Shown here: positions 1 through 64,000 of the stretch, one piece after another
How positions within the stretch are numbered: position 1 is the stretch's first letter
Layout of the letters: every line of letters starts with the position of its first letter
Assembly (NCBI GenBank): GCA_964483035.1
Contig: CAYZZS010000002.1
Location: forward strand, 24,872 to 88,871
Source of the DNA: an uncultured Candidatus Saccharibacteria bacterium
Lineage (GTDB): Bacteria; Patescibacteriota; Saccharimonadia; Saccharimonadales; CAYZZS01
Direction of reading: 5' to 3'
Length of the DNA: 64,000 bases
Program-made: the position numbers and the translations under genes
The notes under the pieces: model-generated
What the model saw: only the letters and a program-made list of their open reading frames with translations
Database searches by the model: none
What the model was told of the DNA's origin: nothing

Positions 1-6
1 GTATAC

Positions 7-963
7 TTGGACAAGAATGGTGCTGAGCAGTCGGTAAGTTACGTAAGGGGGGAAGTGAAACTGAACTGGCGCATTGATTGGCCAGCTCGCTGGTCGCTGC
101 TTGGGGTGGATGTTGAACCGTTCGGCCGTGACCATGCCACCAAGGGCGGCTCTTATGATACCGGCAAGGTTATTGCAAGCAAAGTGTATGGTATTCCAGC
201 TCCGCTGCCGGTGCCGTATAACTTCATCAACAGAACCGGAGACACAAAGAAAATGAGCAAAAGTGCCGGTGATACGATAACGGCTGCCGAATTGCTCAAC
301 ATGCTGCCGGCAGAAGTTGTGTGGTATTTCATTATCCGCTATGCGCCGGACAAGCAGCTATTCTTTGATGAGGGGCCGACACTTATGCGTCTGGTGGATG
401 AGTTTAGTGAACTTATAGCCAAGCCGGATAAGTCTGAACTTGAATCGCAGCTGGTTGAGCTGTGCACTCAGGGTATCGAGACGAGGACGGTTAGCAATAT
501 TCCATTCACGCACCTTGTGGCCAGTTATCAGGCCTCACTCAAGGATGCTGATATGACGCTCGAAGTCATTAAAAGGACGGAGCACGCTGAAACAGCTGAG
601 GCGGATGCCGATATTATTCGAAACGAATTGCGCTTTATCGACGCTTGGCTGACAAAAAGTGCGCCAGAGGACGTAAAATTCGAACTGGCGCAAGACGTTA
701 GCCTTGTCGACTTGAGCGATGCGCAGCGGCAATATTTGTCAAAACTGGCAGATAAGATTGAGCAAGCGCCTGCTGATGCCGATGGGGAATGGTTCCATAA
801 GGCGATATATGACTTCAAGGAGACAAGCGGGTTGGCGCCAAAGGATCTCTTTGTAACCCTGTATCAAGTACTGATACGGAAAGACTCCGGCCCGCGCGCG
901 GGATGGTTCCTTAGTATTCTGCCTCGTGAGTGGCTGATCCAGCGCTTACGCCTCCAAGGGTAG
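7..963 (+). CDS. Class I aminoacyl-tRNA synthetase C-terminal portion, most consistent with class I lysyl-tRNA synthetase (5' end truncated by window edge)
   Basis: KMSKS signature (TKKMSKSAGD) and a GRDHATKGGSYDTGK block resembling tRNA-synt_1f family; ORF runs from window start. GluRS cannot be fully excluded. Confidence 0.5.
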   Translation: MDKNGAEQSVSYVRGEVKLNWRIDWPARWSLLGVDVEPFGRDHATKGGSYDTGKVIASKVYGIPAPLPVPYNFINRTGDTKKMSKSAGDTITAAELLNMLPAEVVWYFIIRYAPDKQLFFDEGPTLMRLVDEFSELIAKPDKSELESQLVELCTQGIETRTVSNIPFTHLVASYQASLKDADMTLEVIKRTEHAETAEADADIIRNELRFIDAWLTKSAPEDVKFELAQDVSLVDLSDAQRQYLSKLADKIEQAPADADGEWFHKAIYDFKETSGLAPKDLFVTLYQVLIRKDSGPRAGWFLSILPREWLIQRLRLQG

Positions 964-1078
964 CCATTATTTCAAGGCTTCAACAGGCGTATACTGAAGA
1001 GTGCAGGAGGGGGCTATGACTAATCAGGTGGTTTTTGCGGCAGGATGCTTCTGGGGAGTGCAGTATTAATTCGACCAG

Positions 1079-1513
1079 GTGCCGGGTGTGCTTGAGACAA
1101 CGGTCGGGTACACTGGCGGGCATACTGACAATCCAACCTATGAAGCAGTCTGCTCGCATGCGACGGGCCATGCTGAGGCAGTGGAGATAGTCTTTGACCC
1201 TGATGTGGTGACATATGAAGTGTTGCTTAAGCACTTCTTTCGGATGCACGATCCTACCCAGTTAAACAGGCAGGGTCCGGATATTGGTGACCAGTACCGT
1301 TCAGCTGTCTTCTATATGAACGATGAGCAAAAGGCGCAAGCTGAGCGAATGATAGAGGCGCTAAGTGCTCAAAATGCGTACGATAAGCCGATTGTAACGA
1401 AACTTGAGCCAGCGGCGGAGTTCTACCCGGCTGAGCCATACCACCAAAAGTACACAGAGCGAACTGGCCATGGTATGTGCCATGTATCGTATGCTCCTGT
1501 AGCCTCATCTTGA
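1079..1513 (+). CDS. msrA: Peptide methionine sulfoxide reductase MsrA. The ORF as called lacks the N-terminus: the true start is ATG 1016 with AGGAGG RBS, but an in-frame TAA at 1067-1069 separates the 17-codon GCFWG segment.
   Basis: Strong similarity to MsrA core (PGV..T.VGYTGG, HDPT, YHQ.Y). Upstream in the same frame: MTNQVVFAAGCFWGVQY-TAA-FDQ then continues. Confidence 0.8.
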   Translation: MPGVLETTVGYTGGHTDNPTYEAVCSHATGHAEAVEIVFDPDVVTYEVLLKHFFRMHDPTQLNRQGPDIGDQYRSAVFYMNDEQKAQAERMIEALSAQNAYDKPIVTKLEPAAEFYPAEPYHQKYTERTGHGMCHVSYAPVASS

Positions 1514-1587
1514 GCGAGGAGAGGCCGATCCTGATTAGCTGATAGGTTGGTTGCGCGAGCGGCTCTCATATATGCTATAGTGCTGTC

Positions 1588-2487
1588 ATGGCTAAGAAGA
1601 CTACAACATCGACCAGGAGTGCGAAAAAAACAGGAAAAAAGACAACCAATAAAAATAAAACTGCAGCAGTCGCCGTCGATTCGGTAAAAAAACAGCGCAG
1701 TGGCGGCTTGTTTGGTTTTCTGAAGGGAAATGAGGCGGGTCTCAATAAATTTAATTTAGTACTCTCATTCCTGTACTTGGTGCAGGCTATAGCGATTATC
1801 GTGCTAAGTAAGCAGGCGAGTCTACCGGTGACAAGTATGTACGGTACAGAGGATAGTCTAGCTACCGGAAGCGGGGAGATAGTGTCAGCCCAGGCGATAC
1901 GTCATTTGTTTGATGTTAGCTTGCCGTACATATTGGCTGTCATGCTGCTTATTCCGGCGGTATTGCACTTTGTTTCAGCAAATGTATTCGGGGCGCAGTA
2001 TAAGAAGGATGTGCAGGTTGGCCGCAACCGGTTCCGCTGGATAGACTATAGCGTCGGCGGAGGGCTTGCGCTATTGGTGGTAGCTATGCTGAGCGGTGTT
2101 CGGGATATCGCAAGTCTGCTGATGATAGCGGGTTTGAATATCGGGGTCTATCTGCTGGCTTCTATCATTGAATCAGCTGGTGCTCGCGGTGATGCGCGTA
2201 CCGCTCGCCTACGAAATGCAGGACTGCTGCTTGGCGCGCTACCACTTGTTACGATCGCATTGTACGCTATTAGTAGTCTGACGTATGGTGACGATGCGCT
2301 GCCGCTGTATCTCTATGGCTTATATGCGGTTACGATATTGCTTGGGCTGTTTTTGGCCTCGCGGTTGCTGGCGTTTTCAAGGAGTAAAGTCACTGATTAT
2401 CCATATGCAGATCGTCAGTTTAGCCTAGCGGGCTTGCTGGCGAAGAGTGCGGTAGCCTGGATAGTGTTTGCCGGTCTGCTCCGCTAA
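1588..2487 (+). CDS. Heliorhodopsin-like 7TM retinal protein with Lys/Thr-rich basic N-terminal extension
   Basis: Seven predicted TM helices and a long TM1-TM2 loop. Motifs FRWIDYS (TM3) and AKSAVAW (TM7, putative Schiff-base Lys) match my recollection of heliorhodopsin 48C12 (FRWVEYS, AKSALAW); LNKFN...LVQ and ALPVT also align. Confidence 0.6.
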   Translation: MAKKTTTSTRSAKKTGKKTTNKNKTAAVAVDSVKKQRSGGLFGFLKGNEAGLNKFNLVLSFLYLVQAIAIIVLSKQASLPVTSMYGTEDSLATGSGEIVSAQAIRHLFDVSLPYILAVMLLIPAVLHFVSANVFGAQYKKDVQVGRNRFRWIDYSVGGGLALLVVAMLSGVRDIASLLMIAGLNIGVYLLASIIESAGARGDARTARLRNAGLLLGALPLVTIALYAISSLTYGDDALPLYLYGLYAVTILLGLFLASRLLAFSRSKVTDYPYADRQFSLAGLLAKSAVAWIVFAGLLR

Positions 2488-3120
2488 ATGCCAAAAGAGC
2501 ATTTGATTTTTGATTTTGACGGGACGCTAGCGGATAGTCTTCCGCTCTTGATTGCGCTGTTCTATGAAATCACCAAGAGCGAACAGCAATTCAGTGCAGC
2601 TGAGATTGAGCGGCTAAGGAATATGCCGGTGCAGCGTGTTATCAAGGAGCTTGGGGTGCCGCTTTACCGCGTGCCGCGACTGCTGATACACGGGCGAAAC
2701 CAGCTGACGAAACATATAGATGACTTGGCGGCAATTGATGGTATTGTGCCAGTGGTAAAAAAGCTGCACAAGAAAGGGTTTAAGCTATATATTGTCAGCT
2801 CAAACAGTACGCATAATATCCAGCTGTTCTTGGATAGGTATGGAATCGGGGCGTATTTCGAGCATATCTACGGCGGCGTGGGTATATTCGGTAAAGCTTC
2901 AGCGTTGAAGTCTGTTATGAAGCGGGAGAAGTTAGATCGGGGCAGCTGTGTGTATATCGGCGATGAGACGCGGGATATCGAAGCAGCTCGCAAGGCAGGA
3001 GTGGCAGCTATATCTGTTAGCTGGGGGTTCAATGGAAGGCAAATTTTACAAGAGTATCAGCCGGATGCGCTGGTTGATCTGCCAGGGGATCTTCTAAAGG
3101 CGACAGAAGCAGTACAATAG
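2488..3120 (+). CDS. HAD-superfamily hydrolase (phosphoglycolate phosphatase-like)
   Basis: DFDGTLADS motif I, SSNS and GDETRD motifs; start overlaps the stop of the upstream gene (TAAATG). Confidence 0.8.
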   Translation: MPKEHLIFDFDGTLADSLPLLIALFYEITKSEQQFSAAEIERLRNMPVQRVIKELGVPLYRVPRLLIHGRNQLTKHIDDLAAIDGIVPVVKKLHKKGFKLYIVSSNSTHNIQLFLDRYGIGAYFEHIYGGVGIFGKASALKSVMKREKLDRGSCVYIGDETRDIEAARKAGVAAISVSWGFNGRQILQEYQPDALVDLPGDLLKATEAVQ

Positions 3121-3126
3121 AGAGAT

Positions 3127-4377
3127 ATGGAGTCAGTGCGGATAGAAAAGCTAGTGCATGGCGGTCAGGGCATAGGGCAACTGGCTGATGGCCGTAAGGT
3201 GTTCGTATGGAATGCCTTACCTGATGAGTTGGTTTCGGTGCGGTTGACGCGAAAGCGCCGGGACTACGCCGAAGGTATCGCGGAAGGGGTGCTGGAGTCG
3301 TCACCGTATCGCATCGAGCCCAGGGATGAGGCATATTTAAGTACCAGTCCGTGGCAGGTTATGGATTTTGAAGCAGAAAATCGCTATAAGCGGGATATTT
3401 TGATTGAAGCCATGCAGCGTGAGCAGGTAGAGCAGATACCGGGTGACGTACAGTTTTACACTGATGGACGGCAGTGGCAGTACCGCAATAAGATGGAGTA
3501 TAGCTTTTGGGCGGATGATGATGGCCTGCATCTAGCACTGTTTTATCGCGGCAACCACGGTAAGCGGATTGTGGCTGGCAGCAGCATTGCCATGCCGGAA
3601 ATTGATGCAACAGCTCACAAGGTGCTGGCTATACTCAACGAAAACGGCATACGCGGCTCGCAATTAAAAACACTTGTACTGCGCTGCAATCAGGCCGGCG
3701 ATGTCGCAGCTGCGTTGTATGTCAAAGACGAGTCATTCCCGGATATTAAAAAGCTGGCCGAAGTAGGCAAGGGTATCGCTGTGTGCTACTCCAATCCGAA
3801 AAGTCCGGCTAGTGTGCTAACGCGGGAGCTGTACCGCTACGGTGATGTAGCATTAAGCGATACGCTCCTAGGTGTCACAATTACCTATGACGTGTTTTCG
3901 TTTTTCCAGGTCAATCTGCCGGTGTTTGAGACGGTACTGAAGCGTATAGATGAATTCAGCGGCGAGGCAGAAAATATCATTGATATGTATAGCGGCGTCG
4001 GGACTATCGGCGTGGCGCTGGGCGGCGCGAAAACTATCGTGGAGAGCGATCCGCATAACATTCCTTTCGCTCAGCGCAATGCAGAGACGCATGGCATTAA
4101 AGTAGTGCATGCTACGGCGGAACAGGCGCTCGACCGCATTACGGATTACGCTACGATTATTGTCGATCCGCCGCGGGCCGGTCTGCATGCTGATTTGGTT
4201 TCACGGCTGAATGAGGTAAAGCCCCGGCAGATTATGTACCTCAGCTGCAATCCAGCTACTCAGGCTCGGGACATTGCTCGATTACAGGAGAATTTCCGGC
4301 TGCGAATACTGGAGGGCTTTAACTTTTTTCCGCGCACCCCGCATATCGAATCTCTGGCTGTGCTTGAACGGTTGTAA
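3127..4377 (+). CDS. RNA (uracil-C5)-methyltransferase, RlmD/RumA/TrmA family (TRAM + SAM MTase), no Fe-S cysteine cluster
   Basis: DMYSGVGTIG motif I, VDPPRAGL motif IV, YLSCNPAT catalytic-Cys motif; N-terminal TRAM-like beta domain. Confidence 0.85.
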   Translation: MESVRIEKLVHGGQGIGQLADGRKVFVWNALPDELVSVRLTRKRRDYAEGIAEGVLESSPYRIEPRDEAYLSTSPWQVMDFEAENRYKRDILIEAMQREQVEQIPGDVQFYTDGRQWQYRNKMEYSFWADDDGLHLALFYRGNHGKRIVAGSSIAMPEIDATAHKVLAILNENGIRGSQLKTLVLRCNQAGDVAAALYVKDESFPDIKKLAEVGKGIAVCYSNPKSPASVLTRELYRYGDVALSDTLLGVTITYDVFSFFQVNLPVFETVLKRIDEFSGEAENIIDMYSGVGTIGVALGGAKTIVESDPHNIPFAQRNAETHGIKVVHATAEQALDRITDYATIIVDPPRAGLHADLVSRLNEVKPRQIMYLSCNPATQARDIARLQENFRLRILEGFNFFPRTPHIESLAVLERL

Positions 4378-4428
4378 TGGCTGCTTGGTGACTGTATGCT
4401 GTAAGCCATAAGTAATAAGGTAAAAAAC

Positions 4429-5301
4429 ATGGAAAATCAAACCACGGGCCAACCTGTCCCGAATCAGCCGAACACTCAGCCAGTTGCAGCGCAGCCACAG
4501 ACAGTAAGTCAGCCGCCAGTGCAGTCGACGCCGCAGCCAGTGTATCCAGTAAGTCATCCGTCGATGCCGGACGGTGGCGGCATTGCCGCTGCACCGCAGC
4601 CGACTGTTGCAGCCTCTGGCGCCGTTCCTGCGCATGGTTTGCAAGATGCTGAAGGTGATAAGAGTTATGTACTGGCGGTTGTCTTATCGCATCTGTTCGG
4701 TGGTCTCGGAGTTGATCGGTTCTATCTGGGGTATGTTGGTACAGGAGTCGCTAAACTCTTGACGTTCGGCGGCTTCGGTCTATGGGCACTCATCGACGAA
4801 ATCAGACTGATATTTGGAGGTCTGCGCCAGCGGGATGGCAAGTATCTTCGTGGATATGCGGAACATAGTAAAATGTTCAAAATTATCTTCATGATACTGC
4901 TGGGTCTACAGTTTCTAATTGTGCTGCCCCTGTTCTTCGGTTTAATGCTTGCGACGATGACTGGCGTTCAATCGAAGGCTAGGGATACCGAGCGTGAGGT
5001 TGATATCAAAGCCATATACGCGCAAATCGAAGCATATTATGGCACGGAGATGCGATATCCGTCCGAGGCAGAGATTAATAGTGATGTGTTCCGCTCACTC
5101 AATTTCACTGGGCTGGATAAAGAGGCGTACAAGTCGCCAGAAGGAACATCGTACTACTTCGTAAAAACACCGACCAGGGAATCGTACGCCTATTCAGCAT
5201 CACCTATAGGGTGTGATAACATCCTCGTTGACTGCCTGGGCTATGCATTAGTGGCTGCAAAAGAAGACGGAACATTATTTACTAAAACTAACCTTAATTA
5301 A
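4429..5301 (+). CDS. TM2-domain membrane protein with Pro/Gln-rich N-terminal low-complexity region
   Basis: LSHLFGGLGVDRFYLGYVGTGVAKLLTFGGFGLWALIDEI matches the TM2 domain signature; additional TM segment and C-terminal domain. Confidence 0.65.
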   Translation: MENQTTGQPVPNQPNTQPVAAQPQTVSQPPVQSTPQPVYPVSHPSMPDGGGIAAAPQPTVAASGAVPAHGLQDAEGDKSYVLAVVLSHLFGGLGVDRFYLGYVGTGVAKLLTFGGFGLWALIDEIRLIFGGLRQRDGKYLRGYAEHSKMFKIIFMILLGLQFLIVLPLFFGLMLATMTGVQSKARDTEREVDIKAIYAQIEAYYGTEMRYPSEAEINSDVFRSLNFTGLDKEAYKSPEGTSYYFVKTPTRESYAYSASPIGCDNILVDCLGYALVAAKEDGTLFTKTNLN

Positions 5302-5308
5302 TCCGGTT

Positions 5309-6004
5309 GTGTCAAGATTGCATAGATTCTATACGGGTGATGAAGTTAAGCTGACGCATGATTTTTGGCTGCAGGACAAACGGCTGCTGTGGCAATGGAG
5401 CAAGGTGCTTCGATTCCAGGCTGGTCAGGAGGTGATTCTGTTTAATGGGGTAGGGCGTGACCGGCTGTACCGTATCGAAGCAATTACACCGGACGCTGCA
5501 CATTTACAGCACGTAACTGATCTGGTGCGCCAGGTGCCGGAGCGGGATGTGTACTTGTTCTGGGCACTGCTCAAAAAGGACAAAAACGATTGGGTGCTGC
5601 AAAAGTGCACCGAGCTTGGCGTGAGCCATTTTGTTCCATTGTTAAGTGAGCGGAGCGAGAAGCAGGGCTTGAATCCGGAGCGAGCAGAAAAGATCGTGAT
5701 TGAGGCTGCTGAGCAGTGCGGCCGCAGCGATGTTCCAAATATTCGTGAGCCGATGCTGCTGGAGTCAGTACTCAGAGAGTATGCAGGAAAAGTGCCGCTG
5801 TATGTTTGCGAACAGGCAAGCGGAGGCCGAGCGGATAAAGATATTCCAGACGAGTTTGGCCTGCTGGTTGGGCCGGAGGGCGGTTGGTCTGAGCGGGAGA
5901 AAAAGGTATTCCAGGAACACGAGCTAAAACATGTAGGACTGCACAAATTTACGCTTCGCGCTGAGACTGCGAGCGTTGCAGCCGCGGCATTGCTGATACA
6001 ATAG
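5309..6004 (+). CDS. rsmE: 16S rRNA (uracil1498-N3)-methyltransferase RsmE
   Basis: PUA-like N-terminus, SPOUT C-terminal GPEGGWS motif typical of RsmE. Confidence 0.8.
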   Translation: MSRLHRFYTGDEVKLTHDFWLQDKRLLWQWSKVLRFQAGQEVILFNGVGRDRLYRIEAITPDAAHLQHVTDLVRQVPERDVYLFWALLKKDKNDWVLQKCTELGVSHFVPLLSERSEKQGLNPERAEKIVIEAAEQCGRSDVPNIREPMLLESVLREYAGKVPLYVCEQASGGRADKDIPDEFGLLVGPEGGWSEREKKVFQEHELKHVGLHKFTLRAETASVAAAALLIQ

Positions 6005-6011
6005 AGTACTG

Positions 6012-6812
6012 ATGAACTATTGGAGGGAACGGAGCCAGCCGTACAAGCCTGGACAAACAACACCCTATAAGGTGAGCCGCAGTAAGATCGAGCTATTCAA
6101 GCAGTGTCCGCGCTGCTTTTGGTTGGACGTGCGTCTGAAGATAAAGCGGCCGGATGGACCGCCGTTTAATATCAACAAAGCAATTGACGAGCTGTTGAAG
6201 CGGGAGTTTGATGCTCACCGCGCCGCAGGCACCCAGCATCCGCTGCAAGTGCGTTTTAAAATCGCAGCCAGGCCGTATCGGTGCGACCAAATTGACGCTT
6301 GGCGGGAAAATTTCGTAGGGGTACATACGGTTCATAAGCCCACTAACTTGCACGTGTTCGGCGCCGTCGATGATGTGTGGGTCAACGACACAGACGAGTT
6401 GATCGTGGTGGACTACAAGGCGACAGCCAAGGCTAAGCCGGTGAAGTCGCTCGGTCCAGTCGGTACTTGGCATGATGGGTATCGCCGGCAAATGGAGACT
6501 TATCAGTGGTTGCTAAGAGCTAACGGGCATAAAGTGAGTGATACCGGATACTTTGTCTATGCTACCGGTGATATGAATGGGGACGGCTTTAATGATGTAG
6601 TTAAATTCACTACGCATGTATTTCCGCACACCGGAAGCGATGCCTGGGTGGAACCAACGCTTCTCGCCATGAAAGAGTGTATGGAGGGTGATATTCCTCC
6701 GGTTGGCAAAAGTGCCATGGGGGGAGACTGTGAATTTTGCACCTATGCACGTCAGCGCACCGAGCTGACATTGCAAGCGGTGCGAGCTGCTCAAGCCAAG
6801 GGCAGACGGTAG
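6012..6812 (+). CDS. PD-(D/E)XK nuclease superfamily protein, Cas4/RecB-like with terminal Cys cluster
   Basis: Motifs VDDVW...D.DELIVVDYK (D, E-x-K), N-terminal CPRC and C-terminal CEFC cysteines as in Cas4-type Fe-S nucleases. Confidence 0.6.
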   Translation: MNYWRERSQPYKPGQTTPYKVSRSKIELFKQCPRCFWLDVRLKIKRPDGPPFNINKAIDELLKREFDAHRAAGTQHPLQVRFKIAARPYRCDQIDAWRENFVGVHTVHKPTNLHVFGAVDDVWVNDTDELIVVDYKATAKAKPVKSLGPVGTWHDGYRRQMETYQWLLRANGHKVSDTGYFVYATGDMNGDGFNDVVKFTTHVFPHTGSDAWVEPTLLAMKECMEGDIPPVGKSAMGGDCEFCTYARQRTELTLQAVRAAQAKGRR

Positions 6813-6841
6813 GTTGTCTTACGCAGGCTGTGCAATAATAG

Positions 6842-7816
6842 TTGTTAATGGTTATGGCAAACGATACGCAGCAGACGATAGACCTCTCAAGTCTGCATAG
6901 GTCATCTGATCTACAGCTGAAGTTGCCCCGTCTAGTTTCAGGTATTATCATCCTGTTCATTCTTGTGTCAATGCTGGCGATAGCATCAGTGCCATTTGCC
7001 GGAAGCACAAAGCTTGCTCTGTTATATTCGGCGATTCCGTGGCAAATCGGACTAATTCTATCCGGTTTGGTGATCGGAGGCGCGGTACTTTTTTATGTGA
7101 TAGAGAATAAGCGCCAGAAATCCATCTCCGCGTTTGCGCAAGCAAATAATCTGGCGAAACTTGATTCAGCGTACCTTATGCAACTTATTCCACCTTCGCT
7201 ACGAGGCGTTGGCAGACAGCAGAAAGCCGTAAACGGATTTGCACTACCAATCGCTGGTCGTATAGTGGTCGTATTCGAGTACTCGCACACTACCGGATCA
7301 GGTAAAAGTCGGAAGGTGCATAATTTTTCGCTTGCGGCGTTCAATACCAAGGAGTCCTACCCGCATATTTTTCTCGATGGCAAGATTAACGGTGTGAATA
7401 GCGAGTTTTCGGTAGATCAGCGAATCAGTCTGGAAGGGGATTTTGACAAGCACTTCCAGCTGTACGCTCCAGAAGGCGGCCGGGTTGCCGCGTTGGCGAT
7501 ATTGACGCCGGACGTTATGCAGACGATGATTCGTGCCGCATGGGCATACGATGTAGAGATAGTGGATCGGACGGTATTTCTGATTTCTGACCTTCCAGTC
7601 TACACCCAGGCTGGCATGGATCGGCTGCAGATGTGCATTAAGGCGCTTGCCGGAGAGTTGGATCATCGTGATAAGGCCTGGAGGCCGGTGGTATCGGATG
7701 AAGGATCTGTCATGACATTGAAAAAGCGGATAAAAGTGTGGGAGATAGCAATCGGGGTGGCAGTTCTCCTTTTTCTATTCTCCCAGTTCGTTTTGCCGTT
7801 AGTCTTTGCAGACTAG
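6842..7816 (+). CDS. Hypothetical membrane protein (two N-terminal TM helices, C-terminal TM anchor)
   Basis: Hydrophobic segments at N- and C-termini; no recognised catalytic motif. Confidence 0.45.
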   Translation: MLMVMANDTQQTIDLSSLHRSSDLQLKLPRLVSGIIILFILVSMLAIASVPFAGSTKLALLYSAIPWQIGLILSGLVIGGAVLFYVIENKRQKSISAFAQANNLAKLDSAYLMQLIPPSLRGVGRQQKAVNGFALPIAGRIVVVFEYSHTTGSGKSRKVHNFSLAAFNTKESYPHIFLDGKINGVNSEFSVDQRISLEGDFDKHFQLYAPEGGRVAALAILTPDVMQTMIRAAWAYDVEIVDRTVFLISDLPVYTQAGMDRLQMCIKALAGELDHRDKAWRPVVSDEGSVMTLKKRIKVWEIAIGVAVLLFLFSQFVLPLVFAD

Positions 7817-7863
7817 TGCAAGGCTACCCCATTACCCGGGTTATTGTCGTATAATAGAGGCAT

Positions 7864-9108
7864 ATGCTAGATATTCAGTTTATTCGGGAGCATCGGGACC
7901 GAGCTCAGGGCGATGCCGATAAAAAGGGTGTGCAGGTTGATATTGCTAAGTTGCTGGAGCTGGACGAGCAGCGAAGATCACAGCTTGCCAGGATTGATGA
8001 TCTGCGCATGCAGCGTAATCAGTTGGCAGCTGCTATGAAAAGTCAGCGGCCAACAGAAGATCAGATTGCGAAGGGCAAGCAGCTGAAGGAAGAGATTGCG
8101 CAGCTCGAAGAAGCGTTGGCGGTAATCGAGGAGGGATATCAGGAGCTGCTGCAGGCGGTGCCAAATATTATTCCCGAAGACACGCCGGAAGGCGGCGAGG
8201 AGGCGAATCGTCCGGAGAAGACCTGGGGCGATCCCCGACAGGATGAGGTTAAGGATCATGTGGCGTGGGGCGAAGAGCGTGACATGATTGACTTTGAGCG
8301 TGGCGCCAAAGTTGCCGGGGCAAAATTCTACTACTTGAAAGGTGACCTGGTGCGGCTTGAGCTGGCAGTTTTCCAATTTGGCTTGCAGCTGGCGGCTAAG
8401 TACGGATTTATACCAATGACCGTTCCGCACATGGTGAACACCCGCACAGCTAGCGGCACTGGGTTCCTGCCGCGGGGCGAAGAGCGTCAGATTTATAAGA
8501 TCGAGGGCGAGGATCTTAACCTTATTGCTACGGCAGAGATTCCGATTACCGGCTATCATGCCGACGAAATCCTGGAAGCCGACTCCTTGCCGATTCTCTA
8601 TGTCGGCTTAAGCCCGGCGTACCGTATGGAGGCTGGCGCGTACGGCAAGCACAGTAAGGGTTTGTATCGGGTGCATCAATTTAACAAATTGGAACTATAT
8701 GTTTTCTGTAAACCAGAAGAAAGTGAGCAGTGGCACGAAAAGCTGGTCCGTCTCGAGGAGGAGCTATGCCAGGCGCTGGAAATTCCGTACCAGCTGGTGC
8801 GCATCGCAGCAGGGGACTTAGGTGGTCCGGCGTATAAAAAATACGACATCGAATACTGGAGCCCAGTTGATAAAAGTTACCGTGAACTCATGAGTTGTTC
8901 GAATGTTACCGACTATCAGGCGCGGCGGCTTAACATCCGTTACCGCAACGCTGATGGTAAGCCGGAATTTGTCCATACGCTTAACGGTACCGCGGCAGCC
9001 TTCAGTCGTATGGCAATTGCAATTATCGAGAATCACCAGCGGCCGGACGGTAAAGTGGAGGTGCCGAAGGCCCTGCATCCATACATGAACGGGAAGGCGG
9101 AGATTTAG
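7864..9108 (+). CDS. serS: Seryl-tRNA synthetase
   Basis: N-terminal coiled-coil arm, class II motifs (FRVHQFNKLE, GTAAAFSRM), full-length match. Confidence 0.9.
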   Translation: MLDIQFIREHRDRAQGDADKKGVQVDIAKLLELDEQRRSQLARIDDLRMQRNQLAAAMKSQRPTEDQIAKGKQLKEEIAQLEEALAVIEEGYQELLQAVPNIIPEDTPEGGEEANRPEKTWGDPRQDEVKDHVAWGEERDMIDFERGAKVAGAKFYYLKGDLVRLELAVFQFGLQLAAKYGFIPMTVPHMVNTRTASGTGFLPRGEERQIYKIEGEDLNLIATAEIPITGYHADEILEADSLPILYVGLSPAYRMEAGAYGKHSKGLYRVHQFNKLELYVFCKPEESEQWHEKLVRLEEELCQALEIPYQLVRIAAGDLGGPAYKKYDIEYWSPVDKSYRELMSCSNVTDYQARRLNIRYRNADGKPEFVHTLNGTAAAFSRMAIAIIENHQRPDGKVEVPKALHPYMNGKAEI

Positions 9109-9170
9109 CTACATATTTTACCGTAGCCAAAATGAAGTTTGGCTGGATAGTTTTAAGTAAGGAGGGTGTC

Positions 9171-9533
9171 ATGATAGAAAAACTCGACGTTTCGGGCGTA
9201 CATATGAATGTCGGGACTAATCTGAACAAGTACGTGGTAAAGAAGATCGGCAAGCTGGACAAGTATCTGCCACGCCACGCGCGCGCAAGTGTCCAGGTTG
9301 ACGTGCGGCTCAAAGAGTCCCGGGCAAAGGACAAGAAGACCAGTACCTGTGAAGTGGTAATGCGTCTACCGCATGAAACGATTGCCGTTAAGGAAAGTAC
9401 CGTCAATATGTTTGCCGCAGTTGATATCGTCGAGGCGAAACTGAAGAACCAGCTCCGGAAATACAAGGACCTACATAGCACCAAGCGCTTGCACAATAAG
9501 ATTCTGGCTCGCTTGCGCCGCCAGTCCGCCTAA
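9171..9533 (+). CDS. hpf: Ribosome hibernation promoting factor / RaiA family (short form)
   Basis: MIEKLDVSGVHMNV...YLPRHAR...VDVRL pattern of sigma-54 modulation/RaiA fold. GGAGGG RBS 5 nt upstream of ATG 9171 (ORF tool start 9132 is likely an extension). Confidence 0.7.
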   Translation: MIEKLDVSGVHMNVGTNLNKYVVKKIGKLDKYLPRHARASVQVDVRLKESRAKDKKTSTCEVVMRLPHETIAVKESTVNMFAAVDIVEAKLKNQLRKYKDLHSTKRLHNKILARLRRQSA

Positions 9534-9668
9534 GATCGGAGCCGCTGCAGCCGTGGGTTGCTACTTTCACCAAAATAAAAGGTAGTAAAGAAAACTCTCG
9601 ATTCCCTGAGGCAAAAAAGTTACAATGTATGCCGATACCTACATAACTGTGACTTAGGGAGCGACCTT

Positions 9669-12272
9669 ATGAAGAGAGTGTTTAAGCGTGTTTTGGGTGA
9701 CCCGCAGGCAAAAACTTTGAAACGGCTGAAGAGACGGGTTCGTGAAATTAATGATCTTGCCGAAACGTATACCAAGATGTCCGATTCCGAGCTTCGTAAG
9801 CAGACGGACGTACTGAAAAAGCGGCTGGACCAGGATTCACTGGATAAAATTCTGCCGGATGCTTTCGCTGTAGTGCGCGAAGCAGCCACCCGAGCGCTGG
9901 GACAGCGGCACTATGATGTGCAGCTTATCGGCGGTATGGTACTGCACGAGGGTAACGTAGCCGAGATGAAGACTGGTGAAGGTAAGACGTTGGTCGCTAC
10001 CGCACCGGTGTATCTAAATGCGCTCACCGGCAAGGGCGTGCACGTCGTGACGGTCAACGACTATCTAGCGAAGCGTGACGCCGGCTGGATGGGGCAGGTG
10101 TACGACTTCCTCGGCCTTTCTGTGGGTGTGATTGTTCCTGATGAATCGTTTATTTATGACAAGACGTACACGAACGAAGAGCAATCTGACGAGCGATTTA
10201 AGCATCTCCGTCCCTGCACCCGCCAGGAGGCGTACGCGGCTGATGTAACCTATGGTACGAACAACGAGTTCGGCTTTGACTATCTGCGCGATAACATGGT
10301 GCGCGAAACTGACCAGCTGCGGCAACGGGAGCTGCACTTTGCGATCGTCGACGAAGTCGACTCGATTCTTATTGATGAGGCGCGCACGCCACTGATTATT
10401 TCCGCTCCGTCGATTACGAGCGGTAACGCCTACGCGCAATTTACCAAGGTGGTCCGCAATCTGAAGAAAGACGAAGATTATGAAGTCGATGAAAAGCGCA
10501 AATCAGTAGTACTGACCGATGCTGGTGTGGAGAGGACCGAGAAAATCCTAGGTATCGGTAACCTGTATGACGCTGACAATATCCGAACCATCTATCACTT
10601 AGAGCAGGCGTTGCGAGCTCAGGCGCTGTTTAAGCGCGATAAAGATTACGTGGTTACGACTGACGGTGAGGTAGTTATCGTTGACCAATTCACCGGCCGT
10701 CTGCTGAAAGGGCGCCGCTATAATGAAGGCCTGCACCAGGCAATTGAGGCCAAGGAAGGCGTCGAAGTCCAGCAGGAGTCAATGACACTGGCAACCATTT
10801 CTTTCCAGAATTACTTCCGTCTGTATGAGAAGCTGGCCGGTATGACCGGTACTGCTTTGACCGAAAGCGAAGAGTTCCATCAGATCTACAAGCTTGATGT
10901 GGTGGAGATTCCGCCGAACAAACCGATTGCCAGAATCGACCGGCCGGATCGTATTTATAAGACCGAAGCCGGTAAGTTCAGGGCCATTGTAGACGAGGTC
11001 AAGCAGCTGCATGAGAAGGGTCAGCCGGTCTTAATTGGTACCGTATCGATTGAAAAGAACGAGCGACTCAGTGAACTGCTTAGCAAGGCAGGTATTCCGC
11101 ACCAGGTGCTTAACGCCAAGAATAACGAGAAGGAGGCGGCAATTGTAGCGCGTGCTGGTGAAAAGGGTGCAGTTACGCTGGCAACCAACATTGCCGGACG
11201 CGGTACGGACATCGTGCTAGGTGAAGGGGTCAAGAAGTTAGGCGGCTTGTTCGTGCTTGGCTCGGAGCGGCACGAATCGCGGCGTATCGACAACCAGCTG
11301 CGCGGACGATCGGGGCGTCAAGGCGACCCGGGTGAGACCCAGTTCTTTGTGAGTACTGAGGATGATCTGATGCGTATTTTCGGCGGTGATCGGATCGGTG
11401 CAATCATGGATCGGCTCAAGGTCGATGATGATGTGCCAATCGAGAACCGCATCATCAGCAAGAGCCTGGAAAGCGCACAGAAGAAAGTCGAGGGTTTCAA
11501 CTTCGACCAGCGCAAGAACGTTGTGCAGTATGACGACGTCATGAACCGCCACCGCAAGGCAACCTACGCCATGCGCCGTGAGATTTTAAAGCAGACTGAT
11601 ATCAGAAAGCGGATTGGTATTTTCATTGAAGAAGAAGTTCGTGAGCTTAGCAATTCGCCGCTGGCAACAACAGAACAGTATCAAGACATCATTACCGAAG
11701 TATTCCCGTTTGACGAGGAGACGCTGGATCAGCTGTTTGATGCTGAGGCTGACCGGTTTGAGACAGTCTTGCTGCAGAAGGCGAAAGAGCTATATAACGG
11801 TAGAGAGGCAGCCTTCACACCGGACATCATGCGTAAGGTTGAGCGGGATATTTACCTGCAGGTGCTTGATAATCTCTGGATGCAGCACCTGGAAAACATG
11901 GCCCATCTAAGAGAGGGCATCCACTGGATCAGTGTAGGCCAGCGTGATCCGCTTGTTGAGTATCGACGCCAGGGGCAGCGGCTCTTCGACGAAATGCAGC
12001 ACAACCTGCGGCACGACGTGCTTCGAGCCCTGTTCCATGCTGAGCCGGTTCGGGCTGAGGAGATTGATCGCCCAATTGAAACCGAGCTGACGCGTGCTGC
12101 TCGCCAGTCGGTCGATAATGCCGATAGGGTAACGCGTGCAGATCACTTGCACGAGGAAGATTTCGTGCCGAAAAAGGCTGAGCAAAAGGCTAAGAAGGCG
12201 GCTGACGAAAAGCGCAAGAAGAGCCGTAAGGCTGAGCGCCAGCGCCGCAAGAAAGGTATGCAGCGCCGCTAA
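9669..12272 (+). CDS. secA: Preprotein translocase ATPase SecA (no C-terminal zinc finger; basic Lys/Arg tail)
   Basis: DEAD-motor motifs (MKTGEGKT, DEVDSILIDEA, TNIAGRGTDI), full-length similarity. Confidence 0.95.
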   Translation: MKRVFKRVLGDPQAKTLKRLKRRVREINDLAETYTKMSDSELRKQTDVLKKRLDQDSLDKILPDAFAVVREAATRALGQRHYDVQLIGGMVLHEGNVAEMKTGEGKTLVATAPVYLNALTGKGVHVVTVNDYLAKRDAGWMGQVYDFLGLSVGVIVPDESFIYDKTYTNEEQSDERFKHLRPCTRQEAYAADVTYGTNNEFGFDYLRDNMVRETDQLRQRELHFAIVDEVDSILIDEARTPLIISAPSITSGNAYAQFTKVVRNLKKDEDYEVDEKRKSVVLTDAGVERTEKILGIGNLYDADNIRTIYHLEQALRAQALFKRDKDYVVTTDGEVVIVDQFTGRLLKGRRYNEGLHQAIEAKEGVEVQQESMTLATISFQNYFRLYEKLAGMTGTALTESEEFHQIYKLDVVEIPPNKPIARIDRPDRIYKTEAGKFRAIVDEVKQLHEKGQPVLIGTVSIEKNERLSELLSKAGIPHQVLNAKNNEKEAAIVARAGEKGAVTLATNIAGRGTDIVLGEGVKKLGGLFVLGSERHESRRIDNQLRGRSGRQGDPGETQFFVSTEDDLMRIFGGDRIGAIMDRLKVDDDVPIENRIISKSLESAQKKVEGFNFDQRKNVVQYDDVMNRHRKATYAMRREILKQTDIRKRIGIFIEEEVRELSNSPLATTEQYQDIITEVFPFDEETLDQLFDAEADRFETVLLQKAKELYNGREAAFTPDIMRKVERDIYLQVLDNLWMQHLENMAHLREGIHWISVGQRDPLVEYRRQGQRLFDEMQHNLRHDVLRALFHAEPVRAEEIDRPIETELTRAARQSVDNADRVTRADHLHEEDFVPKKAEQKAKKAADEKRKKSRKAERQRRKKGMQRR

Positions 12273-12354
12273 GACATGAGTGCGACCGCATTCGCGTTCT
12301 CCTTGTCTATCATATTTACTTTGAGCAACTAACGGAAAGCAGTATCTTCGACTC

Positions 12355-13647
12355 ATGAAACATACCGTCAGCGAACTGAAACTTTCAAACGGGGCACAGG
12401 GCTTACTCATCCATGTGCCAGACGCGACGGTGATGACATTCGATATTAATTTTAGGGCCGGTGAGTATTTGGTAGATCGCCCAAAATGGGAAACACCGCA
12501 TATCATGGAGCATATGCTGCTGGGTGCCAACGAACTGATTCCGCGGGCCCGCGCCTTTCAGGCGGAGTTCGAGAAGAACGGTGCCTACAGCAATGCTTCG
12601 ACAAGTACCTACGACATTATTTACGAAGCTGAATGCGCGGACTTCGAATGGGACCGGATTCTTGGCCTGCTGCTAGTCTCTATCACCAAGCCGCTGTTCC
12701 TGGAGGAAGAATTCAAGGCTGAGTACGGCAATGTGCGCGAAGAGCTTACCGCCCGGTCAAATAACCACTTTCGGCACCTCAGCTTATCGTTGCGCGGCCG
12801 GTACGGGTTCAGTGCGCTGACTGATCATACGCGGCTGGAGTTGATGCCTAACGTGACACTTGAGGATATCCGACATCACTACGATGCCACGCATACTTCG
12901 CAGAACATGCGCTTTGTCATCGCTGGCAACATCAATAAGAAGCGGCGCGATACGATAAAAAAGCTACTCGGCACTATTGAGCTAGAAGAGGGCGAGGGAC
13001 GCAAAGAGTTACCGCTGGAAATGCCAAACGGTTTGGAGCAGCCGCTGTATATTCATAATGATACGGTGGACAACTTGTATTTTTATGTCGATACGTTCAT
13101 GACGCGGCGACTGACCGACCCTGAGAGTGATGCGCTGAATCTACTCAATACCATGCTGACAGAGACACTGTATTCACGAATACTTGGCGCAGCCAGAGAG
13201 CGCGGACTGGTTTACGATATGAATTCTGGCATCAACCAGTCACGGGCCTGTAGCAATTGGTGGTTCGGAGCGCAGGTTATGCCGCAGAACGCCAGGCCGC
13301 TGTTCAGTATCATGATGAAGGAGCTGTCGGATATATTTGATGGCAAGTTGGATGATGAGGATGTGCAGGCAGCCAAGCAGTATGCACTTGGCAAATACCA
13401 GCGCAGTGGTCAGACAGTCGGTGGTACTGCGAACGGCTACGCGTATCGTTACTTCTTTGACGAACACATCGAAGACTACTATTCCGTGCCGGACCGTATT
13501 AGGGCTATCAGTAAGCAGCGCATCGTGAAAATTGCGAATGAAATGTTCAGCGAGAAGGTCTGGGGTCTCGGTGCGCTCGGTAATGCCGGTAATGAATTCA
13601 CCGAGGAGCTGCACAGGAAGATCCGGCCGCTTTGGTCGCGTCACTAA
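12355..13647 (+). CDS. M16 family zinc peptidase (pitrilysin/insulinase-like)
   Basis: HIMEHML = HxxEH inverted zinc-binding motif near N-terminus; roughly 430-aa two-lobe architecture. Confidence 0.7.
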   Translation: MKHTVSELKLSNGAQGLLIHVPDATVMTFDINFRAGEYLVDRPKWETPHIMEHMLLGANELIPRARAFQAEFEKNGAYSNASTSTYDIIYEAECADFEWDRILGLLLVSITKPLFLEEEFKAEYGNVREELTARSNNHFRHLSLSLRGRYGFSALTDHTRLELMPNVTLEDIRHHYDATHTSQNMRFVIAGNINKKRRDTIKKLLGTIELEEGEGRKELPLEMPNGLEQPLYIHNDTVDNLYFYVDTFMTRRLTDPESDALNLLNTMLTETLYSRILGAARERGLVYDMNSGINQSRACSNWWFGAQVMPQNARPLFSIMMKELSDIFDGKLDDEDVQAAKQYALGKYQRSGQTVGGTANGYAYRYFFDEHIEDYYSVPDRIRAISKQRIVKIANEMFSEKVWGLGALGNAGNEFTEELHRKIRPLWSRH

Positions 13648-13672
13648 AATTCCTTAAGGTATACTTACTGCA

Positions 13673-14764
13673 ATGGAGCAACTAGCAAGAGATATAGCGG
13701 ACTTTGAGGGTGCGGTGCTGGCTTCCGTGGAACGAATTCGCCTCCAGGAGCTTGAGGCTGAGCTGGCGCAGATAGCTGAGGAGATTGAATCGCCAGATTT
13801 TTGGTCAGATAACCGGCATGCGCAGTCGGTCATGAAACGCCAGGCAAAGCTGCTTGCCAGGGTGGAGCCGTGGCAGCAGCTCCGTTCGGGGTTGGCTGAT
13901 CTGGCTGAGCTGGCTGCACTCAATGACGAGTCTTTGCAGGAAGATCTTACCGCGCAGCTGGCGCAGCTGAAGCAATCGTACGAAGATTTGACCGGGCAGC
14001 TGAAGCTCTCGGGCGACTATGATGATCGAGACGCTATACTCAGTATCTATGCCGGAGCCGGCGGTACGGACGCCCAGGATTGGGCAGCGATGCTACTGAG
14101 GATGTATATTCGCTGGGCCGAACGGCATGGTATGAGCGTTCTGACTATCGAGCAATCCGAGGGTGACGAAGCGGGGCTGAAGAGCGTGACACTGGAGATT
14201 AGCGGCAATTTCGTCTACGGACTGCTGAAGGGCGAGCACGGCGTGCATCGCCTGGTCCGGCTCAGCCCCTTTAATGCCGACAATCTACGCCAGACCAGCT
14301 TTGCCAAAGTTGAAGTACTGCCCAAAATCGAGAATGAAGAGGATGTCGAAATTGATGAAAAGGATTTGCGTATCGATGTATACCGGTCCGGAGGCAAGGG
14401 AGGGCAGTCGGTGAATACAACTGATTCAGCCGTTCGGATTACGCATGAGCCGACCGGTATTACGGTGGCCATTCAGAATGAGCGTTCGCAGCTGCAAAAT
14501 AAAGAAACAGCGCTAACTATCTTGCGCTCCCGCTTGGCACAGCTAAAGCTGGAGCAGCATCAGGAAAAGATTGCTGAGCTAAAGGGGCCGAACCAGTCGG
14601 CGGAGTGGGGCAATCAAATTAGGTCCTACGTTCTCCACCCCTACACTATGGTCAAGGACTTGCGTACCCGACATGAGACCAGTGATACCGAGGGGGTGCT
14701 CGATGGTGAGCTCGACTCATTCATCGAAGCCTATCTTGATTCGCAGATTGGTGAACAGAGTTAG
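13673..14764 (+). CDS. prfB: Peptide chain release factor 2, encoded as a single uninterrupted ORF (no programmed +1 frameshift site)
   Basis: SPF motif (RLSPFNADN), GGQ motif (RSGGKGGQSVNTT), near end-to-end alignment to E. coli RF2; no early in-frame TGA. Confidence 0.9.
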   Translation: MEQLARDIADFEGAVLASVERIRLQELEAELAQIAEEIESPDFWSDNRHAQSVMKRQAKLLARVEPWQQLRSGLADLAELAALNDESLQEDLTAQLAQLKQSYEDLTGQLKLSGDYDDRDAILSIYAGAGGTDAQDWAAMLLRMYIRWAERHGMSVLTIEQSEGDEAGLKSVTLEISGNFVYGLLKGEHGVHRLVRLSPFNADNLRQTSFAKVEVLPKIENEEDVEIDEKDLRIDVYRSGGKGGQSVNTTDSAVRITHEPTGITVAIQNERSQLQNKETALTILRSRLAQLKLEQHQEKIAELKGPNQSAEWGNQIRSYVLHPYTMVKDLRTRHETSDTEGVLDGELDSFIEAYLDSQIGEQS

Positions 14765-14863
14765 CTGAAGCAGCGTTCTGCTGGCTGCAGTGCTGGAATT
14801 CCGATATCGTCGCCAGCCGTAATCCGACATAGTGAAGCTGTAAGCAGTCCCGCGGGAGGTGTT

Positions 14864-15061
14864 ATGCGATATCAGAGTACGATGCCGATGCTATCAAAAC
14901 ATAGCAACATCTGGCAATTGCCGGATAGCCCGGGCACCGTTCCACCCAGCAGGCCGGGCCAACCAGATGAGGGGCCTGAGGTTCCGAACCCGGATCCTGG
15001 CGTGCCGATTCCCGAGGAACCGGACGATACTCCTTCTCCCGGTATGGGCGAAGTTTCGTAG
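14864..15061 (+). CDS. Small Pro-rich acidic hypothetical protein (65 aa)
   Basis: GGGAGGTG Shine-Dalgarno 4-5 nt before ATG; lies in the 357-bp prfB-ftsE gap; low-complexity PxP composition, could be spurious. Confidence 0.25.
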   Translation: MRYQSTMPMLSKHSNIWQLPDSPGTVPPSRPGQPDEGPEVPNPDPGVPIPEEPDDTPSPGMGEVS

Positions 15062-15121
15062 ATAGAGCGGACTTTTGCCGGCTGTAATGCTTTAGCATAT
15101 CTGTTATAATTATCTTCGTTC

Positions 15122-15805
15122 ATGATACTTCTGGATAGGGTAACAAAAATATATGGCCGCCATGCCAGCCCGGCAATTGAACGGGTTAATTTGCATGTAG
15201 AGCCGAAGGAATTCGTTATCGTAGTCGGCTCCAGTGGTGCCGGAAAATCAACACTCTTGAAGCTTCTGACCAGAGAAGAGAAGCCGTCGAGTGGCAAGAT
15301 TATCGTTGGCGGCGTGGATTATGACAAGTTGCGTGACCGTGACATACCGCTGCTTCGGCGCAAGATCGGCGTGGTATTTCAGGATTTCAAATTACTGCCA
15401 AATAAAAGCGTAGCTGAGAACGTGGCTTTTGCGCTGGAAATAGTCGGGATGGGAAGCCGGGAGATTCATCATACCGTGCCGCGGGTGCTGGATATTGTCG
15501 GATTGAAGGGCAAGGAAGGCCGTATGCCGCAGGAGCTGTCCGGCGGTGAGCGCCAACGCGTGGCAATCGCCCGGGCGATTGTCCGCCAGCCCAAGATCCT
15601 AATTGCTGATGAGCCGACCGGCAACCTTGACCCGAAGCATGCCTGGGATGTGATCCGGGTGCTGGAGAAGATCAACAAATACGGCACTACCGTGTTGCTG
15701 ACAACCCACAACAAGGAAATCGTTGATAAGCTACAGCGTCGGGTCATTACTATCAAAGACGGCAAAATTTTTAGCGATCAAGCCCACGGGGGTTATACCG
15801 GATGA
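15122..15805 (+). CDS. ftsE: Cell-division ABC transporter ATPase FtsE
   Basis: Walker [10 protein letters not shown], signature LSGGERQR, Walker B ILIADEPT; co-linear with E. coli FtsE. Confidence 0.9.
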
Positions 15806-16758
15806 GGAACGAGAGCACGATCAAGAGCCGACTTATTACACTCGGCCGGATTGTCAGGGCAGGCTCGAAAAACCTGTTTCGTAACGCCTGGCTCAGTATC
15901 GCGGCCATTGCAGTCATGGTCGTGGCACTGACCATTATTCTGCTGGCTGTCGTGTTGAATGTGACGGCGCGGAATGCGATCAGCGAACTGTCAAAGAACC
16001 TGAAAGTCTCGATATATCTGCATGAAGATGTGTCGGATCAGCGCCGGCAGGAGTTGGAGCAAGCGCTGCGGGCAAGCGAGTACAGCGCGTCTGTGGAGTA
16101 TATTTCCAAGGATCAGGCGCAGTCCCGATTCACCCAAAGTTTTCAGAATGATCAAGAGCTCCTTGAGGGGCTGATGTTGGCTGGTGCTGATACTCTGCCG
16201 GCGTCGTACGAGGTAGGGGTTAGTGACCTGAGCCGGATGCAGGAGATTGAAACGATAGCTGGCAGGGAAGATTTTTCCGATATTGTCGAGAGCATCACAC
16301 TTGGCCGGACTGACGCCCGTCGCACTATTGATCGAGCTGCCTCAGCGCAAGGCTTCATTACTCGCGCCAGTGTATTCTCGGCTACGGTCTTCACCATAGT
16401 TTCGGTACTGATTATTTTCAATACCATCCGTATGGCGATCTTTACCCGTTCTGAAGAGATTCGAATCATGAAGCTGATTGGAGCCACGCCAAGCTATATC
16501 CGTGGCCCGTTTTTGGTCGAGGCCTCGCTTTATGGCATTATCGCTGGATTGATAGCCGCCGGTGCGGTATATTCCATTGTCTTGTCTATCGGGTCCAAGA
16601 TCGCTTCGCAGCCGGAGTTTGCGCAAACATATAGCTTCTTCACGCTACCGGCATCTGTTGCTATGGTGCTGGTGTGCTCGGTGCTTGCCGGTATTTTGGT
16701 CGGTGTCTTCTCCAGCGCCCTGGCTATGGAGCGGCACTTGAAGCTAAAGCATTGGTAG
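15802..16758 (+). CDS. ftsX: Cell-division permease-like protein FtsX
   Basis: 4-bp overlap with ftsE (ATGA), TM1-large extracellular loop-3 TM topology typical of FtsX. Confidence 0.9.
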   Translation: MRNESTIKSRLITLGRIVRAGSKNLFRNAWLSIAAIAVMVVALTIILLAVVLNVTARNAISELSKNLKVSIYLHEDVSDQRRQELEQALRASEYSASVEYISKDQAQSRFTQSFQNDQELLEGLMLAGADTLPASYEVGVSDLSRMQEIETIAGREDFSDIVESITLGRTDARRTIDRAASAQGFITRASVFSATVFTIVSVLIIFNTIRMAIFTRSEEIRIMKLIGATPSYIRGPFLVEASLYGIIAGLIAAGAVYSIVLSIGSKIASQPEFAQTYSFFTLPASVAMVLVCSVLAGILVGVFSSALAMERHLKLKHW

Positions 16759-16855
16759 GGAAGCTAGTCGTATCGCTGCCTGTCGCCCGGCCTGTTTTTG
16801 CATTTCATCTGGAAAATAGTTATGCTACCATGGGATTATGTCATAGGCTAATGCC

Positions 16856-18028
16856 ATGCGAAAAAACATAAAAACTACCAGAATAAAACAGTATCCAGCA
16901 TTTGTTGTCATAGCCGCCTGCTTGCTGGCGGCTGTTGGCTTTATGGGTAGTTTTCAGGGCAAGACCGGTGCTGAGTCCATTGATGAGCTGCGGGAAAAGT
17001 CAGCCCAGCTTCAGTCAGAAATCAATGAGGCGAATCGCAAGGCAGCTGAACTTGCGGACCAGGCCAGTTCACTAGAGAAGGCAGTTGCCGAACTGGATAT
17101 TCAGATTGAGCAGGCCACCAAAGAAATTGAACTGACAAACGTAAAAATTGCCGAACTGGAAGAAGAGCTGCGTATTACACAGGCCGAACTCGAACGTCAG
17201 AAAGACCTCCTCAAAGCCAACATGCGCGCTCTCTACAAACGGGGCGGCGCCTCCACAGTTGAAATGCTTGCCGCCAGCGACAGCTTCACTGAATTTATTA
17301 ACGACCAGGAATACCTGGAGCGGCTGAAGGTTTCGATACAGCAGTCGACGGAGAGGGTGATTGCCCTAAAGCAGCAGATTCAGGCGCAGCAGACCGAGCA
17401 AAAAGCACTGCTCGCTAAACAGGAGGCTGCCAAGCTGTCACTGGATAACACACGGGCAGAACGTGCTAACTTGCTTGAAGCGACTCGCGGCGAAGAGGCG
17501 CGATTTAGGGAGTACAGCCGCAGCCTGGCCGATCGGCAACGTGAGATTAACCGGGAACTGCTTCGCCGAAGCCGTATTGTCAGTACCGGCGGGTCGGGGA
17601 ACTATCCTTGGGCTCATGCGCTTTGCTCCATTACGCATCAGGTGGACGGTGGATGCTGGGATTACGAATGGTATGTCGACAGTTTCTGGAACCGACAAGA
17701 TCCCTGGGGCTATTATTATCGGAACTGTACGTCATATGTCGCCTGGCGAAGTGCGCAGAACGGGCTTGAGGTGCCGGGACTAGGTAATGGCGGTGCCTGG
17801 GCAAGTAACGCCTGGAAGCACAATCTGCCCACTGGCAAGACGCCAAAACGGGGTGCATTTGCAGTGTTTACGACCGGCGGCTATGGCCATGTGGCGTACG
17901 TTGAAGATATTAAAGGTGGCGAAGTGCTAATAAGTGAGTATAATTTTGTAGCGGACGGTGTGTATTCCGAGCGCTGGATTCCACAAAACCAGCCAACTAG
18001 CTATGTGTATACACCGTGGTCATATTAA
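16856..18028 (+). CDS. Coiled-coil + CHAP-domain peptidoglycan hydrolase (PcsB-like)
   Basis: Signal-anchor, roughly 200-aa coiled coil, C-terminal CHAP with Cys (NCTSYVAWR) and His (GHVAYVE). Confidence 0.8.
   Translation: MRKNIKTTRIKQYPAFVVIAACLLAAVGFMGSFQGKTGAESIDELREKSAQLQSEINEANRKAAELADQASSLEKAVAELDIQIEQATKEIELTNVKIAELEEELRITQAELERQKDLLKANMRALYKRGGASTVEMLAASDSFTEFINDQEYLERLKVSIQQSTERVIALKQQIQAQQTEQKALLAKQEAAKLSLDNTRAERANLLEATRGEEARFREYSRSLADRQREINRELLRRSRIVSTGGSGNYPWAHALCSITHQVDGGCWDYEWYVDSFWNRQDPWGYYYRNCTSYVAWRSAQNGLEVPGLGNGGAWASNAWKHNLPTGKTPKRGAFAVFTTGGYGHVAYVEDIKGGEVLISEYNFVADGVYSERWIPQNQPTSYVYTPWSY
17180..17342 (+). repeat. 163-bp segment identical to 18421-18583 (copy 1, inside CHAP gene coiled-coil)
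   Basis: Direct comparison of the two stretches (acaggccgaactcgaacgtcag...gtttcgatacag) shows no mismatches. Confidence 0.85.
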
Positions 18029-18058
18029 TAGGGTAAATACGAACATTGAGGGTAAATT

Positions 18059-19270
18059 TTGCGAGAGGGTAAAAGCAGCATAAGGCACAAACAAAGAGAG
18101 CGCCAGGCAACACAAATACGGAAAAAAAGCAGCAGGCTGCTATTTGGAATTGCTACCGTGCTTATTGCAGCTGGCACCTACTGCGGGTACCTGACGCATT
18201 CAACGGCAAGCGCACAGTCGGTTAATGAGCTCCGGGCGCGTTCCGCGCAGTTGGAGGCAGAGATCAAAGCCAATGAGCAGCGGGCAGCGGAACTACATAG
18301 TCATGCTGAGACATTGGCCGAGAAGCTCCAAGAGCTGCGATACGAGATCGAGCATGCCAATAAAGAGATTCAGCTGACTAAGTTGAGGATCGAAGAGCTC
18401 ACTAAAAAGCTGGAAGAGACACAGGCCGAACTCGAACGTCAGAAAGACCTCCTCAAAGCCAACATGCGCGCTCTCTACAAACGGGGCGGCGCCTCCACAG
18501 TTGAAATGCTTGCCGCCAGCGACAGCTTCACTGAATTTATTAACGACCAGGAATACCTGGAGCGGCTGAAGGTTTCGATACAGGAATCGGCGGTAAAAGT
18601 AGTTGAGTTGCAAAAGCAGATCGAAGCAGAAAAGCAGGAGCAGGAAGCCCAGAAGCAGCACCAGGAAGAGCAGCGCCGTGTCCTTGATGCCAAGCGTCAG
18701 GAGCAGAGCGATCTCCTGGCTCGAACCCAAGGAGAGGAAGCGAAGTACAAGCAGGTGGTTGCCCAGCAGCGCCGAGAGCTGAAAGAGGCAGAAGATAAGC
18801 TGGCAAGACTGCTATCAGCCGGAACGACCGTTTCTCAAGGGCCGGTTTCGCGCGGCCAGAAAGTTGGCTCTCTCGGCAGTACCGGTTATTCAACCGGACC
18901 CCATCTGCATTTCATGGTTCGTCATAATGGCGCGACCGTAAACCCTTCGGCTGGGGGGCGCAGTCTGATTAATGGCTACTCATGGCCGATTGCCGGCGGT
19001 GCGGGTTGGATTTCGCAGCACTATGGCTGCGTGGCGCCTGCTGGATTTTATGCTCAAAGCTGTAATGGGGGCCGCAACAGTGTGCACAGTGGTATGGATA
19101 TTGCTGCCAGTGCCTATACGAGCATTGTTGCTGCAGCTGATGGTGAAATCGTGTTCCGCGGCTGTTCCGGTGCACTCGGATACGTTGTCGTGATTGACCA
19201 TGGCGGTGGGTGGCAGACCTGGTATCCGCATATGGTGACGCCATCCGGCCAGGTTTACGGCTACTGCTAG
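18059..19270 (+). CDS. Coiled-coil + M23 (LytM) metallopeptidase (EnvC-like); M23 motifs in circularly permuted order
   Basis: [13 protein letters not shown] (HxH block, aa ~270-285) precedes HSGMD (HxxxD, aa ~343) and IDHGGG/YPHM. The canonical order is the reverse. Confidence 0.8.
18421..18583 (+). repeat. 163-bp segment identical to 17180-17342 (copy 2, inside M23 gene coiled-coil)
   Basis: Same as above; both encode [54 protein letters not shown]. Confidence 0.85.
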
Positions 19271-19303
19271 GCGCAAGTCGTAGTACAATGCATTGAGTAA
19301 TAC

Positions 19304-20542
19304 GTGAGGGGACGGGTGTCGGAATTAGACAAACAATCAAACCATGAACGCAAACTAGGCTTTTCCGGTATTCGGGCTGCCGCCGCTGTAATAGGTGTGA
19401 GCGGTGTATTCGCGCTCGGCGTTCTGTTCGGCCAAGGCAAGATAACGATCGGTGCGGATGGTGTATACCGGCAATCAGCCAATACTTCCTTGCCGGCTGA
19501 TCTGGATTACTCAAGTGTCGAGGAAGTCTATGATGCGCTCAGGGCCAGCTATGATGGCAGATTAAGCGTAGAAGATCTCATTAACGGTCTAAAGCGGGGA
19601 TTGGTCGAAGCGAGCGGCGATCCGTACACTGAATTCTTTGACGAAGAGGCTGCCCGGGAATTTAGCAACGAACTAAACGGTTCATTCACCGGTATCGGTG
19701 CGGAGTTAGGTCGGGAGAATGAGTCGATAATTATCGTGGCGCCCATCAGCGGATTTCCGGCAGAAAAAGCCGGCCTGCGCCCCCGTGATGTTATTGCCGA
19801 GGTTGATGGCGAGAGTGCTTATGGCTGGACCGTGCAGCAGGCAGTCAGTAAGATACGCGGCCCAGAAAACACCAACGTAACGCTGAAGGTAGTCCGCGGG
19901 GGAAGTGAAGAGCTGACGTTCGAAATTACGCGGGCCCAAATCACCATCCCGAGCGTTACATCGGAGATTCTGGACGGTAATATCGGCTACCTGCAGATTA
20001 GCCGGTACTCCGAAGACACCTCTCGGCTTGCCCGGACAGCGGCTGAAGACTTTAAGGCAGCCAGCGTGAAGGGTGTAATATTGGATCTGCGCAGTAATCC
20101 CGGCGGACTGCTTGATTCTGCCGTGGATGTCGCTAGTCTCTGGCTGGACAACAAGACAGTACTTGAGGAAAAGCGTGGCGATGTCGTAATAAAGACGTTT
20201 AGGTCCCGTGGTCGGCCGGTACTGCTTGGAGTGCCGACAGCTGTACTGATCAACGAAGGAAGCGCCAGTGCCAGTGAGATTACTGCCGGCGCCCTCAAGG
20301 ATCATGGTGCAGCGACGCTTATTGGAGTAGAGTCGTTTGGGAAGGGCAGCGTACAGCAGGTGGAAGAGCTGCGCGGTGGCGGCGCACTGAAAGTGACGAT
20401 TGCCCGTTGGTTTACGCCACATGGAGTAAATCTTGACAAGGAGGGCATCAAGCCGGATCAGAGTGTCGAATTTACTGAGGACGATTACAAGAACAATCGT
20501 GATCCGCAAAAAGACGCTGCAATCAAATTCCTCAACCAATAG
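19304..20542 (+). CDS. ctpA: Carboxy-terminal processing protease (S41, PDZ-containing) CtpA-like
   Basis: PDZ region (GFPAEKAGLRPRDVI), S41 catalytic region (LDLRSNPGG, GSASASE), GTG start. Confidence 0.85.
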   Translation: MRGRVSELDKQSNHERKLGFSGIRAAAAVIGVSGVFALGVLFGQGKITIGADGVYRQSANTSLPADLDYSSVEEVYDALRASYDGRLSVEDLINGLKRGLVEASGDPYTEFFDEEAAREFSNELNGSFTGIGAELGRENESIIIVAPISGFPAEKAGLRPRDVIAEVDGESAYGWTVQQAVSKIRGPENTNVTLKVVRGGSEELTFEITRAQITIPSVTSEILDGNIGYLQISRYSEDTSRLARTAAEDFKAASVKGVILDLRSNPGGLLDSAVDVASLWLDNKTVLEEKRGDVVIKTFRSRGRPVLLGVPTAVLINEGSASASEITAGALKDHGAATLIGVESFGKGSVQQVEELRGGGALKVTIARWFTPHGVNLDKEGIKPDQSVEFTEDDYKNNRDPQKDAAIKFLNQ

Positions 20543-20642
20543 CCAAATCAAGCTTCCTGGGTAATTTCGGCTGACTGCCCAGTAGGTCTTTGGCCGCCTT
20601 GTCTCGATTCGTTACTTAGAAGACAAAAATTAACATTATCCC

Positions 20643-20671
20643 TTGCGTATAGATAACCACTAGAGTAGTAT
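20643..20671 (+). promoter_or_regulatory. Candidate sigma70 promoter for pyrG (TTGCGT-17-TAGTAT)
   Basis: Hexamer spacing is 17 nt; AGGAG RBS and GTG start follow roughly 25 nt downstream. Confidence 0.35.
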
Positions 20672-20696
20672 CTTTAGTATCAGAGTAGGAGATATA

Positions 20697-22298
20697 GTGG
20701 CTAAACGTACCACGAAGTATGTGTTTGTTACTGGCGGTGTGCTTTCAGGGCTCGGAAAGGGCATCACTGCCGCCTCCATCGGAAACCTTCTCAAAGCCCG
20801 AAAACTCAAAGTCAACATTCAAAAATGCGACCCTTATTTGAACGTCGATGCCGGTACGCTGAATCCGGCTGAGCACGGTGAGTGTTTTGTTACCAAGGAC
20901 GGAGCAGAGACTGATCTTGATCTTGGGCATTACGAGCGGTTTTTAGATCAGGAATTGACCCAGAGTAGTTCGTTGATGAGCGGTCGGGTGCTGCAAAAGG
21001 TAATCACCGATGAGCGCGCCGGCAAATACTCCGGAAAAACAGTTCAATTTATACCACATGTGACGCAGGCGATCCAGGAGCAGATTATTGCAACGGCCGA
21101 GGGGTACGACGTGCACATAGTGGAGATTGGCGGCACGGTCGGCGACTACGAAGGGCTTAGTTTTATTGAGGCTATCCGTGAACTGGCGATGAAAGTCGGA
21201 CGCGAGAACTGTGTGTTTGCACACGTGGTGTACGTACCGTATTTGGGTGCCAGCAAAGAGTTCAAAACCAAGCCAGCCCAGAATGCCGTACGTGAGCTTA
21301 GGGGCCTGGGTATCGTTCCGGACGTCCTCGTAGCACGCAGCGAAGAGCATCCACCGGCATCGGCTATTAAGAAGCTAAGCCTGTTTAGTGGCGTGGAAGA
21401 GCGGGCAATTGTACTGCTGCCCAATGCTAGGTCTATTTATGAAGTGCCATTGACACTCGAAGAGGCGGGTATAGCGAACGTCATCGTTGAAAAGTTACGG
21501 CTCAAAGCCTCAAAGCCACAGCTGAAAGAGTGGGAGAGCGTGGTGAAGCGGGCAATCGGTAACCATAAGCAAAAACTGACAGTCGGAGTTGTCGCGAAGT
21601 ATCTTGATAATCAAGACACCTATATGTCGGTACTCGAAGCTCTCCGCTCAGCTGCCTGGTGGAACGACGTCATCGTTGATATTGTCTGGGTTGATGCTGA
21701 GGAGCTGGAGCAGGCAAAGGGCTGGGAGAAAGCCTTTGCTGATATAGACGGTATTGTGGTTCCAGGCGGTTTCGGCGGCCGCGGTATCGAGGGTAAGATC
21801 CGGGCGGCCCAGTATGCGTTGACGAACAAGCTGCCGTATCTTGGTCTGTGCCTCGGCATGCAAGTTGCGGTCATTGCAGCGGCCAGACTTTCAGGACTTA
21901 CGGATGCCAACTCAACCGAATTTGATCCTAAAAGCGAACACCAGGTCATCAGTACGATGGCAGACCAATTGGGTAAAGAGCATACCGGCGGCACCATGCG
22001 GCTCGGTGATTACCCGTGCGTCATTGAAAAGGGCAGTGTAGCGGCTAAGATATACGGTGCAACGAAAATTACTGAACGGCACCGGCATCGGTACGAGGCG
22101 AATAACGAGTACCGTGATAGGTATGAGTCATGGGGGATTAAGGCGGTTGGTCATTCACCGGATGGTACGTTGGTGGAGATGATCGAGGCGATTAACCATC
22201 CATTCATGGTTGCCAGCCAGTTTCATCCGGAATTCAAGTCCCGTCCCAATCGACCACATCCATTGTTTAACGGCTTCGTACGGTCCCTAAAACGCTAA
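20697..22298 (+). CDS. pyrG: CTP synthase
   Basis: Full-length similarity; glutamine amidotransferase triad region (GLCLGMQ), GTG start with AGGAG RBS. Confidence 0.95.
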   Translation: MAKRTTKYVFVTGGVLSGLGKGITAASIGNLLKARKLKVNIQKCDPYLNVDAGTLNPAEHGECFVTKDGAETDLDLGHYERFLDQELTQSSSLMSGRVLQKVITDERAGKYSGKTVQFIPHVTQAIQEQIIATAEGYDVHIVEIGGTVGDYEGLSFIEAIRELAMKVGRENCVFAHVVYVPYLGASKEFKTKPAQNAVRELRGLGIVPDVLVARSEEHPPASAIKKLSLFSGVEERAIVLLPNARSIYEVPLTLEEAGIANVIVEKLRLKASKPQLKEWESVVKRAIGNHKQKLTVGVVAKYLDNQDTYMSVLEALRSAAWWNDVIVDIVWVDAEELEQAKGWEKAFADIDGIVVPGGFGGRGIEGKIRAAQYALTNKLPYLGLCLGMQVAVIAAARLSGLTDANSTEFDPKSEHQVISTMADQLGKEHTGGTMRLGDYPCVIEKGSVAAKIYGATKITERHRHRYEANNEYRDRYESWGIKAVGHSPDGTLVEMIEAINHPFMVASQFHPEFKSRPNRPHPLFNGFVRSLKR

Positions 22299-22398
22299 GA
22301 GCGGCCGTCAGTACGCAGCATTCAATCCATCGCCTAGCAGTTGCAAAAATTACCAAAAGCTATTTGCTATTTTGGGGGTACTGCGTTAGCATTTCTGT

Positions 22399-22809
22399 AT
22401 GGACCAGTCTGTAACTCCTTCTACAAATCCGCAACCACAAGCCAAAAAAGTACTGCTCGTCGAAGACGATGACAGTCTGGCAAATGTCTATCAAACCCGC
22501 TTGCAAGCCGAAGGCTTTAATGTCAAGCGAGTACCAAATGGCGAAGACGCGCTGGCGTCAGCCATGGAATTCCGCCCGGATTTGATTCTGCTAGATGTGA
22601 TGATGCCGAAGGTGAACGGCTTTGATGTACTGGATATTCTTAGGAATACGCCGGACACGGCTAATGTCAAGGTGGTGATGCTCACGGCACTTAGCCAGGA
22701 GAGTGATCGGCAGCGTGCGACAGAGCTAGGGGTTGATGACTACATGGTCAAATCCCAGGTTGTTATTGCGGATGTTGTAGAGAGAATCAAAAACCATTTA
22801 AATCAGTAG
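22399..22809 (+). CDS. Stand-alone response regulator receiver domain (CheY-like)
   Basis: LLVEDDD acidic pocket, DLILLDVMMP phospho-Asp, conserved T and K positions; no output domain. Confidence 0.85.
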   Translation: MDQSVTPSTNPQPQAKKVLLVEDDDSLANVYQTRLQAEGFNVKRVPNGEDALASAMEFRPDLILLDVMMPKVNGFDVLDILRNTPDTANVKVVMLTALSQESDRQRATELGVDDYMVKSQVVIADVVERIKNHLNQ

Positions 22810-22858
22810 AGCTCAAGCCGGCTTATCGGCCGGCCGGTTAGGTAGGGGTGCCGGGAGA

Positions 22859-24913
22859 ATGACGCCTAATTTGAACGAAGAGATTGAAGCGGCGGCTGCA
22901 AAAGGTGTGCCGCCGCAATACATTGCGTCATCTTTGATTGCTGCAGGCTGGCCGGAGAGCCTTGTCAACCAGGCGATCGCCAGCTGGCGTATGCGGCGGC
23001 CTGCACAGCGCACAGTCGGGTTCCGTAGTTGGCTTGCTAGATATCGGTCGCGTGCCCTGCCGGCAGTTATCACTATGATAGCGTTTGGCTGTATCAGCGT
23101 AGCGATCATTTTACTCAAGCCATGGCCAACTAAGATTATGATTGACTCCGCCTTCGGTCCGTACACCGCGCCCGGTCCGCTTGCACCGCTGACCGGTAAG
23201 CCGGAGCTTATTCTCGTTACTGCTATACTTACGATTATTATTTTTCTAGTCGGATCTGCATTCCATTTGCTAAAAAACTATACGCTACTGAAGCTTAGCT
23301 TTTGGCTGAACCGGGATATTAAGGAAGAGTCGTTCCGTCACATACTGCACCTGCCGCTGTATCACCAGGAGCGGTTGGCGAAGGGTGATTATGTGTATCG
23401 TCAGAATATCGTGACTAATAGTCTGGCGGACTACGTCCTTGGCACGACGGCATCGATTGGCGAGTCGGTAATAATGGTTATTAGCGTTCTTACGGTCATG
23501 CTGTACTTTAGCGTTGAGTTGACGATTATCAGTGTCATCCTGGTGCCGTTTCTTTTTGTGCTTATTCGGATGTTTGGTCCGCCGCTCGGTAAAATCGCCC
23601 GCGAGAGCGCCGAAGTTGCCAGTAAAACCTCTGCGGTTCTGCATGAGTCAGTTGATAACGCCGAAGCTGTACAGGCATACACGCTTGAAGAGAAGCAGAT
23701 CATGAAGGCAAACAGCTTGTGGCAGAGGGGTTACGAGTTATCAAAACTGGGCCTGTTCTGGGGTCACGCTTTCAGGTCGGTTAACTCGTTGCTCATAATC
23801 TTAGGAACCTCAGCAGTCATGTATTTCGGCGGTATGTCGGTGCTCAAGCAGGAGATTACAATCGGTGAGCTGCTGATTTTCATGACGTATATGGGGTATC
23901 TTCTTGGTCCAATCGAGGCCATTGCTACGCAGCTGGCTGCTCGAAAACAGAAGCTAGTGGATGTCGGCCGAGTTCATGAAATCATGAGTGACCATGAAGG
24001 GATTGAGTTCCTGCGACAAGGTATTCCGTTTGAGCCGGGAAGTGGGAAGATCGAGTTTCAGAACGTGTCGTATAGCTATGGTGATGTCTCTGTACTACAA
24101 GGTCTGAATCTGACGATTGAGGCAGGCCAGAAGGTTGCAATCATCGGGCCGAGCGGCAGCGGAAAAACAACAATCGCTAAGATGCTACCACTCTTTATTC
24201 AGCCGGCTGAAGGGCGTATTTTGGTTGATGGTATAGATACACAGACCGTATCGCTTCAGCAGCTGCGTCAGAAGATCGCCTGGATCGGGCAGACGCCGCA
24301 GCTGTTTGGCCAGTCGGTGCTGGAGAATATCCTAGACGGCGATGTCTATCGCCGCCCCACCGAAGAAGAGGTTCGTGAGGTGATGCGGGTCGCCCATGTC
24401 GATGAATTTGTCGCTAAGATGCCTATGGGTGTACAGACGATGGTTGGCGAGGAGGGGAGTACGCTGAGCGGCGGCCAGCGTCAGCGCGTCTCGATAGCCC
24501 GGGGACTGCTCAAGCAGGCGCCTATTTTATGTATGGACGAACCGACGGCAGCACTTGATAGCAAGAGTGAGAACTATATCCGTGATGCACTTATGCCCGC
24601 CATGCAGGGCAGGACCGTGCTGATGATTACGCATCGTAAATCACTACTCAAGTTGATGGACAAAATATATGTTCTGGATAACGGAGTGCTTCGTGATGTC
24701 AATGAGCTGGGCGGTATTGATCGGTACCTGCAGAAAATTGAGGGAGAAGACAATCGACAGGACGCAAAAGCTAAGCGTTTTGAGCATTTGATTGACGAAT
24801 ACATACAGTATAGCCGCCAGCGAAATCGTCGGATTGCGGAGTCGCTGGAGAGTTGGTCAGCTGCTTCTCCTGATGCGCTGGGCGGCAGCCCGCCGTTCGA
24901 TACCGATAGCTAG
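22859..24913 (+). CDS. ABC exporter, fused permease + ATPase (MsbA-like) with roughly 70-aa N-terminal helical extension
   Basis: 6 TM region, Walker A GPSGSGKTT, LSGGQRQR, DEPTAALD; N-terminal AGWP-containing module shared with the 51550 gene. Confidence 0.85.
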   Translation: MTPNLNEEIEAAAAKGVPPQYIASSLIAAGWPESLVNQAIASWRMRRPAQRTVGFRSWLARYRSRALPAVITMIAFGCISVAIILLKPWPTKIMIDSAFGPYTAPGPLAPLTGKPELILVTAILTIIIFLVGSAFHLLKNYTLLKLSFWLNRDIKEESFRHILHLPLYHQERLAKGDYVYRQNIVTNSLADYVLGTTASIGESVIMVISVLTVMLYFSVELTIISVILVPFLFVLIRMFGPPLGKIARESAEVASKTSAVLHESVDNAEAVQAYTLEEKQIMKANSLWQRGYELSKLGLFWGHAFRSVNSLLIILGTSAVMYFGGMSVLKQEITIGELLIFMTYMGYLLGPIEAIATQLAARKQKLVDVGRVHEIMSDHEGIEFLRQGIPFEPGSGKIEFQNVSYSYGDVSVLQGLNLTIEAGQKVAIIGPSGSGKTTIAKMLPLFIQPAEGRILVDGIDTQTVSLQQLRQKIAWIGQTPQLFGQSVLENILDGDVYRRPTEEEVREVMRVAHVDEFVAKMPMGVQTMVGEEGSTLSGGQRQRVSIARGLLKQAPILCMDEPTAALDSKSENYIRDALMPAMQGRTVLMITHRKSLLKLMDKIYVLDNGVLRDVNELGGIDRYLQKIEGEDNRQDAKAKRFEHLIDEYIQYSRQRNRRIAESLESWSAASPDALGGSPPFDTDS

Positions 24914-25005
24914 ATCATTAGCTTGATAGCTTATAAGAGCACATATAAGAGTTACGGGGTGTCAGAATATAATAAGCGACTTGTTTATTGCAGTAGGCTT
25001 AGTGC

Positions 25006-25533
25006 CTAGCGCCCAACGAAGTTATTCCAGTCTTCGTCAGCCCGTCGCCGCGCCTCTAGCCAGGTCATGCCGGGGTACTGATCGATGAGGGCCCGGGCGT
25101 TATTGCGAAGTCTGGCGTCCAGATCGGCCAGCTCACCTTTTGGTAGGTGGGACTTTATGTATTCGTCTAAATCGGCATCAATATGTGCCCGTGCCTGCTC
25201 CGGTGTCATCCATGGGTTTTCTTTGTTGTAGGCCTGCGCCCGTTCGCGCAATTTCTGTTCAATATTAGCAAGCCAGTCTTCTCCGCTAAGTGCTTTAATC
25301 TGGCCGCTCTTGTAACGGTTCTGATACTTTGCCCGATATAGCTTATCCAGCAGCTCCTTAAGCAGGGACTTTTCGTTTGAGGTTAATCGCGCATGGGTGC
25401 CTTGGGCTTTTATCTTGGCAATAACCTCTTTGGCACTAGGTCTAATAGAGGCAGAGGGGCGCTCCGAAACCTGTGTGACGGATATTTTCTTCTTTGGTTT
25501 GCTGCTGGTTGATTTCTTGGCTTTGGCGTTCAT
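25006..25533 (-). CDS. Hypothetical protein with basic K/S-rich N-terminus and two 'ARxxAD.DW.NFV'-type repeats
   Basis: Motifs EQARAHIDADLDEYIKS and LEARRRADEDWNNFVGR match the repeat family of the adjacent large gene. Confidence 0.55.
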   Translation of the reverse strand: MNAKAKKSTSSKPKKKISVTQVSERPSASIRPSAKEVIAKIKAQGTHARLTSNEKSLLKELLDKLYRAKYQNRYKSGQIKALSGEDWLANIEQKLRERAQAYNKENPWMTPEQARAHIDADLDEYIKSHLPKGELADLDARLRNNARALIDQYPGMTWLEARRRADEDWNNFVGR

Positions 25534-25568
25534 GACTCTGGCTACAGTTAATTAGCTACCCCTGATGA

Positions 25569-27818
25569 TTACCACGGAACATTACCGTTTGCGTCCATAG
25601 GTACGCTGTTATAGAGTGCACCCGCGATGTCTACAGCATTTTCAGGCGTGACACCTGGTGCACTAGCCGGTAGGTTAGCGGCGATTTGCTGGAGTCGCTG
25701 TTCATGAGCCGCTGCTTCTTGGGCTGCAACGAAATTCTGGAAATTCGTATCAGCGATGGCTCTTGCTTCAGCCCAGCTTGAAGCCTGTCCGCTTGTTAGG
25801 AGTTCCGTTGCATTTTTGTCAAGTGCTTCGTCAAGCTGCGCTAATTCGGGACTGGCGTTTGGACGGGTGAGGAAGTTTTCCCAGTCTCGGTCTGCCATGG
25901 CTCGGGCGACATGCGGAGCATACCCTTGGCTGACATACACTTGCGCATTTTCATTGAGGGCGTGCTCTAGCCTTGCTAAGTCATCCTGTGCTTTTAGGAC
26001 TTCAGGGGGCAGCTCATCTTGGTTCGTATTGATTGGTGCTGCCGGGTCGGTCGTGATGGCGGGTGCAGGAGTAGACACCGGCTGCTCCTGCCAGGGGTTT
26101 GCCTCTAGCCATGGATCCGGTGATGATGATTGCTGTGGTGGTTCCTGGGGCTGCACCCACGGTTCTCCGGGTTGATTTACCCAGGGTTGTTGCTGCCATG
26201 ACTCTTGCTGCTTCTGCGCTTCCTGTTCCTGCTGCCACTGTTGCTGTGCCTGTCCGACCGGGTCAACCCATGAGGGCTGCTGTGCTACATTGTAGTCTAC
26301 GGCGATGCTATTGGCTTCGGCGGCCGCGCGATCGGCTGCATATCGCTCTTCTTGCTCTCGTGCCTTTAGAACTTCGGGGGGCAGTTCATCCTGATTCATA
26401 TTGATTGGAGCTGTCGGATCGGATGTTATTTCCGGCGCAGGGACGGTTACCGGCTGTTGTGAGCGGACGAAATCGTTGAATTCGCGGTCGGCCTGGGCTC
26501 GCGCGTCATCCCAGCTCATACCGGTCTCGCGTGATATTTCAGCTGCCCGGTCGTCCATCCTTTTGATGAAGGTATTCCACTCGTCTTCGACCCGATACCT
26601 GGCTTCACTTTCAGGTACGCCCGGGTTTTTCCGCATGTACTCCTCGGTCTGTTTATTCAGATGGTCTTCGAGCTTGGCGAGGTCATCGCTGCTTTTGCCG
26701 CTCTCTACATCGCCAACGAAATTCTGGAAGTCAACCTCAGCCTGGGCCCGTGCCTTGTTAAAGTCATCGCCGTACATTTCGGGGAAGCGGCGCATGAGCT
26801 CACGAGCGTTGTAATCCAGCCGGGCGGAGAGTTCAGCCAGCGGATCCATACCAAGGCCGGTATTGAGATGCGCCGGGTTGTCTTCGTTGTGATGGTTTGG
26901 CGTCACGCTGACCGGATTGCCCGCGGCAGCTTCGGCTTGCGCCCTTTCCCAGTCGCTGACCGGCTGATCTGTCCCCGTGAGTAATCCTGCTTTCGCATCT
27001 TCAATGATACGGTCCGGGGAAGGTCCGCCTCGCAGTTCGTCTTTCGCATCTTCGATTATTTGATCAGGTGAGCGAGACGAGCTATTGTCTGTGAATGTGT
27101 GGTTACGAAAGCCGTCACTGGCCGGGAGGTTGAAAGGGTTGTCGTCGATGAGCGGCTTGGCGGCAACATCGTAATCCTGGGCTGCCGCATTGGCTTGTGC
27201 GGCTTTCTCGGCTGGGGTCAATTGCCGTGCGCCGCTTGGTGACGGGCCATCCTGGTCCGTTACGGATACTTTGACCGGATTACCGACCGCGGCTTCTTCC
27301 TGGGCCTTATCGTCGCGGCCCAGCAGTCGGTCGGTGATAGGATCAGGGATTGATGTCGGCTGTTGCCTGTAGGGGGAGTTGCCGGCCGGTGAACTCTCCT
27401 GGGCATTCAAAGCGTTGCGGTTAGTGCCCAAATCGGCGGCGGCTGCCGGCTGGCTGGTGCTGCTTCTGGACTCCTGCCTCACTTCGGAATTCGAGTTTGA
27501 GCTGCGATCCCCGGAGGCGACAGGCGCAGTGTAACTGGTCCGGCGGCTTGCTTCTTCTTTGGCGCGGCGTTCGACTTCCGATTCAGTGCGCACGCCGCCC
27601 TTGCCGGGCTGTTCAGCGGCGCCTAACCCGGCTTCTTCCGGACCGCCTTTTTTCGGAATATTGCTCTTAGCAGTAGTGCTGCTGTCGGAATTGTCTGCCT
27701 GGCTGTCATCTTCGGGCTGTCTCATGATGGCCTGTGACCAGTCATCGATGCGGCGGACTACACGGAAGTCATCGCCGTTGCTACCATTATTATCTGTTGA
27801 GTTGTTGTCCGGTTCCAT
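25569..27818 (-). CDS. Large low-complexity repeat protein (749 aa) with at least five roughly 40-aa 'L..L...L..NA.EL....P.M....ARAxADxDWxNFV' repeats, S/N/Q-rich N-terminal half and Q/W-rich segment
   Basis: Repeats at aa ~325-370, 378-420, 433-453, 612-652, 658-700; additional internal duplications (SPDxIIEDAK x2; PAPxIT.DP.APIN.NQDELPPEVLKA x2). Confidence 0.6.
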   Translation of the reverse strand: MEPDNNSTDNNGSNGDDFRVVRRIDDWSQAIMRQPEDDSQADNSDSSTTAKSNIPKKGGPEEAGLGAAEQPGKGGVRTESEVERRAKEEASRRTSYTAPVASGDRSSNSNSEVRQESRSSTSQPAAAADLGTNRNALNAQESSPAGNSPYRQQPTSIPDPITDRLLGRDDKAQEEAAVGNPVKVSVTDQDGPSPSGARQLTPAEKAAQANAAAQDYDVAAKPLIDDNPFNLPASDGFRNHTFTDNSSSRSPDQIIEDAKDELRGGPSPDRIIEDAKAGLLTGTDQPVSDWERAQAEAAAGNPVSVTPNHHNEDNPAHLNTGLGMDPLAELSARLDYNARELMRRFPEMYGDDFNKARAQAEVDFQNFVGDVESGKSSDDLAKLEDHLNKQTEEYMRKNPGVPESEARYRVEDEWNTFIKRMDDRAAEISRETGMSWDDARAQADREFNDFVRSQQPVTVPAPEITSDPTAPINMNQDELPPEVLKAREQEERYAADRAAAEANSIAVDYNVAQQPSWVDPVGQAQQQWQQEQEAQKQQESWQQQPWVNQPGEPWVQPQEPPQQSSSPDPWLEANPWQEQPVSTPAPAITTDPAAPINTNQDELPPEVLKAQDDLARLEHALNENAQVYVSQGYAPHVARAMADRDWENFLTRPNASPELAQLDEALDKNATELLTSGQASSWAEARAIADTNFQNFVAAQEAAAHEQRLQQIAANLPASAPGVTPENAVDIAGALYNSVPMDANGNVPW
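25976..26066 (-). repeat. Intragenic direct repeat copy (roughly 85% identical to 26363-26453)
   Basis: Encodes PVSTPAPAITTDPAAPINTNQDELPPEVLKA; the nucleotide similarity to the second copy is visible by eye. Confidence 0.6.
26363..26453 (-). repeat. Intragenic direct repeat copy (pairs with 25976-26066)
   Basis: Encodes PVTVPAPEITSDPTAPINMNQDELPPEVLKA. Confidence 0.6.
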
Positions 27819-27957
27819 ATACTGCGCACCTTTTTATTTTTTAAACAGTGTATACCTTGAGCATAAGCGGTTAGATTCTTCACGTCAAATCTTTTTTACA
27901 ACTTTTTGATATACGCATTAACAATCGCGCATAGGTAGTCTTATTAACGTAAGCATA

Positions 27958-27986
27958 TTGACAAAACAGCAATATTTTGCTAAAAT
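27958..27986 (+). promoter_or_regulatory. Near-consensus sigma70 promoter (TTGACA-17-TAAAAT) for the PP2C-FHA gene
   Basis: Perfect -35 hexamer, 17-nt spacer, TAAAAT -10; roughly 25-nt A/C-rich leader without Shine-Dalgarno before ATG 28016. Confidence 0.55.
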
Positions 27987-28015
27987 AAGATATGTAACGT
28001 ACAAAAACAAACATT

Positions 28016-29506
28016 ATGTCAGCATCACATCACCATCCCGAAACACACCACAATGTACCGCCGGTCGTGGCGGAATATATGAGCACGCATCGCCACAAAG
28101 AGCTGTATAACGATGTAATGTATGCCGGCTGGGCTGAAAAGACCAAGATAGGCAAGGATGGGCAGCCGATGCCGTTCTCAGAGGATGCCGTATATGCCTT
28201 TGTTGACCAAGAGTCAGGCAATGGTATATACGGTGTTTTTGATGGTGCCGGCGGCATGGATGATGGCAGGGGCGCTTCCGAAGCGGCCCGCCAGTATCTT
28301 CATGAGTACGCCATGCAGCACGGTGATACGGTGCCATCGAATCCGCGCCAGAACATTGAAAACATAGTAGAAGAGATGGTAGACAGGGTGGCTGCGGTGA
28401 GTAAAGGCGCTACTACCGGCGTGATTGCGATGGTGCATAAGGACCGAGAGGGCGGACAGAAGCTCGCTTGGGCGGGGGTGGGTGACTCGCTGCTATTTGT
28501 TATCAGAGGAGGCAGGGCATATCAGCTGAACCGCGAAGAGACGCAGCGGCAGGAGATGTTGGAGCAAGGAAAGTCCGAGGCAGAGGCAGATAGGCATGGG
28601 AATGTTATTACAAACGCGCTCGGCTCTGATACTTACACAGGGTTAAATCAAACTGATGTTATCCAGCTCTATCCCGGCGACCAGATTTTGTTAGTGTCGG
28701 ATGGAGTAACCGGTGATACCTCGAAGCAGCGGTTGCGCGGCGGAGATAATATGGCGGCCATAGAAGAGGTAATGAACGCACCGCATGCGACGCCGCAGCA
28801 AAAGGCCGAGGCGCTGATTGAGGCCGCAACCAAGAATGATGACCGTAGCGCCATGATTATTCAGATTGACGGGCCGCAACCTTCGGCAGAGGCGGTCCGC
28901 GAAGGTGATCGGAGCAGTCAGCGTGTCGGTAGGGCAAGTGGCGTTGTTGCGGTCGGTAGTCTTCTAGAGTCGGTTCCGGTTAATGAGCGGAAGGTCGCCC
29001 ATACGATGCGCGAGTATCAATTACACCGTGGCGCCTTGAAGTTGCCAGAAGAGGCCGTAATGGATATTGGTAAGGCGCGCGAGGAGTATGGCGTCAATGG
29101 TATGGTGCTTGCTGAGATTACGCTACCGGCTGCTGAGCATAGTCAGTCTGAACCAAAGATTGGCCTGGTTGATTTTGGGGCGCTAGCTACTGAGCGGCCG
29201 ACTCCTGTTAAGTATGTTGACGGTAGACCGGCCGAGGAGTTGGGCGTAACACACTCGCGGTACGCCCTCATAGCTTTAAATTATATGGGCGAGGGTGACC
29301 GCGCTCCATTCCTGGAGTTAAGCAAGGCTGAAATGACCATTGGTCGTCAAAATATACACCCCATGCTGGGGCTTACGAGTACGCCAGACGGTTCACTGAT
29401 TTCCCGGAGGCACTTTACCGTTGAGCAGAGTGAGGACGGAAAGGGGTTAACGATCAGGGATCACTCCACCAACGGAACACGTATCAAGGTTGCAGCCCGC
29501 GGTTAG
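28016..29506 (+). CDS. PP2C-family Ser/Thr protein phosphatase fused to C-terminal FHA domain
   Basis: PP2C motifs (GVFDGAGG, LLVSDGV, metal-binding D residues); C-terminal FHA signature (TIGRQ...SRRHFTV...RDHSTNGTRI). Confidence 0.8.
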   Translation: MSASHHHPETHHNVPPVVAEYMSTHRHKELYNDVMYAGWAEKTKIGKDGQPMPFSEDAVYAFVDQESGNGIYGVFDGAGGMDDGRGASEAARQYLHEYAMQHGDTVPSNPRQNIENIVEEMVDRVAAVSKGATTGVIAMVHKDREGGQKLAWAGVGDSLLFVIRGGRAYQLNREETQRQEMLEQGKSEAEADRHGNVITNALGSDTYTGLNQTDVIQLYPGDQILLVSDGVTGDTSKQRLRGGDNMAAIEEVMNAPHATPQQKAEALIEAATKNDDRSAMIIQIDGPQPSAEAVREGDRSSQRVGRASGVVAVGSLLESVPVNERKVAHTMREYQLHRGALKLPEEAVMDIGKAREEYGVNGMVLAEITLPAAEHSQSEPKIGLVDFGALATERPTPVKYVDGRPAEELGVTHSRYALIALNYMGEGDRAPFLELSKAEMTIGRQNIHPMLGLTSTPDGSLISRRHFTVEQSEDGKGLTIRDHSTNGTRIKVAARG

Positions 29507-29534
29507 CGCCTCGGTGTTGAGTTCACCATCGCTT

Positions 29535-29564
29535 AAAACAAAAACCGGCCGATGGCCGGTTTTG
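29535..29564. terminator. Bidirectional intrinsic terminator between convergent PP2C-FHA and rpmA genes
   Basis: AAAACAAAAA-ACCGGCC-GAT-GGCCGGT-TTTT: GC stem flanked by an A-run and a T-run. Confidence 0.6.
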
Positions 29565-29591
29565 TCGTAAATTGAATACTTACGTAAAGTC

Positions 29592-29864
29592 CTACTCGAC
29601 CGTTACTTCGGTGCGGTTGACACTTTTGCCGGTAAAGAGGCGAACGCGGCGGCTCGTGTACTTCACTACACCGTCCCGTGTTGCGTGGATCGTGAAGTTG
29701 CGGCTGAGCATGGTGCCTTTGCCGGCACGCTTAGTCATGCCTACCTGACGAACGATTACCTGACCATTGCGAACTTTCTGACCACCATATAGCTTGACAC
29801 CCAGTCTCTGGCCGGGGCTGTCGTGGACGTTTTTACTGCTACCACCTGCTTTAACTTTTGCCAT
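29592..29864 (-). CDS. rpmA: 50S ribosomal protein L27
   Basis: MAKVKAGGSSKN..D..GQRLGVK..GGQ.V..G.VIVRQ.G signature of bL27. Confidence 0.9.
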   Translation of the reverse strand: MAKVKAGGSSKNVHDSPGQRLGVKLYGGQKVRNGQVIVRQVGMTKRAGKGTMLSRNFTIHATRDGVVKYTSRRVRLFTGKSVNRTEVTVE

Positions 29865-29866
29865 AC

Positions 29867-31075
29867 TTACTTCCTTATTAGTACTACAAGTTCACGGGCG
29901 ACCGTTTGGCCGGGACGATGATAGATGAGATCCTCATCACTAACGTGAACAAAACTTAGACGAGTATAGCCTAATTCCGCTAAATTATCAAGGGTTTTGA
30001 GGTGTTTGAAGCCATTATTTGTCCTCCAGGCAGGAACAGCGATGCACAGGCGGAATCCCGGCTTGGTTTGCTTCGCGACATTCCGGAGAAATTTCTTGTG
30101 AATCAGATTGACGTCATGTATGACTTCGGTAAGTGTTTCGGGATCCGGCTCGCTGCTGAAGGGTCGACCGAGATAGGTCTCGCAGGCGATAAAGTCAGGC
30201 AGCGGCGACCACTGCAGCTCGGTAGCGTCACCGGTTTGCAGCTGGTAGTAACGTTTATCGGGCGAGTGGGGGATTGCTCGGCCCTTGTCTAAGGTGAGCA
30301 GCCATTGCAAATTTTCATCAGTATAATCAACCATTCGCTGATCCAGGTCGCTGCCCATAATGTCGTAACCCATCAGACTGGCTTCTTGTAGCACAACCCC
30401 AGTACCACAGAATGGGTCAAGGACGGTCGCACCTTTCTCCGGACCGGTCGAACCGACGGCAAGATTGATTATGATCTGTGCGAGCTTGGGCGGCAGCATG
30501 CCGACCTTAGCATCGCGCTTGGGGCGCTTCTGGTCGCGGGCGGCATAGGCTTCAATGTCTTGTTCGGCGGTGGTGCGGGCGATGATGGTTTGATTGCGGG
30601 TGCGCACAAACACTAGCTCCCAGCCCATTGGTCCGGTTAGGTTGTTGTGCAGGACCTGGGCGCTATTAAGGGCCGGGGACTTGTTCGGTACGATGCGCAC
30701 GGAGCGACCGGTGGCTCTGATGGCCTTCTTGACTTTCAGGCCGGTAGCAAGCAGCGGCTTCAGTCCGACCGCCAGGTTGTAAACACTTAAGCCGATGCTT
30801 AATTTACCGTCACCGGACAATAAGGCAGCGTGTTCCGGAGTTGTATCAATCAGGAACTGTTCGATCTCCTTCCAGTTCGTCGTATCCAGCCGAGTCAGGA
30901 CTTGTGTGAGCTTGACGCTGCCGCCAAGGCGCGTGAAATCAATTTTGTCCGGTGCCATTTGCAGCAGCACAGCCTGGTCATTTACTGGTGTGATGAGCTT
31001 GCCTCCATAAAGGCTCTCGAGCTCGGCGATACCAAGGGCTGGCTGGCGGCCAAGAATGATTAAACTTTGATCCAT
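29867..31075 (-). CDS. Putative RNA methyltransferase (UPF0020/Trm14-RlmL-like Rossmann domain with THUMP-like N-terminal region)
   Basis: VLDPFCGTGV motif I; roughly 190-aa N-terminal non-catalytic domain; motif IV diverged (CETY in place of D/NPPY). Confidence 0.5.
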   Translation of the reverse strand: MDQSLIILGRQPALGIAELESLYGGKLITPVNDQAVLLQMAPDKIDFTRLGGSVKLTQVLTRLDTTNWKEIEQFLIDTTPEHAALLSGDGKLSIGLSVYNLAVGLKPLLATGLKVKKAIRATGRSVRIVPNKSPALNSAQVLHNNLTGPMGWELVFVRTRNQTIIARTTAEQDIEAYAARDQKRPKRDAKVGMLPPKLAQIIINLAVGSTGPEKGATVLDPFCGTGVVLQEASLMGYDIMGSDLDQRMVDYTDENLQWLLTLDKGRAIPHSPDKRYYQLQTGDATELQWSPLPDFIACETYLGRPFSSEPDPETLTEVIHDVNLIHKKFLRNVAKQTKPGFRLCIAVPAWRTNNGFKHLKTLDNLAELGYTRLSFVHVSDEDLIYHRPGQTVARELVVLIRK

Positions 31076-31156
31076 GTTCTGTGTAAGTATACCTGATAGC
31101 CACGGTCAACAATGCGCCGGAATAAGGTTAGCGGGCAGTTCTGTATAATTTAGCCC

Positions 31157-32215
31157 ATGAACCGCGTGAATTCGTACATCAGGCACAACTGGCGGCTGGT
31201 CGTGACAGTGCTGACTTTTGTAGCACTAGCCGGGCTGGTTTACGTGGTGCGTAACGATATCCTTGATACGGTGCGCAATCTAAATGACGTCAATACGTGG
31301 GCACTACTGCTATTACTGCCCGTGCAAGTGGTAAATTATGTTGCCCAGACTAAGCTGCACTTGTCATTCTTCCGGGCGCTCGGCGCCAAGTTCACATTCT
31401 GGCACATGCTAAAGGTTATGCTAGAGCTCAACTTCGTTAATAACCTGTTTCCGAGCGGCGGTGTTTCCGGGATTTCGTACTTCGGGTTGCGCCTTCGGCA
31501 AAAGGGGGTGAGCGGCACCAAGTCAACGCTGGTGCAGATCATGAAATTCGGCTTCATTTTTATTTCATTCCAGGCTCTACTGGGTGTCGGACTGCTGTTT
31601 TTGGCAGCTGAGGGTCAGGCTAACAATTTCCTGCTGCTGGTGTCAGGCTCGATCTTTACACTGCTGCTGGTTGGGACGGCCGCTACGGCATTTATTATCG
31701 GCAGCGAGCGGCGTATCAATGCGTTCTTTACGTACATCACGCGGGCGCTGAACCGGATGATACGGGTTGTGCGCCCCGGAAAGCCGGAGACTATTAACAT
31801 TGGCCGGGTTAGGGAAATCTTCACTAACCTGCATAAAAATTATGTCGTCATCCGTTCGGACTGGCGCAAGCTTGGGTGGCCTCTGTGGCATGCTTTTTTG
31901 GCAAACCTGACCGAAGTGCTGACAATATACGTGGTCTACATCGCGTTTGGGGAGTGGGTGAATTTCGGAGCGGTAATTATTGCCTATGCGGTAGCCAACT
32001 TTGCCGGGTTTATTTCAGTACTGCCCGGCGGCGTAGGGATTTACGAGGTGCTCATGACCTCGGTTCTGGCAGCAGCGGGAGTGTCGCCGGCGGTCAGTAT
32101 TCCGGTGATCATCATGTATCGGGTGTTGAGTATGCTGATCCAGCTGCCACCAGGATACTTCTTTTATCAGAAAGCCATTAGGGAGCAGCCTAAGGTGCGG
32201 ATGCAGCATGGATAA
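31157..32215 (+). CDS. UPF0104 / lysylphosphatidylglycerol-synthase TM-region-like integral membrane protein
   Basis: Roughly 8 TM helices, length and hydropathy pattern of the MprF flippase-like domain family. Confidence 0.5.
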   Translation: MNRVNSYIRHNWRLVVTVLTFVALAGLVYVVRNDILDTVRNLNDVNTWALLLLLPVQVVNYVAQTKLHLSFFRALGAKFTFWHMLKVMLELNFVNNLFPSGGVSGISYFGLRLRQKGVSGTKSTLVQIMKFGFIFISFQALLGVGLLFLAAEGQANNFLLLVSGSIFTLLLVGTAATAFIIGSERRINAFFTYITRALNRMIRVVRPGKPETINIGRVREIFTNLHKNYVVIRSDWRKLGWPLWHAFLANLTEVLTIYVVYIAFGEWVNFGAVIIAYAVANFAGFISVLPGGVGIYEVLMTSVLAAAGVSPAVSIPVIIMYRVLSMLIQLPPGYFFYQKAIREQPKVRMQHG

Positions 32216-33347
32216 CTTAGAGATCAAGCTGGCTCCGGTCGATTTCGTCGCACTGCTCAATCAGACCATGGAGTACGCCTACCCCAGCGTAACCATTGTG
32301 GGTGAGCTGGCCAACTTTCGGGTCAGCAAGAATCGGTGGGTGTATTTTGATCTGAAGGACGAGTATGCCAGCGTTAAGTTTTTTGGCACCGTGTACATGC
32401 TGCCGGGGCCGCTGGAGGATGGCATGCTGCTTGAGGTGGCTGGCTCTCCCAGACTACATCCGCAGTACGGCTTTAGTGTGAACATTCAGAGTTTGCAGCC
32501 GGTAGGCGAAGGCTCAATCCGCCGAGCGGCAGCACTGCTGCAGGCTAAGCTGGAGGCGGAGGGGCTGTTTGATCCGAACCGTAAGCGGCCGTTGCCGTAT
32601 CCTCCTGAGCGAATTGGGTTGATAACTTCCAAGGAATCGGCAGCCTATGCCGACTTTATCAAGATTATGAACGAGCGGTGGGCGGGCGTGCGTATTGAGC
32701 TCCTGGATGTGCAGGTGCAGGGTGAGGCGGCAGTAGCGCAGATTACGGCAGCTATCGAGCACTTCAATCAGCAGCCCACTCCGCCGGAAGTTCTGGTGTT
32801 GACGCGGGGCGGCGGCAGTCCGGAGGATCTGGCGGCTTTCAGTACGGAGCAGGTAACGAGGGCAGTGGCGGGCAGTCGTATTCCGACCCTGGTGGCTATC
32901 GGGCACGAAATCGATATTAGCTTGGCGGAGCTGGCAGCTGATCAGCGGGCCAGCACGCCGTCAAACGCCGCGCAGCTTCTCGTGCCAGATAAGGCGGCCG
33001 TAAGCGCTCAGCTTACTTCGGTAAAGTCCCGGCTGGATCAGTTGCTCTCGGCAGCTGTTGGCGACAAGAGACAGCTTGTCACGGCGCGTGCTAAAGAGCT
33101 GCATGATGCGGCGGAGCGGATTGTATACACCTTGCGCCATGAGCTGAAGTTGCAGCACCAGTTGCTTGAGGCATTGAGTCCCTTGTCTGCCATGCAGCGC
33201 GGTTACGCGATTATCCGTGCCGAAGGCGGTGATGTGGTCCGCTCAGTCAAGCGGCTACAGCCGGACATGGACGTCACATTGCTGCTGCATGACGGATCGG
33301 CCCGGGCAAGCATAAGTAGCATCGAACCTAAAAACCCTTTAGACTGA
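32208..33347 (+). CDS. xseA: Exodeoxyribonuclease VII large subunit
   Basis: OB-fold N-terminus plus catalytic core (LTRGGGS.EDL, AIGHEIDISLAE...AADQRASTPS). Confidence 0.85.
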   Translation: MDNLEIKLAPVDFVALLNQTMEYAYPSVTIVGELANFRVSKNRWVYFDLKDEYASVKFFGTVYMLPGPLEDGMLLEVAGSPRLHPQYGFSVNIQSLQPVGEGSIRRAAALLQAKLEAEGLFDPNRKRPLPYPPERIGLITSKESAAYADFIKIMNERWAGVRIELLDVQVQGEAAVAQITAAIEHFNQQPTPPEVLVLTRGGGSPEDLAAFSTEQVTRAVAGSRIPTLVAIGHEIDISLAELAADQRASTPSNAAQLLVPDKAAVSAQLTSVKSRLDQLLSAAVGDKRQLVTARAKELHDAAERIVYTLRHELKLQHQLLEALSPLSAMQRGYAIIRAEGGDVVRSVKRLQPDMDVTLLLHDGSARASISSIEPKNPLD

Positions 33348-33370
33348 CTCCTGTAACTGGGAGACAGCGC

Positions 33371-33862
33371 ATGGAGACACCGGCACACTATCCGTCCGAA
33401 GAATCTGATCAGCAGCCACGGCCATATTCTGCATTTAGGCTCGCAAAACGGATACTTGAGCATATGGTCTGGCTGTATAACGACAGCGAGTACGTCACGG
33501 TAGATCCAAGCGGACAGTACAGAATTTCAGATGAAATCAAGCCCAAACTGACCGAATTTCGTCTGCCAAGCGATGTTGTATCTGACGAGGGTGAAGTTCC
33601 TGAGCTTTTGCACCACAAGCTAATTATTGACGGTCCGTTGAATTTCGCCACCGAGTCCGATGGGCCGGTGTTGCAAGAAGCTGATGAGCTTAGTTTGCGG
33701 TTAGTGTCGTGGCAGGGCAACGGACAGAATGACGCCGTTGTGGAGAGCTTGGGGGTGGTACGGAATGAGCCGGGTAGTACAGTCGAGCATCAGCATCAGG
33801 AGGCGTTGATATCGCACTTAGAGGATGCCGCGCGCCGAAGTGGTGTCGGTTTGCCGGAATAA
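33371..33862 (+). CDS. Hypothetical acidic protein inserted between xseA and xseB
   Basis: 163-aa ORF, no recognised motifs. Confidence 0.4.
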   Translation: METPAHYPSEESDQQPRPYSAFRLAKRILEHMVWLYNDSEYVTVDPSGQYRISDEIKPKLTEFRLPSDVVSDEGEVPELLHHKLIIDGPLNFATESDGPVLQEADELSLRLVSWQGNGQNDAVVESLGVVRNEPGSTVEHQHQEALISHLEDAARRSGVGLPE

Positions 33863-33879
33863 TCGCATATAATAAGGCT

Positions 33880-34074
33880 ATGGCAAAAAAGCAAGTATCC
33901 TACCGGGAGTTAAACGCGGAGTTGGAGCAAATTCTGGCTGATTTACAGGCCGACGGCATTGAAGTCGATCAGGCGATCAAGCAGTATGAGCGCGGCGTAG
34001 AGATCGTCAAGCAGCTCGAGACGCATCTCGCCGAAGCAGAGAATAAGATTACCCAGGTAAAGAACGGCCGCTAA
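33880..34074 (+). CDS. xseB: Exodeoxyribonuclease VII small subunit
   Basis: 64-aa helical protein, SYRELNAELEQIL...QYERGVEIVKQLETHL pattern of XseB. Confidence 0.85.
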   Translation: MAKKQVSYRELNAELEQILADLQADGIEVDQAIKQYERGVEIVKQLETHLAEAENKITQVKNGR

Positions 34075-34078
34075 GCAG

Positions 34079-34570
34079 ATGATAGAGGTCGCGGTCCTGG
34101 TAATCGCCGGCTTGGTATTGATATTTGGATTCGTGGTGGCTTTCGGGGCGCCGTACTTACCGACCATGCAAAAACAGACTGAAGCCGCGCTTGAGCTGCT
34201 GGATCTGAAGCCGGGGCAGACCTTGCTGGAGCTTGGCTGCGGTGACGGCCGGGTGCTGCGGGCGGCGGCGGAGCGTGGTATTTACGGCGTCGGCTATGAA
34301 CTCAATCCGCTGCTGGTACTTGCTGCAAAGTGCATGACTTTCAAATACCGAAAATCGGTCAAGATCCGCTGGGGGAATTACTGGCGGGCAGAGTGGCCGG
34401 AAACCGACGGCATATTCGTGTTTCTGCTAGACAAATACATGGGAAAATTGGATAAAAATATTACTCAAAGATATCGTGGTAAAAAAGTAAAGCTAGCCAG
34501 TATCGCCTTTAAGATTCCTGGCAGAGAGCCGGCCAAGTCGCGCAGCGGCGTCTTTATGTACCAATATTAA
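34079..34570 (+). CDS. Small class I SAM-dependent methyltransferase with N-terminal TM helix
   Basis: LLELGCGDGRV motif I, acidic motif II (GYEL). Confidence 0.55.
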   Translation: MIEVAVLVIAGLVLIFGFVVAFGAPYLPTMQKQTEAALELLDLKPGQTLLELGCGDGRVLRAAAERGIYGVGYELNPLLVLAAKCMTFKYRKSVKIRWGNYWRAEWPETDGIFVFLLDKYMGKLDKNITQRYRGKKVKLASIAFKIPGREPAKSRSGVFMYQY

Positions 34571-34592
34571 TTGTTGTGTTACCATTACCGAT

Positions 34593-35258
34593 ATGAATAG
34601 AACGCCTCTTAACCAGCGTGGCGGCGTAATGATGACCGTCGCCTTCGCGGTGACACTAATGCTGCTGGTAGCTGCCTCCGGTTTCGGTATTTGGGCTTAT
34701 CTGGGCATGGAAGATTATAAGACCAATGCGGATCAGAAGATTGCCGAGGCGGTGAAGGTAGCGGAAGAGCGGAAGTCAGCAGAGAAAGACGCGCAGTTCC
34801 TGGAGCAGGAAAAGCTGCCATTCAAACTGTACCAGGGCCCGGCGGCATATGGCAGCCTGGCAATTCAGTACCCCAAGACTTGGAGTGCATTTGTCAGCGA
34901 GAAAGATAGCGGCAGTACGCCGATAGAAGGGTACTTTCACCCGAACTACGTGCCGGGTATTCACCGCGATAATAGCTATGCGCTAAGAGTGGAGGTGTCG
35001 AACACCAGCTATGCGGACGAGCTCAAGCGGTTTGATTCAGCCGTGAAACAGGGCAAGGCAACGGTGCAGGCGTATGTATCGCAGTCTTCGCCGTCTACTG
35101 TCGGCGCACGTATTGACGGTGAGATTGCCAGCAAGAAACAGGGCGCGATGGTCATGCTGCCACTGAGGGACAAGACGCTCAAAATGTGGACGGAGTCAGA
35201 GCAGTTCAAAGGAGATTTTGACGGTATTATCCTGAAGAATTTTGGGTTTACTCCCTAA
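34593..35258 (+). CDS. Hypothetical membrane-anchored protein
   Basis: N-terminal signal-anchor TM; no known motif. Confidence 0.45.
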   Translation: MNRTPLNQRGGVMMTVAFAVTLMLLVAASGFGIWAYLGMEDYKTNADQKIAEAVKVAEERKSAEKDAQFLEQEKLPFKLYQGPAAYGSLAIQYPKTWSAFVSEKDSGSTPIEGYFHPNYVPGIHRDNSYALRVEVSNTSYADELKRFDSAVKQGKATVQAYVSQSSPSTVGARIDGEIASKKQGAMVMLPLRDKTLKMWTESEQFKGDFDGIILKNFGFTP

Positions 35259-35347
35259 GGACGGCTGATTGACCGCCAGGAATCGGTAGTATTTGCACAG
35301 TTTCCGGCAAAACTTTATACTGCTACACAGTATTAAGGAGGGTAACG

Positions 35348-36076
35348 GTGCTGCAAGACCAGGAATCGTTTGCCGCAGGCTCAGCGCAGCTATTGATGGC
35401 GTTGGCCGAGCAGATGAAGGTTCCATTTTTGCACATTGCCCGCCGTGCTGAGCTTTGCAATCTGGCGATTGATGCCGATCCGGAGGCGGAGCTTCAGTAT
35501 ATTGAACGTTCGGCGAATGCGGCACTACAGCTGATTGATGGCTACTTGCTGGGTATGCGGCTGATGAAGGGGCAGCTTTCTCTGGAATTGGAGCCGGTTT
35601 CGGTGAGTTCCGTACTGCACGATGCGGCTCACACGCTTTCCAGCTACGCCAAGGATTACGAAGTGTCACTGCGGTTAGATATCAGGGGTAAGTACGGCCC
35701 GGTTATGGCTGAGCGCTCGGCACTGATGACAGCACTGACAAGTCTAGGCCAGGTATTTATCGAGGCGCAGAGCCAGCGTGAGTCGGAGCTGCTGCAGCTG
35801 ACATTGGGCGCCCATCGGACCAGTGACGGCGGTATTGCTGCCGGAGTATTTGGTGACCTGGATGGCATGAGCGCTGATATGTACCGGCGAGCCCGGCAGT
35901 TGTATGGCCGATCAAGACAGCCAATGAGCGGTGTTACGTCATCGACGGGTGCCGGCATATTCGTGGCGGATACGATTTTCAATGCGTTTTCCGCTCGGCT
36001 CCGGGTTGCTCGACATAATAATTTATCCGGCCTGGCGGCAACGCTGCTGCCCAGTCGTCAGCTTTCACTTGTATAG
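35348..36076 (+). CDS. Degenerate histidine-kinase-like protein (GHKL ATPase-like region, no recognisable H-box)
   Basis: AAGGAGGG RBS + GTG start; LSLELEPVSVSSVL...LTSLGQVFIEA resembles the N/G-box region of HK catalytic domains; precedes a receiver-like gene. Confidence 0.35.
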   Translation: MLQDQESFAAGSAQLLMALAEQMKVPFLHIARRAELCNLAIDADPEAELQYIERSANAALQLIDGYLLGMRLMKGQLSLELEPVSVSSVLHDAAHTLSSYAKDYEVSLRLDIRGKYGPVMAERSALMTALTSLGQVFIEAQSQRESELLQLTLGAHRTSDGGIAAGVFGDLDGMSADMYRRARQLYGRSRQPMSGVTSSTGAGIFVADTIFNAFSARLRVARHNNLSGLAATLLPSRQLSLV

Positions 36077-36084
36077 GTAGCAGC

Positions 36085-36468
36085 ATGGCGAACATTCTCT
36101 TAATCGAACCGGATCGTATCCTAAGCAGGCTCTATGCGGATGCCTTGCGCGCCAATGGTCATGAGGTGGCGAGCTGCCGAAGTGCTCAAGGTGCGATACA
36201 GCTTGCTGATGAGCGGCTGCCTGATTTGATTCTGCTTGAATTACAACTGCCCCGGCATAACGGAGTAGAGTTTCTCTACGAGCTCAGGTCATATACCGAG
36301 TGGCAGCGTATTCCGGTAGTCCTGCTGAGTTCTGTGCCACCGACCGAAGTGCTTTCGCCAGTGCTCTGGGATCAGCTTGGGGTAGCAGCGTATTACTACA
36401 AGCCGCGCGCTACGCTGGCCTCACTGGTGCAGGCGGTCAATAACGTGTTGCCGTTGCCGGTCACATGA
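36085..36468 (+). CDS. Pseudo-receiver (REC-fold) protein with Glu at the phospho-acceptor position
   Basis: Receiver-like LLIEPD...DLILLELQLP: canonical DD pocket reduced and phospho-Asp replaced by Glu. Confidence 0.6.
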   Translation: MANILLIEPDRILSRLYADALRANGHEVASCRSAQGAIQLADERLPDLILLELQLPRHNGVEFLYELRSYTEWQRIPVVLLSSVPPTEVLSPVLWDQLGVAAYYYKPRATLASLVQAVNNVLPLPVT

Positions 36469-37157
36469 ACCAGATCGTCACCACCGGTATTATCTTGACT
36501 CGGACAGACTTTGGGGAAGCTGACCGGATTTTGACCGTCCTGACACCGGATAACGGTAAGCTGCGGTTGATGGCTAAGGGGGTACGCCGGCTGAAAAGCA
36601 AGCTTGCCGGCAGTATCGAATTATTCAGCGTTACGAATATTACCTTCATTCGCGGCCGCGGCGATATCGGTACACTGGTGTCAGCCCGGCTGGTGCGCCA
36701 CTTTAGTACTATCGTGCATGACATCGACCGGACCATGTTGTGCTATGAGCTGATGAAGCAGCTCAACAAAGTGACCGAGGATGAGCCGGATCAGGAATAC
36801 TATCATCTGCTGGAGCATACCCTTGAAGCCATGGATGATGTGCAGCTCAGTACCGAGGTGATTAGCAGCTGGTTCCGGATGCAACTGTTGCGAATCGGCG
36901 GTCACTCGCCAAACTTGCACACCGATGCCAAGGGGCAGAAGCTAGTCCCGGATCAGCGCTACGGGTTTGATTTGGACAGTATGGCGTTCGTGCCGCTGGG
37001 GCAGGGGCGGTACCGTGCCGACCACATCAAGTATTTGCGAATCGGCTTTAGCGCTGCTCAACCACGAGTTTTGCAGCAGATTACCGGTATTGATAAGTTG
37101 CTGAAGGATACCCGAGAGCTGGTTGAGGCTATGGCGTCGCAGTATGCGCACGTATAG
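36465..37157 (+). CDS. recO: DNA repair protein RecO
   Basis: N-terminal OB-fold pattern (GIIL.R.DFGE.DRIL...T...G); overlaps the upstream stop by 4 bp. Confidence 0.75.
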   Translation: MNQIVTTGIILTRTDFGEADRILTVLTPDNGKLRLMAKGVRRLKSKLAGSIELFSVTNITFIRGRGDIGTLVSARLVRHFSTIVHDIDRTMLCYELMKQLNKVTEDEPDQEYYHLLEHTLEAMDDVQLSTEVISSWFRMQLLRIGGHSPNLHTDAKGQKLVPDQRYGFDLDSMAFVPLGQGRYRADHIKYLRIGFSAAQPRVLQQITGIDKLLKDTRELVEAMASQYAHV

Positions 37158-37227
37158 CGTACGTTTAGAGAGCTAAAGCCAGGGTGGTATTGCCTAAGTA
37201 CAGTTCTCCGTGGCAAAATAGTGCTTT

Positions 37228-38364
37228 ATGTCGGAAATAAACACCAACAACGAGTTGTTGCATCACGCCCTGAAGAGTGGTGCTTTCAGCGACCGGTATG
37301 AGTCGTTTTGGAGTTTCAGCCGCCGGAATTTTGATGGGGACGACATCCTGGTCGAAATACATTCACTGAGCAGAGGCTTGCAGCCGTACGAGCAGGGAGC
37401 AGCTGTATATGAGTGCTTTTGGCATCCTTCGCTGGTCCATCCTGACCCCGAGATGGTGCGCCGGGAGTACATCAATAACAGTGTCTGGTGGGACTATCCG
37501 AACCGTAAGCACGAGACGTTTCCGCGGCTGCTGCCTGATAACTTGCGGCAGCTCTACGTAGCCGGGGAGCAGAGCAATATGATTACGATTGCAAACATAG
37601 CAAATGAATCGATATCGTCTGAAGTCTTGCAGCCGGTACTTGATACGTATCGGTGGTTTGATGAACAGACGGCCGGCTGGGTGCCGCGGCAGGTAACAAA
37701 CATCATGATTGCTGACAATCTCGGCGATGGACCGGAGGCTGGCCCTGACGGAACGCTGGTCGGCGGCTACTACATTGGTGATCGGAAGCTGGTGTATCTG
37801 CACAGGGAGCTGTTTGACGACCCGTATGCAGGTGATATCAGTTCCTGGGAATCTGATAATAGCGGCAAATGGATCGGTATGCTGAACCGCTACCGGACGG
37901 AAGGGGAGTCGCTGGCGGCGCTGACTATGACCCACGAACTGGCACATGCCCTGCAGCGCAGTCTGCCTTTCTTGAGGGAGGAATACGCTCAGGCAATGGC
38001 TGATCTGGAGGAGTTGTACCCGGAGATTTCACTGCCCACAAGCTACGCTGGCGCCAGCCCGTTTGAAGATTTTGCAGAAAGCATGGTGCTGTACCGCTTT
38101 CGTCCTGATCGGCTTGACTCGGAGCGGCGGGAGCTGGTTGAGTATCAGCTTCAGGTTGCGGAACGGGCCGGCCGGATGCTGCTGGGTGGCAAGTCTGGAT
38201 TATGGCAGGGTGCAGCTAAGATGCCGCATGGCTATTTCCCATCATTCCGTCTTCCGGAGTCCATTCATTACGTCTCATTTACGCGGCACGATGTGGCCGG
38301 AGGAGGCCCGGAGCAGCAGGCTGGCCGTATCGTACTTCAGGGCATTGATGACGAACAGGGCTAG
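37228..38364 (+). CDS. Putative minimal zinc metallopeptidase (HExxH ... E.FAE motif)
   Basis: HELAHAL followed roughly 35 aa later by PFEDFAESM, resembling gluzincin-like minimal zincins; otherwise unannotated. Confidence 0.45.
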   Translation: MSEINTNNELLHHALKSGAFSDRYESFWSFSRRNFDGDDILVEIHSLSRGLQPYEQGAAVYECFWHPSLVHPDPEMVRREYINNSVWWDYPNRKHETFPRLLPDNLRQLYVAGEQSNMITIANIANESISSEVLQPVLDTYRWFDEQTAGWVPRQVTNIMIADNLGDGPEAGPDGTLVGGYYIGDRKLVYLHRELFDDPYAGDISSWESDNSGKWIGMLNRYRTEGESLAALTMTHELAHALQRSLPFLREEYAQAMADLEELYPEISLPTSYAGASPFEDFAESMVLYRFRPDRLDSERRELVEYQLQVAERAGRMLLGGKSGLWQGAAKMPHGYFPSFRLPESIHYVSFTRHDVAGGGPEQQAGRIVLQGIDDEQG

Positions 38365-38548
38365 CATAGGCCGCCACTCAGCAGTGCGTGTAGTTATTTT
38401 GACTTTTTCACGGTATAATCAGAGCCAAATGAAAACACTCATTGCGATGAACGGTTTAGGATCGGTGCGAAACGGTGGCCTTGGGCCTGCGTAAATTTTA
38501 CTTTGTACCTAAGCAATCAGTATTTCTTAATAAAGACAAAGGCAGTAT

Positions 38549-39847
<1,299 letters not shown>

Positions 39848-39917
39848 GGAAGCCGGCAGCTCCCGTCTATTTGTTGAATATGGGTATAATGCTACGCCAG
39901 ACTGTCTAGCATGCCTT

Positions 39918-39978
39918 ACCATTACCCCCCCTCGCTAGTTGAGCGAAGAGGCAAGGGGCAGTTTTTGTGCTTAGTACT
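39918..39978 (+). terminator. Possible structured terminator after glyQS (imperfect nested hairpins followed by T5)
   Basis: CCTTACC...GGCAAGG outer stem with one mismatch, inner CCCCTCGC/GCGAAGAGG, then CAGTTTTTG. Confidence 0.25.
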
Positions 39979-40101
39979 ATTGCTGTCGGTGTAGTTTCTG
40001 CTCGCCGCCGAACTTCCTCAAAATCCTAAGCAAATTTAATGAACATTTCCGCGGCCCTCTCAATGTCAGTCGATTTGATGGCAGTGCTATGATTAAGTTA
40101 G

Positions 40102-40455
40102 ATGAAAATTGTAATCAAGCGAGTTTATGATAGAGCTTCGGAGGCGGACGGGTTTCGGGTGCTGGTGGACCGGCTGTGGCCGCGGGGAGTGAAGAAAGAG
40201 CTGGCAGCAGTGGATGAATGGCTGAAGGATATCGCACCGAGCAATGAGCTGAGGGCCTGGTTTGACCACGATCCGGATAAATTTCAGGAATTCAGGGCTG
40301 GGTACATTGCTGAGCTGCGGGCGTCCAGTGTGCCCAAGCAGCTGCTTGAGCGAATCGGGACAGTTAAGACCCTGACGCTGGTGTACGCCGCAAAGGATCC
40401 GGACATAAACCACGCCGTGGTGCTCAGGGATTATTTACGCACATTGGTAAAATAA
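40102..40455 (+). CDS. DUF488 family protein
   Basis: RVYD...GFRVLVDRLWPRG..K...WLKDIAPS..LR.WF.HDP..F matches the DUF488 signature. Confidence 0.75.
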   Translation: MKIVIKRVYDRASEADGFRVLVDRLWPRGVKKELAAVDEWLKDIAPSNELRAWFDHDPDKFQEFRAGYIAELRASSVPKQLLERIGTVKTLTLVYAAKDPDINHAVVLRDYLRTLVK

Positions 40456-40491
40456 TCCAATCGATATCGTATCTGCTATGATGAAACTGAT

Positions 40492-41142
40492 ATGAGTATT
40501 GCACGCGGCGAGCCGCCTCAGACGGCGGAGGTTCGATATTCTACAGAGCTGGACCGTGAGGCGGTCGAACTGGTGGCCGAACTAGTCGATGAAGCGGTGC
40601 ACCTGAGTCCCAACGACCGTTCCGCCCGGCTCGCGGAGAATATTTTGTCCCACTGGTGCGAAGTAGAGACGATTACGCTGCCCGCAACGTATGAATCCAG
40701 GCTGGTGCTTAATTTTTTTGCCAGACGGATGCTGCTTCGGCATGACATGATTGCTGCCGGTGAAGATGCCGGTGATGTATATCGGATTATCATCGAGCAG
40801 GGGATGTTTAGAAATGGCTTCCAGCCGCTCAGCGAACGCTCATTGTTAATGTATATACCGGAAGACGAGACAGCGGAGCCGGTTGCGCTGCAGACCTATG
40901 CCCTCAGTCCGCTCGGATCAGAGGAGGAAGCAAAGGATTACACACCGACGGAGCAAGAAGGTCATAATTCTCAGCCGGACTTTAACGAACTGATCCGCTT
41001 TACCAAGCAGGTAAACCACGATTTTTATAGCTGGAACCGATTGAGCACGTTTGAGCTGGAGGATATTTTCGACGAAATCAGCATAATCCACACCGCACTG
41101 ATAAAAGGCCGGCCCTATGATGCGGCTGGCGGGGAGTATTAG
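40492..41142 (+). CDS. Hypothetical protein
   Basis: 216-aa ORF with no recognised motif. Confidence 0.4.
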   Translation: MSIARGEPPQTAEVRYSTELDREAVELVAELVDEAVHLSPNDRSARLAENILSHWCEVETITLPATYESRLVLNFFARRMLLRHDMIAAGEDAGDVYRIIIEQGMFRNGFQPLSERSLLMYIPEDETAEPVALQTYALSPLGSEEEAKDYTPTEQEGHNSQPDFNELIRFTKQVNHDFYSWNRLSTFELEDIFDEISIIHTALIKGRPYDAAGGEY

Positions 41143-41169
41143 AGGCGGCAACTGTCAGGCCGACGGGTG

Positions 41170-41415
41170 CTAAAAGATTTTACCCTTGATGTCCTTCAGG
41201 GTACCGCCGAGATCGATGCTTTTGATATCGTCAAAACTCAGCCGGCCGTCCTCGTTCTGGTCGGCCATGCCTTTCAGCTTGTCGATGATTCCGTCGTTAT
41301 TGCCGTCCTTCATCGACTCCAGGTCGTCTTTGGAGACTTTGCCGTCGCCGCTTTGATCGGCCTTAGCCTTGATGTCTTCTATTAAACTCATGCGCTCCAA
41401 ACCTCCGTTTAGCAC
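41170..41415 (-). CDS. Small EF-hand-like calcium-binding protein
   Basis: Three DxSxDGxxS/DxxD loops (DQSGDGKVSKDD, DGNNDGIID, DQNEDGRLSFDD). Confidence 0.5.
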   Translation of the reverse strand: MLNGGLERMSLIEDIKAKADQSGDGKVSKDDLESMKDGNNDGIIDKLKGMADQNEDGRLSFDDIKSIDLGGTLKDIKGKIF

Positions 41416-41457
41416 TACGCATAGTACAGGAGGTGTGCTGGCATGTCTGCCGTATAT

Positions 41458-41844
41458 CTAATGTATGGCTACTAGCTCGATATCAAAAACCAGATCAGAG
41501 TTAGGGGGAATGCTCGGCGATGGCGATGCCGAGCCGTAAGCTTTGGCGGCAGGGATGACTAGACGTCGGATGCCGCCGACTTTCATGCCCGGTACACCTT
41601 CAGTCCATCCGGCAATAACTTGGTCGAGCCCGAAGCTGATGGGCTGGCCGAAGTCATGGGAGCTTTGGAAAATGACACCGCTGGCAGCAATCGCACCGGT
41701 GTAGTGTGCGGTTATGGTGCTGCCTGTTGGGACGGTGTCACCGGTACCTTCCTGGATATCGATGATCTGCAGCTCAGTGACAGCGCTGACCGGGGTAAAG
41801 TTTGCTAATGTCGAACCTTCTAGGGGAGTGTTGTTTGCATCCAT
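41458..41844 (-). CDS. FKBP-type peptidyl-prolyl cis-trans isomerase
   Basis: V.VHY.G.L.dG..FDSS...G.P..F.LG...VI.GW.EG..GMK.GG.R.L.IP..LAYG pattern. Confidence 0.85.
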   Translation of the reverse strand: MDANNTPLEGSTLANFTPVSAVTELQIIDIQEGTGDTVPTGSTITAHYTGAIAASGVIFQSSHDFGQPISFGLDQVIAGWTEGVPGMKVGGIRRLVIPAAKAYGSASPSPSIPPNSDLVFDIELVAIH

Positions 41845-41926
41845 GAATCTTAGTCTACAGTCTATTGCCCGATAAGCCTAAAGGTACGGGTAGTAATTTA
41901 TTGGCGTTACAGACTATAATTGCAGT

Positions 41927-42496
41927 ATGCCGGAGTACGAAGCATTCGCGAGGGAGCGGGAGGCCTTGATGTCGCCTCCTACATATGAGGAGTTTGACAT
42001 ACTCAAGGAGCAGCTGCTGGCAATGGCCGAAGAGCCGGACGCCACAGTACTGGGAAGAAGCGATGGGGCTGGTCTCGAGATCGAGCTGGTGCGCGTTGTG
42101 AGGGATGCGTTCGCAAGTGAGCGGCATCCGATTACTGTGACTGTAATGGGAATTATGGAGTTTATGCCAGACGGAAGAACTAACCTGGCTATCAGGTACA
42201 GCGAATGCTCACTTAATCCGCAGACGAATATAGATGAATGGTCGCACAGTTATCGGTTTACCTCGCGCCACAATACTTTGTTAGATTACGGCCATAGGAT
42301 TGGCTGCTTTATAGTACTGCCGACTCTAATGCGGCCAGGGTGGTATTCACCAGAATTTATCCGGGAGGCAAATTTAGGGAGGAGTATATTGCGGCGAGTG
42401 ACCACGGAAGATCCATTGACCGCCGGAGACTGCGGAGTGCTACATGACCGCATGCTTGCCCTTATGGACGGCAGGCTACACGATAGTGATGATTAA
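41927..42496 (+). CDS. Hypothetical protein
   Basis: 189-aa ORF, no motif. Confidence 0.4.
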   Translation: MPEYEAFAREREALMSPPTYEEFDILKEQLLAMAEEPDATVLGRSDGAGLEIELVRVVRDAFASERHPITVTVMGIMEFMPDGRTNLAIRYSECSLNPQTNIDEWSHSYRFTSRHNTLLDYGHRIGCFIVLPTLMRPGWYSPEFIREANLGRSILRRVTTEDPLTAGDCGVLHDRMLALMDGRLHDSDD

Positions 42497-42524
42497 ATGG
42501 CACGACATCAAAGATTAGGAGTAG

Positions 42525-42938
42525 TTGCTAATGGCGTACTTAGAAATCGGCAGCTTCTGCAGTATTGAGGAATATAATACGTATCGCTGTAAGCGGGTAA
42601 TGGAAACCGATATTGAACAGGGCGGCCTCTATACCTACATGATGCGATTCGATCACGCGGAAAAGCAAGCTGCAAAGCAGCCGGTACGAGCCGAAGAGAT
42701 AATTCGCAAAGCCGGTAAATTATCGGTTCGGTTTGCGTTCCTAAACGAAGACCTAGAGCCAGAATGCGTGGTAGAGGAGAGTGTTTGGGATGGCATTATT
42801 GCTTGCTGTGTTGAGGTGACATTCAATTCGCACGAAACAGGTGACAGCTATCAGCTGCAGGAAGCGTACCTCAGGGATTATTACGAAGATCAGTTTGGCG
42901 ACATGCTCACGAGGAGCAATGAGCTAAGCCTGGCGTAG
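42525..42938 (+). CDS. Hypothetical protein
   Basis: 137-aa ORF, no motif. Confidence 0.4.
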   Translation: MLMAYLEIGSFCSIEEYNTYRCKRVMETDIEQGGLYTYMMRFDHAEKQAAKQPVRAEEIIRKAGKLSVRFAFLNEDLEPECVVEESVWDGIIACCVEVTFNSHETGDSYQLQEAYLRDYYEDQFGDMLTRSNELSLA

Positions 42939-42976
42939 TAGCGTCCGCGGGGGCTTCGCAGTGCTATCATTATGTA

Positions 42977-43405
42977 ATGGACAAATTCCATGAGCACGGA
43001 AGCGAGGCTCAAACCCAGCTCGTTGAAGTAGCGTTTGAGTTTGATGACATTCGAGCGCACGAAATTCTTCGACAGGATCGAAGGTTTCATAATACTCCGA
43101 AGACTATCTGGGAGTGGGGTTGTACGGCTGGTGTGCGCCCAGAATCTTCCAGATTGGTGGCGCGGTTTACGTTGAGCAGGGCTATTGAGGTTGAATTGTC
43201 GCACGCTGTCGTAACTTTGGCAGTAATGGAGATGCTGAATGTATTGCTGGAGAATGGATGTCCGGAGCTTGAGCTATCCAGGGTTGATTATCGAACACAG
43301 CGCTCTATGCAGGCTGGTCTGGATAGCGGATTTAGCGATGTAACCATGGAGGCCCGCAGCTATGCAGCGGAATATTTGTCGATGTTTTCCAGTGGGAATA
43401 GCTAG
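42977..43405 (+). CDS. Hypothetical protein (weak GNAT-like C-terminal pattern)
   Basis: 142-aa ORF; the C-terminal ...NVLLENGCPELELSRVD...AGLDSGF loosely resembles an acetyltransferase core. Confidence 0.35.
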   Translation: MDKFHEHGSEAQTQLVEVAFEFDDIRAHEILRQDRRFHNTPKTIWEWGCTAGVRPESSRLVARFTLSRAIEVELSHAVVTLAVMEMLNVLLENGCPELELSRVDYRTQRSMQAGLDSGFSDVTMEARSYAAEYLSMFSSGNS

Positions 43406-43463
43406 AAGCCGGGTGGCTTTACACGTTACGGCCAGTCTCTGAGGTAGCTGGTATGATGTTTGT

Positions 43464-44045
43464 ATGAAGAACGCAATCATATTGCACGGCATGCCGAGCA
43501 AGCGGGAATACTATGACCCCAACGTCCTGAGCATGAGTAATCTGCATTGGATTCCCTGGCTACAAAGTCAGCTGATTAAACACGACATCATGGCCGCGAC
43601 ACCGGAAATGCCTCATGCTTACGCGCCGGATTGGAAGGCGTGGGTCAGGGAAGTGGAGCGGTTTGAAGTCGGGCCGGAGACGCTACTGGTCGGCCATAGC
43701 TGTGGGGGCGGTTTCTGGGTGCGGTATTTGAGCGAGCGCAAAGACCTGAGGGTCGGCAAGGTCGTGCTGGTGGCTCCCTGGACTGATCCGGACCGAGATC
43801 ACACAAAGGGCTTTTTTGAATTTGAAATCGATTCGGAATTAGCAGCCCGAACCGAAGGGGTTACGGTTTTTCATTCAGCGAACGATGCAGGGAATATCCA
43901 TAAGACAGTCGCATCGCTGCGGGAAAGTATTCGTGACATTGGCTATAGGGAGTTTGATAATTACGGTCACTTTACCCAAAAAAGTATGGGCACACAGGAA
44001 TTTCCCGAACTCCTCCAAGAGCTGCTTGGAGATAATCAAGCGTAG
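43464..44045 (+). CDS. Alpha/beta-fold serine hydrolase (RBBP9/YdeN-like)
   Basis: Nucleophile elbow GHSCGG; Asp and His (YGHF) downstream. Confidence 0.65.
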   Translation: MKNAIILHGMPSKREYYDPNVLSMSNLHWIPWLQSQLIKHDIMAATPEMPHAYAPDWKAWVREVERFEVGPETLLVGHSCGGGFWVRYLSERKDLRVGKVVLVAPWTDPDRDHTKGFFEFEIDSELAARTEGVTVFHSANDAGNIHKTVASLRESIRDIGYREFDNYGHFTQKSMGTQEFPELLQELLGDNQA

Positions 44046-44051
44046 CTAAAT

Positions 44052-44282
44052 ATGGCAGAGATGATCACCATTAGGGTCAAGCCTGGAAGTAAGAAAGGCC
44101 CAGCCATAGAGAAGGGTGGCGACGGCAGCTACACTGTGTATGTCCGGGAGCGGGCAGTCGACGGCAAGGCGAACCAGGCAGTTGTCAGACTGCTGGCTGA
44201 GCATTTTGGCATTGCGAAATCCAGCATAGAAATTGTTCGCGGACACACCTCGAAGATCAAGCAGATTACTGTGCTGCTGTAA
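44052..44282 (+). CDS. DUF167 (YggU-like) protein
   Basis: I.VKPGSKK..I.....G...V.V.....DGKAN.A...LLAE.FG..KS.IEIV.G.TSK.K.I pattern. Confidence 0.7.
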   Translation: MAEMITIRVKPGSKKGPAIEKGGDGSYTVYVRERAVDGKANQAVVRLLAEHFGIAKSSIEIVRGHTSKIKQITVLL

Positions 44283-44291
44283 TTCCTAAAC

Positions 44292-45620
44292 TTACTCGCG
44301 GCAAGATGAGACAGTCGGCGTTCCCCACGTGTACTGGCAAAGCGCCATACCGTTACCGAGGTTTTCGCTGCCTCGGCAGTCGAGGCCGGTATTGTTGCAG
44401 TTTTGGACCCACATATTAAGGATTTCCTCATTCCAGCCGTTGATCCAGTCACCGTGACCGGATGAGCCGGCGGGCGCGCCATTGATGTCGCTGGCGAGCC
44501 GCCAGGTGGAAGTTCCTTCCGGCGGGACGTCATAGTAGACCTTGAAAGTGATATTAGTGAGAGGAACCGAATGCGAAGAAGGACACTTGCCGTTGACCGG
44601 GTAGGCCATGTGGCTCTGGTTATCTGCCGAGTGAGTGTTCATACCGTCCCAGCACTGCGGAAAGTCGATATGCGTAATCATGCGGTCTCCAGTTGGGCAG
44701 GACACATCAGTGATGAAGCGGATGCGCTGGATGCCATTATCCAGGCTATAGCAGGAGTACCAGATCATTTCCTGCGCCCCGGTGCTGTTGGCGTTGCCGG
44801 CAATCATCCGAAGGCCTTTGGGGAAGGGTTTCACGGATGATGCCTCGATGCCATGCTCTCCGGTTTTGTAGTAAATCTCGATTCGGGCTGGAATGAGCGG
44901 CCGGCCATCGCGTGTATCAATCATGGACGGCACCCAGTAGGCAGAGCGGTTCGAACCGCCACCGCCACCGCAGGTGGCTGCCGCATTGGAATCAACCAGG
45001 TTCTCGACATCAGTTTTGTAATCAGTTGTTACATTGCCCCAGAAGGTGTGTAGGTGTGCCCGTCCTTCAAGTCCGGGGTATACCAAGGGGTCATCCCGGC
45101 TGATGTGCGAGAAATGACAGTCAGTCCTAAAGGAGCCGTTCTCATCGTTGGCTATCGGCATAACACCGGAGTTCCATATACGCTGGCCGGACCACCATGC
45201 TACCGGGTCGCTGTCGAATACCGGCGGGTTGCGGGGTGGCGACATAGTCGCCCGGGCAGGAATCAGGTCGCAGTTTACGTATGTTAGCCCTGGTAGGTTG
45301 CAACTGCCATCTTCGCCGCTAGTTGGCGGATCCGGAGTGGGTGAAGCAACGAAGCGTATGTAGCTGCCGCCGGCGGCATTGATGTCAATGGCAGGCTCTG
45401 CGCCGCCAGTGAGTGTCGTATCCTCGCCCAGGTTGAGGGGAATGAATTGATTAGTGAGTGCCGAGGAGCGAAAGATAAGCGCTGAGAACAGGGCAATCAC
45501 GGCTAGGGAAAGCACGCCTATTATAATCGGCTGCCGGTGCCTAACTGCAAGCGAAGGGGCTAATTCCAGCTCATTCGCGTACACCCGGGTCTTTAGTGGT
45601 TTCGTTCTGGCTCGCTTCAT
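44292..45620 (-). CDS. Membrane-anchored extracytoplasmic DUF1996-domain protein
   Basis: N-terminal TM; CHFSHISRDDPLVYPG...HLHTFWGN block characteristic of DUF1996; Cys-rich C-terminus. Confidence 0.6.
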   Translation of the reverse strand: MKRARTKPLKTRVYANELELAPSLAVRHRQPIIIGVLSLAVIALFSALIFRSSALTNQFIPLNLGEDTTLTGGAEPAIDINAAGGSYIRFVASPTPDPPTSGEDGSCNLPGLTYVNCDLIPARATMSPPRNPPVFDSDPVAWWSGQRIWNSGVMPIANDENGSFRTDCHFSHISRDDPLVYPGLEGRAHLHTFWGNVTTDYKTDVENLVDSNAAATCGGGGGSNRSAYWVPSMIDTRDGRPLIPARIEIYYKTGEHGIEASSVKPFPKGLRMIAGNANSTGAQEMIWYSCYSLDNGIQRIRFITDVSCPTGDRMITHIDFPQCWDGMNTHSADNQSHMAYPVNGKCPSSHSVPLTNITFKVYYDVPPEGTSTWRLASDINGAPAGSSGHGDWINGWNEEILNMWVQNCNNTGLDCRGSENLGNGMALCQYTWGTPTVSSCRE

Positions 45621-45707
45621 AGGTAAACGTTAGCATCATTATGGATAATAGATGATGCTTCGTCAATTGAATGGCAGCGAGTTTTATTACAACTGTGGAA
45701 TATAGCA

Positions 45708-45738
45708 GAATCCGGAGCAGGTTAGTCTGCCCCGGATT
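45708..45738 (-). terminator. Candidate intrinsic terminator downstream of the Rpf-like gene
   Basis: AATCCGGAGCAG-GTTAGT-CTGCCCCGGATT 12-bp stem (one mismatch); moderately U-rich 3' on the minus strand. Confidence 0.35.
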
Positions 45739-45771
45739 TGTTACCGAAAATTACGAAATTTGATTATCTGA

Positions 45772-46413
45772 TTATCTAAGTCCGAGCTTTGCCGAACACG
45801 CTGGCCATGCACCCCAGCCTTGGCGGGCGCGCAGCATTTCGGCACGGTGAATCTGCTCTGACTTGCTGGCCTGGTGTGGATAGCCGCTACCGCCGACAGC
45901 TTGCCAGCTTGAGAGACTGAACTGCAGCCCGCCGTAGTATCCGTTACCAGTGTTGATGTGCCAATTGCCGCCTGATTCACAGGCTGCCAGACGATCCCAT
46001 GCCTCGCCGCCCGTCACTGTGAAGTTGACGATGACTTTGGCCTGATTGCGGGCTCCGTACTGTCTGGGTTCGCTGCGGTTTGATGATGTCGAGCGTTTCT
46101 TGATTGACGGTCGACTGATTACTACCGTCGTCGGAATCGGCCGTTCTGCTAATGTCTCATCCGGTGCAGGGATCCGTAGTTCGTCACCCGGATAAATCAG
46201 GTCCGGATGCTCGATGTCGGTGTTTGCATAGTATATTCTCTGGTATGTCGTGTCGTGAGCTTTTGCGATCTTGGATAGCGTATCGCCTTGCTCTACGGTA
46301 ACAGTGTTCTCCGCGTCAGTCTCGCTATTTTCGGCATGTGCCGGCTGGCTGGTGCCGGCGGTCATTATCACGGCCGCCACAAAGACAACCGCAATCAATG
46401 CGACTCGTCGCAT
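45772..46413 (-). CDS. Secreted LysM + resuscitation-promoting-factor (Rpf/transglycosylase-like) protein
   Basis: Signal peptide, LysM (VEQGDTLSKIAKAH...YPGDELRIP), Rpf core (WDRLAACESGGNWHINTGNGYYGGLQFSLSSWQAVGG); AAGGAGGG RBS. Confidence 0.85.
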   Translation of the reverse strand: MRRVALIAVVFVAAVIMTAGTSQPAHAENSETDAENTVTVEQGDTLSKIAKAHDTTYQRIYYANTDIEHPDLIYPGDELRIPAPDETLAERPIPTTVVISRPSIKKRSTSSNRSEPRQYGARNQAKVIVNFTVTGGEAWDRLAACESGGNWHINTGNGYYGGLQFSLSSWQAVGGSGYPHQASKSEQIHRAEMLRARQGWGAWPACSAKLGLR

Positions 46414-46605
46414 AGTATGTTCTCCCTCCTTATACCCCCAGAATTATTAATCGTTTAAATATTTATTAATCAGGGGTAGTAAATGCGCTCTCCACCTCAA
46501 TTGGAAAAAAGCACAAATATCAGCATAAACCGTATAGAAATTAGTGTCAAGACTCTTAAGCTAACACCATATGTAGCGGGCCGTGAAAAACATAAAAACA
46601 ATGCT

Positions 46606-47211
46606 ATGATTTATTATGAAATGAAACGCGAGATTGAAGCCAAATTTTTGGACGCCGATTTTGATGCGGTCCGGGAAAAACTACAAGAGTTAAGCGCAAA
46701 ATGCGAGCAGTCGATGCAGCTGAAGCGTTACGTCATTATCGATGATACTCAGGGGTACATGCGCTCCAAGGGTACATTTATCCAGGTTCAGGATGATGGT
46801 AAAGACGTGACGTTGGCATACAAGAAGCTGCAGCGCGTCAGTACGGATGCAGTGCAGGATACTGCTGTCACGGTGAACTCCTTTGAGGCGGTCATCAATA
46901 TATTCCTGGAGCTGGGGCTTCGGGTGCGCTCGCACCAGGAATCCAAGCGCGAAACCTGGAGTCTGGGCGATGCGAAGGTTCACTTGGATCAGTGGCCGTG
47001 GCTGAAGCCGCTTATCACCATCTCAGGGCGCAATGAGCGCCAGATCGAAGAGATTGCCGGTGAGCTGGGCTATCAGTGGAGTGATGCCGTGTACGGTGAT
47101 ATTATTGCCGCCTACCGCGTACAGTATCCGATACTGGCTGACAAGAAGGATATAACATCGCTGCCAATTATGAAGTTCAACAGCGCTCCGCCAAACTTCT
47201 TCAACGTCTAA
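46606..47211 (+). CDS. CYTH-domain protein (CyaB-like triphosphate tunnel metalloenzyme)
   Basis: YEMKREIEAKF N-terminal ExExK signature; start chosen at in-frame ATG 46606 (ORF tool start 46483 is probably an extension). Confidence 0.6.
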   Translation: MIYYEMKREIEAKFLDADFDAVREKLQELSAKCEQSMQLKRYVIIDDTQGYMRSKGTFIQVQDDGKDVTLAYKKLQRVSTDAVQDTAVTVNSFEAVINIFLELGLRVRSHQESKRETWSLGDAKVHLDQWPWLKPLITISGRNERQIEEIAGELGYQWSDAVYGDIIAAYRVQYPILADKKDITSLPIMKFNSAPPNFFNV

Positions 47212-47312
47212 GCTGACTGCTTGGTTAAAATTTTACAGCAGCCATATCGTACTGTCGTGGGTTAGAATACGCCACTAGAATGTAAATATAAATCAGAAGA
47301 GAATCAGATAGC

Positions 47313-48410
47313 ATGGAAGAGCCTACTACTGCCAATGAGATCAAAGAGCAAGCTGCGCCGGAAGAGGTGCAGGATGAGTCAAAAGAAACTTTGACCGCGG
47401 CGATTTTACAGGATTTGCCGGCGGCGAACGAGGACGGATATCAGGAAACGGATATCTTTGCCTGGGCGAATAATCTGGTGCAATATGTCGAGGACCTCAA
47501 GATAAACCTGTATTTCTTCAATAGGAATTATATTGTCTACAAGACCAAGCTGGCTGGCGAGGTGGCGCGGCAGCTCAGGCCGCTATTTATCGATGAAATC
47601 CTGGAGTACATCTTGGGCGGCATAGAGAAGGGGCTGGTGGTTCGCGGCTTCGAGGAAGCAGAATCTGAGGAATTGGTACTACAGCGCACGCGCGTTAAGA
47701 ATGTCGACAAGCTGGTTGAGGTGCTCAACTGGCTTAAGACCCAGTCGCACGAGATCGAGACGTTCGTTGAGGAGGAGCATGACCTAAAGCGTATCAAGGG
47801 GGTTATAGCCCAGTGTACCGCCGAGGGTTTGGAGGCACCGTTTTACCTGATCAAAAGCCTGCCGACCACCCAGGTCATGAAAGGGCACACTGCCTGGATG
47901 CTGAAGGACGGGACATTCAAGCCCTTCGATAATATGAGCGCGCTGAAGATACCCGGAGAAAACCAACTACTAGTAGTTGGACAGGACCTGTTTGTCTTTA
48001 ATCAGGCAAAACTGAAGTCACTGTTTGGTTATGACGCCAAGGCCGCCAGTATCGCTGCTAAGAAGGTGGCAGAGATTGAGGCGAACTTCAAACTCAGCTT
48101 TAGTGAGGGTGCTAGCTTGCAGTCTTTGGTCAAGGGTAAGCCGGCGGCTATTAAGAAACTGCAGAAGATTGAGCCCAGCCTGGTCAAGCAGCAGGACCTG
48201 ATTGACCATTCGGATGAGCTGGGGGTGGGGCTGATGACCGATGATGACGGCTCGATAATTATCATGGATGACAAAGATCTGGTGCGGTTCGTGAACCTGC
48301 TTAATGACGACTATATCGAGTCGCCAATGACCGGCCAGCGGTATGAAATCATCAAGAAGAGGCCGCTCAAGCCAGCGGACGAAGAAGAGCTGCTCAAACA
48401 AGTTCTGTAG
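47313..48410 (+). CDS. Hypothetical acidic protein (365 aa)
   Basis: No recognised motif; convergent with the next gene. Confidence 0.45.
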   Translation: MEEPTTANEIKEQAAPEEVQDESKETLTAAILQDLPAANEDGYQETDIFAWANNLVQYVEDLKINLYFFNRNYIVYKTKLAGEVARQLRPLFIDEILEYILGGIEKGLVVRGFEEAESEELVLQRTRVKNVDKLVEVLNWLKTQSHEIETFVEEEHDLKRIKGVIAQCTAEGLEAPFYLIKSLPTTQVMKGHTAWMLKDGTFKPFDNMSALKIPGENQLLVVGQDLFVFNQAKLKSLFGYDAKAASIAAKKVAEIEANFKLSFSEGASLQSLVKGKPAAIKKLQKIEPSLVKQQDLIDHSDELGVGLMTDDDGSIIIMDDKDLVRFVNLLNDDYIESPMTGQRYEIIKKRPLKPADEEELLKQVL

Positions 48411-48432
48411 GCAGGTGGTTTTTTACGAGATC

Positions 48433-48876
48433 TTAATAAGTATCTAGGTATGTCCGCGTTTCGTTATAGAGGGGGCGCATACGTAATTTTTCCGATATGG
48501 CTAATTCGGCGATGCGCTGTATGGATTTGTGGCGCTCTTGATGGAGTGTTATTGGTTCGTATGCTTCGCTTTCGATGATTGTTGTCAGATTATGGCCGTG
48601 TTGGGCAAGCTCCTCCCGGACGCTGCTGCGCCTCAGGAGCGCCCTGATTCTGTCGCTCAGTTTACCGCTCAGCTGGCCAACGACAGTGATGTGGATGTCC
48701 CGGATGTTGGCATCTATCCTCCCCTCGAGTATTCGCAGCGGATCCGGTTCGTATGATGACAGCTTGACTGAGTTGACCGAGGCGGCGGTTTCCGGCTGGC
48801 GCATCATGAGGTTATCAAGCGCCATAAAGGCCTCGGCGAACCGGTCTGCTTCGGGTCGTTGCTCGTGTATGGTCAT
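48433..48876 (-). CDS. Hypothetical protein (147 aa)
   Basis: No motif. Confidence 0.4.
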   Translation of the reverse strand: MTIHEQRPEADRFAEAFMALDNLMMRQPETAASVNSVKLSSYEPDPLRILEGRIDANIRDIHITVVGQLSGKLSDRIRALLRRSSVREELAQHGHNLTTIIESEAYEPITLHQERHKSIQRIAELAISEKLRMRPLYNETRTYLDTY

Positions 48877-48993
48877 AGTCGCTGTTTAGGGTAGCAGCGG
48901 TGGGGGGGTTTCGCAAACTATGAGATGATGCCGTACATTTTCAAGCTCGCTTATGTTTGCAATTGTTGATAATACATGGCAAGCTAGCCACGT

Positions 48994-49671
48994 ATGACAG
49001 TAAGCGGCGATATTCCACGCAGCGATAAGTACAGGTATGAAGTCCCTCTGGACAAGGCAGAGGTTATGGCTCTCCGTGATGACGTGATATGGCCGGCGGC
49101 CAATCAAGCGTGGGGCGGTGATTTTCTGCACGAGTCAAATCATTTGGAAAGCGCTGTAATCAGCCGCAAGCGCCAGCGGGCAAATGGCCTGGCGCGCTTT
49201 GCCTTGAAGTTGGAGTGTTGGCTGGATAGTGGCGACGATGACCTGGAGGACGCTGACATGGTTCGCTCAGCAACACTCAGTATCGCCGAGCACATTCCGG
49301 AATTGAACCGTGAGCTGCACAAGGCGGCTGGTTTTGTTACGCATGAAACGGAAGAGTGGGATGACGATGATAACGAAAATGCAATGCAAGCCTGGAGGGT
49401 GACGAAGTACATCTTTGAAGTTCCGTCAGACGCTGTGGTGAATAAGTTCGAAGAGTATCAGCTGTGGGATCATTATGATGAAGTGGCGTGGAATGACCGA
49501 GAGGAAACGATTAGTAATATAACTGATGAGCTGGATGAGGAAGTTCGCAAGCAGCTGGACGAGGTGCTTGAGGGGTATATCGATGCCTGGTACGAAACAA
49601 TCACGTACCGTGACATCAGAAATATCATCGAAGCGATTGCCGGTCTCGGCATGTTACGGGATACTGCATAA
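48994..49671 (+). CDS. Hypothetical highly acidic protein (225 aa)
   Basis: D/E-rich (WDDDDNENAMQAW); no motif. Confidence 0.4.
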   Translation: MTVSGDIPRSDKYRYEVPLDKAEVMALRDDVIWPAANQAWGGDFLHESNHLESAVISRKRQRANGLARFALKLECWLDSGDDDLEDADMVRSATLSIAEHIPELNRELHKAAGFVTHETEEWDDDDNENAMQAWRVTKYIFEVPSDAVVNKFEEYQLWDHYDEVAWNDREETISNITDELDEEVRKQLDEVLEGYIDAWYETITYRDIRNIIEAIAGLGMLRDTA

Positions 49672-49698
49672 TTCAATCATTCGAGGAGTACTTGCGCG

Positions 49699-50433
49699 AT
49701 GCAAAAGCGATTGATTCGGGAGTTTGAAGCGATAGCCTTTGACTTTGACGGCACGCTAGCTGATACCGAGCGGACACACATGGCAGCGAGGATCGAAGCG
49801 TACCGACAGCTTGGGGACGAGCTTGGTGATGAGCGCTACGCTGCTATTTCCGTGCGCGTTCACGAAGCGGCATCGCTGCACGGCAGTCATCCGGAGTCTA
49901 TCAACGCCTGGATTATGAGGCAGGCCGGTATTGTCAGTGATGCTCAGGATGAGCGGGTGCACGCTGTCGTAGAGCGAAAAAATCAGTTGTACTGGGAGAT
50001 TACAGCTAGGGGCATGGATGAGGTCCCGGGCGCGGTCCGGTTTGTCCGCAAGGCAGCAGTTCGCCGTCCCGGGAAACTGGCGATCGTCACGACTGCACAC
50101 CGGCAGCAGGAGGTTATGCCGTTTCTGATGCGCCATAAACTGAATCGGACATTTCCTGATGCGAGCATTGTAGCGAGAGAAGACGTTGAGCACCTGAAGC
50201 CGCACCCGGAGGGCTATGAGCGCGCTGCAGAAATATTGCGAGTCAAGTCAGCGGAGCGACTGCTGGTCATTGAGGACAGTCCGAGGGGTATTGAGTCAGC
50301 GAAAGCTGCCGGAGCCTTCGTGGTTGGCATAATGACCACACGCACCGCTGCTGAGTTGGCCGGAGCTGACGTGCAGCATAAACCAAACGCCATTGCCCGC
50401 AATTACGATGAGCTGGCAGAAATGGTGCTATGA
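49699..50433 (+). CDS. HAD-superfamily hydrolase (beta-phosphoglucomutase-like subfamily IA)
   Basis: FDFDGTLADTE motif I, TTAH, EDSPRGIESAKAAGA motif. Confidence 0.75.
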   Translation: MQKRLIREFEAIAFDFDGTLADTERTHMAARIEAYRQLGDELGDERYAAISVRVHEAASLHGSHPESINAWIMRQAGIVSDAQDERVHAVVERKNQLYWEITARGMDEVPGAVRFVRKAAVRRPGKLAIVTTAHRQQEVMPFLMRHKLNRTFPDASIVAREDVEHLKPHPEGYERAAEILRVKSAERLLVIEDSPRGIESAKAAGAFVVGIMTTRTAAELAGADVQHKPNAIARNYDELAEMVL

Positions 50434-50443
50434 TTAGTGCAAT

Positions 50444-51025
50444 ATGGCGGTAATACTGCTCCGACACGGTGAAAGTCAGGCAAACCACAGTGGGGTTTTT
50501 GCTGGGTCGCAAGCTGATCCCAGTCTGACTGACCGGGGTAGAATCCAGGCATTCAACGCCGGATGGCGGCTGAATAAACTGGCAAAGTTTGATCGGATAA
50601 TAACTTCGCCTGCCAGCCGAACCCGAGAGACGGCGGATATCGTCAAGCGAGAGATCGGGGTGTGGGATGTGCAAATTGATCCGCGGCTTGTGGAATATGA
50701 CACTGGGGCCATGACTGGCCGCTGTCCCGAGGAGTTGGGCGAGCGCTCTATTCACACGGTTCCTGGGGCAGAGAATGTGTACGGCTTTGTAAACCGCACG
50801 GTTGAAGCCGTGCTCGATCATCAGGATGTGCCGGTTAATACATTGATAATCGCGCATCGGGGGACCAGTATGGTGGTTGCCGGACTGCTAAAGGGGCTTG
50901 ATCCGCAAGATCTCTATGACCATGCTCCCTCCCTTGAGAATGGGGAGTTTATGAGTGTGGATGTGGCGGCATTGGGCTCTGTTGTGCTAAGCCTGTCAAC
51001 AATGGATCGACCAGCCGTCACATGA
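50444..51025 (+). CDS. Histidine phosphatase family protein (phosphoglycerate-mutase-like)
   Basis: LLRHGESQAN catalytic RHG motif, second His in AHRGT. Confidence 0.8.
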   Translation: MAVILLRHGESQANHSGVFAGSQADPSLTDRGRIQAFNAGWRLNKLAKFDRIITSPASRTRETADIVKREIGVWDVQIDPRLVEYDTGAMTGRCPEELGERSIHTVPGAENVYGFVNRTVEAVLDHQDVPVNTLIIAHRGTSMVVAGLLKGLDPQDLYDHAPSLENGEFMSVDVAALGSVVLSLSTMDRPAVT

Positions 51026-51033
51026 TAATCAAC

Positions 51034-51062
51034 TTGCAAAATTAACAAACTTATGCTAATAT
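51034..51062 (+). promoter_or_regulatory. Near-consensus sigma70 promoter (TTGCAA-17-TAATAT) for the 51106 gene
   Basis: Exact 17-nt spacing; A/C-rich roughly 37-nt leader without SD. Confidence 0.5.
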
Positions 51063-51105
51063 ACGTTTTGTTACTACAAAAACAAATAACAACTAAGCAG
51101 CTATC

Positions 51106-51525
51106 ATGAGTAAAGAGCAGGAATTATTTTTACCAGAAGTAGATAAAACCCAAGAGAAGTTCAATGAATTTGTTGAACGCGGGGAAGAAGACAAGGATCG
51201 AATAAAAGATTTAAAGCGCTTGACTGGAGCGACCAGCGACAAAGAGCTCAGTCATATAGACACAGCAGCGCAAGTGCGCTTGCGGAAAGAGATGCAGGGT
51301 GAGCTATCGCAGCTGGAGGCAGCTTATCCTCGTGCGCTAGGTTCGTTTATTGCAGAAAAGGCAGTCTCTGTCGTTCCGGTGACGCCTGAAGCGGACACCT
51401 ATCCGCTTCACGATCAGATTGATATTTCAGAGACTGCGGAAGAGTTGGCTAAAGAAGCGTCAGACTACCTGCAGTTGCAGAATCCCGGGGCTTCTGAAGC
51501 TGGAAATCCCCATTCAATAACATAA
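51106..51525 (+). CDS. Hypothetical protein (139 aa)
   Basis: No motif. Confidence 0.4.
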   Translation: MSKEQELFLPEVDKTQEKFNEFVERGEEDKDRIKDLKRLTGATSDKELSHIDTAAQVRLRKEMQGELSQLEAAYPRALGSFIAEKAVSVVPVTPEADTYPLHDQIDISETAEELAKEASDYLQLQNPGASEAGNPHSIT

Positions 51526-51549
51526 GCACTATAAGCTATAATTAGGTTA

Positions 51550-52374
51550 ATGGATCATACGACCCGACAGGGAATGCAATTTATTGCGCAGATGCGCGCT
51601 CAGGGTATGAGTGACGAAATGATTCGTCAGCAGCTTTTGGGTGCCGGCTGGCCGATGGACGTCGTGCAGCGGCTGATGATTTCCGCAATGCGAACCCAAA
51701 GTGCGCCGGTCAAGAAGAGTAGCGGCCTGCTGCTGCCATTGGTCATCGGTCTGGTGGTGGTGCTGGCCGTAGGTGCGGGCGGCGCAGTGTGGTATCTGAC
51801 TAGTCAGCAGCAGGAGCCCGAAAATCATGGGGCAACCCAGAACCAGCAACAGCAAGATGAGACGAATCCGGGAGTGCAAACCGAACCTCCCGGGACGAGC
51901 GGCGGAGAGGAATTGCTCGCCACCTTCACCGACTCGAATTTTTCTATTGATTTGCCGCAATCGTGGTTTGAGGACAGCAAGTACAAGACGGGCGCAGAGC
52001 AGGTGTCATTCTTTAGTCCAGAGCATTTGGTCGACGAGAACCGTGAGAAAGCGGCTACGATGAAGATTTCGGTCAGTACCGACATGACTACCGACCGCCT
52101 GGCTAAACGCCTGGAGTCGATCACACAGCAGGGCGGCACGTATCAGGCAGCAATGGATGAGCCGATTTTTCTCGGCGGCAAAACCGGCCGGATTATTGAT
52201 ATTGTCTATACGACTGCCCAGCAGCCAGACAAGCAGGTGCGGTTGATGATGCTGGATGTGCCGGGGACTAGCATGCGCTACTTTGTAGAAGTTACTGGCA
52301 ATAACGTCCACTGGGAAACACTGCATGCCGCCAAGGCCGATATGATGCTACGGTCATTTAGGCAGCTGCGCTAG
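51550..52374 (+). CDS. Membrane protein with N-terminal AGWP helical module, single TM, Q-rich linker and extracytoplasmic domain
   Basis: N-terminus MQFIAQMRAQGMSDEMIRQQLLGAGWPMDVVQRLM resembles the N-terminus of the ABC exporter at 22859. Confidence 0.5.
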   Translation: MDHTTRQGMQFIAQMRAQGMSDEMIRQQLLGAGWPMDVVQRLMISAMRTQSAPVKKSSGLLLPLVIGLVVVLAVGAGGAVWYLTSQQQEPENHGATQNQQQQDETNPGVQTEPPGTSGGEELLATFTDSNFSIDLPQSWFEDSKYKTGAEQVSFFSPEHLVDENREKAATMKISVSTDMTTDRLAKRLESITQQGGTYQAAMDEPIFLGGKTGRIIDIVYTTAQQPDKQVRLMMLDVPGTSMRYFVEVTGNNVHWETLHAAKADMMLRSFRQLR

Positions 52375-52393
52375 TTGCTTATACTATAGAAGT

Positions 52394-53005
52394 ATGAATC
52401 CGGAAGTAGATGCTTACATACGGTCACTTGACGCACCTTGGAAGCAGGAAATTATGCGTACGCTCAGAGACTGCGTGCACGAAGCCGACCCCGAGATCAC
52501 CGAGGCGATCAAATGGGGAGCGCCCGCGTTTGAGCATAGCGGTCCAGTCGCCTGGATGTTTGCAGCGACGGAGTGGGCGCATTTCAGCTTTCCCCAGGGA
52601 GCGCTGCTGGATCAGAGCCACGGCCAGTTCGAGGAGGGGCCTGAGACTGAGAAAAAGGGCAAACGCACGCTCAAATTCAGGGCGGATGATACGATTCCGG
52701 TAGATCTAGTGATCCGACTGACCCGCCAGGCGGTACAGAACAATCTGAAGGGTAAGCGGGTGAGCTTTGGCGTCGCTAAGCCTGGCGTGCGCACATTTGA
52801 CCTGCCGCACGAGTATGAAGTGTGGCTGACGGAGCACGGACTGCTTGCGGAGTATCGTGAACGGCCCTATTACCAGCAGAAGGGCTGGATTCAGTGGATC
52901 GAGTCTGCCAAACGGGAGCAGACAAAAAGCAGGCGCCGGGATACCATGCTCGGTGAGCTTCGGGATGGGACGTACATGCCACCGAAGAACAGCAGTGGCC
53001 AGTAG
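52394..53005 (+). CDS. DUF1801 + YdeI/OmpD-associated family protein
   Basis: DAYI..L..PWKQEI..LR......P...E.IKWGAP.F N-terminal domain; C-terminal YYQQKGWIQWIESAKREQTKSRR. Confidence 0.65.
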   Translation: MNPEVDAYIRSLDAPWKQEIMRTLRDCVHEADPEITEAIKWGAPAFEHSGPVAWMFAATEWAHFSFPQGALLDQSHGQFEEGPETEKKGKRTLKFRADDTIPVDLVIRLTRQAVQNNLKGKRVSFGVAKPGVRTFDLPHEYEVWLTEHGLLAEYRERPYYQQKGWIQWIESAKREQTKSRRRDTMLGELRDGTYMPPKNSSGQ

Positions 53006-53065
53006 GGTTTTGTTTGCAACAGTGCACGACAGTAGTATAGTAAAAGTAATAGTCTAGGTAATATT

Positions 53066-53629
53066 TTGGAAAAAGTTAAAAGAAGATTTTATAACACAAT
53101 TTTTATGGCCGGCCTGATCGGTTCTATGGCGCTCGGCCATGAGATCGGACGGCGGTCCAATAATGTGCCGGAGTCTGACGTGCTGGATGCAAAAGGGGCG
53201 ATGGTGCGTGAGCAGTTCGGGTACATCCTGCTACCGGAGGCCGATGACTGCGAACGGGAAGCGCTCAGATCTATATTCGAGGGTACGATTAACGGTCAGC
53301 CAAGTAGCGAGCTACAGATGGCACGAACCAGCCGGGAAGGGACTATGACGGTGCTGGACGCGCAGTGCGGTTCGGCAGATTCGATGGAACGTGCCGATTT
53401 AGCCGCAGCAGCGGTTTCACAATTCGAGTACTCTGAAGACCTGCGGCAGGTGTACCTAAATAAGCAGGAGGCATCGGTGTATGAGATGGATGAGCGGATC
53501 CTATTTACAGCTCTAGGCGGACTGGCCATGGCGCTGCCAGCAACTTTAGCTTTGGCCTTCCGAAAAAGAAGCGGACAGCCTCGGCCAGCAGAAGTTGAAG
53601 CGCCGAGAGAGGAAGCAGTGGTATCATGA
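53066..53629 (+). CDS. Hypothetical protein (TTG start uncertain; possible ATG start at 53105)
   Basis: ORF with hydrophobic N- and C-terminal segments. Confidence 0.35.
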   Translation: MEKVKRRFYNTIFMAGLIGSMALGHEIGRRSNNVPESDVLDAKGAMVREQFGYILLPEADDCEREALRSIFEGTINGQPSSELQMARTSREGTMTVLDAQCGSADSMERADLAAAAVSQFEYSEDLRQVYLNKQEASVYEMDERILFTALGGLAMALPATLALAFRKRSGQPRPAEVEAPREEAVVS

Positions 53630-54255
53630 AAGGCAGGATGACCCGGAAACTAACCCAGAAAAAAAACCAGCGACCGGAGCGGGTGTTTGCCTTTATTGAT
53701 AGCCAGAACCTGAACTTAGGCAGTCAAAAGATGGGCTGGAAGGTTGACTGGGCGAAGTTTCGTAAGTACCTGCAGGACAAATACGGGGTAAGCCGGGCCT
53801 ATCTGTTTATCGGCTATGTACCGGAGTACGAACCGATGTACGAGCAGTTGCACGAGGCTGGGTATTTGATCGTACTGAAGCCAACGGTTGAGCTAACCCA
53901 GCCGCACAAGCACGACAATGGCCACTCTGAGCAGAAGGACGACAACGGCAAGGAGTCGAAGCCGACCATCAAGGGTAATATTGATGTCGAGTTGGTGCTT
54001 TATGCCATGAAAGAGATGCCGAATTACGATAAGGCGATTATCGTATCCGGTGACGGTGATTTCCATGCACTGGTGGAGTATCTGGCTAACAAGAAGCGTC
54101 TGCTGCACCTGATGACACCGAACTGGCAGTACTCTAGTCTACTCAAAGAGTTTGACGACTACATTATCCGCCTGGACGAGCATCGCCGCGAGCTGGCGTA
54201 CCGCGACCGGCGGACCCGCAAAATCAGCAAGCCCAAGAAAGCCAAAACCGAGTGA
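53626..54255 (+). CDS. NYN-domain (LabA-like) ribonuclease-fold protein
   Basis: VFAFIDSQNL, GNIDVELV, IVSGDGDF conserved Asp motifs. Confidence 0.8.
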   Translation: MKGRMTRKLTQKKNQRPERVFAFIDSQNLNLGSQKMGWKVDWAKFRKYLQDKYGVSRAYLFIGYVPEYEPMYEQLHEAGYLIVLKPTVELTQPHKHDNGHSEQKDDNGKESKPTIKGNIDVELVLYAMKEMPNYDKAIIVSGDGDFHALVEYLANKKRLLHLMTPNWQYSSLLKEFDDYIIRLDEHRRELAYRDRRTRKISKPKKAKTE

Positions 54256-54271
54256 TTGCTATAATGAAGCG

Positions 54272-54838
54272 ATGAAGCCTGGCAAGTCAAAGATTCCACC
54301 TCATGCCAAGCGGGTATTTGAAGGAGTTATTTACGAAATCTACCAATGGCAGCAGGAGATGTTCGACGGCTCGATTGAGACGTTTGAAGTAGCCAGACGG
54401 GCCGATGTGGTCAGTGTCATACCGGTTGTCGACGATCAAATATTGATTCTGCACGAGGAGCAACCGCATCATGGCAGCCGCATCAGTTTCCCAGGCGGCC
54501 GTATAGAGCCGGGCGAGGATCCGTTCACGGCAGCTCATCGGGAGCTGCGCGAAGAGACCGGCATGAAGTTTGGAAAACTGAAGCTGGTAATGATTGAAGA
54601 TATCGGTGGCGGCAAGCTGGATTGGACAGCGTATCGTTTTGTTGCCACCGATTTGATTGCAACCGAAGAGCAGCAGCAGGACCCGGGGGAGCGGATCCAG
54701 CCCGAGCTGGTTAGCTTTAGTAAGGCCAAGGAGAATTCGGTCGGCAATCTCTTTATGTCACTCGAAGTTATGAGTCAGGTGGAGTCGCTTGAGGCTCTGC
54801 TGGCCCTGCCGGCGGTGGAGCTGCCGGAGGCGGGCTGA
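54272..54838 (+). CDS. NUDIX hydrolase
   Basis: Nudix box GGRIEPGEDPFTAAHRELREETGM; start chosen at in-frame ATG 54272 (ORF tool start 54152 overlaps the NYN gene). Confidence 0.8.
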   Translation: MKPGKSKIPPHAKRVFEGVIYEIYQWQQEMFDGSIETFEVARRADVVSVIPVVDDQILILHEEQPHHGSRISFPGGRIEPGEDPFTAAHRELREETGMKFGKLKLVMIEDIGGGKLDWTAYRFVATDLIATEEQQQDPGERIQPELVSFSKAKENSVGNLFMSLEVMSQVESLEALLALPAVELPEAG

Positions 54839-54876
54839 TTGGCCGTAAGGCTGCTATACTAAATATTAAGACGCAT

Positions 54877-56133
54877 ATGGCTAAACATTTATTTCCAAAG
54901 GATTTTTTGTGGGGTGCCAGCACGGCAAGCCACCAGGTAGAGGGCGGTAATACCAACCAGTGGTCCGTCTGGGAGTTGGCAAACGCTCAGGAGCTGGCCA
55001 GAACAGCAAAAGCGCGGCTGGACTGGATGCCGAAATGGCCGGAGATCAAGGATGTTGCTCGTGACCCTGACAACTATGTTTCGGGCCGCGGTGTCGAGCA
55101 CTATAAGCGCTACAAACTAGACTTCGATATCGTCCGCAAGCTGAATCTCAACGCCTTCCGGTTTGGCATCGAGTGGGCCAGGATTGAGCCGCAAGAAGGG
55201 GTGTGGAGTCTGGAGGCGGTCGAGCATTACCGCGAGTATATCCGCGAAATGAAAGCGCGCGGTATCGAGCCAGTCCTGAACATTTGGCACTGGACAGTGC
55301 CAGTCTGGTTCGATGAGCTGGGCGGTTTTAAGAAGCGGAGTAATATCAAATACTTCGAACGCTTTGTCCGCAAAATTGCTGAGGAGTACGGCAAGGACAT
55401 CAACTACATCATCACCCTCAATGAGCCGAACGTTTTTGCCAGCTTTGGCTATCTAACGGGTGAGTGGCCACCACAGGAAAAGAGTGTCGTTAATTTTGTC
55501 AAAGTATATTGGAATCTGATGGTCGCGCATAAGCGGGCTTATACGATTATCAAGCGGCGCCGCAGTGGTATCCAGGTCGGCATCGCGCAGCAGCTAGCTA
55601 ACATCCAGCCAAAGCGACCGCATAACTACATTGACCATACGGCGACCAAATGGATGCGGTACTGGTGGAACTGGTGGTTTTTCAACCGCATCAAGCACTT
55701 CCAGGATTTCGTCGGCTTTAATTACTACTTTACTGACTACTACCAGGGGATTAGGCGGGCTAATCCGACCGTGCCGCTTAATGATCTGGCCTGGTATATG
55801 GAGCCGGAAGGTTTGCATCCGCTACTGGTGCGGGTTTGGGCGCATTACAAAAAGCCGATTATCGTTACTGAAAACGGCTTGGCTGATGCGAACGATGAGC
55901 ACCGACAGTGGTGGCTGCACGAGACGATGCTAGCCATGGAGCGTGCTATCAGCGAAGGAGTTGATGTGCGCGGCTACATGCACTGGAGTCTGCTTGATAA
56001 TTTTGAATGGAAGTACGGCTGGTGGCCGAAGTTCGGTTTAGTAGAAGTGGACCGCGAAAACGGTATGAAGCGCCGGGTGCGCCCCAGTGCAGTTTGGTGG
56101 GCGAAAGAGCTCAAGAGGATCCGCGGCCTGTAG
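54877..56133 (+). CDS. Glycoside hydrolase family 1 (beta-glucosidase-like)
   Basis: FLWGASTASHQVEG N-terminus, catalytic LNEP and ITENG motifs, HWSLLDNFEW. Confidence 0.85.
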   Translation: MAKHLFPKDFLWGASTASHQVEGGNTNQWSVWELANAQELARTAKARLDWMPKWPEIKDVARDPDNYVSGRGVEHYKRYKLDFDIVRKLNLNAFRFGIEWARIEPQEGVWSLEAVEHYREYIREMKARGIEPVLNIWHWTVPVWFDELGGFKKRSNIKYFERFVRKIAEEYGKDINYIITLNEPNVFASFGYLTGEWPPQEKSVVNFVKVYWNLMVAHKRAYTIIKRRRSGIQVGIAQQLANIQPKRPHNYIDHTATKWMRYWWNWWFFNRIKHFQDFVGFNYYFTDYYQGIRRANPTVPLNDLAWYMEPEGLHPLLVRVWAHYKKPIIVTENGLADANDEHRQWWLHETMLAMERAISEGVDVRGYMHWSLLDNFEWKYGWWPKFGLVEVDRENGMKRRVRPSAVWWAKELKRIRGL

Positions 56134-56150
56134 CTAACTTTGCAATAAAT

Positions 56151-56179
56151 TTGACATAAAACTAATATTGTGCTAATAT
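56151..56179 (+). promoter_or_regulatory. Near-consensus sigma70 promoter (TTGACA-17-TAATAT) giving a leaderless transcript
   Basis: Exact hexamers and spacing; predicted TSS 2-3 nt before ATG 56189. Confidence 0.5.
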
Positions 56180-56188
56180 GTAAGTGTT

Positions 56189-56356
56189 ATGTCAAAAAAC
56201 ACAAAACATACAACCAACAAAACACAAAAAAGTAACACCAGGCGTATGCCTGCCGGAGTGCTGGTCGGCGGCTTTGGCGATGAAGTCTATAGTGCCAAGT
56301 ATGGCCGCAGCAGCAGTGCGCCGGTCGTAGTTCTCTATAGGATTACGGGTATTTAA
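56189..56356 (+). CDS. Leaderless small ORF (55 aa; MSKNTKHTTNKTQKSNTRRMPAGVLVGGFGDEVYSAKYGRSSSAPVVVLYRITGI)
   Basis: Sits between a consensus promoter and a strong intrinsic terminator on the same strand; missed by the ORF track (below 60 aa). Confidence 0.35.
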   Translation: MSKNTKHTTNKTQKSNTRRMPAGVLVGGFGDEVYSAKYGRSSSAPVVVLYRITGI

Positions 56357-56409
56357 TCCTTCGCTATGGCCAAAGCGGCCGTGTATACAAAATAGCGTTG
56401 GGGCACGAT

Positions 56410-56446
56410 AAGCAGTCACTACATGTATGGTGGCTGCTTATTTTTT
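56410..56446 (+). terminator. Rho-independent terminator
   Basis: AAGCAGTCAC-(loop)-GTGGCTGCTT 10-bp stem (one G-U), followed by ATTTTTTG. Confidence 0.65.
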
Positions 56447-56499
56447 GCCAAACTGTGGATAGTTTGGCCCATTTTATCTGAAAAAAGCTCATAAAGTAC

Positions 56500-56551
56500 T
56501 TGCAAGTGGGTAATGGTGGGTAGTAAACTCATGTCAGTGGGTAATCGTGGG
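56500..56551 (+). promoter_or_regulatory. mraZ promoter (TTGCAA-18-TAAACT) overlapped by four GTGGG direct repeats = candidate MraZ operator
   Basis: GTGGG at 56506, 56516, 56537, 56547 (10-bp periodicity within pairs). E. coli MraZ binds TGGGN direct repeats in its own promoter. Confidence 0.5.
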
Positions 56552-56615
56552 TAGCCCAAAAAGATGACTACCAACGACAAAAATAAAAACCACTAGCAAA
56601 TTAAAGGGACAACCT

Positions 56616-56975
56616 GTGGCAACGGTAGACTACTTCGAACGAAAGCTTGACGACAAGCGCCGGTTAACCATACCGGCGGAGCTTAGGGCTGAGTTCGCGA
56701 GCGGAGTAGTCATAACCCGGGGCTTCAAGCAGTACCTGCACCTGTATCCCAAATCAGTATGGGATGAAGAAGTAGAACCGCAACTGAAGGGAAGTATCCT
56801 GGACGAGCAGATTGCGGATCTTAACGTACAGTTCCGATCGGGCAAATGCGAGAGTCCGCTCGATCAGAAGCAGGGCAGGGTAACACTTGAGCAGCACTTG
56901 CTCGACTACGCGGCAATCGATCGTGATGTCGTAGCGGTGCGCGCAGGAAGGTACTGGCGGCTTATGGCGGCATAG
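56616..56975 (+). CDS. mraZ: Transcriptional regulator MraZ (short form, 119 aa)
   Basis: First gene of dcw cluster; DDKRRLTIP and DQKQGRVTL = two DxxxR-type motifs; GTG start with AAGGG RBS. Confidence 0.75.
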   Translation: MATVDYFERKLDDKRRLTIPAELRAEFASGVVITRGFKQYLHLYPKSVWDEEVEPQLKGSILDEQIADLNVQFRSGKCESPLDQKQGRVTLEQHLLDYAAIDRDVVAVRAGRYWRLMAA

Positions 56976-57541
56976 TACGAAATTTGCGAACCAAGCAGCA
57001 CCTTAACAATCAGGCAAAAGACAGCACAAAACCGAATAATAGTAATTTATGCATGTTGCATTCGGATGAAGCGCAAGGCGACAGCACGGAGCGGACTGAG
57101 GCGTACGTTATGTACGACAAAGGAGCACTAGGGCTAGCAACGCAGCGATTCGCCGAAAGTAGCGGACAGAGTTCTGGTTCTGCCAGAAGTCAGGCCGATG
57201 CGATGCAATGGGCATAAAGGTTACCTATTCGGCAGTCAACAAGTGGGCTTTATAAGGAACCACTCTAAAAACCTTCGCACCTTATTTGAAAACACCTCCC
57301 AAAACTCCACCTCACACATAAGTCTCTCAAAACTTTCTAAGAGCTGTCAGAAGTGGTAGCAAAGATAATAATCTTTGCCAACGCCTTTCTTCTGGCATCA
57401 CGGCTTTTAGTACTTACAAAAACAAAAACTTACAAATCAAAAACAAAAAAGTTGGCTGCTGATTAGGTGACCTTGCTAAAACAAAAAATAAAAACAAAAA
57501 AGTGCACTCTATGACAATGTGCATGGGGTACACTAGCAAGT

Positions 57542-58435
57542 ATGCACCACGATGAAAAATCTAAACACATTCCGGTACTTCTGAAGGAAGTGCTCGAGTA
57601 TCTGGATCCGAAGCCAGGTGAATCATATCTGGATCTGACGGCTGGTTACGGCGGGCACGCCAGTGAAGTGCTGGCATGCACCAAAGCCTGGTCAAAGGCA
57701 GTGTTGGTAGACCGCGATGACAATGCCATTCGCGAGCTCACCAAGAAGTTCGAAGACCAGGATGTTCGAATCATACACGACGATTACTTGGCAGCCGCAA
57801 ACCGGTTACTGGAAGCAGGGCAGCGATTCGATCTGGTGCTGGCGGATTTAGGTATTTCGTCACCCCACATTGACACCGCGAAGCGAGGTTTCGCAATCAA
57901 TCTGGAGGGGCCGCTGGACATGCGAATGGACAGCCGCCAGGCATTGACTGCCGCGGATATCGTCAATACGTATCCGGAGGCTGACATTGCTGCGATACTG
58001 CGCGATTACGGGGAAGAGCCCAAAGCGGATCGGATAGCCCGTATGATCGTAGAGCATCGACCGATTGCGACAACGACCGAGCTGGCGGAAATAGCTGCCG
58101 CAGTATGGCCAAAGGGCAGAAGTCGGGTACATCCGGCGACACGCACCTTTCAGGCTTTACGTATAGTGGTAAATGACGAACTCGGCCTGCTGGAAGCAGC
58201 ATTGCCGGTCTGGTTCGATTTACTGAAGCCTGGCGGACGGATCGCCATCATCAGCTTTCATAGCCTGGAGGACCGGGTAGTGAAGCGGGCGATAGCTGAG
58301 CGGGCAGGCGACCGGTATGATGCTGATCTGAAAATCCAGACCAAGCAACCGGTAGTCGGCAGTCATGAGGAATTAGTTCTTAATCCGCGCGCACGGAGCG
58401 CAAAGCTCCGGGCCGCAGTGAAAATAAAAACATAA
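57542..58435 (+). CDS. rsmH: 16S rRNA (cytosine1402-N4)-methyltransferase RsmH/MraW
   Basis: Full-length match (DLTAGYGGHAS, DLGISSPH, FHSLEDR). Confidence 0.9.
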   Translation: MHHDEKSKHIPVLLKEVLEYLDPKPGESYLDLTAGYGGHASEVLACTKAWSKAVLVDRDDNAIRELTKKFEDQDVRIIHDDYLAAANRLLEAGQRFDLVLADLGISSPHIDTAKRGFAINLEGPLDMRMDSRQALTAADIVNTYPEADIAAILRDYGEEPKADRIARMIVEHRPIATTTELAEIAAAVWPKGRSRVHPATRTFQALRIVVNDELGLLEAALPVWFDLLKPGGRIAIISFHSLEDRVVKRAIAERAGDRYDADLKIQTKQPVVGSHEELVLNPRARSAKLRAAVKIKT

Positions 58436-58659
58436 AAGACGTTTCTGGCGCCAAAATAGCGCGAGTGACGTCACAAAAAGAAAGGGAAAGGCCTACTATG
58501 CCAATCCAGGTAAAAAGTAGCTCCCGCACATACAAAGTTCGCGTCAAAGTATTGTAGTTAAGTCCTACAATCCGCGGACAATAGGGAGGCGGACGCCGCT
58601 TCAAAATCAAGCGGCGTCCGTCAAGCGCACCTTTCTACCGGGCATACAGAAACAAAAAT

Positions 58660-59007
58660 ATGACATATTCAAGCTCACTTACCATGAATCGCCAGCGCTT
58701 TGCGCAGCGCAACCAAAACGCCGTTAGCTTTCGGGCGAAGACACGAACCATCGGTCCGATAAGCAACACTATTATCCTGATTGTCCTGGCATGCTTGCTA
58801 GGGCTGCTGTATCTTACTCAGGTCACTAAGACCAATGCCTACGGCTACACTATCAATGAACTTAACCAGCAAAAATCTGCATTAGCTGAAGAGCATGCGG
58901 AGCTGGAAGTAGAATCGGCTCGTTTACAAGCTGTAGACCGGATCAAGCACAGTGATATTGCTAAAGGACTGGTCTCCGTCGCGCCCAGCGGCTCTGTTCA
59001 GAACTAG
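58660..59007 (+). CDS. FtsL-like cell-division protein (single TM + coiled coil)
   Basis: Position between rsmH and ftsI; bitopic topology. Confidence 0.55.
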   Translation: MTYSSSLTMNRQRFAQRNQNAVSFRAKTRTIGPISNTIILIVLACLLGLLYLTQVTKTNAYGYTINELNQQKSALAEEHAELEVESARLQAVDRIKHSDIAKGLVSVAPSGSVQN

Positions 59008-59064
59008 CGTATAATAGTAAATCCGTGCCGGGATAAGACCCGTTGCCTCCGTGAGTATATTTGC

Positions 59065-60837
59065 ATGCGATCATCCATAACCAGCTCAACACCGGCCAAC
59101 CCGCTGACGCGTATAAAGATCATATACGCCGCATTGCTATTCATTGCCTGCATCTTCGCCATCAGGCTTTTTTATCTACAAATTATCAAACATGGACACT
59201 ACCAGAACGCCGCGATAACCGGGCAGCTAAAAGAGTATGAGATACCAGCCTCACGCGGGTTAATTGAAGCCTATGACGGGGACAAGATCGTGCCGATTGT
59301 CTTAAACGAAAAGAAATACACGCTGTTTGCAGATCCGATGTATATCGAGGATCCAGCGGAAGCCGCTGAAGCAGTACAGCGGATTATCGGCGGCAGTGCG
59401 GACGACTACCGCGAGCTAATGGGAGCTGATACGCGGTACGCGGTGCTGGCTAAGAAGTTGGACAAGGATCAGCGGGATGCTTTGGATGGGCTGGAGATTA
59501 AGGGAATTGGCACCAGGGAAGAGGAGTATCGTACGTACCCGCAAGGACAATTGGCAGCACAGCTGCTGGGGTTTGTTAATGATGACGGTGAAGGGAAGTA
59601 CGGAATCGAGCAGTACCTGGATAAAGAGCTGAGAGGCCGGCCTGGCCAGCTTCGGGCCATTACCGATGCCCGGGGGATACCCCTGGTGTCGAACAAGGAT
59701 AACGTGGCCATTAGCCCGGTTGCCGGCGAGAATGCTGTCTTAACCATTGATATCGCCATGCAGCGGCACGTCGAAGATATCTTGAAGAAGGGCGTCGAGG
59801 CTGCTAAGTCTAAGTTCGGCAGCGCGGTCGTTATGGATCCAAAAACCGGTGCTGTAAAGGCGATGGCTAATTTCCCGTCGTATAACCCGGCAGAATTTTA
59901 TAAAGTCGAGGATGCGGCGGTGTTTAATAACGCGGCTGCCTCCGAAGCGCTCGAAGTCGGTTCTGTCATGAAACCGCTGACACTGGCTGCAGCGCTCGAT
60001 AAAGGCGTAGTGAGCCGGGATACGACGTATTATGATCCGGGATTTATGAAGATTGACGGCGCCACGATTACCAATGTCGAGGAATCCGGCGGGGCCGGCA
60101 TTAAATCAATGGGCGATATTTTGCGCCTGTCTTTGAATACCGGCGCCTCCTTCTTGTTAGCGCAAATGGGCGGCGGGGAGGTCAATGAGCAGGCAAGGGT
60201 TACCTGGCATGATTATATGGTGAACCATTACGGATTTGGCCGGCCGACCGGTGTCGAGCAAGGGTTTGAAGCGTCGGGCACTATCCCTGACCCGCTGGAT
60301 GGGTTTGGCCTTAATATCCAATATGCTAACACCTCATTTGGTCAGGGTATGACTGCGACACCGCTGCAAGTCGCGGCTGCGATCTCAAGCGTCCTGAATG
60401 GCGGCACCTACTATAAACCGTACCTGATTGATCGGACTATCGACGGGAAGGGAGGTGAGGTGGTGCACGAGCCGGTTGCAGTGCGTAGCAATGTCGTGCA
60501 CGAGGGAGCGGGTAAGGCCGTGAAAGAATTGATGGAAGAGGTAATCCGCACAAACTACCGGACGTATGGATTTGATAGGATTAGAGCCGAGTATGCCATC
60601 GGCGGCAAGACTGGTACGGCCCAGATCGCCGATTCGGAAGGCGGCTATTACACGGATAGGTTTAATGGTGTGTTCATGGGGTTTGTCGGTGGAGACTCAG
60701 TTGATTATGTTATTGTCGTCCGGGTAGACGAGCCTAAAATCCCGGGCTATGCCGGCTCCCGTGCCGCCGGCCCAATATTTGCCGATATCGCTAATATGCT
60801 GATTGATACATTTTCTGTAACACCTAAATCAAGATAA
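59065..60837 (+). CDS. ftsI: Penicillin-binding protein (class B transpeptidase, FtsI-like)
   Basis: N-terminal TM, dimerisation domain, transpeptidase motifs (GSVMKP = SxxK, GGKTGTAQ = KTG). Confidence 0.85.
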   Translation: MRSSITSSTPANPLTRIKIIYAALLFIACIFAIRLFYLQIIKHGHYQNAAITGQLKEYEIPASRGLIEAYDGDKIVPIVLNEKKYTLFADPMYIEDPAEAAEAVQRIIGGSADDYRELMGADTRYAVLAKKLDKDQRDALDGLEIKGIGTREEEYRTYPQGQLAAQLLGFVNDDGEGKYGIEQYLDKELRGRPGQLRAITDARGIPLVSNKDNVAISPVAGENAVLTIDIAMQRHVEDILKKGVEAAKSKFGSAVVMDPKTGAVKAMANFPSYNPAEFYKVEDAAVFNNAAASEALEVGSVMKPLTLAAALDKGVVSRDTTYYDPGFMKIDGATITNVEESGGAGIKSMGDILRLSLNTGASFLLAQMGGGEVNEQARVTWHDYMVNHYGFGRPTGVEQGFEASGTIPDPLDGFGLNIQYANTSFGQGMTATPLQVAAAISSVLNGGTYYKPYLIDRTIDGKGGEVVHEPVAVRSNVVHEGAGKAVKELMEEVIRTNYRTYGFDRIRAEYAIGGKTGTAQIADSEGGYYTDRFNGVFMGFVGGDSVDYVIVVRVDEPKIPGYAGSRAAGPIFADIANMLIDTFSVTPKSR

Positions 60838-61037
60838 GGACAAACTATGCAACGATATTTTTCCATGAGCAGCCATCCACTAGCTTTGAGCAGATTCCAC
60901 GCTAGGCTTGCCAGTCATTATTATTCAGTATCAAAGAGGAGTATAATGAACGCATTGCAGTTTGTTGCCAAAAGTATAAATGACGCGGTAGGACTGACCG
61001 GGCGTAGCTTGCTGGGCATGACATCTAGCGGCAAGGG

Positions 61038-62102
61038 ATGGAAATAGCTATCATGGGAAATACATTTCAGATACTTGTAGAGACCGATACGGTTATCAGA
61101 ATCCTGCTGCTTGGCTTTATGGGTTTTCTGCTAAGCATGCTTATCACGCCGCTCTATACGACGCTGGCTTATAAGTATGAGTGGTGGAAGAAGCCGCGGG
61201 CTACTGCCGTAACAGGTGAGGCGGCCAAGGTCTTTAACAGTCTGCACGGTGAGAAACACAAGCGGCATATACCGACCATGGCTGGTATCGTGTTCGTGGT
61301 CGCGGTCGGACTAGTCACAGTGCTGTTCAATCTCAGCCGGGCTGAGACATGGTTGCCGGTGGCAGCTTTCGTGGGTGCAGGAGCAGTCGGGCTCATAGAC
61401 GATATTATCAATATCAAAGGCAGCGGAAACGGCGTAGCGGGCTTACCATCAAAGCTAAAGCTGCTGCTGATCGTGCTGATTGCGCTGATTGGCGGCTGGT
61501 TCTTTTACTATAAGTTGGATGTTACTACGATTCACATTCCCGTTCTGGCGATAGATCTGGCAATCGGCTGGCTGATTATCCCACTATTTGTGCTAGTGGT
61601 TGTAGCAACGGCAAACGCCGTGAACATCACGGATGGCTTAGACGGCTTGGCTGGCGGCCTGGTGTCTATGGCGTTTGTGACGTATGCCATTATTGCCTTT
61701 TTGGAGGGCAGGTATGGTATTGCCGGCTTTTGTATGACGATTGTCGGTGCACTGCTGAGCTACACCTGGTTCAATATCAATCCGGCCCGGTTCTTTATGG
61801 GCGACGTCGGCTCATTCTCGCTCGGAACAGCGCTAGGGGTGGTGGCTATGCTGACTGATACGATGGTGCTGCTGCCGATTATTGGTATCGTCTTTGTGGC
61901 TGAGGCTGGTTCGTCGATGATCCAGATCCTGTCTAAGAAACTGCGAAACGGGAAGAAGATCTTTAAGATTGCGCCAATTCACCATCACTTCGAAGCCAGT
62001 GGCTGGCCGGAAACCAAGGTGACGATGCGGTTTTGGATCATCGGTCAAGTGGCCAGTGTGCTCGGACTGATTCTGTTTCTGACAGGGAAGTACATCGGCT
62101 AG
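61038..62102 (+). CDS. mraY: Phospho-N-acetylmuramoyl-pentapeptide transferase MraY
   Basis: 10-TM polyprenyl-phosphate transferase motifs (NAVNITDGLDGLA, PARFFMGDVGS). Confidence 0.85.
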   Translation: MEIAIMGNTFQILVETDTVIRILLLGFMGFLLSMLITPLYTTLAYKYEWWKKPRATAVTGEAAKVFNSLHGEKHKRHIPTMAGIVFVVAVGLVTVLFNLSRAETWLPVAAFVGAGAVGLIDDIINIKGSGNGVAGLPSKLKLLLIVLIALIGGWFFYYKLDVTTIHIPVLAIDLAIGWLIIPLFVLVVVATANAVNITDGLDGLAGGLVSMAFVTYAIIAFLEGRYGIAGFCMTIVGALLSYTWFNINPARFFMGDVGSFSLGTALGVVAMLTDTMVLLPIIGIVFVAEAGSSMIQILSKKLRNGKKIFKIAPIHHHFEASGWPETKVTMRFWIIGQVASVLGLILFLTGKYIG

Positions 62103-62113
62103 GAGGGCGGTTT

Positions 62114-63370
62114 ATGCAGCCACGTTTCACATCACGCCGCAGACCGGGAGTTATGACGGCAAATGGCCGCAAGCATCGGCCGGACTATAAGCTGCCGCTG
62201 CTGAGTATCGCGCTGCTTGGTATCGGTTTGGTCGTGGTGTATGCTATCGGCCCCAGTCTGGCCGCCCAAAAAGATGTTGGCGAAAACTACTATGCAGGCA
62301 AGCAGGTTATCTCAATTCTGCTTGGCATTATCGCCTTTGCTATCACTGCCAATGTTCCGGTCAGCTGGTGGCGGCGGCTGACGAAAGCATTGATTGTGGC
62401 AGCTGCACTTGCATCAATAGCTGTCCGGGTGTTCGGCGAGGAAATCAACGGCGCGTACCGGTGGATACAGATAGGCGGCGTGTCGTTCCAGGCAGCCGAA
62501 CTGATAAAGTTTGCACTGCTTATCTGGCTGGCAGGGCTGTTGACTGAACGGATCAAGGACGGAAAACTGACCGATTATCATAAAAGCTTCAAGCCGCTTT
62601 TAATAGCCCTGGCTGTAATCGGGGCAGTGGTTGTGTGGTTGCAAAGTGACCTAGGGTCGGCAGCAGTGATGTTTGCGATGATGGCAGTTATGTTGTTCGT
62701 CGCCGGCCTGCCTATGAAACAGATATTGGCCTTTGGCGGCATAGTTTTGGTGGCGGTAATGCTGTTTATTGCCAGTACGCCGTACCGACGTGATCGGGTG
62801 GCGACATTCCTTAACCCTACGCAGGATTGCTTGAGCTCTGGTTACCAGTCCTGCCAGGCACTTATAGCTGTTGGCTCCGGTGGCATGTTCGGTAAAGGCT
62901 TGGGACACAGCGTGCAGGCAACCGGCTACTTGCCCGAGGCGGCCAATGACTCTATCTTTGCAATCTATGCCGAGAAGTTCGGGTTTTTAGGAGTAGCAGT
63001 ACTGCTAGGCTTATTTGTTGCCCTGTTTGTGCGGCTATTCCGTATTGCGGAGCGGGCTCCGGATGACTACGCAAGGCTGCTGATGATGGGCATCATAGCC
63101 TGGCTGGCTGCACAGTCGATTATCAATATTGGGGCGATGATCGGCATATTGCCGCTGAAGGGTATAACGCTGCCGTTTGTGAGCTACGGCGGCACCAGTC
63201 TGCTCTTTGTGACAGGTGTCATGGGTGTGGCTTTTCAGATATCACGGTATACTACATTTGTAACAGCAGCGAATACCAACAGTAATGAAGCAGGACGTCA
63301 TGCGAACAATCGTACTGACCGGCGGAGGATCAGGGGGGCATATCACCCCGGTCTTAGCGGTCGCGGATGA
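62114..63370 (+). CDS. ftsW: SEDS-family peptidoglycan glycosyltransferase FtsW
   Basis: GGAGGG RBS before ATG 62114 (ORF tool start 62033 overlaps mraY); 10-TM SEDS motifs; position in dcw cluster. Confidence 0.8.
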   Translation: MQPRFTSRRRPGVMTANGRKHRPDYKLPLLSIALLGIGLVVVYAIGPSLAAQKDVGENYYAGKQVISILLGIIAFAITANVPVSWWRRLTKALIVAAALASIAVRVFGEEINGAYRWIQIGGVSFQAAELIKFALLIWLAGLLTERIKDGKLTDYHKSFKPLLIALAVIGAVVVWLQSDLGSAAVMFAMMAVMLFVAGLPMKQILAFGGIVLVAVMLFIASTPYRRDRVATFLNPTQDCLSSGYQSCQALIAVGSGGMFGKGLGHSVQATGYLPEAANDSIFAIYAEKFGFLGVAVLLGLFVALFVRLFRIAERAPDDYARLLMMGIIAWLAAQSIINIGAMIGILPLKGITLPFVSYGGTSLLFVTGVMGVAFQISRYTTFVTAANTNSNEAGRHANNRTDRRRIRGAYHPGLSGRG

Positions 63371-64000
63371 AGTAAAACGGCTTAGTCCGGATGTCAGGCT
63401 GATTTATGTTGGTCAAAAGGGTGATCGACTCGGTGATATTCCTGCCCAGCACCCGTCAATAGATGAAGTGCATGCAGTGAGGGCGGGCAAGTTCCGGCGT
63501 TATCACGGTACCGGGCTTAAACAACTGCTTGATCTGCCGACTATAGCCTTGAATATACGGGACGGCTTTCGGGTTGTTGCCGGGTTTTTTGAAAGCCGGA
63601 AGCTGCTTAGGCGGCTGAAGCCGGAGATCATCTTTATCAAAGGCGGCTTTGTTGGTGTGCCGGTTGGTTTGGCGGCCGCCTCGAAGCGTATTCCATTCGT
63701 GACGCATGACTCTGATAGTATTCCGGGCCTGGCTAACCGGATAATTAGCCGATGGGCGGCTATGTATGCGGTCGGCATGCCCAAGGAGCTATACCCCTAT
63801 CCGGCAGAAAAAACCCGATATGTCGGCGTACCGATTAGCGGCAATTACAAGCCTGTTTCGGGTGCCGAGCAGCGCAAGCTCAAGGAGTCTTTAGGAGTGG
63901 CGGCGGATGCTCCGCTGCTGCTGGTCACCGGGGGCGGGCTTGGGGCCGAGCGGATTAATAAGGCGGTCATCAGGGAATTGCCAGCCTTACTGGATGCAGT
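63300..64000 (+). CDS. murG: UDP-GlcNAc:lipid I GlcNAc transferase MurG (3' end beyond window)
   Basis: MRTIVLTGGGSGGHITPVLAV = G-loop 1 of MurG; continues to the window edge; overlaps the ftsW 3' end. Confidence 0.8.
   Translation, partial: MRTIVLTGGGSGGHITPVLAVADEVKRLSPDVRLIYVGQKGDRLGDIPAQHPSIDEVHAVRAGKFRRYHGTGLKQLLDLPTIALNIRDGFRVVAGFFESRKLLRRLKPEIIFIKGGFVGVPVGLAAASKRIPFVTHDSDSIPGLANRIISRWAAMYAVGMPKELYPYPAEKTRYVGVPISGNYKPVSGAEQRKLKESLGVAADAPLLLVTGGGLGAERINKAVIRELPALLDA

Follow-up and report, generated by a model that had tools for sequence, protein, structure and literature searches.

A divergent Saccharimonadales heliorhodopsin with a remodelled Schiff-base environment, encoded next to a HAD-family phosphatase

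Heliorhodopsins (HeRs) are light-sensing membrane proteins whose cellular job is poorly understood. Experiments have demonstrated only three partner enzymes, and what the family does is largely open. The window analysed here, a stretch of 64 kb from the ~1-Mb genome of an uncultured Candidatus Saccharibacteria bacterium, contains a gene that the initial annotation had assigned to this family, with an aspartate at the counterion position and a phosphatase gene starting directly at its stop codon. The locus raises the question of whether such a protein still works with retinal and, if so, what it acts upon. A genome of ~1 Mb has few genes in which to hide a partner, and the leaderless unit found here consists of two genes, this heliorhodopsin and a single small phosphatase. 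Taking the explanation as a whole, we favour, with a probability of about 60%, a photosensor that scavenges retinal, does not pump ions and may regulate the phosphatase co-transcribed with it. The features of the locus are collected in Table 1.

Table 1. Features of the heliorhodopsin locus, in window coordinates
Feature	Position	Strand	Basis or remark
MsrA, directly upstream of HeR	1016..1513	+	Pfam PMSR E = 1.7e-56
Extended -10 TGcTATAGT; no Shine-Dalgarno	1573..1581	+	sequence; end 6 nt before HeR ATG
Heliorhodopsin (HeR) gene	1588..2487	+	ATG start, 299 aa; PF18761, NF038020, PDB phmmer, AF2/Foldseek
Codons 1-45, basic K/T/S/A-rich cytoplasmic tail, predicted disordered	1588..1722	+	composition, pLDDT
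D153, codon GAC, counterion position (48C12 E107)	2044..2046	+	HMMER to 6su3, MAFFT
G157 codon, at 48C12 S111 / TaHeR S112	2056..2058	+	alignment mapping
K286, codon AAG, TM7 Schiff-base Lys position (48C12 K241)	2443..2445	+	HMMER, MAFFT
TAAATG, HeR stop abutting HAD start	2485..2490	+	sequence
HAD-IA hydrolase, 210 aa, COG0546 phosphoglycolate-phosphatase-like	2488..3120	+	HAD_2 E = 6.8e-35
TACAAT, 8 nt before ATG of next gene	3113..3118	+	likely separate internal promoter
TrmA-like methyltransferase, next gene after HAD	3127..4377	+	

Family membership was assessed with profile, sequence and structure searches. The product matched the Pfam profile PF18761, the search that the initial annotation had proposed, over its full length and above the curated cut-off (147.2 bits against 26.7, E = 6.9e-43, profile positions 1-242 of 242), and it also matched the NCBIfam heliorhodopsin equivalog NF038020 (140.6 bits against a cut-off of 100). 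The best PDB sequence matches were 48C12 (phmmer E = 6.6e-23) and TaHeR, at an identity of only ~25%. Structure prediction, likewise proposed, gave a confident model with a normal heliorhodopsin fold (AF2, mean pLDDT 88.7, pTM 0.82). Together with the ORF call, the model bears out a protein of 299 residues with seven TM helices and a long TM1-TM2 loop; the loop is a beta-hairpin (residues 78-111, strands 78-88 and 100-111), and the query shares the fold, the TM7 lysine and the long beta-hairpin loop with 48C12 (6SU3, 6UH3) and TaHeR (6IS6). All ten of the top Foldseek matches were heliorhodopsins (TM 0.83-0.91, rmsd 1.9-2.8 A); type-1 rhodopsins reached a TMt of ~0.68 or less with rmsd >4.5 A. 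Profiles, PDB sequence matches and fold all agree on the proposed family, and sequence and model together indicate that the query is a true heliorhodopsin, though an unusually divergent one, from a Saccharimonadales (TM7/CPR) bacterium. Its basic classification is unchanged: the family is known, and the phylum is already known to carry heliorhodopsins. The N-terminal tail and the BC, DE and FG loops, predicted to be cytoplasmic, carry 18 Lys or Arg residues versus 4 on the opposite side, and an inverted topology with a cytoplasmic N-terminus is predicted computationally.

The Schiff-base site was mapped by HMMER alignment to 6su3/6uh3 and by MAFFT, using 48C12 numbering (H23, H80, E107, S237, K241) taken from its PDB chain. 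The two motifs that had been likened to 48C12 do pair with it in the HMMER alignment: FRWIDYS (query residues 149-155) with FRWVEYS, and AKSAVAW (285-291) with AKSALAW. The replacement of the counterion Glu by Asp holds, D153 being aligned with E107, and so does the tyrosine at the H23-equivalent position (Y63); H127 lies at the H80 position, G282 at the S237 position and P123 at the S76 position. As aligned, the Asp appears as only part of a wider remodelling that also includes S76P, S111G and S237G; with H23Y, five of seven canonical Schiff-base or cavity residues are changed. Further departures from 48C12 are E230 to D and W173 to L. Retained, as in 48C12 and TaHeR, are R104/W105/Y108, H80, N16, N101, Y92, E149, Q26 and W246, the residues kept in the query being R150, W151, Y154, N147, N56, Y138, E195, Q66, W291 and H127. 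The TM7 motif reads GLLAK, and SxxxK is absent. Between MAFFT and HMMER the TM6 register shifts by one residue, F206 pairing with G253 or with L252.

How unusual these residues are was judged against 80 reference-genome heliorhodopsins and against the query's own family of 1137 representatives, of which the best 150 were examined. H23, H80, E107, S111, S237 and K241 are kept in 80 of the 80 reference-genome proteins, and S76 in 71. Among the 60 Lys-bearing relatives of the clade, 8 have Asp at the counterion position, against none of those 80, and 20 have Gly at the S237 position. Y, F or L is common at position 23 in the clade. A tie between Asp-107 and the loss of H23 was considered and dropped, since Glu/Lys members, too, often have a residue other than His at position 23. 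At position 111, all eight other Asp/Lys representatives carry S or T, as do the loci L088, L090 and L095, so that in this sample the query appears to be the sole natural heliorhodopsin with an Asp counterion and no hydroxyl at that position. Gene context points to a Saccharibacteria origin for the Asp/Lys clusters.

An Asp counterion as such is not new, because an E-to-D counterion mutant has already been characterised and crystallised (bioRxiv 10.1101/2020.06.24.168591; PDB 7CLJ), and 7CLJ ranks high among the query's matches in both sequence and structure; with its Asp the query resembles the TaHeR E108D and 48C12 E107D mutants. The same study reports that S111 is 97% conserved, and that pigment still forms in TaHeR E108D, S112A, S78A, S234A and double mutants (bioRxiv 10.1101/2020.06.24.168591). 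In the E-to-D mutants colour is unchanged because S112 (48C12 S111) and S78 hydrogen-bond to the Asp. In contrast to E108D, the query lacks both hydroxyls; with Gly and Pro at these positions, the compensation seen in the mutant should be unavailable to it. The closest tested analogue is S112A/E108D TaHeR, which absorbs at 559 nm versus 542 nm for the wild type (bioRxiv 10.1101/2020.06.24.168591). Since its Asp counterion has no compensating hydroxyl, the colour and Schiff-base pKa of the query would test the compensation model, and the protein offers a natural experiment on the heliorhodopsin counterion.

Outside the membrane core, composition, pI and charge agree with the reported basic Lys/Thr-rich tail of 45 residues before TM1 (10 K, 8 T, 5 A and 4 S; pI 11.4, net charge ~+10.5). 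The tail is modelled as a low-confidence coil (pLDDT 53-58) without secondary structure, and 48C12, unlike the query, has none. Tails of 15-130 aa are found in most of the best 150 of the 1137 relatives, Lys-bearing and Lys-less alike, and by sequence the basic tail would seem a typical habit of the clade and not peculiar to the query. A similar picture emerged for the promoter. The TATAGT element that had suggested a leaderless start lies at 1576-1581 with a TG at 1573-1574, and the same layout, TGnTAnnnT with its end 6-7 nt upstream of the start codon, recurs in ~29 distinct Saccharibacteria heliorhodopsin loci against a background of 0.001 per position; actinobacterial loci carry GGAGG instead. 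Within the window, 21 of 62 genes have TAnnnT 5-8 nt upstream and 9 of 62 an SD-like core. A consensus sigma-70 scan of the region did not report the heliorhodopsin promoter, because its -35 region is weak. Leaderless starts from an extended -10 thus look typical of both clade and genome.

The stop codon of the heliorhodopsin gene and the start codon of the HAD gene abut in TAAATG at 2485-2490, which upholds the reported translational coupling, and a scan upstream of the HAD gene found neither an SD nor a promoter at this junction. In the HAD product the motifs FDFDGTLADS and GDETRD (HAD motifs I, DxDGT, and IV, GDxxxD) are intact, and motif I is kept in all orthologues. No HAD equivalog was matched, the best NCBIfam hit being PRK13225, where 128 bits fall far short of the cut-off of 368, and the PDB neighbours are annotated as 'putative phosphoglycolate phosphatase' or as predicted phosphatases. 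This HAD subfamily directly follows a heliorhodopsin in at least 13 lineages, with junctions ranging from overlapping to 66 nt: 10 lineages have a gap of at most 15 nt (-1 to 15 nt in this tight set), and three (L017, L091, L093) have one of 45-66 nt. Viewed from the side of the HAD gene, a heliorhodopsin lies directly upstream in five of six independently sampled loci; in L092 the HAD gene occurs without any heliorhodopsin. In the heliorhodopsin-sampled set, the HAD gene is present in 4 of 33 Saccharibacteria loci, most heliorhodopsins being without it, and small phosphatases are common in the query genome, at ~3 of 62 genes. In other lineages a NUDIX hydrolase or a histidine phosphatase fills the HAD slot, and three unrelated phosphohydrolase families therefore occupy it. 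As a candidate partner class, the HAD phosphatase is absent from the published heliorhodopsin list.

The wider neighbourhood is a block, MsrA-HeR-HAD-TrmA-RsmE-PDDEXK-SerRS, that is conserved across Saccharimonadales; the MsrA start at 1016 was taken from the 165-aa gene call in a twin contig with 99% identity (L001). MsrA adjoins the heliorhodopsin gene in most Saccharibacteria loci examined, on the opposite strand in L018 and L090. A 174-aa gene without homologue in the window or other loci separates the two in L003, and a sortase-like ORF on the opposite strand does so in L012; these inserts are unlike one another, and the intervening content is therefore not conserved. On the other side, a scan found no terminator-like site between the HAD and TrmA-like genes, so read-through is possible; predicted terminators in the window are no commoner than in shuffled sequence. 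Rfam and tRNA scans detected no RNA genes in the window.

Retinal supply was addressed by Pfam scans of 60 window ORFs, in which no Blh/BCD, SQS_PSY, Amino_oxidase or Lycopene_cycl domain was found within these 64 kb of the ~1-Mb genome; the reported lack of blh/crt genes in the window is confirmed. For Saccharimonadales, heliorhodopsins, a missing blh and uptake of outside retinal have already been published (PMC9166423, PMC9296517), and fast binding of added retinal together with the lack of blh has been described for this group (PMC9296517). In the mechanism that we propose, all-trans retinal would be taken from outside, since the lineage seems to make none, and would attach to K286 through a protonated Schiff base whose counterion is D153. 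If pigment forms, the heavy remodelling around the Schiff base should weaken the interaction with the counterion and probably shift absorption to the red, and it may leave a cavity filled by water or an anion. Most likely no ions would be pumped, as in other bacterial heliorhodopsins; instead the protein would act as a slow-cycling light sensor that probably modulates, through direct contact, a partner in the cytoplasm. The strongest candidate for this role is the phosphatase of the HAD family, which would be translated from the same leaderless mRNA, and the neighbouring MsrA hints at a connection with oxidative damage caused by light. Family, fold, mapped residues, operon layout and the conserved promoter and junction are established here; retinal binding, the absence of pumping, the shift in colour and a partnership with HAD or MsrA are what we infer from these comparisons. 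Operon-encoded enzymes regulated by heliorhodopsins include glutamine synthetase, a photolyase and an ABC transporter (PMC9529153, PMC9769723, PMC11109279).

An opposing reading is that the chromophore site is decaying, with little or no useful retinal binding, a light-independent role (e.g. as a membrane scaffold or regulator) and K286 and D153 as leftovers. The Schiff-base Lys is missing in 93 of the 153 nearest cluster representatives (61%), which marks the clade as prone to giving up its chromophore, and a Lys-less heliorhodopsin occupies the same MsrA-HeR-HAD locus in another lineage (L004-6). Lys-less relatives are otherwise conserved, with N16, Q26, Y92, R104, W105, E149, E230 and W246 as strongly kept as in Lys-bearing ones, so a retinal-independent function should exist in the clade. 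The query itself has lost S76, S111, S237 and H23, the last three of which are among the residues invariant in the reference genomes, and it is only 31-37% identical to its positional equivalents versus 53-79% for the flanking genes. Against decay, Lys and carboxylate are strongly coupled across the clade, an acidic counterion being present in 52 of 60 Lys-bearing versus 20 of 93 Lys-less relatives (p = 5e-16), and the query has both. Moreover, its nearest neighbours in the tree (P0002 and P0009) are Glu/Lys, the TaHeR single and double mutants at the Ser and Glu positions still form pigment, and the modelled fold is normal. A log-odds classifier built without the Lys and counterion columns was not used as evidence, since it separated the classes poorly and left the query between them (-5.6, with Lys-bearing at -0.6 +/- 12.7 and Lys-less at -15.3 +/- 14.6). 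We regard decay as unlikely.

The functional heliorhodopsin that we prefer might also stand next to the HAD gene merely through inherited gene order, and the link may indeed be inherited synteny; its output would then run through MsrA and oxidative-stress defence, through a two-component system elsewhere in the genome, or through binding of nucleic acid or acidic lipid by the tail. The conservation of gene order over the whole region speaks for this. So do the placement of the HAD gene behind a Lys-less heliorhodopsin in L004, its occurrence alone in L092 and its absence from most Saccharibacteria heliorhodopsin loci, and also MsrA, which is the more constant neighbour, remaining adjacent even where inverted and being present without HAD beside the Asp/Lys variants P0030 and P0024. 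Published context likewise links heliorhodopsins to oxidative-stress genes and histidine kinases (PMC8612252), and a PAS-HisKA kinase lies ~9.4 kb upstream in the twin contig. However, the tight stop/start coupling recurs in lineages whose heliorhodopsins are only ~30% identical, the HAD-side sampling finds a heliorhodopsin immediately upstream in nearly every locus, and two other phosphohydrolase families fill the same slot elsewhere; we judge inherited order somewhat unlikely. Far less probable still is an ion-transporting heliorhodopsin, e.g. a proton transporter like viral V2HeR3, in which the Gly-rich Schiff-base region opens a conduction path. Replacement of three serines by Pro, Gly and Gly could widen a polar cavity near the Schiff base, and PMC11109279 cites proton transport by viral heliorhodopsins; the same paper states that none of the bacterial heliorhodopsins examined to date pumps. 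When the query is aligned with 48C12 by MAFFT, the mapped extracellular-half positions are uncharged in it, and the gene context gives no hint of energy conversion.

Set beside known systems, most oddities of the query are common to a little-studied clade or already published; new here are the remodelled Schiff-base environment, the recurrent HeR-HAD pairing and the Lys-less relatives. The canonical Saccharimonadia heliorhodopsins (Chiriac et al. 2022, PMC9166423) belong to the same phylum, use the same leaderless promoter type and often sit at the same chromosomal position (MsrA ... HeR ... TrmA/RsmE/PDDEXK/SerRS), but all 33 of 33 have SxxxK, E107, S111 and H23/H80, in place of which the query has GLLAK. 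Like AbHeR with glutamine synthetase, TfHeR with photolyase and OcHeR with an ABC transporter, it would be co-transcribed with an enzyme, soluble or membrane-bound in these cases, and in those systems the proposed action is direct protein-protein modulation. Its candidate partner differs from theirs in lying outside the ten published neighbour groups, which come from a survey that had no CPR class. SacR (Jaffe et al. 2022, PMC9296517) shares the phylum and the dependence on external retinal; SacRs, however, are type-1 outward proton pumps of opposite orientation and a different family.

For the loss of lysine, the closest parallels are Rh-noK, Lys-less haloarchaeal opsins and freshwater FArhodopsins, which have lost the Lys and kept the 7-TM fold as the query's relatives have; all of these are type-1 rhodopsins, and the query itself keeps its Lys. 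Heliorhodopsins, these relatives suggest, have retinal-free descendants as type-1 rhodopsins do. A search of the searchable literature library returned no report of Lys-less heliorhodopsins. The SxxxK filter of Bulzu 2021 and Chiriac 2022 has so far removed such relatives from surveys and, given GLLAK, would have dropped the query too. A single-sequence search of genome contigs returned no relatives of the query, and a search with a six-sequence alignment returned only canonical heliorhodopsins because its pattern required the Lys. Between the query gene and its counterpart in the twin contig there are 2 synonymous and 3 non-synonymous changes, too few for a dN/dS reading.

A bolder possibility, which we hold to be doubtful, would place the query in a large radiation of heliorhodopsin-derived proteins, so far unsurveyed, that in Saccharibacteria and other CPR bacteria is moving from light sensing to a retinal-independent role. 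The query would then be a natural intermediate and the conserved HeR-phosphohydrolase operon, with its HAD or, in other lineages, NUDIX or histidine phosphatase gene, a membrane-anchored regulatory module; should this be true, phosphatase control would be a directly testable heliorhodopsin function in a minimal-genome organism. As an intermediate, the query would have kept the Lys and a shortened counterion, with all of the stabilising serines gone.

The initial annotation had read the 299-aa product as similar to heliorhodopsin (HeR). PF18761 matched this query at 147.2 bits (cut-off 26.7), with profile positions 1-242 of 242 aligned to residues 52-298, and the NCBI HeR equivalog model scored 140.6 bits against a cut-off of 100. 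The closest sequence relatives of solved structure were heliorhodopsin 48C12 (6UH3/6SU3; E about 6e-23), and the Thermoplasmatales HeR (TaHeR), including its E108D mutant 7CLJ, was also among the best. In alignments to PDB heliorhodopsins, FRWIDYS of the query lies opposite FRWVEYS and AKSAVAW opposite AKSALAW. With the 48C12 numbering checked at H23, H80, E107, S237 and K241, K286 occupies the Schiff-base position in TM7 and D153 the counterion position, while Y63 replaces H23, all as first described. AlphaFold2, given 60 Lys-bearing relatives (those with the TM7 Schiff-base Lys), produced a confident model (mean pLDDT 88.7, pTM 0.82) with seven helices, a beta-hairpin in the first loop (residues 78-111) and a low-confidence coil at residues 1-45. 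Its ten best PDB matches in Foldseek were all heliorhodopsins (target TM-score 0.83-0.91, rmsd 1.9-2.8 A), with type-1 rhodopsins far behind. The distribution of Lys and Arg, 18 inside and 4 outside, is consistent with the inverted topology. We put the probability of membership in the heliorhodopsin family at about 0.99; the observation is real and its earlier interpretation right.

An exhaustive HMMER search with the query recovered 1137 cluster representatives, all at most about 40% identical to it apart from one 99% twin, and no homologue above 34% identity was found among GTDB species representatives. The best 150 of the 1137 were aligned with 48C12. From the structurally important residues listed by Kovalev et al. 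(PMC7049168), the query retains R104, W105, Y108, N16, N101, Y92, E149, Y226, Q26, W246 and H80. The set that stabilises the Schiff base is wholly altered (E107D, S76P, S111G, S237G), and H23Y and E230D are found in addition. H23, H80, E107, S111, S237 and K241 were present in 80 of 80 HeRs retrieved from reference genomes by a pattern requiring the Schiff-base Lys; 33 of these are from Saccharibacteria, and several occupy the query's chromosomal position. An Asp counterion occurs in 8 of the 60 Lys-bearing representatives of the query's clade and, on a rough NJ tree, arises in about eight separate places, the query's closest neighbours being Glu/Lys proteins (Glu counterion with the TM7 Lys). 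Judged from these sequences, Asp at this position is a recurrent natural variant within the clade. [quoted passage not shown] Both TaHeR E108D and the query have an Asp counterion, but the query has Gly in place of S112. Since S112 compensates for Asp in TaHeR, the missing hydroxyl matters; every other Asp/Lys protein that we saw carries Ser or Thr at position 111, the exceptions being the query and its twin. We consider it likely that the query still binds retinal, and its uniquely stripped Schiff-base environment is one of three points that keep their interest.

Bearing on retinal binding in this clade, the Schiff-base Lys is absent from 93 of the 153 nearest representatives, with A, Q, V, T, S or others instead (for example P0005, P0007, P0013, P0014, P0016 and the protein at locus L004 8001-8837). 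These Lys-less relatives have no Lys within four columns of the site in an unambiguous TM7 alignment, span the full length, and conserve the remaining family-defining residues no less strongly than the Lys-bearing proteins do; the counterion acid is retained in 20 of 93, as against 52 of 60 Lys-bearing ones (p = 5e-16). One, annotated 'heliorhodopsin HeR' in a Ca. Saccharimonadales, occupies the same MsrA-HeR-HAD locus. Retinal-free descendants of type-1 rhodopsins are known, and the Lys-less heliorhodopsins resemble them; we found no report of retinal-free heliorhodopsin descendants in the literature searched, although such reports may exist. HeR surveys admitted SxxxK proteins only (Chiriac et al. 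2022, PMC9166423; Bulzu 2021), a filter by which the Lys-less relatives would have been missed, and the query, whose motif is GLLAK, would therefore also have been left out. The radiation of Lys-less homologues around the query is a further point of interest.

The basic K/T-rich tail noted ahead of TM1 has a pI of 11.4 and a charge of about +10.5, and one other window protein only, of 175 aa, has such an N-terminus; neither it nor the adjoining 749-aa protein had a Pfam or PADLOC match. There is good support for the query's start codon: HeR homologues start with MAKK.., MATTKK.. or alike, and the TATAGT found 6 nt upstream of the ATG, proposed as a leaderless-type signal, recurs as TGnTAnnnT ending 6-7 nt 5' of the HeR ATG in about 29 distinct Saccharibacteria loci (chance frequency about 0.001 per position), with GGAGG in its place at actinobacterial and other HeR loci. 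TAnnnT lies 5-8 nt upstream of 21 of 62 window gene starts (about 4 expected by chance) as against an SD-like core at only 9, so that leaderless-type starts appear normal in this organism; this Saccharimonadales bacterium seems to use such initiation throughout its genome. In having a basic tail, a leaderless start and Tyr at position 23, the query follows its clade or genome. For representative P0002 (L007 2067-3062), the gene as annotated in the database begins 43 codons too early (MEYIFAQ...); TGtTATACT 6 nt before an internal MAKTTTTTKK start at 2196 indicates its true start.

The HeR has its own promoter, and the HAD_2 hydrolase gene, which has neither promoter nor SD, begins at the HeR stop through the TAAATG junction originally described. 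The gene after HAD has its own TACAAT; no terminator was predicted at the HeR-HAD operon, and read-through further downstream is possible. In at least 13 lineages the gene straight after HeR belongs to one HAD subfamily (33-53% identical, 203-215 aa); the two genes overlap by at most 1 nt or lie up to 15 nt apart in 10 of these lineages, and the gap is 45-66 nt in three. Motif I is intact in 8 of 8 aligned orthologues and motif IV in 5 of the 7 reaching it (GDLATD in L018, GNEILD in L071), the HAD of L007, which ends at the contig end before motif IV, being outside this count. Sampled from the HAD side, HeR is immediately upstream in 5 of 6 long-contig loci. At the sixth, L092 (2656-4127), an NTP_transferase (281 aa) overlaps the HAD start and there is no HeR; this locus has probably lost it, because L096 (1720-4124) shows the order MsrA-NTP_transferase-HeR-HAD. 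In other Saccharibacteria HAD is replaced directly after HeR by a NUDIX hydrolase, in L008 (1321-1764) and L011 (4900-5337), or, after 6 nt, by a histidine phosphatase, in L014 (4766-5230). That members of three unrelated families of phosphohydrolase take up this slot is suggestive of a functional pairing with HeR, in a sample that is small and whose lineages share ancestry. About 5% of the genes here encode small phosphatases, which weakens arguments from adjacency. In Saccharibacteria most canonical HeRs lack a downstream HAD, and HAD also follows a Lys-less HeR. The ten published HeR-operon neighbour groups exclude HAD, in a survey without the CPR class (PMC11109279). That the query acts through HAD seems to us rather unlikely; the conserved HeR-phosphatase operon nevertheless supplies a testable partner hypothesis.

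Window features considered in the analysis
Feature	Position	Strand	Remarks
HeR ORF	1588..2487	+	ATG start, 299 aa
Stand-alone response-regulator receiver proteins (two)	22399-22809, 36085-36468	+	
175-aa protein	25006-25533	-	K/S-rich basic N-terminus (MNAKAKKSTSSKPKKK...) like the HeR tail
749-aa protein	25569-27818	-	Adjoins the 175-aa protein
PP2C phosphatase	28016-29506	+	C-terminal FHA domain
242-aa ORF	46483-47211	+	Just upstream of the KwaB-like gene
KwaB-like protein	47313-48410	+	Kiwa anti-phage component; Pfam KwaB 53.7 bits, PADLOC KwaB E = 6e-18
Second HAD hydrolase	49699-50433	+	Akin to the HeR-linked HAD at motif I only
Histidine phosphatase	50444-51025	+	Directly after the second HAD

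A MsrA-HeR-(HAD)-TrmA-like-(TM2)-RsmE-PDDEXK-SerRS-S30AE-SecA block recurs across Saccharimonadales. Its flanking genes are 53-79% identical whereas HeRs in the same position are 31-37% identical, which marks HeR as the fast-evolving member. MsrA is the most constant HeR neighbour, in keeping with the oxidative-stress link proposed for HeRs (PMC8612252); neither that paper nor PMC11109279 names MsrA or HAD. The MsrA gene at L088 4398-4876, in the same locus as Asp/Lys variant P0030, is annotated as two PMSR fragments of 78 and 92 aa that overlap, which suggests a frameshift or pseudogene. The window is ordinary chromosome (class-I LysRS, MsrA, SecA, RF, FtsEX, CTP synthase, MraW, PBP2, MraY, FtsW), and its SecA shares 78-80% identity with proteins assigned by name to Candidatus Saccharimonadales or Saccharibacteria, from genomes of about 1 Mb. 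One SecA at 79% identity, P0162, carries the label Candidatus Limnocylindrales, the other relatives being labelled Saccharimonadales; it is probably from a mis-binned contig.

When 60 ORFs of the window were scanned with Pfam, none matched a Blh/BCD, phytoene synthase, phytoene desaturase or lycopene cyclase family, as the initial annotation had noted for blh/crt genes; the 64 kb covered are only about 6% of a genome of this kind. Published work is in accord: HeRs occur often in Saccharimonadia (one survey counted 80, PMC9166423), rhodopsin-bearing Saccharibacteria lack blh, their retinal is proposed to come from hosts, and added retinal is quickly bound by HeR (PMC9296517). Most of what seemed special about the gene is thus either in print or shared with its clade and genome; already published are the presence of HeRs in Saccharibacteria, their lack of retinal synthesis, and the harmlessness of changing the counterion from E to D. 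Elsewhere in the window, the ORF upstream of the KwaB-like gene matched neither KwaA nor any other family. The twin contig encodes a PAS-HisKA kinase (L001 1-582) about 9.4 kb upstream of HeR; this kinase, the PP2C-FHA protein and the two receiver proteins are possible signalling components.

Follow-up and report, generated by a model that had tools for sequence, protein, structure and literature searches.

In the genome of an uncultured Saccharibacterium we found a variant of the known FtsEX-hydrolase system, in which ftsE and ftsX are followed by genes for two coiled-coil hydrolases, one with a CHAP and one with an M23 domain, and by a protease gene. The M23 domain is circularly permuted; a literature search of incomplete coverage returned no published report of a permuted M23/LytM domain. 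Both hydrolases carry invariant catalytic residues and are identical over 55 residues at the tip of their coiled-coil hairpins, the putative docking site for FtsX.

A five-gene locus from ftsE to ctpA

The genes lie head to tail on the + strand at positions 15122-20542 of the window, i.e., the whole stretch of 64,000 nucleotides that was analyzed (Table 1). The reading of the open reading frames gave the order ftsE, ftsX, coiled-coil CHAP, coiled-coil M23 and S41/PDZ protease. An earlier note on this DNA had named the same gene set, with CtpA as the PDZ protease, and the reading frames and Pfam matches, which back every domain of the locus, agree with it.

Table 1. Features of the ftsEX-hydrolase-ctpA locus (positions in the window)
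Feature	Position	Strand	Description
ftsE	15122-15805	+	ABC ATPase, 227 aa; Pfam ABC_tran E 1.6e-36
ftsX	15802-16758	+	membrane subunit, 318 aa; Pfam FtsX_ECD E 4.3e-16, FtsX permease E 1.5e-14
coiled-coil CHAP gene	16856-18028	+	390 aa; Pfam CHAP E 1.4e-19
repeat copy 1 (165 nt, exact)	17177-17341	+	residues 108-162 of the CHAP protein, from the last part of helix I through the hairpin linker into helix II
coiled-coil M23 gene	18059-19270	+	403 aa; Pfam Peptidase_M23 E 3.7e-24, two stretches
repeat copy 2 (165 nt, exact)	18419-18583	+	M23 protein residues 121-175
M23 'C-terminal half', placed first	18821-18955	+	residues ~255-299; GPHLHF with H282, H284
M23 'N-terminal half', placed second	18968-19270	+	residues ~304-403; HSGMD (H343, D347), YPHM (H391), conserved tail TPxGQVYGYC at end
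ctpA	19304-20542	+	S41 protease with PDZ, 412 aa; Pfam Peptidase_S41 E 6.4e-48, PDZ_6 E 3.4e-12

The genes ftsE and ftsX overlap by 4 nt, and the intergenic gaps from ftsX to ctpA measure 97, 30 and 33 nt. It is on this spacing that we regard the five genes as a putative operon. A promoter and terminator scan revealed no convincing + strand terminator between the genes, and neither the Rfam nor the tRNA scan gave a match in the window. FtsX has an extracellular domain (residues 68-150) and a C-terminal FtsX permease domain. With an ATPase adjoining such a protein, the pair is, judged from its sequence, FtsEX, a type VII ABC mechanotransmitter. The translation of ctpA contains the motifs GSASASE and FGKG and identifies an S41 protease (Ser/Lys dyad) with a PDZ domain; an alternative in-frame start is a GTG at 19316 with GAGGGG just upstream. 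In both the CHAP and the M23 protein a hydrophobic helix comes after a basic N-terminus. In the M23 protein an ASA-Q motif makes a cleaved signal peptide appear as likely as a signal anchor.

The CHAP protein resembles PcsB

The CHAP protein was modeled by AlphaFold2 with a mean pLDDT of 87 and consists of an N-terminal hydrophobic helix, a hairpin coiled coil (residues 42-238) and a CHAP domain (residues ~240-390). The best PDB match of the full-length model in Foldseek was PcsB (4cgk, E 2e-9, 377 columns, ~19% sequence identity). Further matches were EnvC (8tzl_E) and RipC (8idc_E), each from a complex with FtsEX, the N-terminal coiled coil of RipA (6ewy), and phage and staphylococcal lysins. 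Foldseek results for both hydrolase models are to be read by rank and E-value only, with global TM-scores of 0.2-0.3, a low level that reflects the different bend of the long coiled coils. Residues 109-154 gave a weak Pfam CC_PcsB match, and C291, H345 and N363 are invariant in 100 sequences. By its model, the protein is PcsB-like, with an export signal, a long coiled coil and a C-terminal CHAP domain bearing the catalytic Cys and His, corroborating what had been proposed from the DNA letters.

The M23 protein carries a permuted domain with intact catalytic residues

The M23 reading frame starts with a TTG at 18059, just downstream of a GAGG, while the NCBI model has 370 aa and starts from a GTG at 18158. 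The protein is composed of a hairpin coiled coil (residues 55-253) and an M23 domain (residues 256-403). As in the CHAP protein, the modeled helices bear out the coiled coil of roughly 200 aa that the earlier note had ascribed to each hydrolase. In the AlphaFold2 model, helices 86-143, 147-153, 157-223 and 227-253 precede the M23 domain, and residues 260-400 have a pLDDT mostly above 90, with one ten-residue block at 83. The best structural matches in Foldseek were the EnvC structures 8tzl_E and 6tpi_A, and the model reveals an EnvC-type architecture of antiparallel hairpin, short linker helix, pre-domain helix and M23/LytM fold.

Within this domain the half with the HxH motif precedes the half with HxxxD, and the canonical order (HxxxD before HxH) is not that of the window protein. 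Residues 342-393 align to 245-296 of 3slu, and residues 258-297 to 300-339 of the same structure. The native sequence gave a match to Pfam PF01551 that is split into two stretches: residues 342-393 correspond to profile positions 2-53, and the other profile positions are matched upstream of them. When the sequence was artificially re-ordered, a single Pfam M23 stretch covering positions 2-96 of 96 was obtained, with 97.6 bits. The permuted order was recovered with intact reading frames in more than 90 homologues from NCBI, JGI, ENA and Logan assemblies, which form ~25-35 clusters at 50% identity. It is kept in Saccharibacteria, Berkelbacteria and Gottesmanbacteria, and the canonical order is found in all other groups sampled. 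Tandem M23-M23 proteins exist and are plausible intermediates toward the permutant, which probably derived from such a tandem duplication. As a consequence of the permutation, the coiled coil joins the M23 domain immediately ahead of the HxH strand, and a new, conserved tail forms the C-terminus. The shorter, apparently permuted protein P0310 was rejected as a family member; it has a C-N-C order, is a partial tandem and does not adjoin ftsX. Neither the reversed two-stretch Pfam match nor the 165-nt repeat described below appears in the earlier note.

The zinc motifs HSGMD (343-347) and HLH (282-284) and the catalytic His of YPHM are in place, and 93 homologues conserve H282, H284, H343, D347 and H391 without exception. 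This makes it most likely that the M23 protein is itself an enzyme and not an inactive activator of the EnvC type. Of the EnvC-like LytM factor that had been suggested, the hairpin architecture stands and the non-catalytic domain that the name implies does not. EnvC itself has no catalytic activity and acts by switching on amidases (PMC7668044). A corresponding non-catalytic role, with a separate amidase or the neighboring CHAP enzyme as partner, is quite unlikely for the window protein: the overall architecture and best structural matches are indeed those of EnvC, and helix 227-253 resembles the EnvC restraining arm, but the EnvC LytM domain is without the catalytic residues (PMC7668044) that are invariant here, and in many related genomes the M23 protein is the sole hydrolase in the slot. 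No AmiA/AmiB-type amidase was found among the genes of the operon.

The two hydrolases are identical at the hairpin tip

The longest identical DNA run between the CHAP and M23 genes measures 165 nt and is flanked by sequence of ~55-60% identity. It spans the tip of the coiled-coil hairpin in both proteins. According to the AlphaFold2 models, the hairpin linker lies inside the repeat, at residues 131-143 of the CHAP protein and at residues 144-156 of the M23 protein, where the tract is centered. Copy 1 coincides with the Pfam CC_PcsB match of the CHAP protein. In both models a linker helix of 7 residues joins the long helices I and II, which matches the published description of EnvC, in which the FtsX-binding sites (residues 114-127 and 142-160) flank the linker (PMC7668044). 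By analogy we infer that the hairpin tip is the putative FtsX-docking site, a mapping based on topology, on weak Foldseek and Pfam matches and on the likeness to EnvC. Searches of the PDB with the coiled coil alone, as a single sequence or as a 14-sequence profile, returned generic coiled coils only and neither EnvC nor PcsB.

In all paralogue pairs the tip is the best-conserved segment of the coiled coil (75-96% vs 27-59% in the arms), and it is again the most similar segment in Clostridial tandem pairs. The distant genome L003, from an independent assembly, has its own exact tract of 200 nt starting at the same codon, with a tip only 46% identical to that of the window. Of ~11 dual loci, only 3 have long exact conversion tracts. 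The 55 identical residues in the window point to gene conversion between the two genes, and conversion at the tip may simply follow from the tip being already the most similar stretch.

The slot between ftsX and ctpA is variable

Across ~60 related loci of the candidate phyla radiation (CPR), to which Saccharibacteria belong, either one or two coiled-coil hydrolases are encoded between ftsX and ctpA. The slot may contain a single CHAP or M23 gene, one of each in either order, or two M23 genes; a lone CHAP gene is the commonest state. These close loci were gathered by exact-protein look-ups and a metagenome scan, while the matches listed from the scan of genome contigs were mainly to distant relatives in the Clostridia, not to close Saccharibacteria. 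The linkage to ftsEX and ctpA is kept in every related locus with a contig extending far enough. The gene order, on whose conservation the earlier note had staked its reading, is hence found well beyond the window. The view of the CHAP and M23 pair as a fixed trait of the lineage had to be given up, as the pair is just one of several states of a variable cassette. Nor is the module lineage-specific: ftsEX–coiled-coil M23–ctpA was also found, among the matches listed, in Clostridia, Negativicutes, Armatimonadetes and Dormibacteraeota, and from this wide distribution we conclude that the core module is old. It is the catalytic domain on the coiled-coil adaptor that is exchangeable, with CHAP, M23 or both in one slot.

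Saccharibacteria are epibionts, and one or both hydrolases might be exported weapons or attachment factors directed at the host wall, with the adjacency to ftsEX being inherited synteny without a functional link. The fast turnover of the catalytic domain, typical of conflict-related genes, would speak for this, and lysins, some of which were among the Foldseek matches, often contain CHAP or M23 domains. We nevertheless judge this improbable, since every variant has a coiled-coil adaptor with a strongly conserved tip and lies directly 3' of ftsX, the same arrangement occurs in free-living Clostridia and other phyla, and the tip is held identical between paralogues. That the permuted order, the repeat or both are artefacts of assembly or annotation, or that the gene is a decaying pseudogene, is extremely improbable even for a metagenome-assembled contig (P0001, a 100%-identical NCBI protein, and P0121 lie on a single NCBI contig of 94 kb) in which consensus polishing can homogenize exact repeats: more than 90 homologues of independent assemblies with intact reading frames and invariant catalytic residues effectively refute this for the permutation, the M23 model is of high confidence, and L003 carries a tract of different sequence.

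Discussion

Compared with FtsEX–PcsB of Streptococcus pneumoniae, the CHAP protein likewise has a signal sequence, a ~200-aa coiled coil and a C-terminal CHAP domain, and Pfam CC_PcsB matches its hairpin tip. PcsB is reported to be a hydrolase under direct FtsEX control, with no intermediary. Unlike in that system, the CHAP gene directly follows ftsX, its tip is common with that of a hydrolase of a second chemistry, and ctpA lies downstream. The M23 protein has the hairpin, linker helix, pre-domain helix and C-terminal M23/LytM fold of EnvC from E. coli and Vibrio (6TPI, 8TZL), but it retains all catalytic residues and its M23 domain is permuted. The clusters of Clostridia, Negativicutes, Armatimonadetes and Dormibacteraeota are alike in gene order and in a coiled-coil M23 protein with HxxxD and HxH, and often have two tandem paralogues that are most similar at the hairpin tip. 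In contrast to the window, their M23 domain is canonical, and among those sampled no CHAP paralogue occupies the slot. FtsEX–CwlO of B. subtilis and FtsEX–RipC of Mycobacterium and Corynebacterium also combine a coiled-coil adaptor and a cysteine-peptidase-type domain with direct FtsEX control; their domains are NlpC/P60 and not CHAP or M23. Enzymes of the CwlO/RipC type are reported to need the extra cofactors SweC and SweD in some species (PMC6705773). Circularly permuted NlpC/P60 families (YaeF/Poxvirus G6R, LRAT-like), in which the catalytic residues occur in exchanged order along the sequence (PMC6403190), are a precedent for a permuted cell wall peptidase, although fold and catalytic mechanism differ from M23.

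We hold, with moderate confidence, that the locus is a divisome wall-cleavage operon in which two catalytically competent hydrolases on like hairpins dock alternately on FtsEX. Beyond the genes, domains, catalytic residues, permutation, repeat and synteny described above, this supposes docking, activation, competition and a protease substrate as follows. FtsE and FtsX form the ABC-type mechanotransmitter. The CHAP protein would be an exported PcsB-like cysteine peptidase or amidase and the M23 protein an exported zinc endopeptidase, both borne on antiparallel coiled-coil hairpins of one kind. Since the tips are identical over 55 residues and the EnvC tip binds the extracellular domains of FtsX, both proteins may, by analogy, bind FtsX at a common site. 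With one hairpin held per FtsX dimer, they would dock as alternatives and be switched on by the ATPase cycle of FtsE. The S41/PDZ protease most likely trims or degrades the two hydrolases. This link is drawn from conserved adjacency (guilt by association). A precedent is LbcA–CtpA of Pseudomonas aeruginosa, in which CtpA is an S41/PDZ processing protease that is reported to degrade cell wall hydrolases (PMC6050968, PMC8764530).

A more far-reaching reading, in which the permuted M23 protein is a distinct FtsEX effector of CPR bacteria, is rather doubtful and put forward only tentatively. If true, the permutation, which puts the coiled-coil tether on the HxH zinc-ligand strand, could let FtsEX mechanotransmission gate the active site directly; the new tail TPxGQVYGYC could be a recognition signal for the co-encoded CtpA; and with tips held identical by conversion, the CHAP and M23 chemistries would alternate on a single FtsEX machine.

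FtsEX-controlled hydrolases are a leading model for the inside-out activation of bacterial wall-cutting enzymes. To our knowledge, each species studied has one adaptor and one chemistry, and proteolytic control alongside FtsEX is so far unstudied. A literature search of incomplete coverage returned nothing relevant on FtsEX in Saccharibacteria or Patescibacteria. The locus is a natural experiment, with one adaptor, the same putative docking surface and two catalytic domains in one genome. Related genomes swap catalytic domains freely, which makes the docking-and-release model directly testable. The permuted M23 domain changes the junction of regulatory helix and enzyme and is a ready-made tool for asking if autoinhibition relies on this junction. 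That ctpA is constantly present suggests a layer of proteolytic control, and the whole arrangement is relevant to cell division in ultrasmall epibiotic bacteria with minimal genomes.

The ftsEX-hydrolase-ctpA cluster

Five ORFs lie in the same direction at 15122-20542 of the window, and their Pfam domains bear out the gene set proposed in the earlier note, ftsE and ftsX followed by coiled-coil CHAP and M23 proteins and ctpA. The intergenic spacers from ftsX to ctpA measure 97, 30 and 33 nt, and a terminator scan of the cluster revealed no convincing plus-strand terminator between its genes. The cluster is preceded by secA, an M16 peptidase gene and prfB, and is followed by pyrG and a response regulator gene.

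Features of the ftsEX-hydrolase-ctpA cluster (window coordinates)
Feature	Position	Strand	Pfam match or remark
ftsE	15122-15805	+	ABC_tran 1.6e-36
ftsX	15802-16758	+	FtsX_ECD 4.3e-16, FtsX 1.5e-14; 4-nt overlap with ftsE
Coiled-coil CHAP protein, 390 aa	16856-18028	+	CHAP 1.4e-19
Coiled-coil M23 protein, 403 aa	18059-19270	+	Peptidase_M23 3.7e-24
ctpA, product 412 aa	19304-20542	+	Peptidase_S41 6.4e-48, PDZ 3.4e-12
165-nt exact repeat, copy 1	17177-17341		encodes CHAP protein 108-162
165-nt exact repeat, copy 2	18419-18583		encodes M23 protein 121-175

The TTG start of the M23 gene at 18059 has a GAGG Shine-Dalgarno sequence and agrees with the N-termini of homologues; the NCBI model (P0001, 370 aa) starts from GTG 18158 and cuts into the signal sequence. 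For ctpA, GTG 19316, located after GAGGGG, may be the true start rather than 19304. Bacterial prfB genes commonly have a programmed +1 frameshift site; in the window, prfB (13673-14764) encodes an RF2 with SPF motif as one unbroken ORF of 363 aa lacking such a site. The 357 nt between prfB and ftsE (14765-15121) contained no convincing ORF and gave no match in an Rfam search; their counterpart in the related locus L001 holds a 151-aa ORF without Pfam match. Across the window (1-64000) long ORFs are nearly all on the plus strand, GC skew is positive along the whole length, and tRNA and Rfam scans of the 64 kb found no tRNA and no Rfam family.

Two hydrolases with a common hairpin and intact active sites

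Over the N-terminal 228 residues, the CHAP and M23 proteins are 53% identical; the remainder of the two is unrelated. The AlphaFold2 models are confident, with a mean pLDDT of 87 (CHAP protein, alignment of 100 sequences) and 82.5 (M23 protein, alignment of 93 sequences). Both consist of an N-terminal hydrophobic helix, a long helix I, a linker (short loop, 7-residue helix, short loop), a long helix II and the catalytic domain. The predicted coiled-coil topology matches the published one of EnvC, in which two long helices form a hairpin and the linker connecting them includes a six-residue helix (PMC7668044).

A Foldseek search of the PDB with the CHAP protein ranked PcsB first (4cgk, E 2e-9, 377 columns), followed at lower ranks by CHAP domains and then by EnvC (FtsEX complex), RipC (FtsEX/RipC complex) and the RipA N-terminal coiled coil. 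In the alignment of 100 sequences, C291, H345 and N363 never vary and E350 almost never does. With its catalytic residues intact and PcsB as first match, this protein is rightly called PcsB-like. For the M23 protein, EnvC came first (8tzl_E, 6tpi_A) and PcsB next. Here H282, H284, H343, D347 and H391 are invariant among 93 homologues, whereas the LytM domain of EnvC is degenerate and has lost these catalytic and metal residues (PMC7668044). Since all five are kept, the M23 protein is EnvC-like in architecture only, and the inactive-activator function that an EnvC-like label would imply is not supported.

The M23 domain is circularly permuted

The Pfam match to the M23 domain is split into two stretches. 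Residues 342-393 (HSGMD…YPHM) align with 245-296 of 3slu and residues 258-297 (…GPHLHF…NP) with 300-339; therefore, the canonical C-terminal half stands first. When the halves were artificially rejoined in canonical order, Pfam M23 matched as one stretch over positions 2-96 of 96 with 97.6 bits. The permuted domain has a pLDDT mostly above 90, with one ten-residue block at 83 (AlphaFold2). The same order was found in all of more than 90 homologues (46-62% identity) from independent NCBI, JGI, ENA and Logan assemblies. Permutants have conserved cysteines at 335, 369 and 403, with an additional Cys 324 in the window protein and close relatives, and end in a conserved tail, TPxGQVYGYC.

Among the matches listed from the genome collection, permuted copies adjacent to ftsX occur in Saccharibacteria, Berkelbacteria and Gottesmanbacteria. 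Among the matches listed, the order is canonical in all homologues from Clostridia, Negativicutes, Armatimonadetes, Dormibacteraeota and Actinomycetes for which both motifs could be scored, and also in copies of other Patescibacteria that are not linked to ftsX. A search with the domain alone covered 1.84 billion cluster representatives. Scoring the best 150 matches gave roughly 25-35 permuted clusters, mostly of 380-400 aa with the domain C-terminal; the search also yielded 17 tandem M23-M23 proteins. Such tandems are the intermediate expected if the permutant came by duplication and end-trimming, and these direct-tandem proteins are possible evolutionary intermediates of the permuted domain. 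Examples are P0256, P0262, P0276, P0286, P0289-P0291, P0295, P0299 and P0301, among others; in the tandem proteins, the first HxH is separated from the second HxxxD by about 55-80 residues.

The nearest precedent is the NlpC/P60 domain, families of which are likewise circularly permuted (PMC6403190). No account of a permuted M23/LytM domain turned up in a literature search of incomplete coverage, and the permuted fold in FtsEX effectors of the candidate phyla radiation (CPR) appears to be undescribed so far.

The hairpin tips share an exact repeat

The two genes share an exact repeat of 165 nt, outside which identity of the coiled-coil DNA on either side falls to about 55-60%. In the models the repeat takes in the linker together with the 23 residues that end helix I and the 19 that begin helix II, and it coincides with a weak Pfam CC_PcsB match. 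EnvC has its two FtsX-binding sites, residues 114-127 and 142-160, placed likewise on either side of the linker, and equivalent sites have been predicted for PcsB (PMC7668044). Because the tract is identical at synonymous sites too, the sequence argues for an origin by gene conversion and not by purifying selection alone.

A distant Saccharibacterium (L003) carries an independent exact tract of 200 nt that starts at the same codon, and its tip is only 46% identical to that of the window. The related locus L114 has a 99-nt tract. In the remaining dual loci the tip is the coiled-coil maximum of paralogue identity (75-77%, versus 27-59% in the arms), and conservation likewise peaks at the tip in Clostridial tandem coiled-coil M23 pairs. 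The tip is the lowest-confidence region of both AlphaFold2 models, which would fit a surface that needs a partner. A gene-converted putative docking tip appears not to have been described before.

The cassette varies within a conserved gene order

The order ftsE-ftsX-coiled-coil hydrolase(s)-ctpA is conserved in every related locus of sufficient extent, usually in the setting secA-M16-prfB-…-pyrG-response regulator. The gene-order comparison proposed in the earlier note thus comes out in favour of the linkage; the note's interpretation as a whole is supported in part.

Hydrolase genes between ftsX and ctpA in related loci (L handles)
Content	Loci
CHAP alone	about 25 loci
CHAP, then permuted M23	window, L001, L082, L083, L088-L090, L114
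Permuted M23, then CHAP	L003, L092
Permuted M23 alone	L002, L005, L113, L122, L124, L125, L131
Two permuted M23	L087; L127 has a second M23, order not scoreable
Coiled-coil CHAP and second CHAP	L119-L121
CHAP; canonical M23 further downstream	L129

Outside CPR, many loci have ftsE-ftsX followed by ctpA with a canonical coiled-coil M23 gene in between, and two M23 paralogues are frequent there, which makes the core module ancient. This core is not lineage-specific; CHAP paired with M23 represents one of the states that a lineage-specific cassette can take.

The second CHAP ORF of L119-L121, which lies after the coiled-coil CHAP gene and ahead of ctpA, has no detectable coiled coil. Small ORFs without Pfam match lie between ftsX and the first hydrolase gene in L001 (3993-4682, minus strand) and L084 (4398-4961, plus strand); the window lacks such inserts. 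Clostridial loci L015, L027, L031, L050, L056 and L068 have tandem coiled-coil M23 paralogues directly after ftsX. Their first copy keeps HxGxD, shows no HxH that could be recognised and has a low-complexity Asn/Thr/Glu tail at its end; their second keeps HxH and often misses HxGxD. From their motifs, these pairs look like a duplicated FtsEX effector degenerating in complementary ways.

Proposed mechanism

By the precedents of EnvC, PcsB, RipC and CwlO, both hydrolases would be exported, the hairpin tip of each would dock onto the FtsX extracellular domains, and the FtsE ATP cycle would free each enzyme from autoinhibition. EnvC binds the FtsX dimer 1:2 (PMC7668044). Given this stoichiometry and the identical tips, the CHAP and M23 enzymes should compete for one FtsX site, which might create two populations of FtsEX complexes differing in bond specificity. 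CtpA of P. aeruginosa is reported to degrade cell wall hydrolases (PMC6050968, PMC8764530), and by this analogy and its invariant gene position, CtpA may trim or degrade both enzymes. The permutation puts the regulatory-helix junction just before the HxH strand and results in a new conserved C-terminus; a regulatory role of either is speculation. The permuted M23 fold and the apparently gene-converted tip make this locus moderately interesting and open to experiment.

Follow-up and report, generated by a model that had tools for sequence, protein, structure and literature searches.

One gene in the window, by which we mean the complete 64-kb stretch of DNA analyzed here, encodes a cell-wall peptidase domain of the M23 family whose two halves are joined in swapped order. 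On the evidence of sequence searches, this domain is a circularly permuted M23 peptidase domain, and the rearrangement extends across a clade and appears to leave this familiar enzyme domain functional. Few cell-wall enzymes and antibacterial leads have been studied as thoroughly as the M23/LytM peptidases, to which lysostaphin belongs, and circular permutations are a known mode of evolution. We hold with good confidence that the protein is a permuted, active-type M23 peptidoglycan endopeptidase and most likely an FtsEX-controlled septal hydrolase of Saccharibacteria.

Coordinates for the gene, its parts and its neighbors are given in Table 1. The 403-residue product consists of a signal or transmembrane segment, a coiled coil of approximately 200 residues, and an M23 domain of 150 residues. 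Hydropathy is highest at residues 27-41, and this N-terminal hydrophobic segment is a predicted signal peptide or membrane anchor. The N-terminus aligns with that of a paralogous CHAP hydrolase encoded in the same locus. The coiled coil is presumed to be an FtsX-docking module, and the coiled-coil family PF24568 (CC_PcsB) is found in members of the permuted family. Approximately five residues are all that separates the coiled coil from the first beta-hairpin of the M23 domain. Segment A of the domain carries the HxH motif, in which H282 is assigned from sequence as catalytic and H284 as a zinc ligand. Segment B contains a WPIAGG motif, a loop with two cysteines (C324 and C335), the HxxxD motif (H343 and D347), and the YPH motif with the catalytic H391. 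An NCBI protein identical to the window protein, P0295, is 370 residues long and by its length would begin at V34, at the cost of part of the hydrophobic export segment. The TTG start of the 403-residue frame is a better fit to the N-terminus of the CHAP paralogue, and the deposited start codon was probably called too far downstream.

Table 1. Coordinates of the permuted M23 gene, its parts and its neighbors in the 64-kb window.
Feature	Position	Strand	Evidence
ftsE, ABC ATPase of FtsEX	15122..15805	+	TIGR02673 278.1 bits (cutoff 264.85)
ftsX, permease-like partner with extracellular domain	15802..16758	+	FtsX_ECD 4.3e-16, FtsX 1.5e-14
Paralogous coiled-coil and CHAP hydrolase, PcsB-like	16856..18028	+	CHAP 1.4e-19, weak CC_PcsB
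Permuted M23 gene, whole	18059..19270	+	PF01551 85.2 bits (gathering cutoff 28.7), summed over two stretches; orthologues found
Basic N-terminal region with hydrophobic segment and ASA-Q motif	18059..18214	+	
Coiled-coil domain, aa ~53-255	18215..18823	+	Weak coiled-coil Pfam matches; homology to CHAP paralogue
Segment A, aa 257-297, canonical C-terminal M23 half (beta-hairpin, HxH)	18827..18949	+	
Linker, aa 298-308, old C-terminus to old N-terminus	18950..18982	+	Between two HMM matches
Segment B, aa 309-393, canonical N-terminal M23 half	18983..19237	+	
New C-terminal tail (10 residues) and stop	19238..19270	+	Tail conserved in close subfamily
ctpA-like S41 C-terminal processing protease with PDZ	19304..20542	+	Peptidase_S41 6.4e-48 plus PDZ

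The swapped order was proposed in the original prediction from motifs that we find where it placed them, a 31-residue block at residues 266-296 and HSGMD at 343-347; YPHM lies at 389-392. Three kinds of search confirm that the canonical C-terminal half precedes the canonical N-terminal half. The family profile PF01551 scores well above its gathering cutoff in two separate stretches. In a phmmer search against the PDB, residues 342-393 align with residues 245-296 of 3slu, and residues 258-297 align with residues 300-339 of the same chain. A home-built HMM made from 73 canonical M23 domains places profile positions 84-125 on residues 8-48 of the native domain and positions 21-81 on residues 84-144. 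The two matches do not overlap and tile the profile once, and the home-built HMM gives a score of 119.8 bits. When the domain is un-permuted in silico, the two matches are replaced by a single match over positions 21-125 with a score of 116 bits. The un-permuted sequence also matches each of 38 solved M23 chains, among them LytM (2b0p), lysostaphin, ShyA and EnvC, in one collinear stretch, and is collinear with canonical M23 proteins at 40-55% identity over 97-131 residues. The motifs run HxH, HxxxD, YxH here and HxxxD, YxH, HxH in canonical domains; since the canonical order is absent, the domain is a topological variant and not a standard member of the family. Neither the protein nor the sequence downstream of it retains any trace of a duplicate of either M23 half, and the ctpA start lies 34 nt beyond the stop codon, which leaves no room for a missing half. 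With both halves tiling the canonical profile once in exchanged positions, the proposal that the domain has truly been circularly permuted and given new termini is well supported.

The five zinc and catalytic residues expected of an M23 peptidase (H282, H284, H343, D347 and H391) are all present, as had been predicted. The further suggestion that the reading frame stops exactly where the next canonical block would begin stands in part. The frame does end soon after the catalytic histidine, but the stop does not coincide with the start of the block because the break falls approximately two residues after that histidine and is followed by a family-specific tail of 10-12 residues.

We predicted the structure of a 154-residue construct using AlphaFold2 with an alignment of 100 sequences (A2). 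The model is a single compact domain with a mean pLDDT of 94.1 and a pTM of 0.89, in which 137 of the 154 residues have a pLDDT of at least 90, and its strands correspond to the canonical M23 strands. This run replaced one with a three-sequence alignment (A1), which was unusable at a pLDDT of 32.6. A Foldseek search of the PDB returned no significant match for the model, the best being 3slu with E = 1.3 and TMq 0.45, and the only significant structural neighbors of the model are M23/LytM domains. Partial matches confined to M23 domains are what sequential aligners are expected to give for a permuted protein. We take the lack of a significant PDB match as an effect of the permutation and not as an argument against M23, although it does not amount to proof of the whole fold. 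The fold and the zinc and catalytic residues (H343, D347, H284; H282, H391) are probably those of a normal, active-type M23 domain. The linker between the old termini varies between 5 and 12 residues across the family and is short in some members, at approximately five residues in P0002. Such short connections, together with the intertwined dimer in which PcsB crystallizes (PMC11627006), raise the question of a three-dimensional domain swap, in which the two half-domains would complement one another in trans across a coiled-coil dimer and the active site would form only in the oligomer. We think this very unlikely, given that the AlphaFold2 monomer already forms one compact domain with a pLDDT of approximately 97 across the linker, and that the linkers of 5-12 residues are retained as ordered sequence.

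The permuted topology is shared by a large family. A first homologue search recovered P0001 (72% identity) and P0002 (52% identity), both arranged like the window protein and ending at the same C-terminal point. Exhaustive HMMER searching of 1.84 billion cluster representatives (clustered at 50% identity) gave 99 permuted proteins among the 150 best matches; these are 350-420 residues long, have GSTG...HxH approximately 60 residues before HxxxD, and end just after YxH. A profile search of a 5.8-billion-protein set added 115 new best matches, all but two of them permuted (113). P0295, already mentioned, is one of the matches from this profile search and is 100% identical to the window protein. 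Assemblies from NCBI, JGI, ENA and Logan are the sources of the permuted proteins. When one genome was scanned for each GTDB species, nine loci (L002-L010) were identified whose identity to the full length of the permuted domain is 59-75%, four of them labeled as Candidatus Saccharibacteria or Saccharimonadales MAGs and five labeled simply as "bacterium", while six loci from outside the CPR carry canonical M23 domains. Across the 100-sequence alignment, H33 and H35 of HxH and H94 and D98 of HxxxD (domain numbering) are invariant, and the YxH histidine (H142) is present in 99 sequences. The new C-terminus lies 2-34 residues past the catalytic histidine across the family and 2-7 residues past it in members that lack a tail.

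Conservation on this scale also bears on whether the permutation could be an artefact, with an assembly, frameshift or annotation error or a chimeric contig making an ordinary M23 gene look permuted. The window is probably metagenome-assembled, its nearest relatives are all MAGs, and the first search yielded only two full-length relatives. Examination of orthologues, which the original prediction had named as a check, shows that nine independent MAGs and more than 200 database proteins agree with the window in order, in break point and in where the protein ends, and this agreement excludes misassembly. The identical protein in NCBI and the mere 34 nt between the stop codon and ctpA point the same way, and the chance of an artefact is negligible.

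Four cysteines are present in the window protein, C324 (19028-19030), C335 (19061-19063), C369 (19163-19165) and C403 (19265-19267), and all are invariant in the close subfamily. The loop that precedes HxxxD contains either two cysteines or none in 97 of 100 sequences. The cysteine that follows the RG motif (C369 here) and the cysteine of the tail occur together in 29 sequences, are both missing from 60, and occur singly in 11 (29/3/8/60), a co-occurrence with a Fisher p of 1e-14 that is not corrected for phylogeny. Tails that bear a cysteine are 10-34 residues long. This paired covariation suggests two disulfides, one of which would staple the new C-terminal tail to the domain, and C403 at the terminus is probably bonded to C369. 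The pattern also suggests an extracytoplasmic enzyme.

The genomic setting of the permuted gene is as constant as its topology. The arrangement ftsE-ftsX-[permuted M23] is found in nine of nine Saccharibacteria loci wherever upstream sequence exists, and ctpA-pyrG follows wherever the contig continues; pyrG also lies downstream of ctpA in the window. In related loci ftsE is directly upstream, and ftsX is syntenic in L002-L010 and L017-L019. The ctpA-like gene is downstream in eight of the nine Saccharibacteria loci (L008 ends earlier) and in L017/L018. The ftsEX block also surrounds the distant members P0152 (L017/L018) and P0194 (L019), and the adjacency of ftsE, ftsX and the permuted gene holds down to approximately 40% identity. 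In other bacteria, proteases of the CtpA type break down or process hydrolases of the cell wall, and a functional link between the CtpA-like protease and the conserved C-terminal tail is conceivable. ARAGORN and Rfam searches of the 64-kb window found no tRNA gene and no Rfam family at the gathering threshold. All 2-kb bins have positive GC skew, and the plus strand carries most of the long open reading frames between 9 and 30 kb, a pattern that fits a long, co-oriented stretch of leading strand in a small genome.

The CHAP paralogue shares more with the permuted protein than its N-terminus. The coiled coils of the two proteins are 53% identical over 228 residues, including an identical block of 52 residues, and the underlying DNA (17103-17402 in the CHAP gene and 18345-18644 in the permuted gene) is 81% identical over 300 nt. 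Identity of this kind suggests either gene conversion or selection that keeps one FtsX-docking surface in both proteins, so that two different hydrolases may share one FtsEX. The CHAP paralogue is present in L009, where the gene order is opposite, and in L017/L018, and it is absent from L002-L008 and L010.

FtsEX governs coiled-coil hydrolases and activators that dock on the extracellular domain of FtsX, such as PcsB, CwlO, RipC and EnvC, and the docked proteins are autoinhibited until released by ATP-driven movement (PMC11627006, PMC7668044). The permuted protein resembles PcsB (coiled coil and CHAP), CwlO and RipC (coiled coil and NlpC/P60) and EnvC (coiled coil and degenerate LytM) in combining an export signal, a coiled coil of approximately 200 residues and a C-terminal hydrolase-type domain, and like the members of that class it is encoded next to ftsEX. 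Its coiled-coil architecture and its position directly downstream of ftsEX make it a likely FtsEX-controlled septal hydrolase. It would be expected to bind zinc and, judging from gene order and by analogy with these systems, to have peptidase activity, to bind FtsX and to be regulated through FtsEX. The polypeptide chain enters the domain at the beta-hairpin that normally comes after the catalytic YxH strand and reaches the old C-terminus by way of the GSTGxSTGPHxH block. From there a linker of 5-12 residues leads to the old N-terminus, and the chain ends 2-34 residues after the catalytic histidine. The coiled coil would dock on the extracellular domain of FtsX, and ATP-driven movement of FtsEX would switch on the peptidase so that peptide cross-links are cut at the division site.

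The same architecture and linkage to ftsEX are shared with EnvC of E. coli, and many members of the permuted family are annotated by JGI as "septal ring factor EnvC (AmiA/AmiB activator)". The window protein also has a weak full-length match to chain 8hd0_E among the EnvC structures (6TPI, 8HD0, 8TZL). The protein might on these grounds be a non-catalytic LytM factor that only binds or activates another hydrolase, either an amidase or the neighboring CHAP protein. EnvC-type LytM factors have lost their zinc and catalytic residues. The permuted family, unlike these factors, keeps HxH and HxxxD invariant and the third histidine nearly so across 100 members, and in most related genomes the cluster has no gene for a second hydrolase. 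A role of the EnvC kind is thus unlikely, and because all five residues are conserved the JGI label is probably a functional misnomer.

Saccharibacteria live as epibionts on other bacteria, and lysostaphin and other secreted M23 enzymes are classic bacteriolysins. The permuted protein could by this reasoning be a weapon or feeding tool that the episymbiont directs at the cell wall of its host, with the linkage to ftsEX incidental. Three observations make this improbable: the adjacency to ftsE and ftsX persists at great sequence divergence, the long coiled coil has a homologue in a PcsB-like paralogue, and the Pfam scan shows no SH3b or LysM domain for targeting the cell wall. We favor the FtsEX-controlled septal peptidase as the function of the permuted protein.

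Canonical M23 proteins with coiled coils occur elsewhere in the CPR. In a third homologue search (A3), 108 of 118 new matches were coiled-coil M23 proteins in canonical order, and those named by organism come from Paceibacterota, Moranbacteria, Campbellbacteria and Yonathbacteria. These proteins and the permuted family have homologous coiled coils. The ancestor of the permuted family was probably a canonical coiled-coil M23 protein of the kind that still exists in other CPR bacteria. The permutation probably arose once, in the lineage that leads to Saccharimonadia, when the domain was duplicated in place and the outer halves were then lost. BLAST comparison of the un-permuted domain with canonical sequences did not single out the coiled-coil M23 proteins of the CPR as nearest relatives. 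In L019, the locus of the distant member P0194, the two topologies adjoin each other: ftsE-ftsX is followed by a canonical coiled-coil M23 gene (2113..3411, 432 residues) and then by a permuted one (3553..4737, 394 residues).

Tandem M23-M23 proteins in canonical order (P0178, P0193, P0219, P0222, P0224, P0226, P0228 and others) match the permuted profile across the junction of their two domains, where the C-terminal half of domain 1 meets the N-terminal half of domain 2. Judged from such matches, the duplication with which a duplication-and-deletion route would begin is common in the M23 family. We considered P0193, P0219, P0228 and P0238 as duplication intermediates and rejected them, as they are without a coiled coil and have unrelated N-terminal regions; they attest tandem duplication of M23 and nothing more.

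We found no description of a permuted M23, LytM or lysostaphin domain in the open-access literature searched. The proteins are already in the databases under labels such as "peptidoglycan DD-metalloendopeptidase family protein", "EnvC", "MepM/NlpD" and "CwlO-like", and it appears that their topology has gone unrecognized, at least in that literature. No NCBIfam equivalog matches the permuted protein at its cutoff. In comparison with canonical M23/LytM domains (LytM 2B0P, lysostaphin 4QP5/4LXC, NMB0315 3SLU and ShyA 6U2A; PF01551, MEROPS M23), the halves are swapped, the new N-terminus lies at the hairpin after the catalytic histidine, a short linker bridges the old termini, and one subfamily has a C-terminal tail with a predicted disulfide staple. 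The permuted domain likewise distinguishes the family from the canonical coiled-coil M23 proteins of other CPR bacteria and Firmicutes-like relatives, and retention of all catalytic residues distinguishes it from EnvC. It also differs from RipC, in which the linker is 52 residues long (PMC11627006), in that the coiled coil joins the domain beside the active-site strand with almost no linker.

The nearest precedents for the permutation lie outside the M23 family. Circularly permuted families of NlpC/P60 (YaeF/poxvirus G6R and LRAT-like) are described in the part of PMC6403190 that cites Anantharaman and Aravind 2003. On the account given in that part, the likeness is that whole clades of a cell-wall-hydrolase superfamily have a permuted catalytic domain and a swapped catalytic order. 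The NlpC/P60 proteins differ in fold and in chemistry, being papain-like cysteine peptidases where the family described here is a zinc metallopeptidase, and there is no evolutionary relationship between the two. The barrel-sandwich hybrid ("HABAS") domains, among which structure-based comparison places peptidase M23, occur at the superfold level in three topologies related by circular permutation (PMC11515920). The families set apart by those permutations are distant ones, NusG and RNAP inserts for example, and no permuted member within M23 is reported there (PMC11515920).

A tentative and somewhat doubtful possibility is that the permutation is adaptive and not neutral, with FtsEX-driven motion of the coiled coil acting mechanically on the wall of the active site and the new C-terminus serving as a built-in gate to the groove. 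Chain entry would have moved to the hairpin beside the catalytic histidine and been fused almost directly to the last coiled-coil helix, and the new C-terminus at the groove would be either free or stapled by a disulfide. If the permutation is adaptive, FtsEX would have an on/off mechanism distinct from the restraining arm of EnvC and from the occlusion of PcsB and RipC.

A clade of permuted and apparently active M23 peptidases implies that the fold tolerates new termini right beside its active site. Permuted or split enzymes of the lysostaphin type could be modeled on the natural break point and linker. Because of the permutation, profile tools report each of these proteins as two partial matches, and structure searches that depend on sequence order come close to missing them; annotations that read "M23 family" or "EnvC" could be put right by the hundred in CPR genomes. 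The permutation sets the ends of the chain at the active site of an enzyme under regulation and may thus be relevant to the gating of the hydrolase by FtsEX, and the family provides a natural experiment on the passage of the FtsEX signal through a coiled coil to a catalytic domain. In Saccharibacteria, which are ultrasmall epibionts with a division machinery that has received little study, the permuted M23 protein is a likely FtsEX-controlled division hydrolase.

Follow-up and report, generated by a model that had tools for sequence, protein, structure and literature searches.

What could two adjacent paralogous proteins, built from a repeat that belongs to no nameable family, be doing in an uncultured bacterium with a small genome? 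The window, a 64,000-nucleotide stretch from an uncultured Candidatus Saccharibacteria bacterium, carries such a pair of genes, here called A and B. A sequence-only reading had described them as two neighbouring paralogues, and both open reading frames were found where it had placed them (Table 1), with a BLASTP E-value of 1.4e-9 between their products. B starts 35 nt 3' of the end of A on the same strand, and the two genes are probably co-transcribed. An SD-like AAAGGTG lies about 10 nt 5' of the A ATG, and the promoter consensus scan found three sites in the region, where 2.2 would be expected by chance.

Both proteins lack a signal peptide, as had been noted, and also a membrane segment or any hydrophobic stretch, the maximum 19-residue Kyte-Doolittle averages being only 0.44 for A and -0.14 for B. 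The N-terminal half of A, described earlier as S/N-rich, contains 12% A, 11% S, 10% D, 8% P and 7% N over residues 1-323 and is presumably disordered. The description of B as two repeats behind a Lys/Ser-rich tail also held: both units are present, and residues 1-45 have a pI of 10.9, with 22% S+T and 12 Lys+Arg. The N-terminal half of B is basic, and its hairpins are acidic.

Table 1. Coordinates of the features discussed, given in positions of the window.
Feature	Position	Strand	Description	Basis
ABCB-type exporter	22859..24913	+	convergent with A/B; unannotated ~50-aa N-terminal domain	Pfam
Gene B	25006..25533	-	175-aa paralogue, pI 9.86	ORF; BLASTP against A
B hairpin unit 2	25009..25140	-	aa 132-175; predicted helices 134-152, 158-174	AF2, pLDDT 83-89
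B hairpin unit 1	25150..25284	-	aa 84-128; predicted helices 84-105, 111-129	AF2, pLDDT blocks 77-89 over 91-120
B residues 1-83	25285..25533	-	Lys/Ser-rich basic tail (aa 1-45), then basic helical stretch	
Gene A	25569..27818	-	749 aa, acidic, Cys-free; 5 hairpin units between disordered regions	ORF, composition, Cys count
A C-terminal tail	25569..25721	-	aa 700-749; ends ...NGNVPW (end of P0003, ...EEPVPWG)	sequences, alignment
A hairpin unit 5	25722..25856	-	aa 655-699	alignment, B-unit HMM
A hairpin unit 4	25863..25988	-	aa 611-652	alignment; HMM domain 613-650, 23.4 bits
97-nt direct repeat, copy 1	25988..26084	-	encodes PVSTPAPAITTDPAAPINTNQDELPPEVLKA, runs into unit 4	duplication family D1
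A linker	25989..26459	-	aa 454-610; P/Q/W-rich, holds both 97-nt repeat copies	composition
97-nt direct repeat, copy 2	26360..26456	-	76% identical to copy 1; missing in the L001/L002/L003 allele	
A hairpin unit 3	26460..26558	-	aa 421-453; truncated, helix 1 mostly missing	HMM domain 427-453, 18.5 bits
A hairpin unit 2	26559..26690	-	aa 377-420	alignment; HMM domain 379-419, 22.5 bits
A hairpin unit 1	26709..26849	-	aa 324-370	alignment; B-unit HMM domain 326-368, 18.0 bits
A residues 1-323	26850..27818	-	acidic, A/S/D/P/N-rich, short internal duplications (families D3, D4)	composition
Tandem SPDxIIEDAK	26990..27071	-	two copies, 51-nt period	duplication family D4, protein sequence
Promoter-like site	27860..27888	-	TTGACG-17-TATGCT, upstream of A	consensus scan only, 9/12 matches
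PP2C-FHA gene	28016..29506	+	divergent from A; within strain-swappable segment ~27930-29590	Pfam, NCBIfam

The unit common to A and B is a helix-loop-helix of about 44 residues, present in five copies in A and two in B. Helix 1 follows the pattern L..L...L..NA.E, the loop P-G-M-S/T-W (the actual loops include PGMTW, TGMSW and QASSW) and helix 2 EAR..AD.DW.NFV. All five repeat endings that the sequence-only reading listed for A were found in the sequence, as were the two in B; its claim that the helix 1 pattern precedes each unit of A holds for four of the five, but not for the truncated third unit. The repeat is statistically real, since an HMM made from the two units of B alone recovered all five units of A at 83.3 bits (E 4.6e-25), against a top score of 9.0 bits among 1000 shuffles of A. 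BLASTP aligned residues 48-173 of B with residues 332-451 of A, and the basic helical stretch behind the tail of B, for which AF2 predicted helices at residues 34-47 and 52-75, is possibly a degenerate third unit. The earlier guess of a helical hairpin agrees with the AF2 model of B, computed from a 6-row alignment, in which each unit is predicted as a hairpin and 10-residue pLDDT blocks of 77-89 cover most of the helix pairs. The packing of the hairpins is not established because the global confidence of the model is low (pTM 0.32). Together, the data support the view that A and B are paralogues built from a new helical repeat of about 40-45 residues, unrecognised by the libraries searched.

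Neither A nor B had a significant match in Pfam, NCBIfam, PHROGs, PADLOC, PDB sequences or, by Foldseek, PDB structures, where the best E-value with the B model was 3.2; Pfam, NCBIfam, PHROGs and PADLOC returned sub-threshold noise alone. The statement that the repeat falls into no nameable family was thereby upheld. The best Pfam match of B, DUF2267 (14.0 bits, E 0.06), did not reach the gathering threshold of 29.8 bits. Rv0078B antitoxin, DUF4114 and the other single-unit matches each occurred in one of 14 units and were attributed to chance, as were two short single matches in the PDB profile search, namely Pup (E ~1) and residues 372-399 of the lambda portal gpB (E 0.035, MSYSTARASANESWAYF), the latter also without a phage context.

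When 1.84 billion proteins were scanned exhaustively with HMMER, a single true distant relative emerged, P0003 (E 2.1e-11), whose residues 644-714 align by BLASTP with residues 630-700 of A at 32% identity. P0003 is encoded at locus L008 beside a paralogue and the C-terminal end of the same ABC exporter. The double hairpin formed by units 4 and 5 of A is common to A, B, P0003 and the L008 paralogue, and the C-termini of A and P0003 are alike, ending in ...VPW(G). The protein scan thus added this one lineage, and the JGI metagenomes gave zero matches to the family patterns. Word-indexed searches with A and with B retrieved near-identical sequences only, genome collections gave zero matches to either the family alignment or the PP2C-FHA protein, and by the unit HMMs neither the rest of the window nor the 46 loci that carry a related ABC exporter contain a further copy. 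Viral contigs yielded no match either, nor did phages and plasmids searched by tblastn, so we found no hint that the family came from a phage or plasmid. The family is an orphan of very narrow distribution. Being absent from Pfam, NCBIfam, PHROGs, PADLOC and the PDB and almost unique among 1.8 billion proteins, the hairpin unit therefore offers a clean case of a lineage-specific protein that arose by nested duplication. Taken alone, an orphan repeat is of modest interest; it would gain if either the scaffold or the export reading discussed below were true.

The nearest known family is the hairpin of NF038403, permease prefix domain 1, albeit below its curated cut-off of 30 bits. It was the top NCBIfam match for A (12.8 bits, E 0.077, aa 380-410) and also for one unit in alignment A8 (E 0.0044). 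The unit profile A1 matched P0005, by our reading of its sequence an FtsX/ADOP-type permease, at a library-wide E of 4.4e-4, and hhalign of A8 with the N-terminus of P0005 gave 94% probability and 38% identity over 37 columns, with a score of 33.9 against 8.2 +/- 1.7 (maximum 14.5) in the shuffle control. What the two share is a helix / G-M-S/T-x-x-E-A-R / helix arrangement over about 37 residues. Permease prefix domain 1 occurs once per protein, directly before the membrane segments of the permease, as it does in P0005, whereas A and B carry the hairpin in two to five copies as soluble proteins without a membrane segment. The units of A and B also end in D-W-x-N-F-V, where the P0005 hairpin has DLGNV. 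A literature search on permease prefix domain 1 found no paper.

Two other helical architectures can be compared. The alpha-solenoids of the TPR, Sel1 and HEAT type are likewise tandem helix-turn-helix units of 34-47 residues used in protein binding, but the units of A and B come in twos or threes joined by flexible linkers instead of forming a continuous solenoid. Pfam helical repeat families gave no match at E <= 1 with A and B or at E <= 10 with 14 single units, and Foldseek gave no solenoid match. WXG100 proteins share the small leaderless helix-turn-helix hairpin and a Trp at or close to its loop, but the loop in A and B reads G-M-S/T-W-x-E/D-A instead of W-x-G. Pfam scans of A, B and the single units found no WXG100, and the scanned ORFs of the window include no EssC/FtsK-type ATPase.

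The comparison of strain contigs revealed which parts of the two proteins vary. The linker is the strain-variable part of A; the hairpins are constant save for conservative exchanges (V/I, K/N) within or next to them. Among L001-L005 the linker shows an in-frame segment replacement and deletions of 26 and 35 residues, and mismatches in A cluster at 26250-26500. Across the strain contigs compared, B has no amino-acid change and zero to two synonymous changes. Both the A linker and the region of the ABC ATPase domain are divergence hot spots between strains. The internal features reported earlier for A are real: the Q/W-rich block is seen at aa 456-610 (16% Q, 16% P, 7 Trp), the tandem SPDxIIEDAK units lie at 26990-27020 and 27041-27071, and the direct repeats, given as roughly 90 nt at 25976-26066 and 26363-26453, measure 97 nt and lie a few bases off.

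The gene divergent from A was correctly recognised earlier as a PP2C-FHA phosphatase (Pfam PP2C_2 E 2.5e-8 and FHA E 2.9e-5; NCBIfam Stp1-type E 3.7e-20). In L001 and L002, this segment is unalignable between flanks of about 99.6% identity, and the phosphatase is replaced by an unrelated 454-aa protein with an FHA-like match, GR..SRxH..SxNxT (Pfam FHA E 0.0026; 18.6 bits, under the 20.7-bit cut-off). As the swap keeps the FHA-like match, the FHA module rather than the phosphatase seems to stay beside the A/B operon, an adjacency seen in one species only. The proposal of a phospho-regulated scaffold, raised from the sequence alone, is not established. The FHA-like match on both alleles speaks for it, but the PP2C is dispensable, no Ser/Thr kinase occurs among the scanned ORFs of the window, and in L008 a cytidylate-kinase-like gene, instead of one with FHA, lies upstream.

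In the reading we tentatively favour, with low confidence, A and B would form a multivalent scaffold for protein interactions, which FHA enzymes might read. The hairpins would be the only folded elements, strung on long disordered segments: an acidic, S/N-rich one at the start of A, a P/Q/W-rich one in its middle and a basic, Lys/Ser-rich one in B. Usually paired, the hairpins may pack into small four-helix bundles and act as protein-protein interaction modules. Acidic A with two hairpin clusters and basic-tailed B with one could then assemble into a presumably cytoplasmic scaffold, and partners would dock on the disordered regions of A. The divergently encoded FHA enzyme, PP2C-FHA here and the other FHA-bearing protein in sister strains, is a candidate client that might bind phospho-threonines on A. 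Several observations are in favour: A has a pI of 4.39 against 9.86 for B, signal peptides and membrane segments are absent, and in the strain contigs compared B is invariant and the variation of A is confined to the linker. The repeat is also kept in the distant homologue P0003, the neighbour alleles, otherwise unrelated, both carry an FHA-like module, and the closest known sequence is the permease prefix 1 hairpin at the N-terminus of FtsX-type permeases, although that similarity, lying under the family threshold, also counts against the scaffold. If true, a scaffold that depends on phosphorylation and is read by FHA domains would offer a way into the Ser/Thr signalling of an uncultured bacterium with a small genome.

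Two further points stand against the scaffold. The ABC exporter, which the sequence-only reading did not mention, is the only genomic context kept across both lineages of the family. In relatives, some of the unrelated proteins encoded at this position contain cell-wall domains, a hint at a function outside the cell. The main rival is that A and B, though leaderless, are exported or placed on the cell surface via the convergent ABCB-type exporter, a reading we consider rather unlikely. By analogy with the C39-like domain that type I secretion ABC transporters use at their N-terminus, the ~50-aa N-domain might recognise the proteins encoded next door in a single-membrane cell. On this view, the envelope or a host or partner cell would be where A and B act, and diversifying selection would account for the variable linker; the A linker and the ABC ATPase-domain region are indeed both divergence hot spots.

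The exporter has 46 metagenome relatives, and the N-domain alignment comprises 19 sequences. Among the 33 related loci with enough sequence, the gene after the exporter is convergent in 29. Of the 33 products of this gene, 32 are without a hydrophobic segment, and their G/P/A/S/T content is 29-67%. In 29 of the 33, unrelated, leaderless, hydrophilic proteins occupy this position. Some carry recognisable domains, all without a signal peptide: LysM (L024), an M23 peptidase with EF-hands (L031) and EF-hands alone (L023, L015); the L014 protein is related by BLASTP to the LysM-bearing one of L024. Cysteine is absent from A, B, P0003 and all 24 exporter-adjacent proteins extracted, against a background of 0.465% in the genes of the window, and cysteine exclusion from exported proteins is documented in Gram-positive bacteria (PMC2823432), although disordered regions lack cysteine anyway.

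The likeness of A to type I secretion substrates of the HlyA/HlyB type points the same way. Such substrates are acidic and largely disordered. A is acidic, Cys-free, repetitive, largely disordered and without an N-terminal signal, and it adjoins an ABC exporter with an extra N-terminal cytoplasmic domain. However, A and B contain no GGxGxD repeats and no HemolysinCabind or related Pfam match, no membrane-fusion or outer-membrane partner was seen, and B is basic and constant between strains. The exporter and A/B are convergent and not co-transcribed. Moreover, as a generic ABCB half-transporter, the exporter is equally near Sav1866 (240 bits), MsbA (222 bits) and PCAT1 (222 bits), and its N-domain, neither C39 nor C39-like, has no match among natural proteins of solved structure; the hairpin profile did not match it either. 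The exporter-adjacent proteins of relatives are not homologous to A or B, so their traits need not apply, and the synteny could have a simpler cause, a hot spot of recombination flanked by conserved genes. Less likely again is the wider claim that A, B and these unrelated neighbours are all cargo of an undescribed single-membrane, type-I-like ABCB export route in an uncultured, presumably Patescibacteria/Saccharibacteria-like clade. The conserved ~50-aa N-domain of the exporter would recruit fast-evolving proteins of the envelope or of host interaction from adjacent genes. If true, a dedicated ABC route would explain export without signal peptides in such bacteria, and a whole class of candidate host-interaction proteins could be located by genomic position.

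The swap beside A allows another, improbable explanation, a strain-polymorphic conflict or modification module. Alternative FHA-guided enzymes, either the PP2C phosphatase or a protein with a transglutaminase-type cysteine protease-like C-terminus, would act on the variable Q/W-rich, Thr-containing linker of A. The whole-gene replacement between near-identical flanks, with an FHA-like module in both versions, would fit, as would the different linker alleles of the two haplotypes and a Cys/His/Asp pattern spotted by eye in the second allele (GVCRHQA...GHAWARF...IIDVAQ). But Pfam and PDB searches did not confirm the transglutaminase-like assignment, only two haplotypes were seen, PADLOC returned nothing for A, B or PP2C, and L008 has no such neighbour.

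Very improbable is that B, with A as its partner, binds nucleic acids or other polyanions, like basic-tailed histone-like proteins. The Lys/Ser-rich tail would bind DNA, RNA or polymers of the teichoic acid kind, with oligomerisation left to the hairpins, for which the charge of residues 1-45 and the strong purifying selection on B, with no non-synonymous change, could be quoted. A is strongly acidic, however, neither end of P0003 carries a basic tail like that of B, no known DNA/RNA-binding domain was detected in Pfam or NCBIfam, and the sole Foldseek HU match (E 7.6 over 34 residues) is noise.

An artefact, be it repeat-collapse misassembly or a non-coding ORF, is essentially refuted: although gene A contains internal direct repeats and the short-read contigs L003-L006 break inside it, misassembly, which the sequence-only reading had named as a concern, is unlikely because the identical 749-aa product occurs on five contigs from an NCBI assembly and Logan assemblies of sequencing runs and the strain differences are in frame and confined to the linker. 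The indels in the variant protein alignment (one residue, 26 aa and 35 aa) all keep the frame, and synonymous changes in A exceed non-synonymous ones, with 32 against 22 in L001 and 49 against 30 in L003. The distant homologue P0003 has the same architecture.

The locus holds every feature that a sequence-only reading of this DNA had listed. Protein A and its paralogue B are built from a hairpin unit with the 44-position consensus xDxLAxLxxxLxxNAxExxxxxPGxxxxxARAxADxDxxNFV, of which five copies were found in A and two in B. The five units proposed for A held, except that the third is truncated and lacks most of its first helix. The tandem SPDxIIEDAK segments of A (duplication family D4) were found as well, and the direct repeat described as about 90 nt extends over ~97 nt (25988-26084 and 26360-26456, 76% identical, duplication family D1). 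The composition of the proteins agreed with that reading: the N-terminal half of A, described there as S/N-rich, is an acidic, A/S/D/P/N-rich region of 323 residues, the Q/W-rich block belongs to a P/Q/W-rich linker, and the basic tail of B is indeed Lys/Ser-rich. The hairpin repeat is far beyond chance: an HMM built from only the two units of B scored A at 83.3 bits and recovered all five units, as opposed to at most 9.0 bits in 1000 shuffled versions of A. A is acidic (pI 4.39). B has an overall pI of 9.86 owing to its basic residues 1-83, with acidic hairpins following. Neither a hydrophobic segment nor a cysteine was found in A or B.

Positions of genes, domains and example loci
Feature	Location	Strand	Remark
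Gene A, 749 aa	window 25569-27818	-	ORF
Gene B, 175 aa	window 25006-25533	-	ORF 35 nt downstream of A, same strand
ABC exporter N-terminal domain, residues 1-55	window 22859-23020		unannotated by Pfam
Replacement of PP2C-FHA, 454 aa	L001 6157-7521	-	sister strains
Example ABC-adjacent locus	L047 3142-6176		
Example ABC-adjacent locus	L024 2916-4631		
Example ABC-adjacent locus	L031 10439-12823		

The AlphaFold2 model of B, calculated from a six-row alignment, contains six helices. Each canonical unit is a pair of helices, 84-105 with 111-129 in the first and 134-152 with 158-174 in the second, and along most of these helices the pLDDT, taken in 10-residue blocks, lies at 77-89. The predicted hairpins are credible as single units, while their mutual packing is not established because the global pTM was only 0.32.

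No significant match for A or B was found in Pfam, NCBIfam, PHROGs, PADLOC, the PDB sequences, or by Foldseek against the PDB. The only recurrent lead for the hairpin unit was NCBIfam NF038403, "permease prefix domain 1", which was the top NCBIfam match both of A (12.8 bits versus a cut-off of 30) and of one unit in the alignment of hairpin units (E 0.0044). Among 1.84e9 proteins, the unit profile also matched the N-terminus of P0005 (E 4.4e-4), which we read from its sequence as a putative FtsX/ADOP-type permease. Aligning the unit with this N-terminus by hhalign gave 94% probability and a score of 33.9, compared with 8.2 +/- 1.7 (maximum 14.5) for shuffled controls. The unit and NF038403 have in common a helix, the motif G-M-T/S-x-x-E-A-R-x-R-A-x-x-D and a second helix, whereas A and B differ from NF038403 members in score, copy number and architecture. 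Distant homology is plausible, if a little short of an even chance, and the family may be a relative of the permease-prefix hairpin in multiplied form. We found no paper on the function of permease prefix domain 1. The repeat family is real and very narrowly distributed, none of the libraries searched contains it, and it originated through nested duplication; among alpha-hairpin repeat proteins in general it is a new variant. Separately, helix 2 of the hairpin has a look-alike, probably coincidental, in the lambda portal protein gpB (PDB 8k38 chain A, 372-399, MSYSTARASANESWAYFMGR; E 0.035 versus the PDB).

Word-indexed searches of 5.8 billion proteins with A and with B returned near-identical sequences only. 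When the unit profile was run exhaustively with HMMER against 1.84 billion cluster representatives, six matches had E <= 0.001: the family itself accounted for two, three were weak, and the sixth, P0003 (743 aa, E 2.1e-11), was clearly related, with five stretches matched. P0003 is encoded on a 6-kb contig of 41% GC (L008) from an NCBI metagenome-assembled genome, where it is preceded by a second paralogue with the double hairpin (2801-3292, in a wider span 2408-3443). A run of N at a scaffold gap breaks this paralogue, leaving its full length and N-terminus missing. The C-terminal double hairpin of ~90 aa is the module common to all family members in the family alignment. Direct reading of the sequences revealed the motif AAxAxxxAxDY in both A (205-219 and 494-513) and P0003 (EAAAAQADGLAIDY), as well as similar C-terminal ends (...VPW in A, ...VPWG in P0003). 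The family is genuinely rare because pattern scans of 185,579 species-representative genomes, JGI metagenomes, viral contigs, and phage and plasmid records contained no further member.

A and B are real genes. Five contigs, from an NCBI assembly and from sequencing runs assembled in Logan, carry an identical 749-aa A, and B is unchanged on 11 contigs; among the matches listed, seven came from seven different runs. In strain variants of A, a linker segment of ~35 aa is replaced in frame and the Q/W block carries in-frame deletions, with the hairpin units almost untouched. Strain differences in B amount to no non-synonymous and zero to two synonymous changes.

The divergent neighbour of A is, as the sequence-only reading stated, a PP2C-FHA gene according to Pfam and NCBIfam, and it is a strain-swappable segment. 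In two contigs of sister strains (L001 and L002), the flanks are ~99.6% identical, but window ~27930-29590 is unalignable. The replacing protein is unrelated to PP2C-FHA (BLASTP E 0.57) and bears an FHA-like GR..SRMH..SANKT stretch (Pfam FHA E 0.0026, 18.6 bits, under the 20.7-bit cut-off). Its Cys/His/Asp pattern GVCRHQA...GHAWARF...IIDVAQ looks, by eye, reminiscent of transglutaminase-like proteases, an assignment for which Pfam and PDB searches gave no confirmation. The two neighbour alleles pair with two different A-linker alleles, in two haplotypes only.

The hairpin pairs might be small modules for interaction, tethered by long disordered segments, and acidic A and basic-tailed B could together form a multivalent scaffold. 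The structural part of this proposal is reasonably grounded; location and partners are not established. We tentatively favour a cytoplasmic, FHA-linked scaffold, in line with the phospho-regulated scaffold suggested by the sequence-only reading, on the grounds that A and B lack an export signal, that the unit resembles a permease N-terminal hairpin assumed to be cytoplasmic, and that an FHA-like module occurs on both neighbour alleles. The interest of A and B is raised mainly by two testable observations of context, the FHA neighbour and the position next to an ABC exporter.

The exporter has a generic core (Sav1866 240 bits, MsbA 222, PCAT1 222) and a soluble, conserved N-terminal domain of ~50 aa, MMPKIYxAIExAxASGVPPQYIAxxLIxQGWPxxLVNxAVxAWL. 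This domain, with the core pattern GVPPQYIA..LI..GWP..LVN.A...W, was recovered in 18 of the metagenome loci L010-L049, those where the pattern search could read the exporter's N-terminus, and against the PDB it matched designed proteins only and no natural solved structure. In total, 46 loci with a related exporter were found in metagenomes, with source labels including a 0.1-um groundwater fraction and activated sludge. Among the loci L010-L052, 33 extend 600 nt or more beyond the ABC stop; in these the following gene was convergent in 29, and its product had no hydrophobic segment in 32 and a G/P/A/S/T content of 29-67%. Most of these proteins are related neither to one another nor to A or B, and tandem paralogues are frequent among them, as on L047. 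A few bear LysM, M23 or EF-hand domains without a signal peptide. Within the exporter gene of the window, the ATPase-domain part (23750-24750) is only ~93.5% identical in the sister-strain contigs L003 and L004, compared with 99.4-99.7% for the adjoining CTP synthase, which suggests a recombination tract.

Export of A and B through this transporter is possible, albeit rather unlikely. It would fit the exporter adjoining the family in both lineages, P0003 likewise being convergent with its C-terminus, the strain-level hypervariability, and the ABC-adjacent proteins, which are consistently hydrophilic and leaderless, occasionally carry cell-wall domains and contain no cysteine in the 24 extracted (0.465% in window genes). 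We consider a polymorphic modification or conflict module improbable and polyanion binding slightly more so, and leave part of the probability with none of the readings named here. An artefact is a negligible explanation, against which stands the distant homologue P0003 with the same architecture.

The window consists of housekeeping DNA from a bacterium whose gene set is Gram-positive-like, with almost all genes on the + strand; a Patescibacteria/Saccharibacteria-like origin is a guess. SecA, RF2, FtsE, FtsX, a coiled-coil CHAP protein, an M23 peptidase, an S41 protease, CTP synthase, a stand-alone receiver domain and the ABC exporter precede A and B; PP2C-FHA, L27, XseA/B and RecO follow. 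Farther away are an Rpf-like LysM transglycosylase, MraW, FtsI, MraY, FtsW, a heliorhodopsin and a KwaB-like protein. An Rfam scan of the entire window gave no family at or above its threshold. Strand bias is strong and GC skew stays positive over all of 1-64000; the few - strand genes include A, B, L27 and a methyltransferase (29867-31075). The MraW-FtsI-MraY-FtsW genes form a compact cell-division and cell-wall run (57542-63370) that leaves no room between them for murE, murF or murD. The heliorhodopsin gene lies at 1588-2487 (+; PF18761, E 6.9e-43). A fragment of a class I lysyl-tRNA synthetase, the less common type among bacteria, lies at the window edge (7-963, +; PF01921, E 4.9e-42), and the gene at 47313-48410 (+; PF16162, E 3.4e-14) encodes the relative of KwaB, a component of the Kiwa anti-phage defence.
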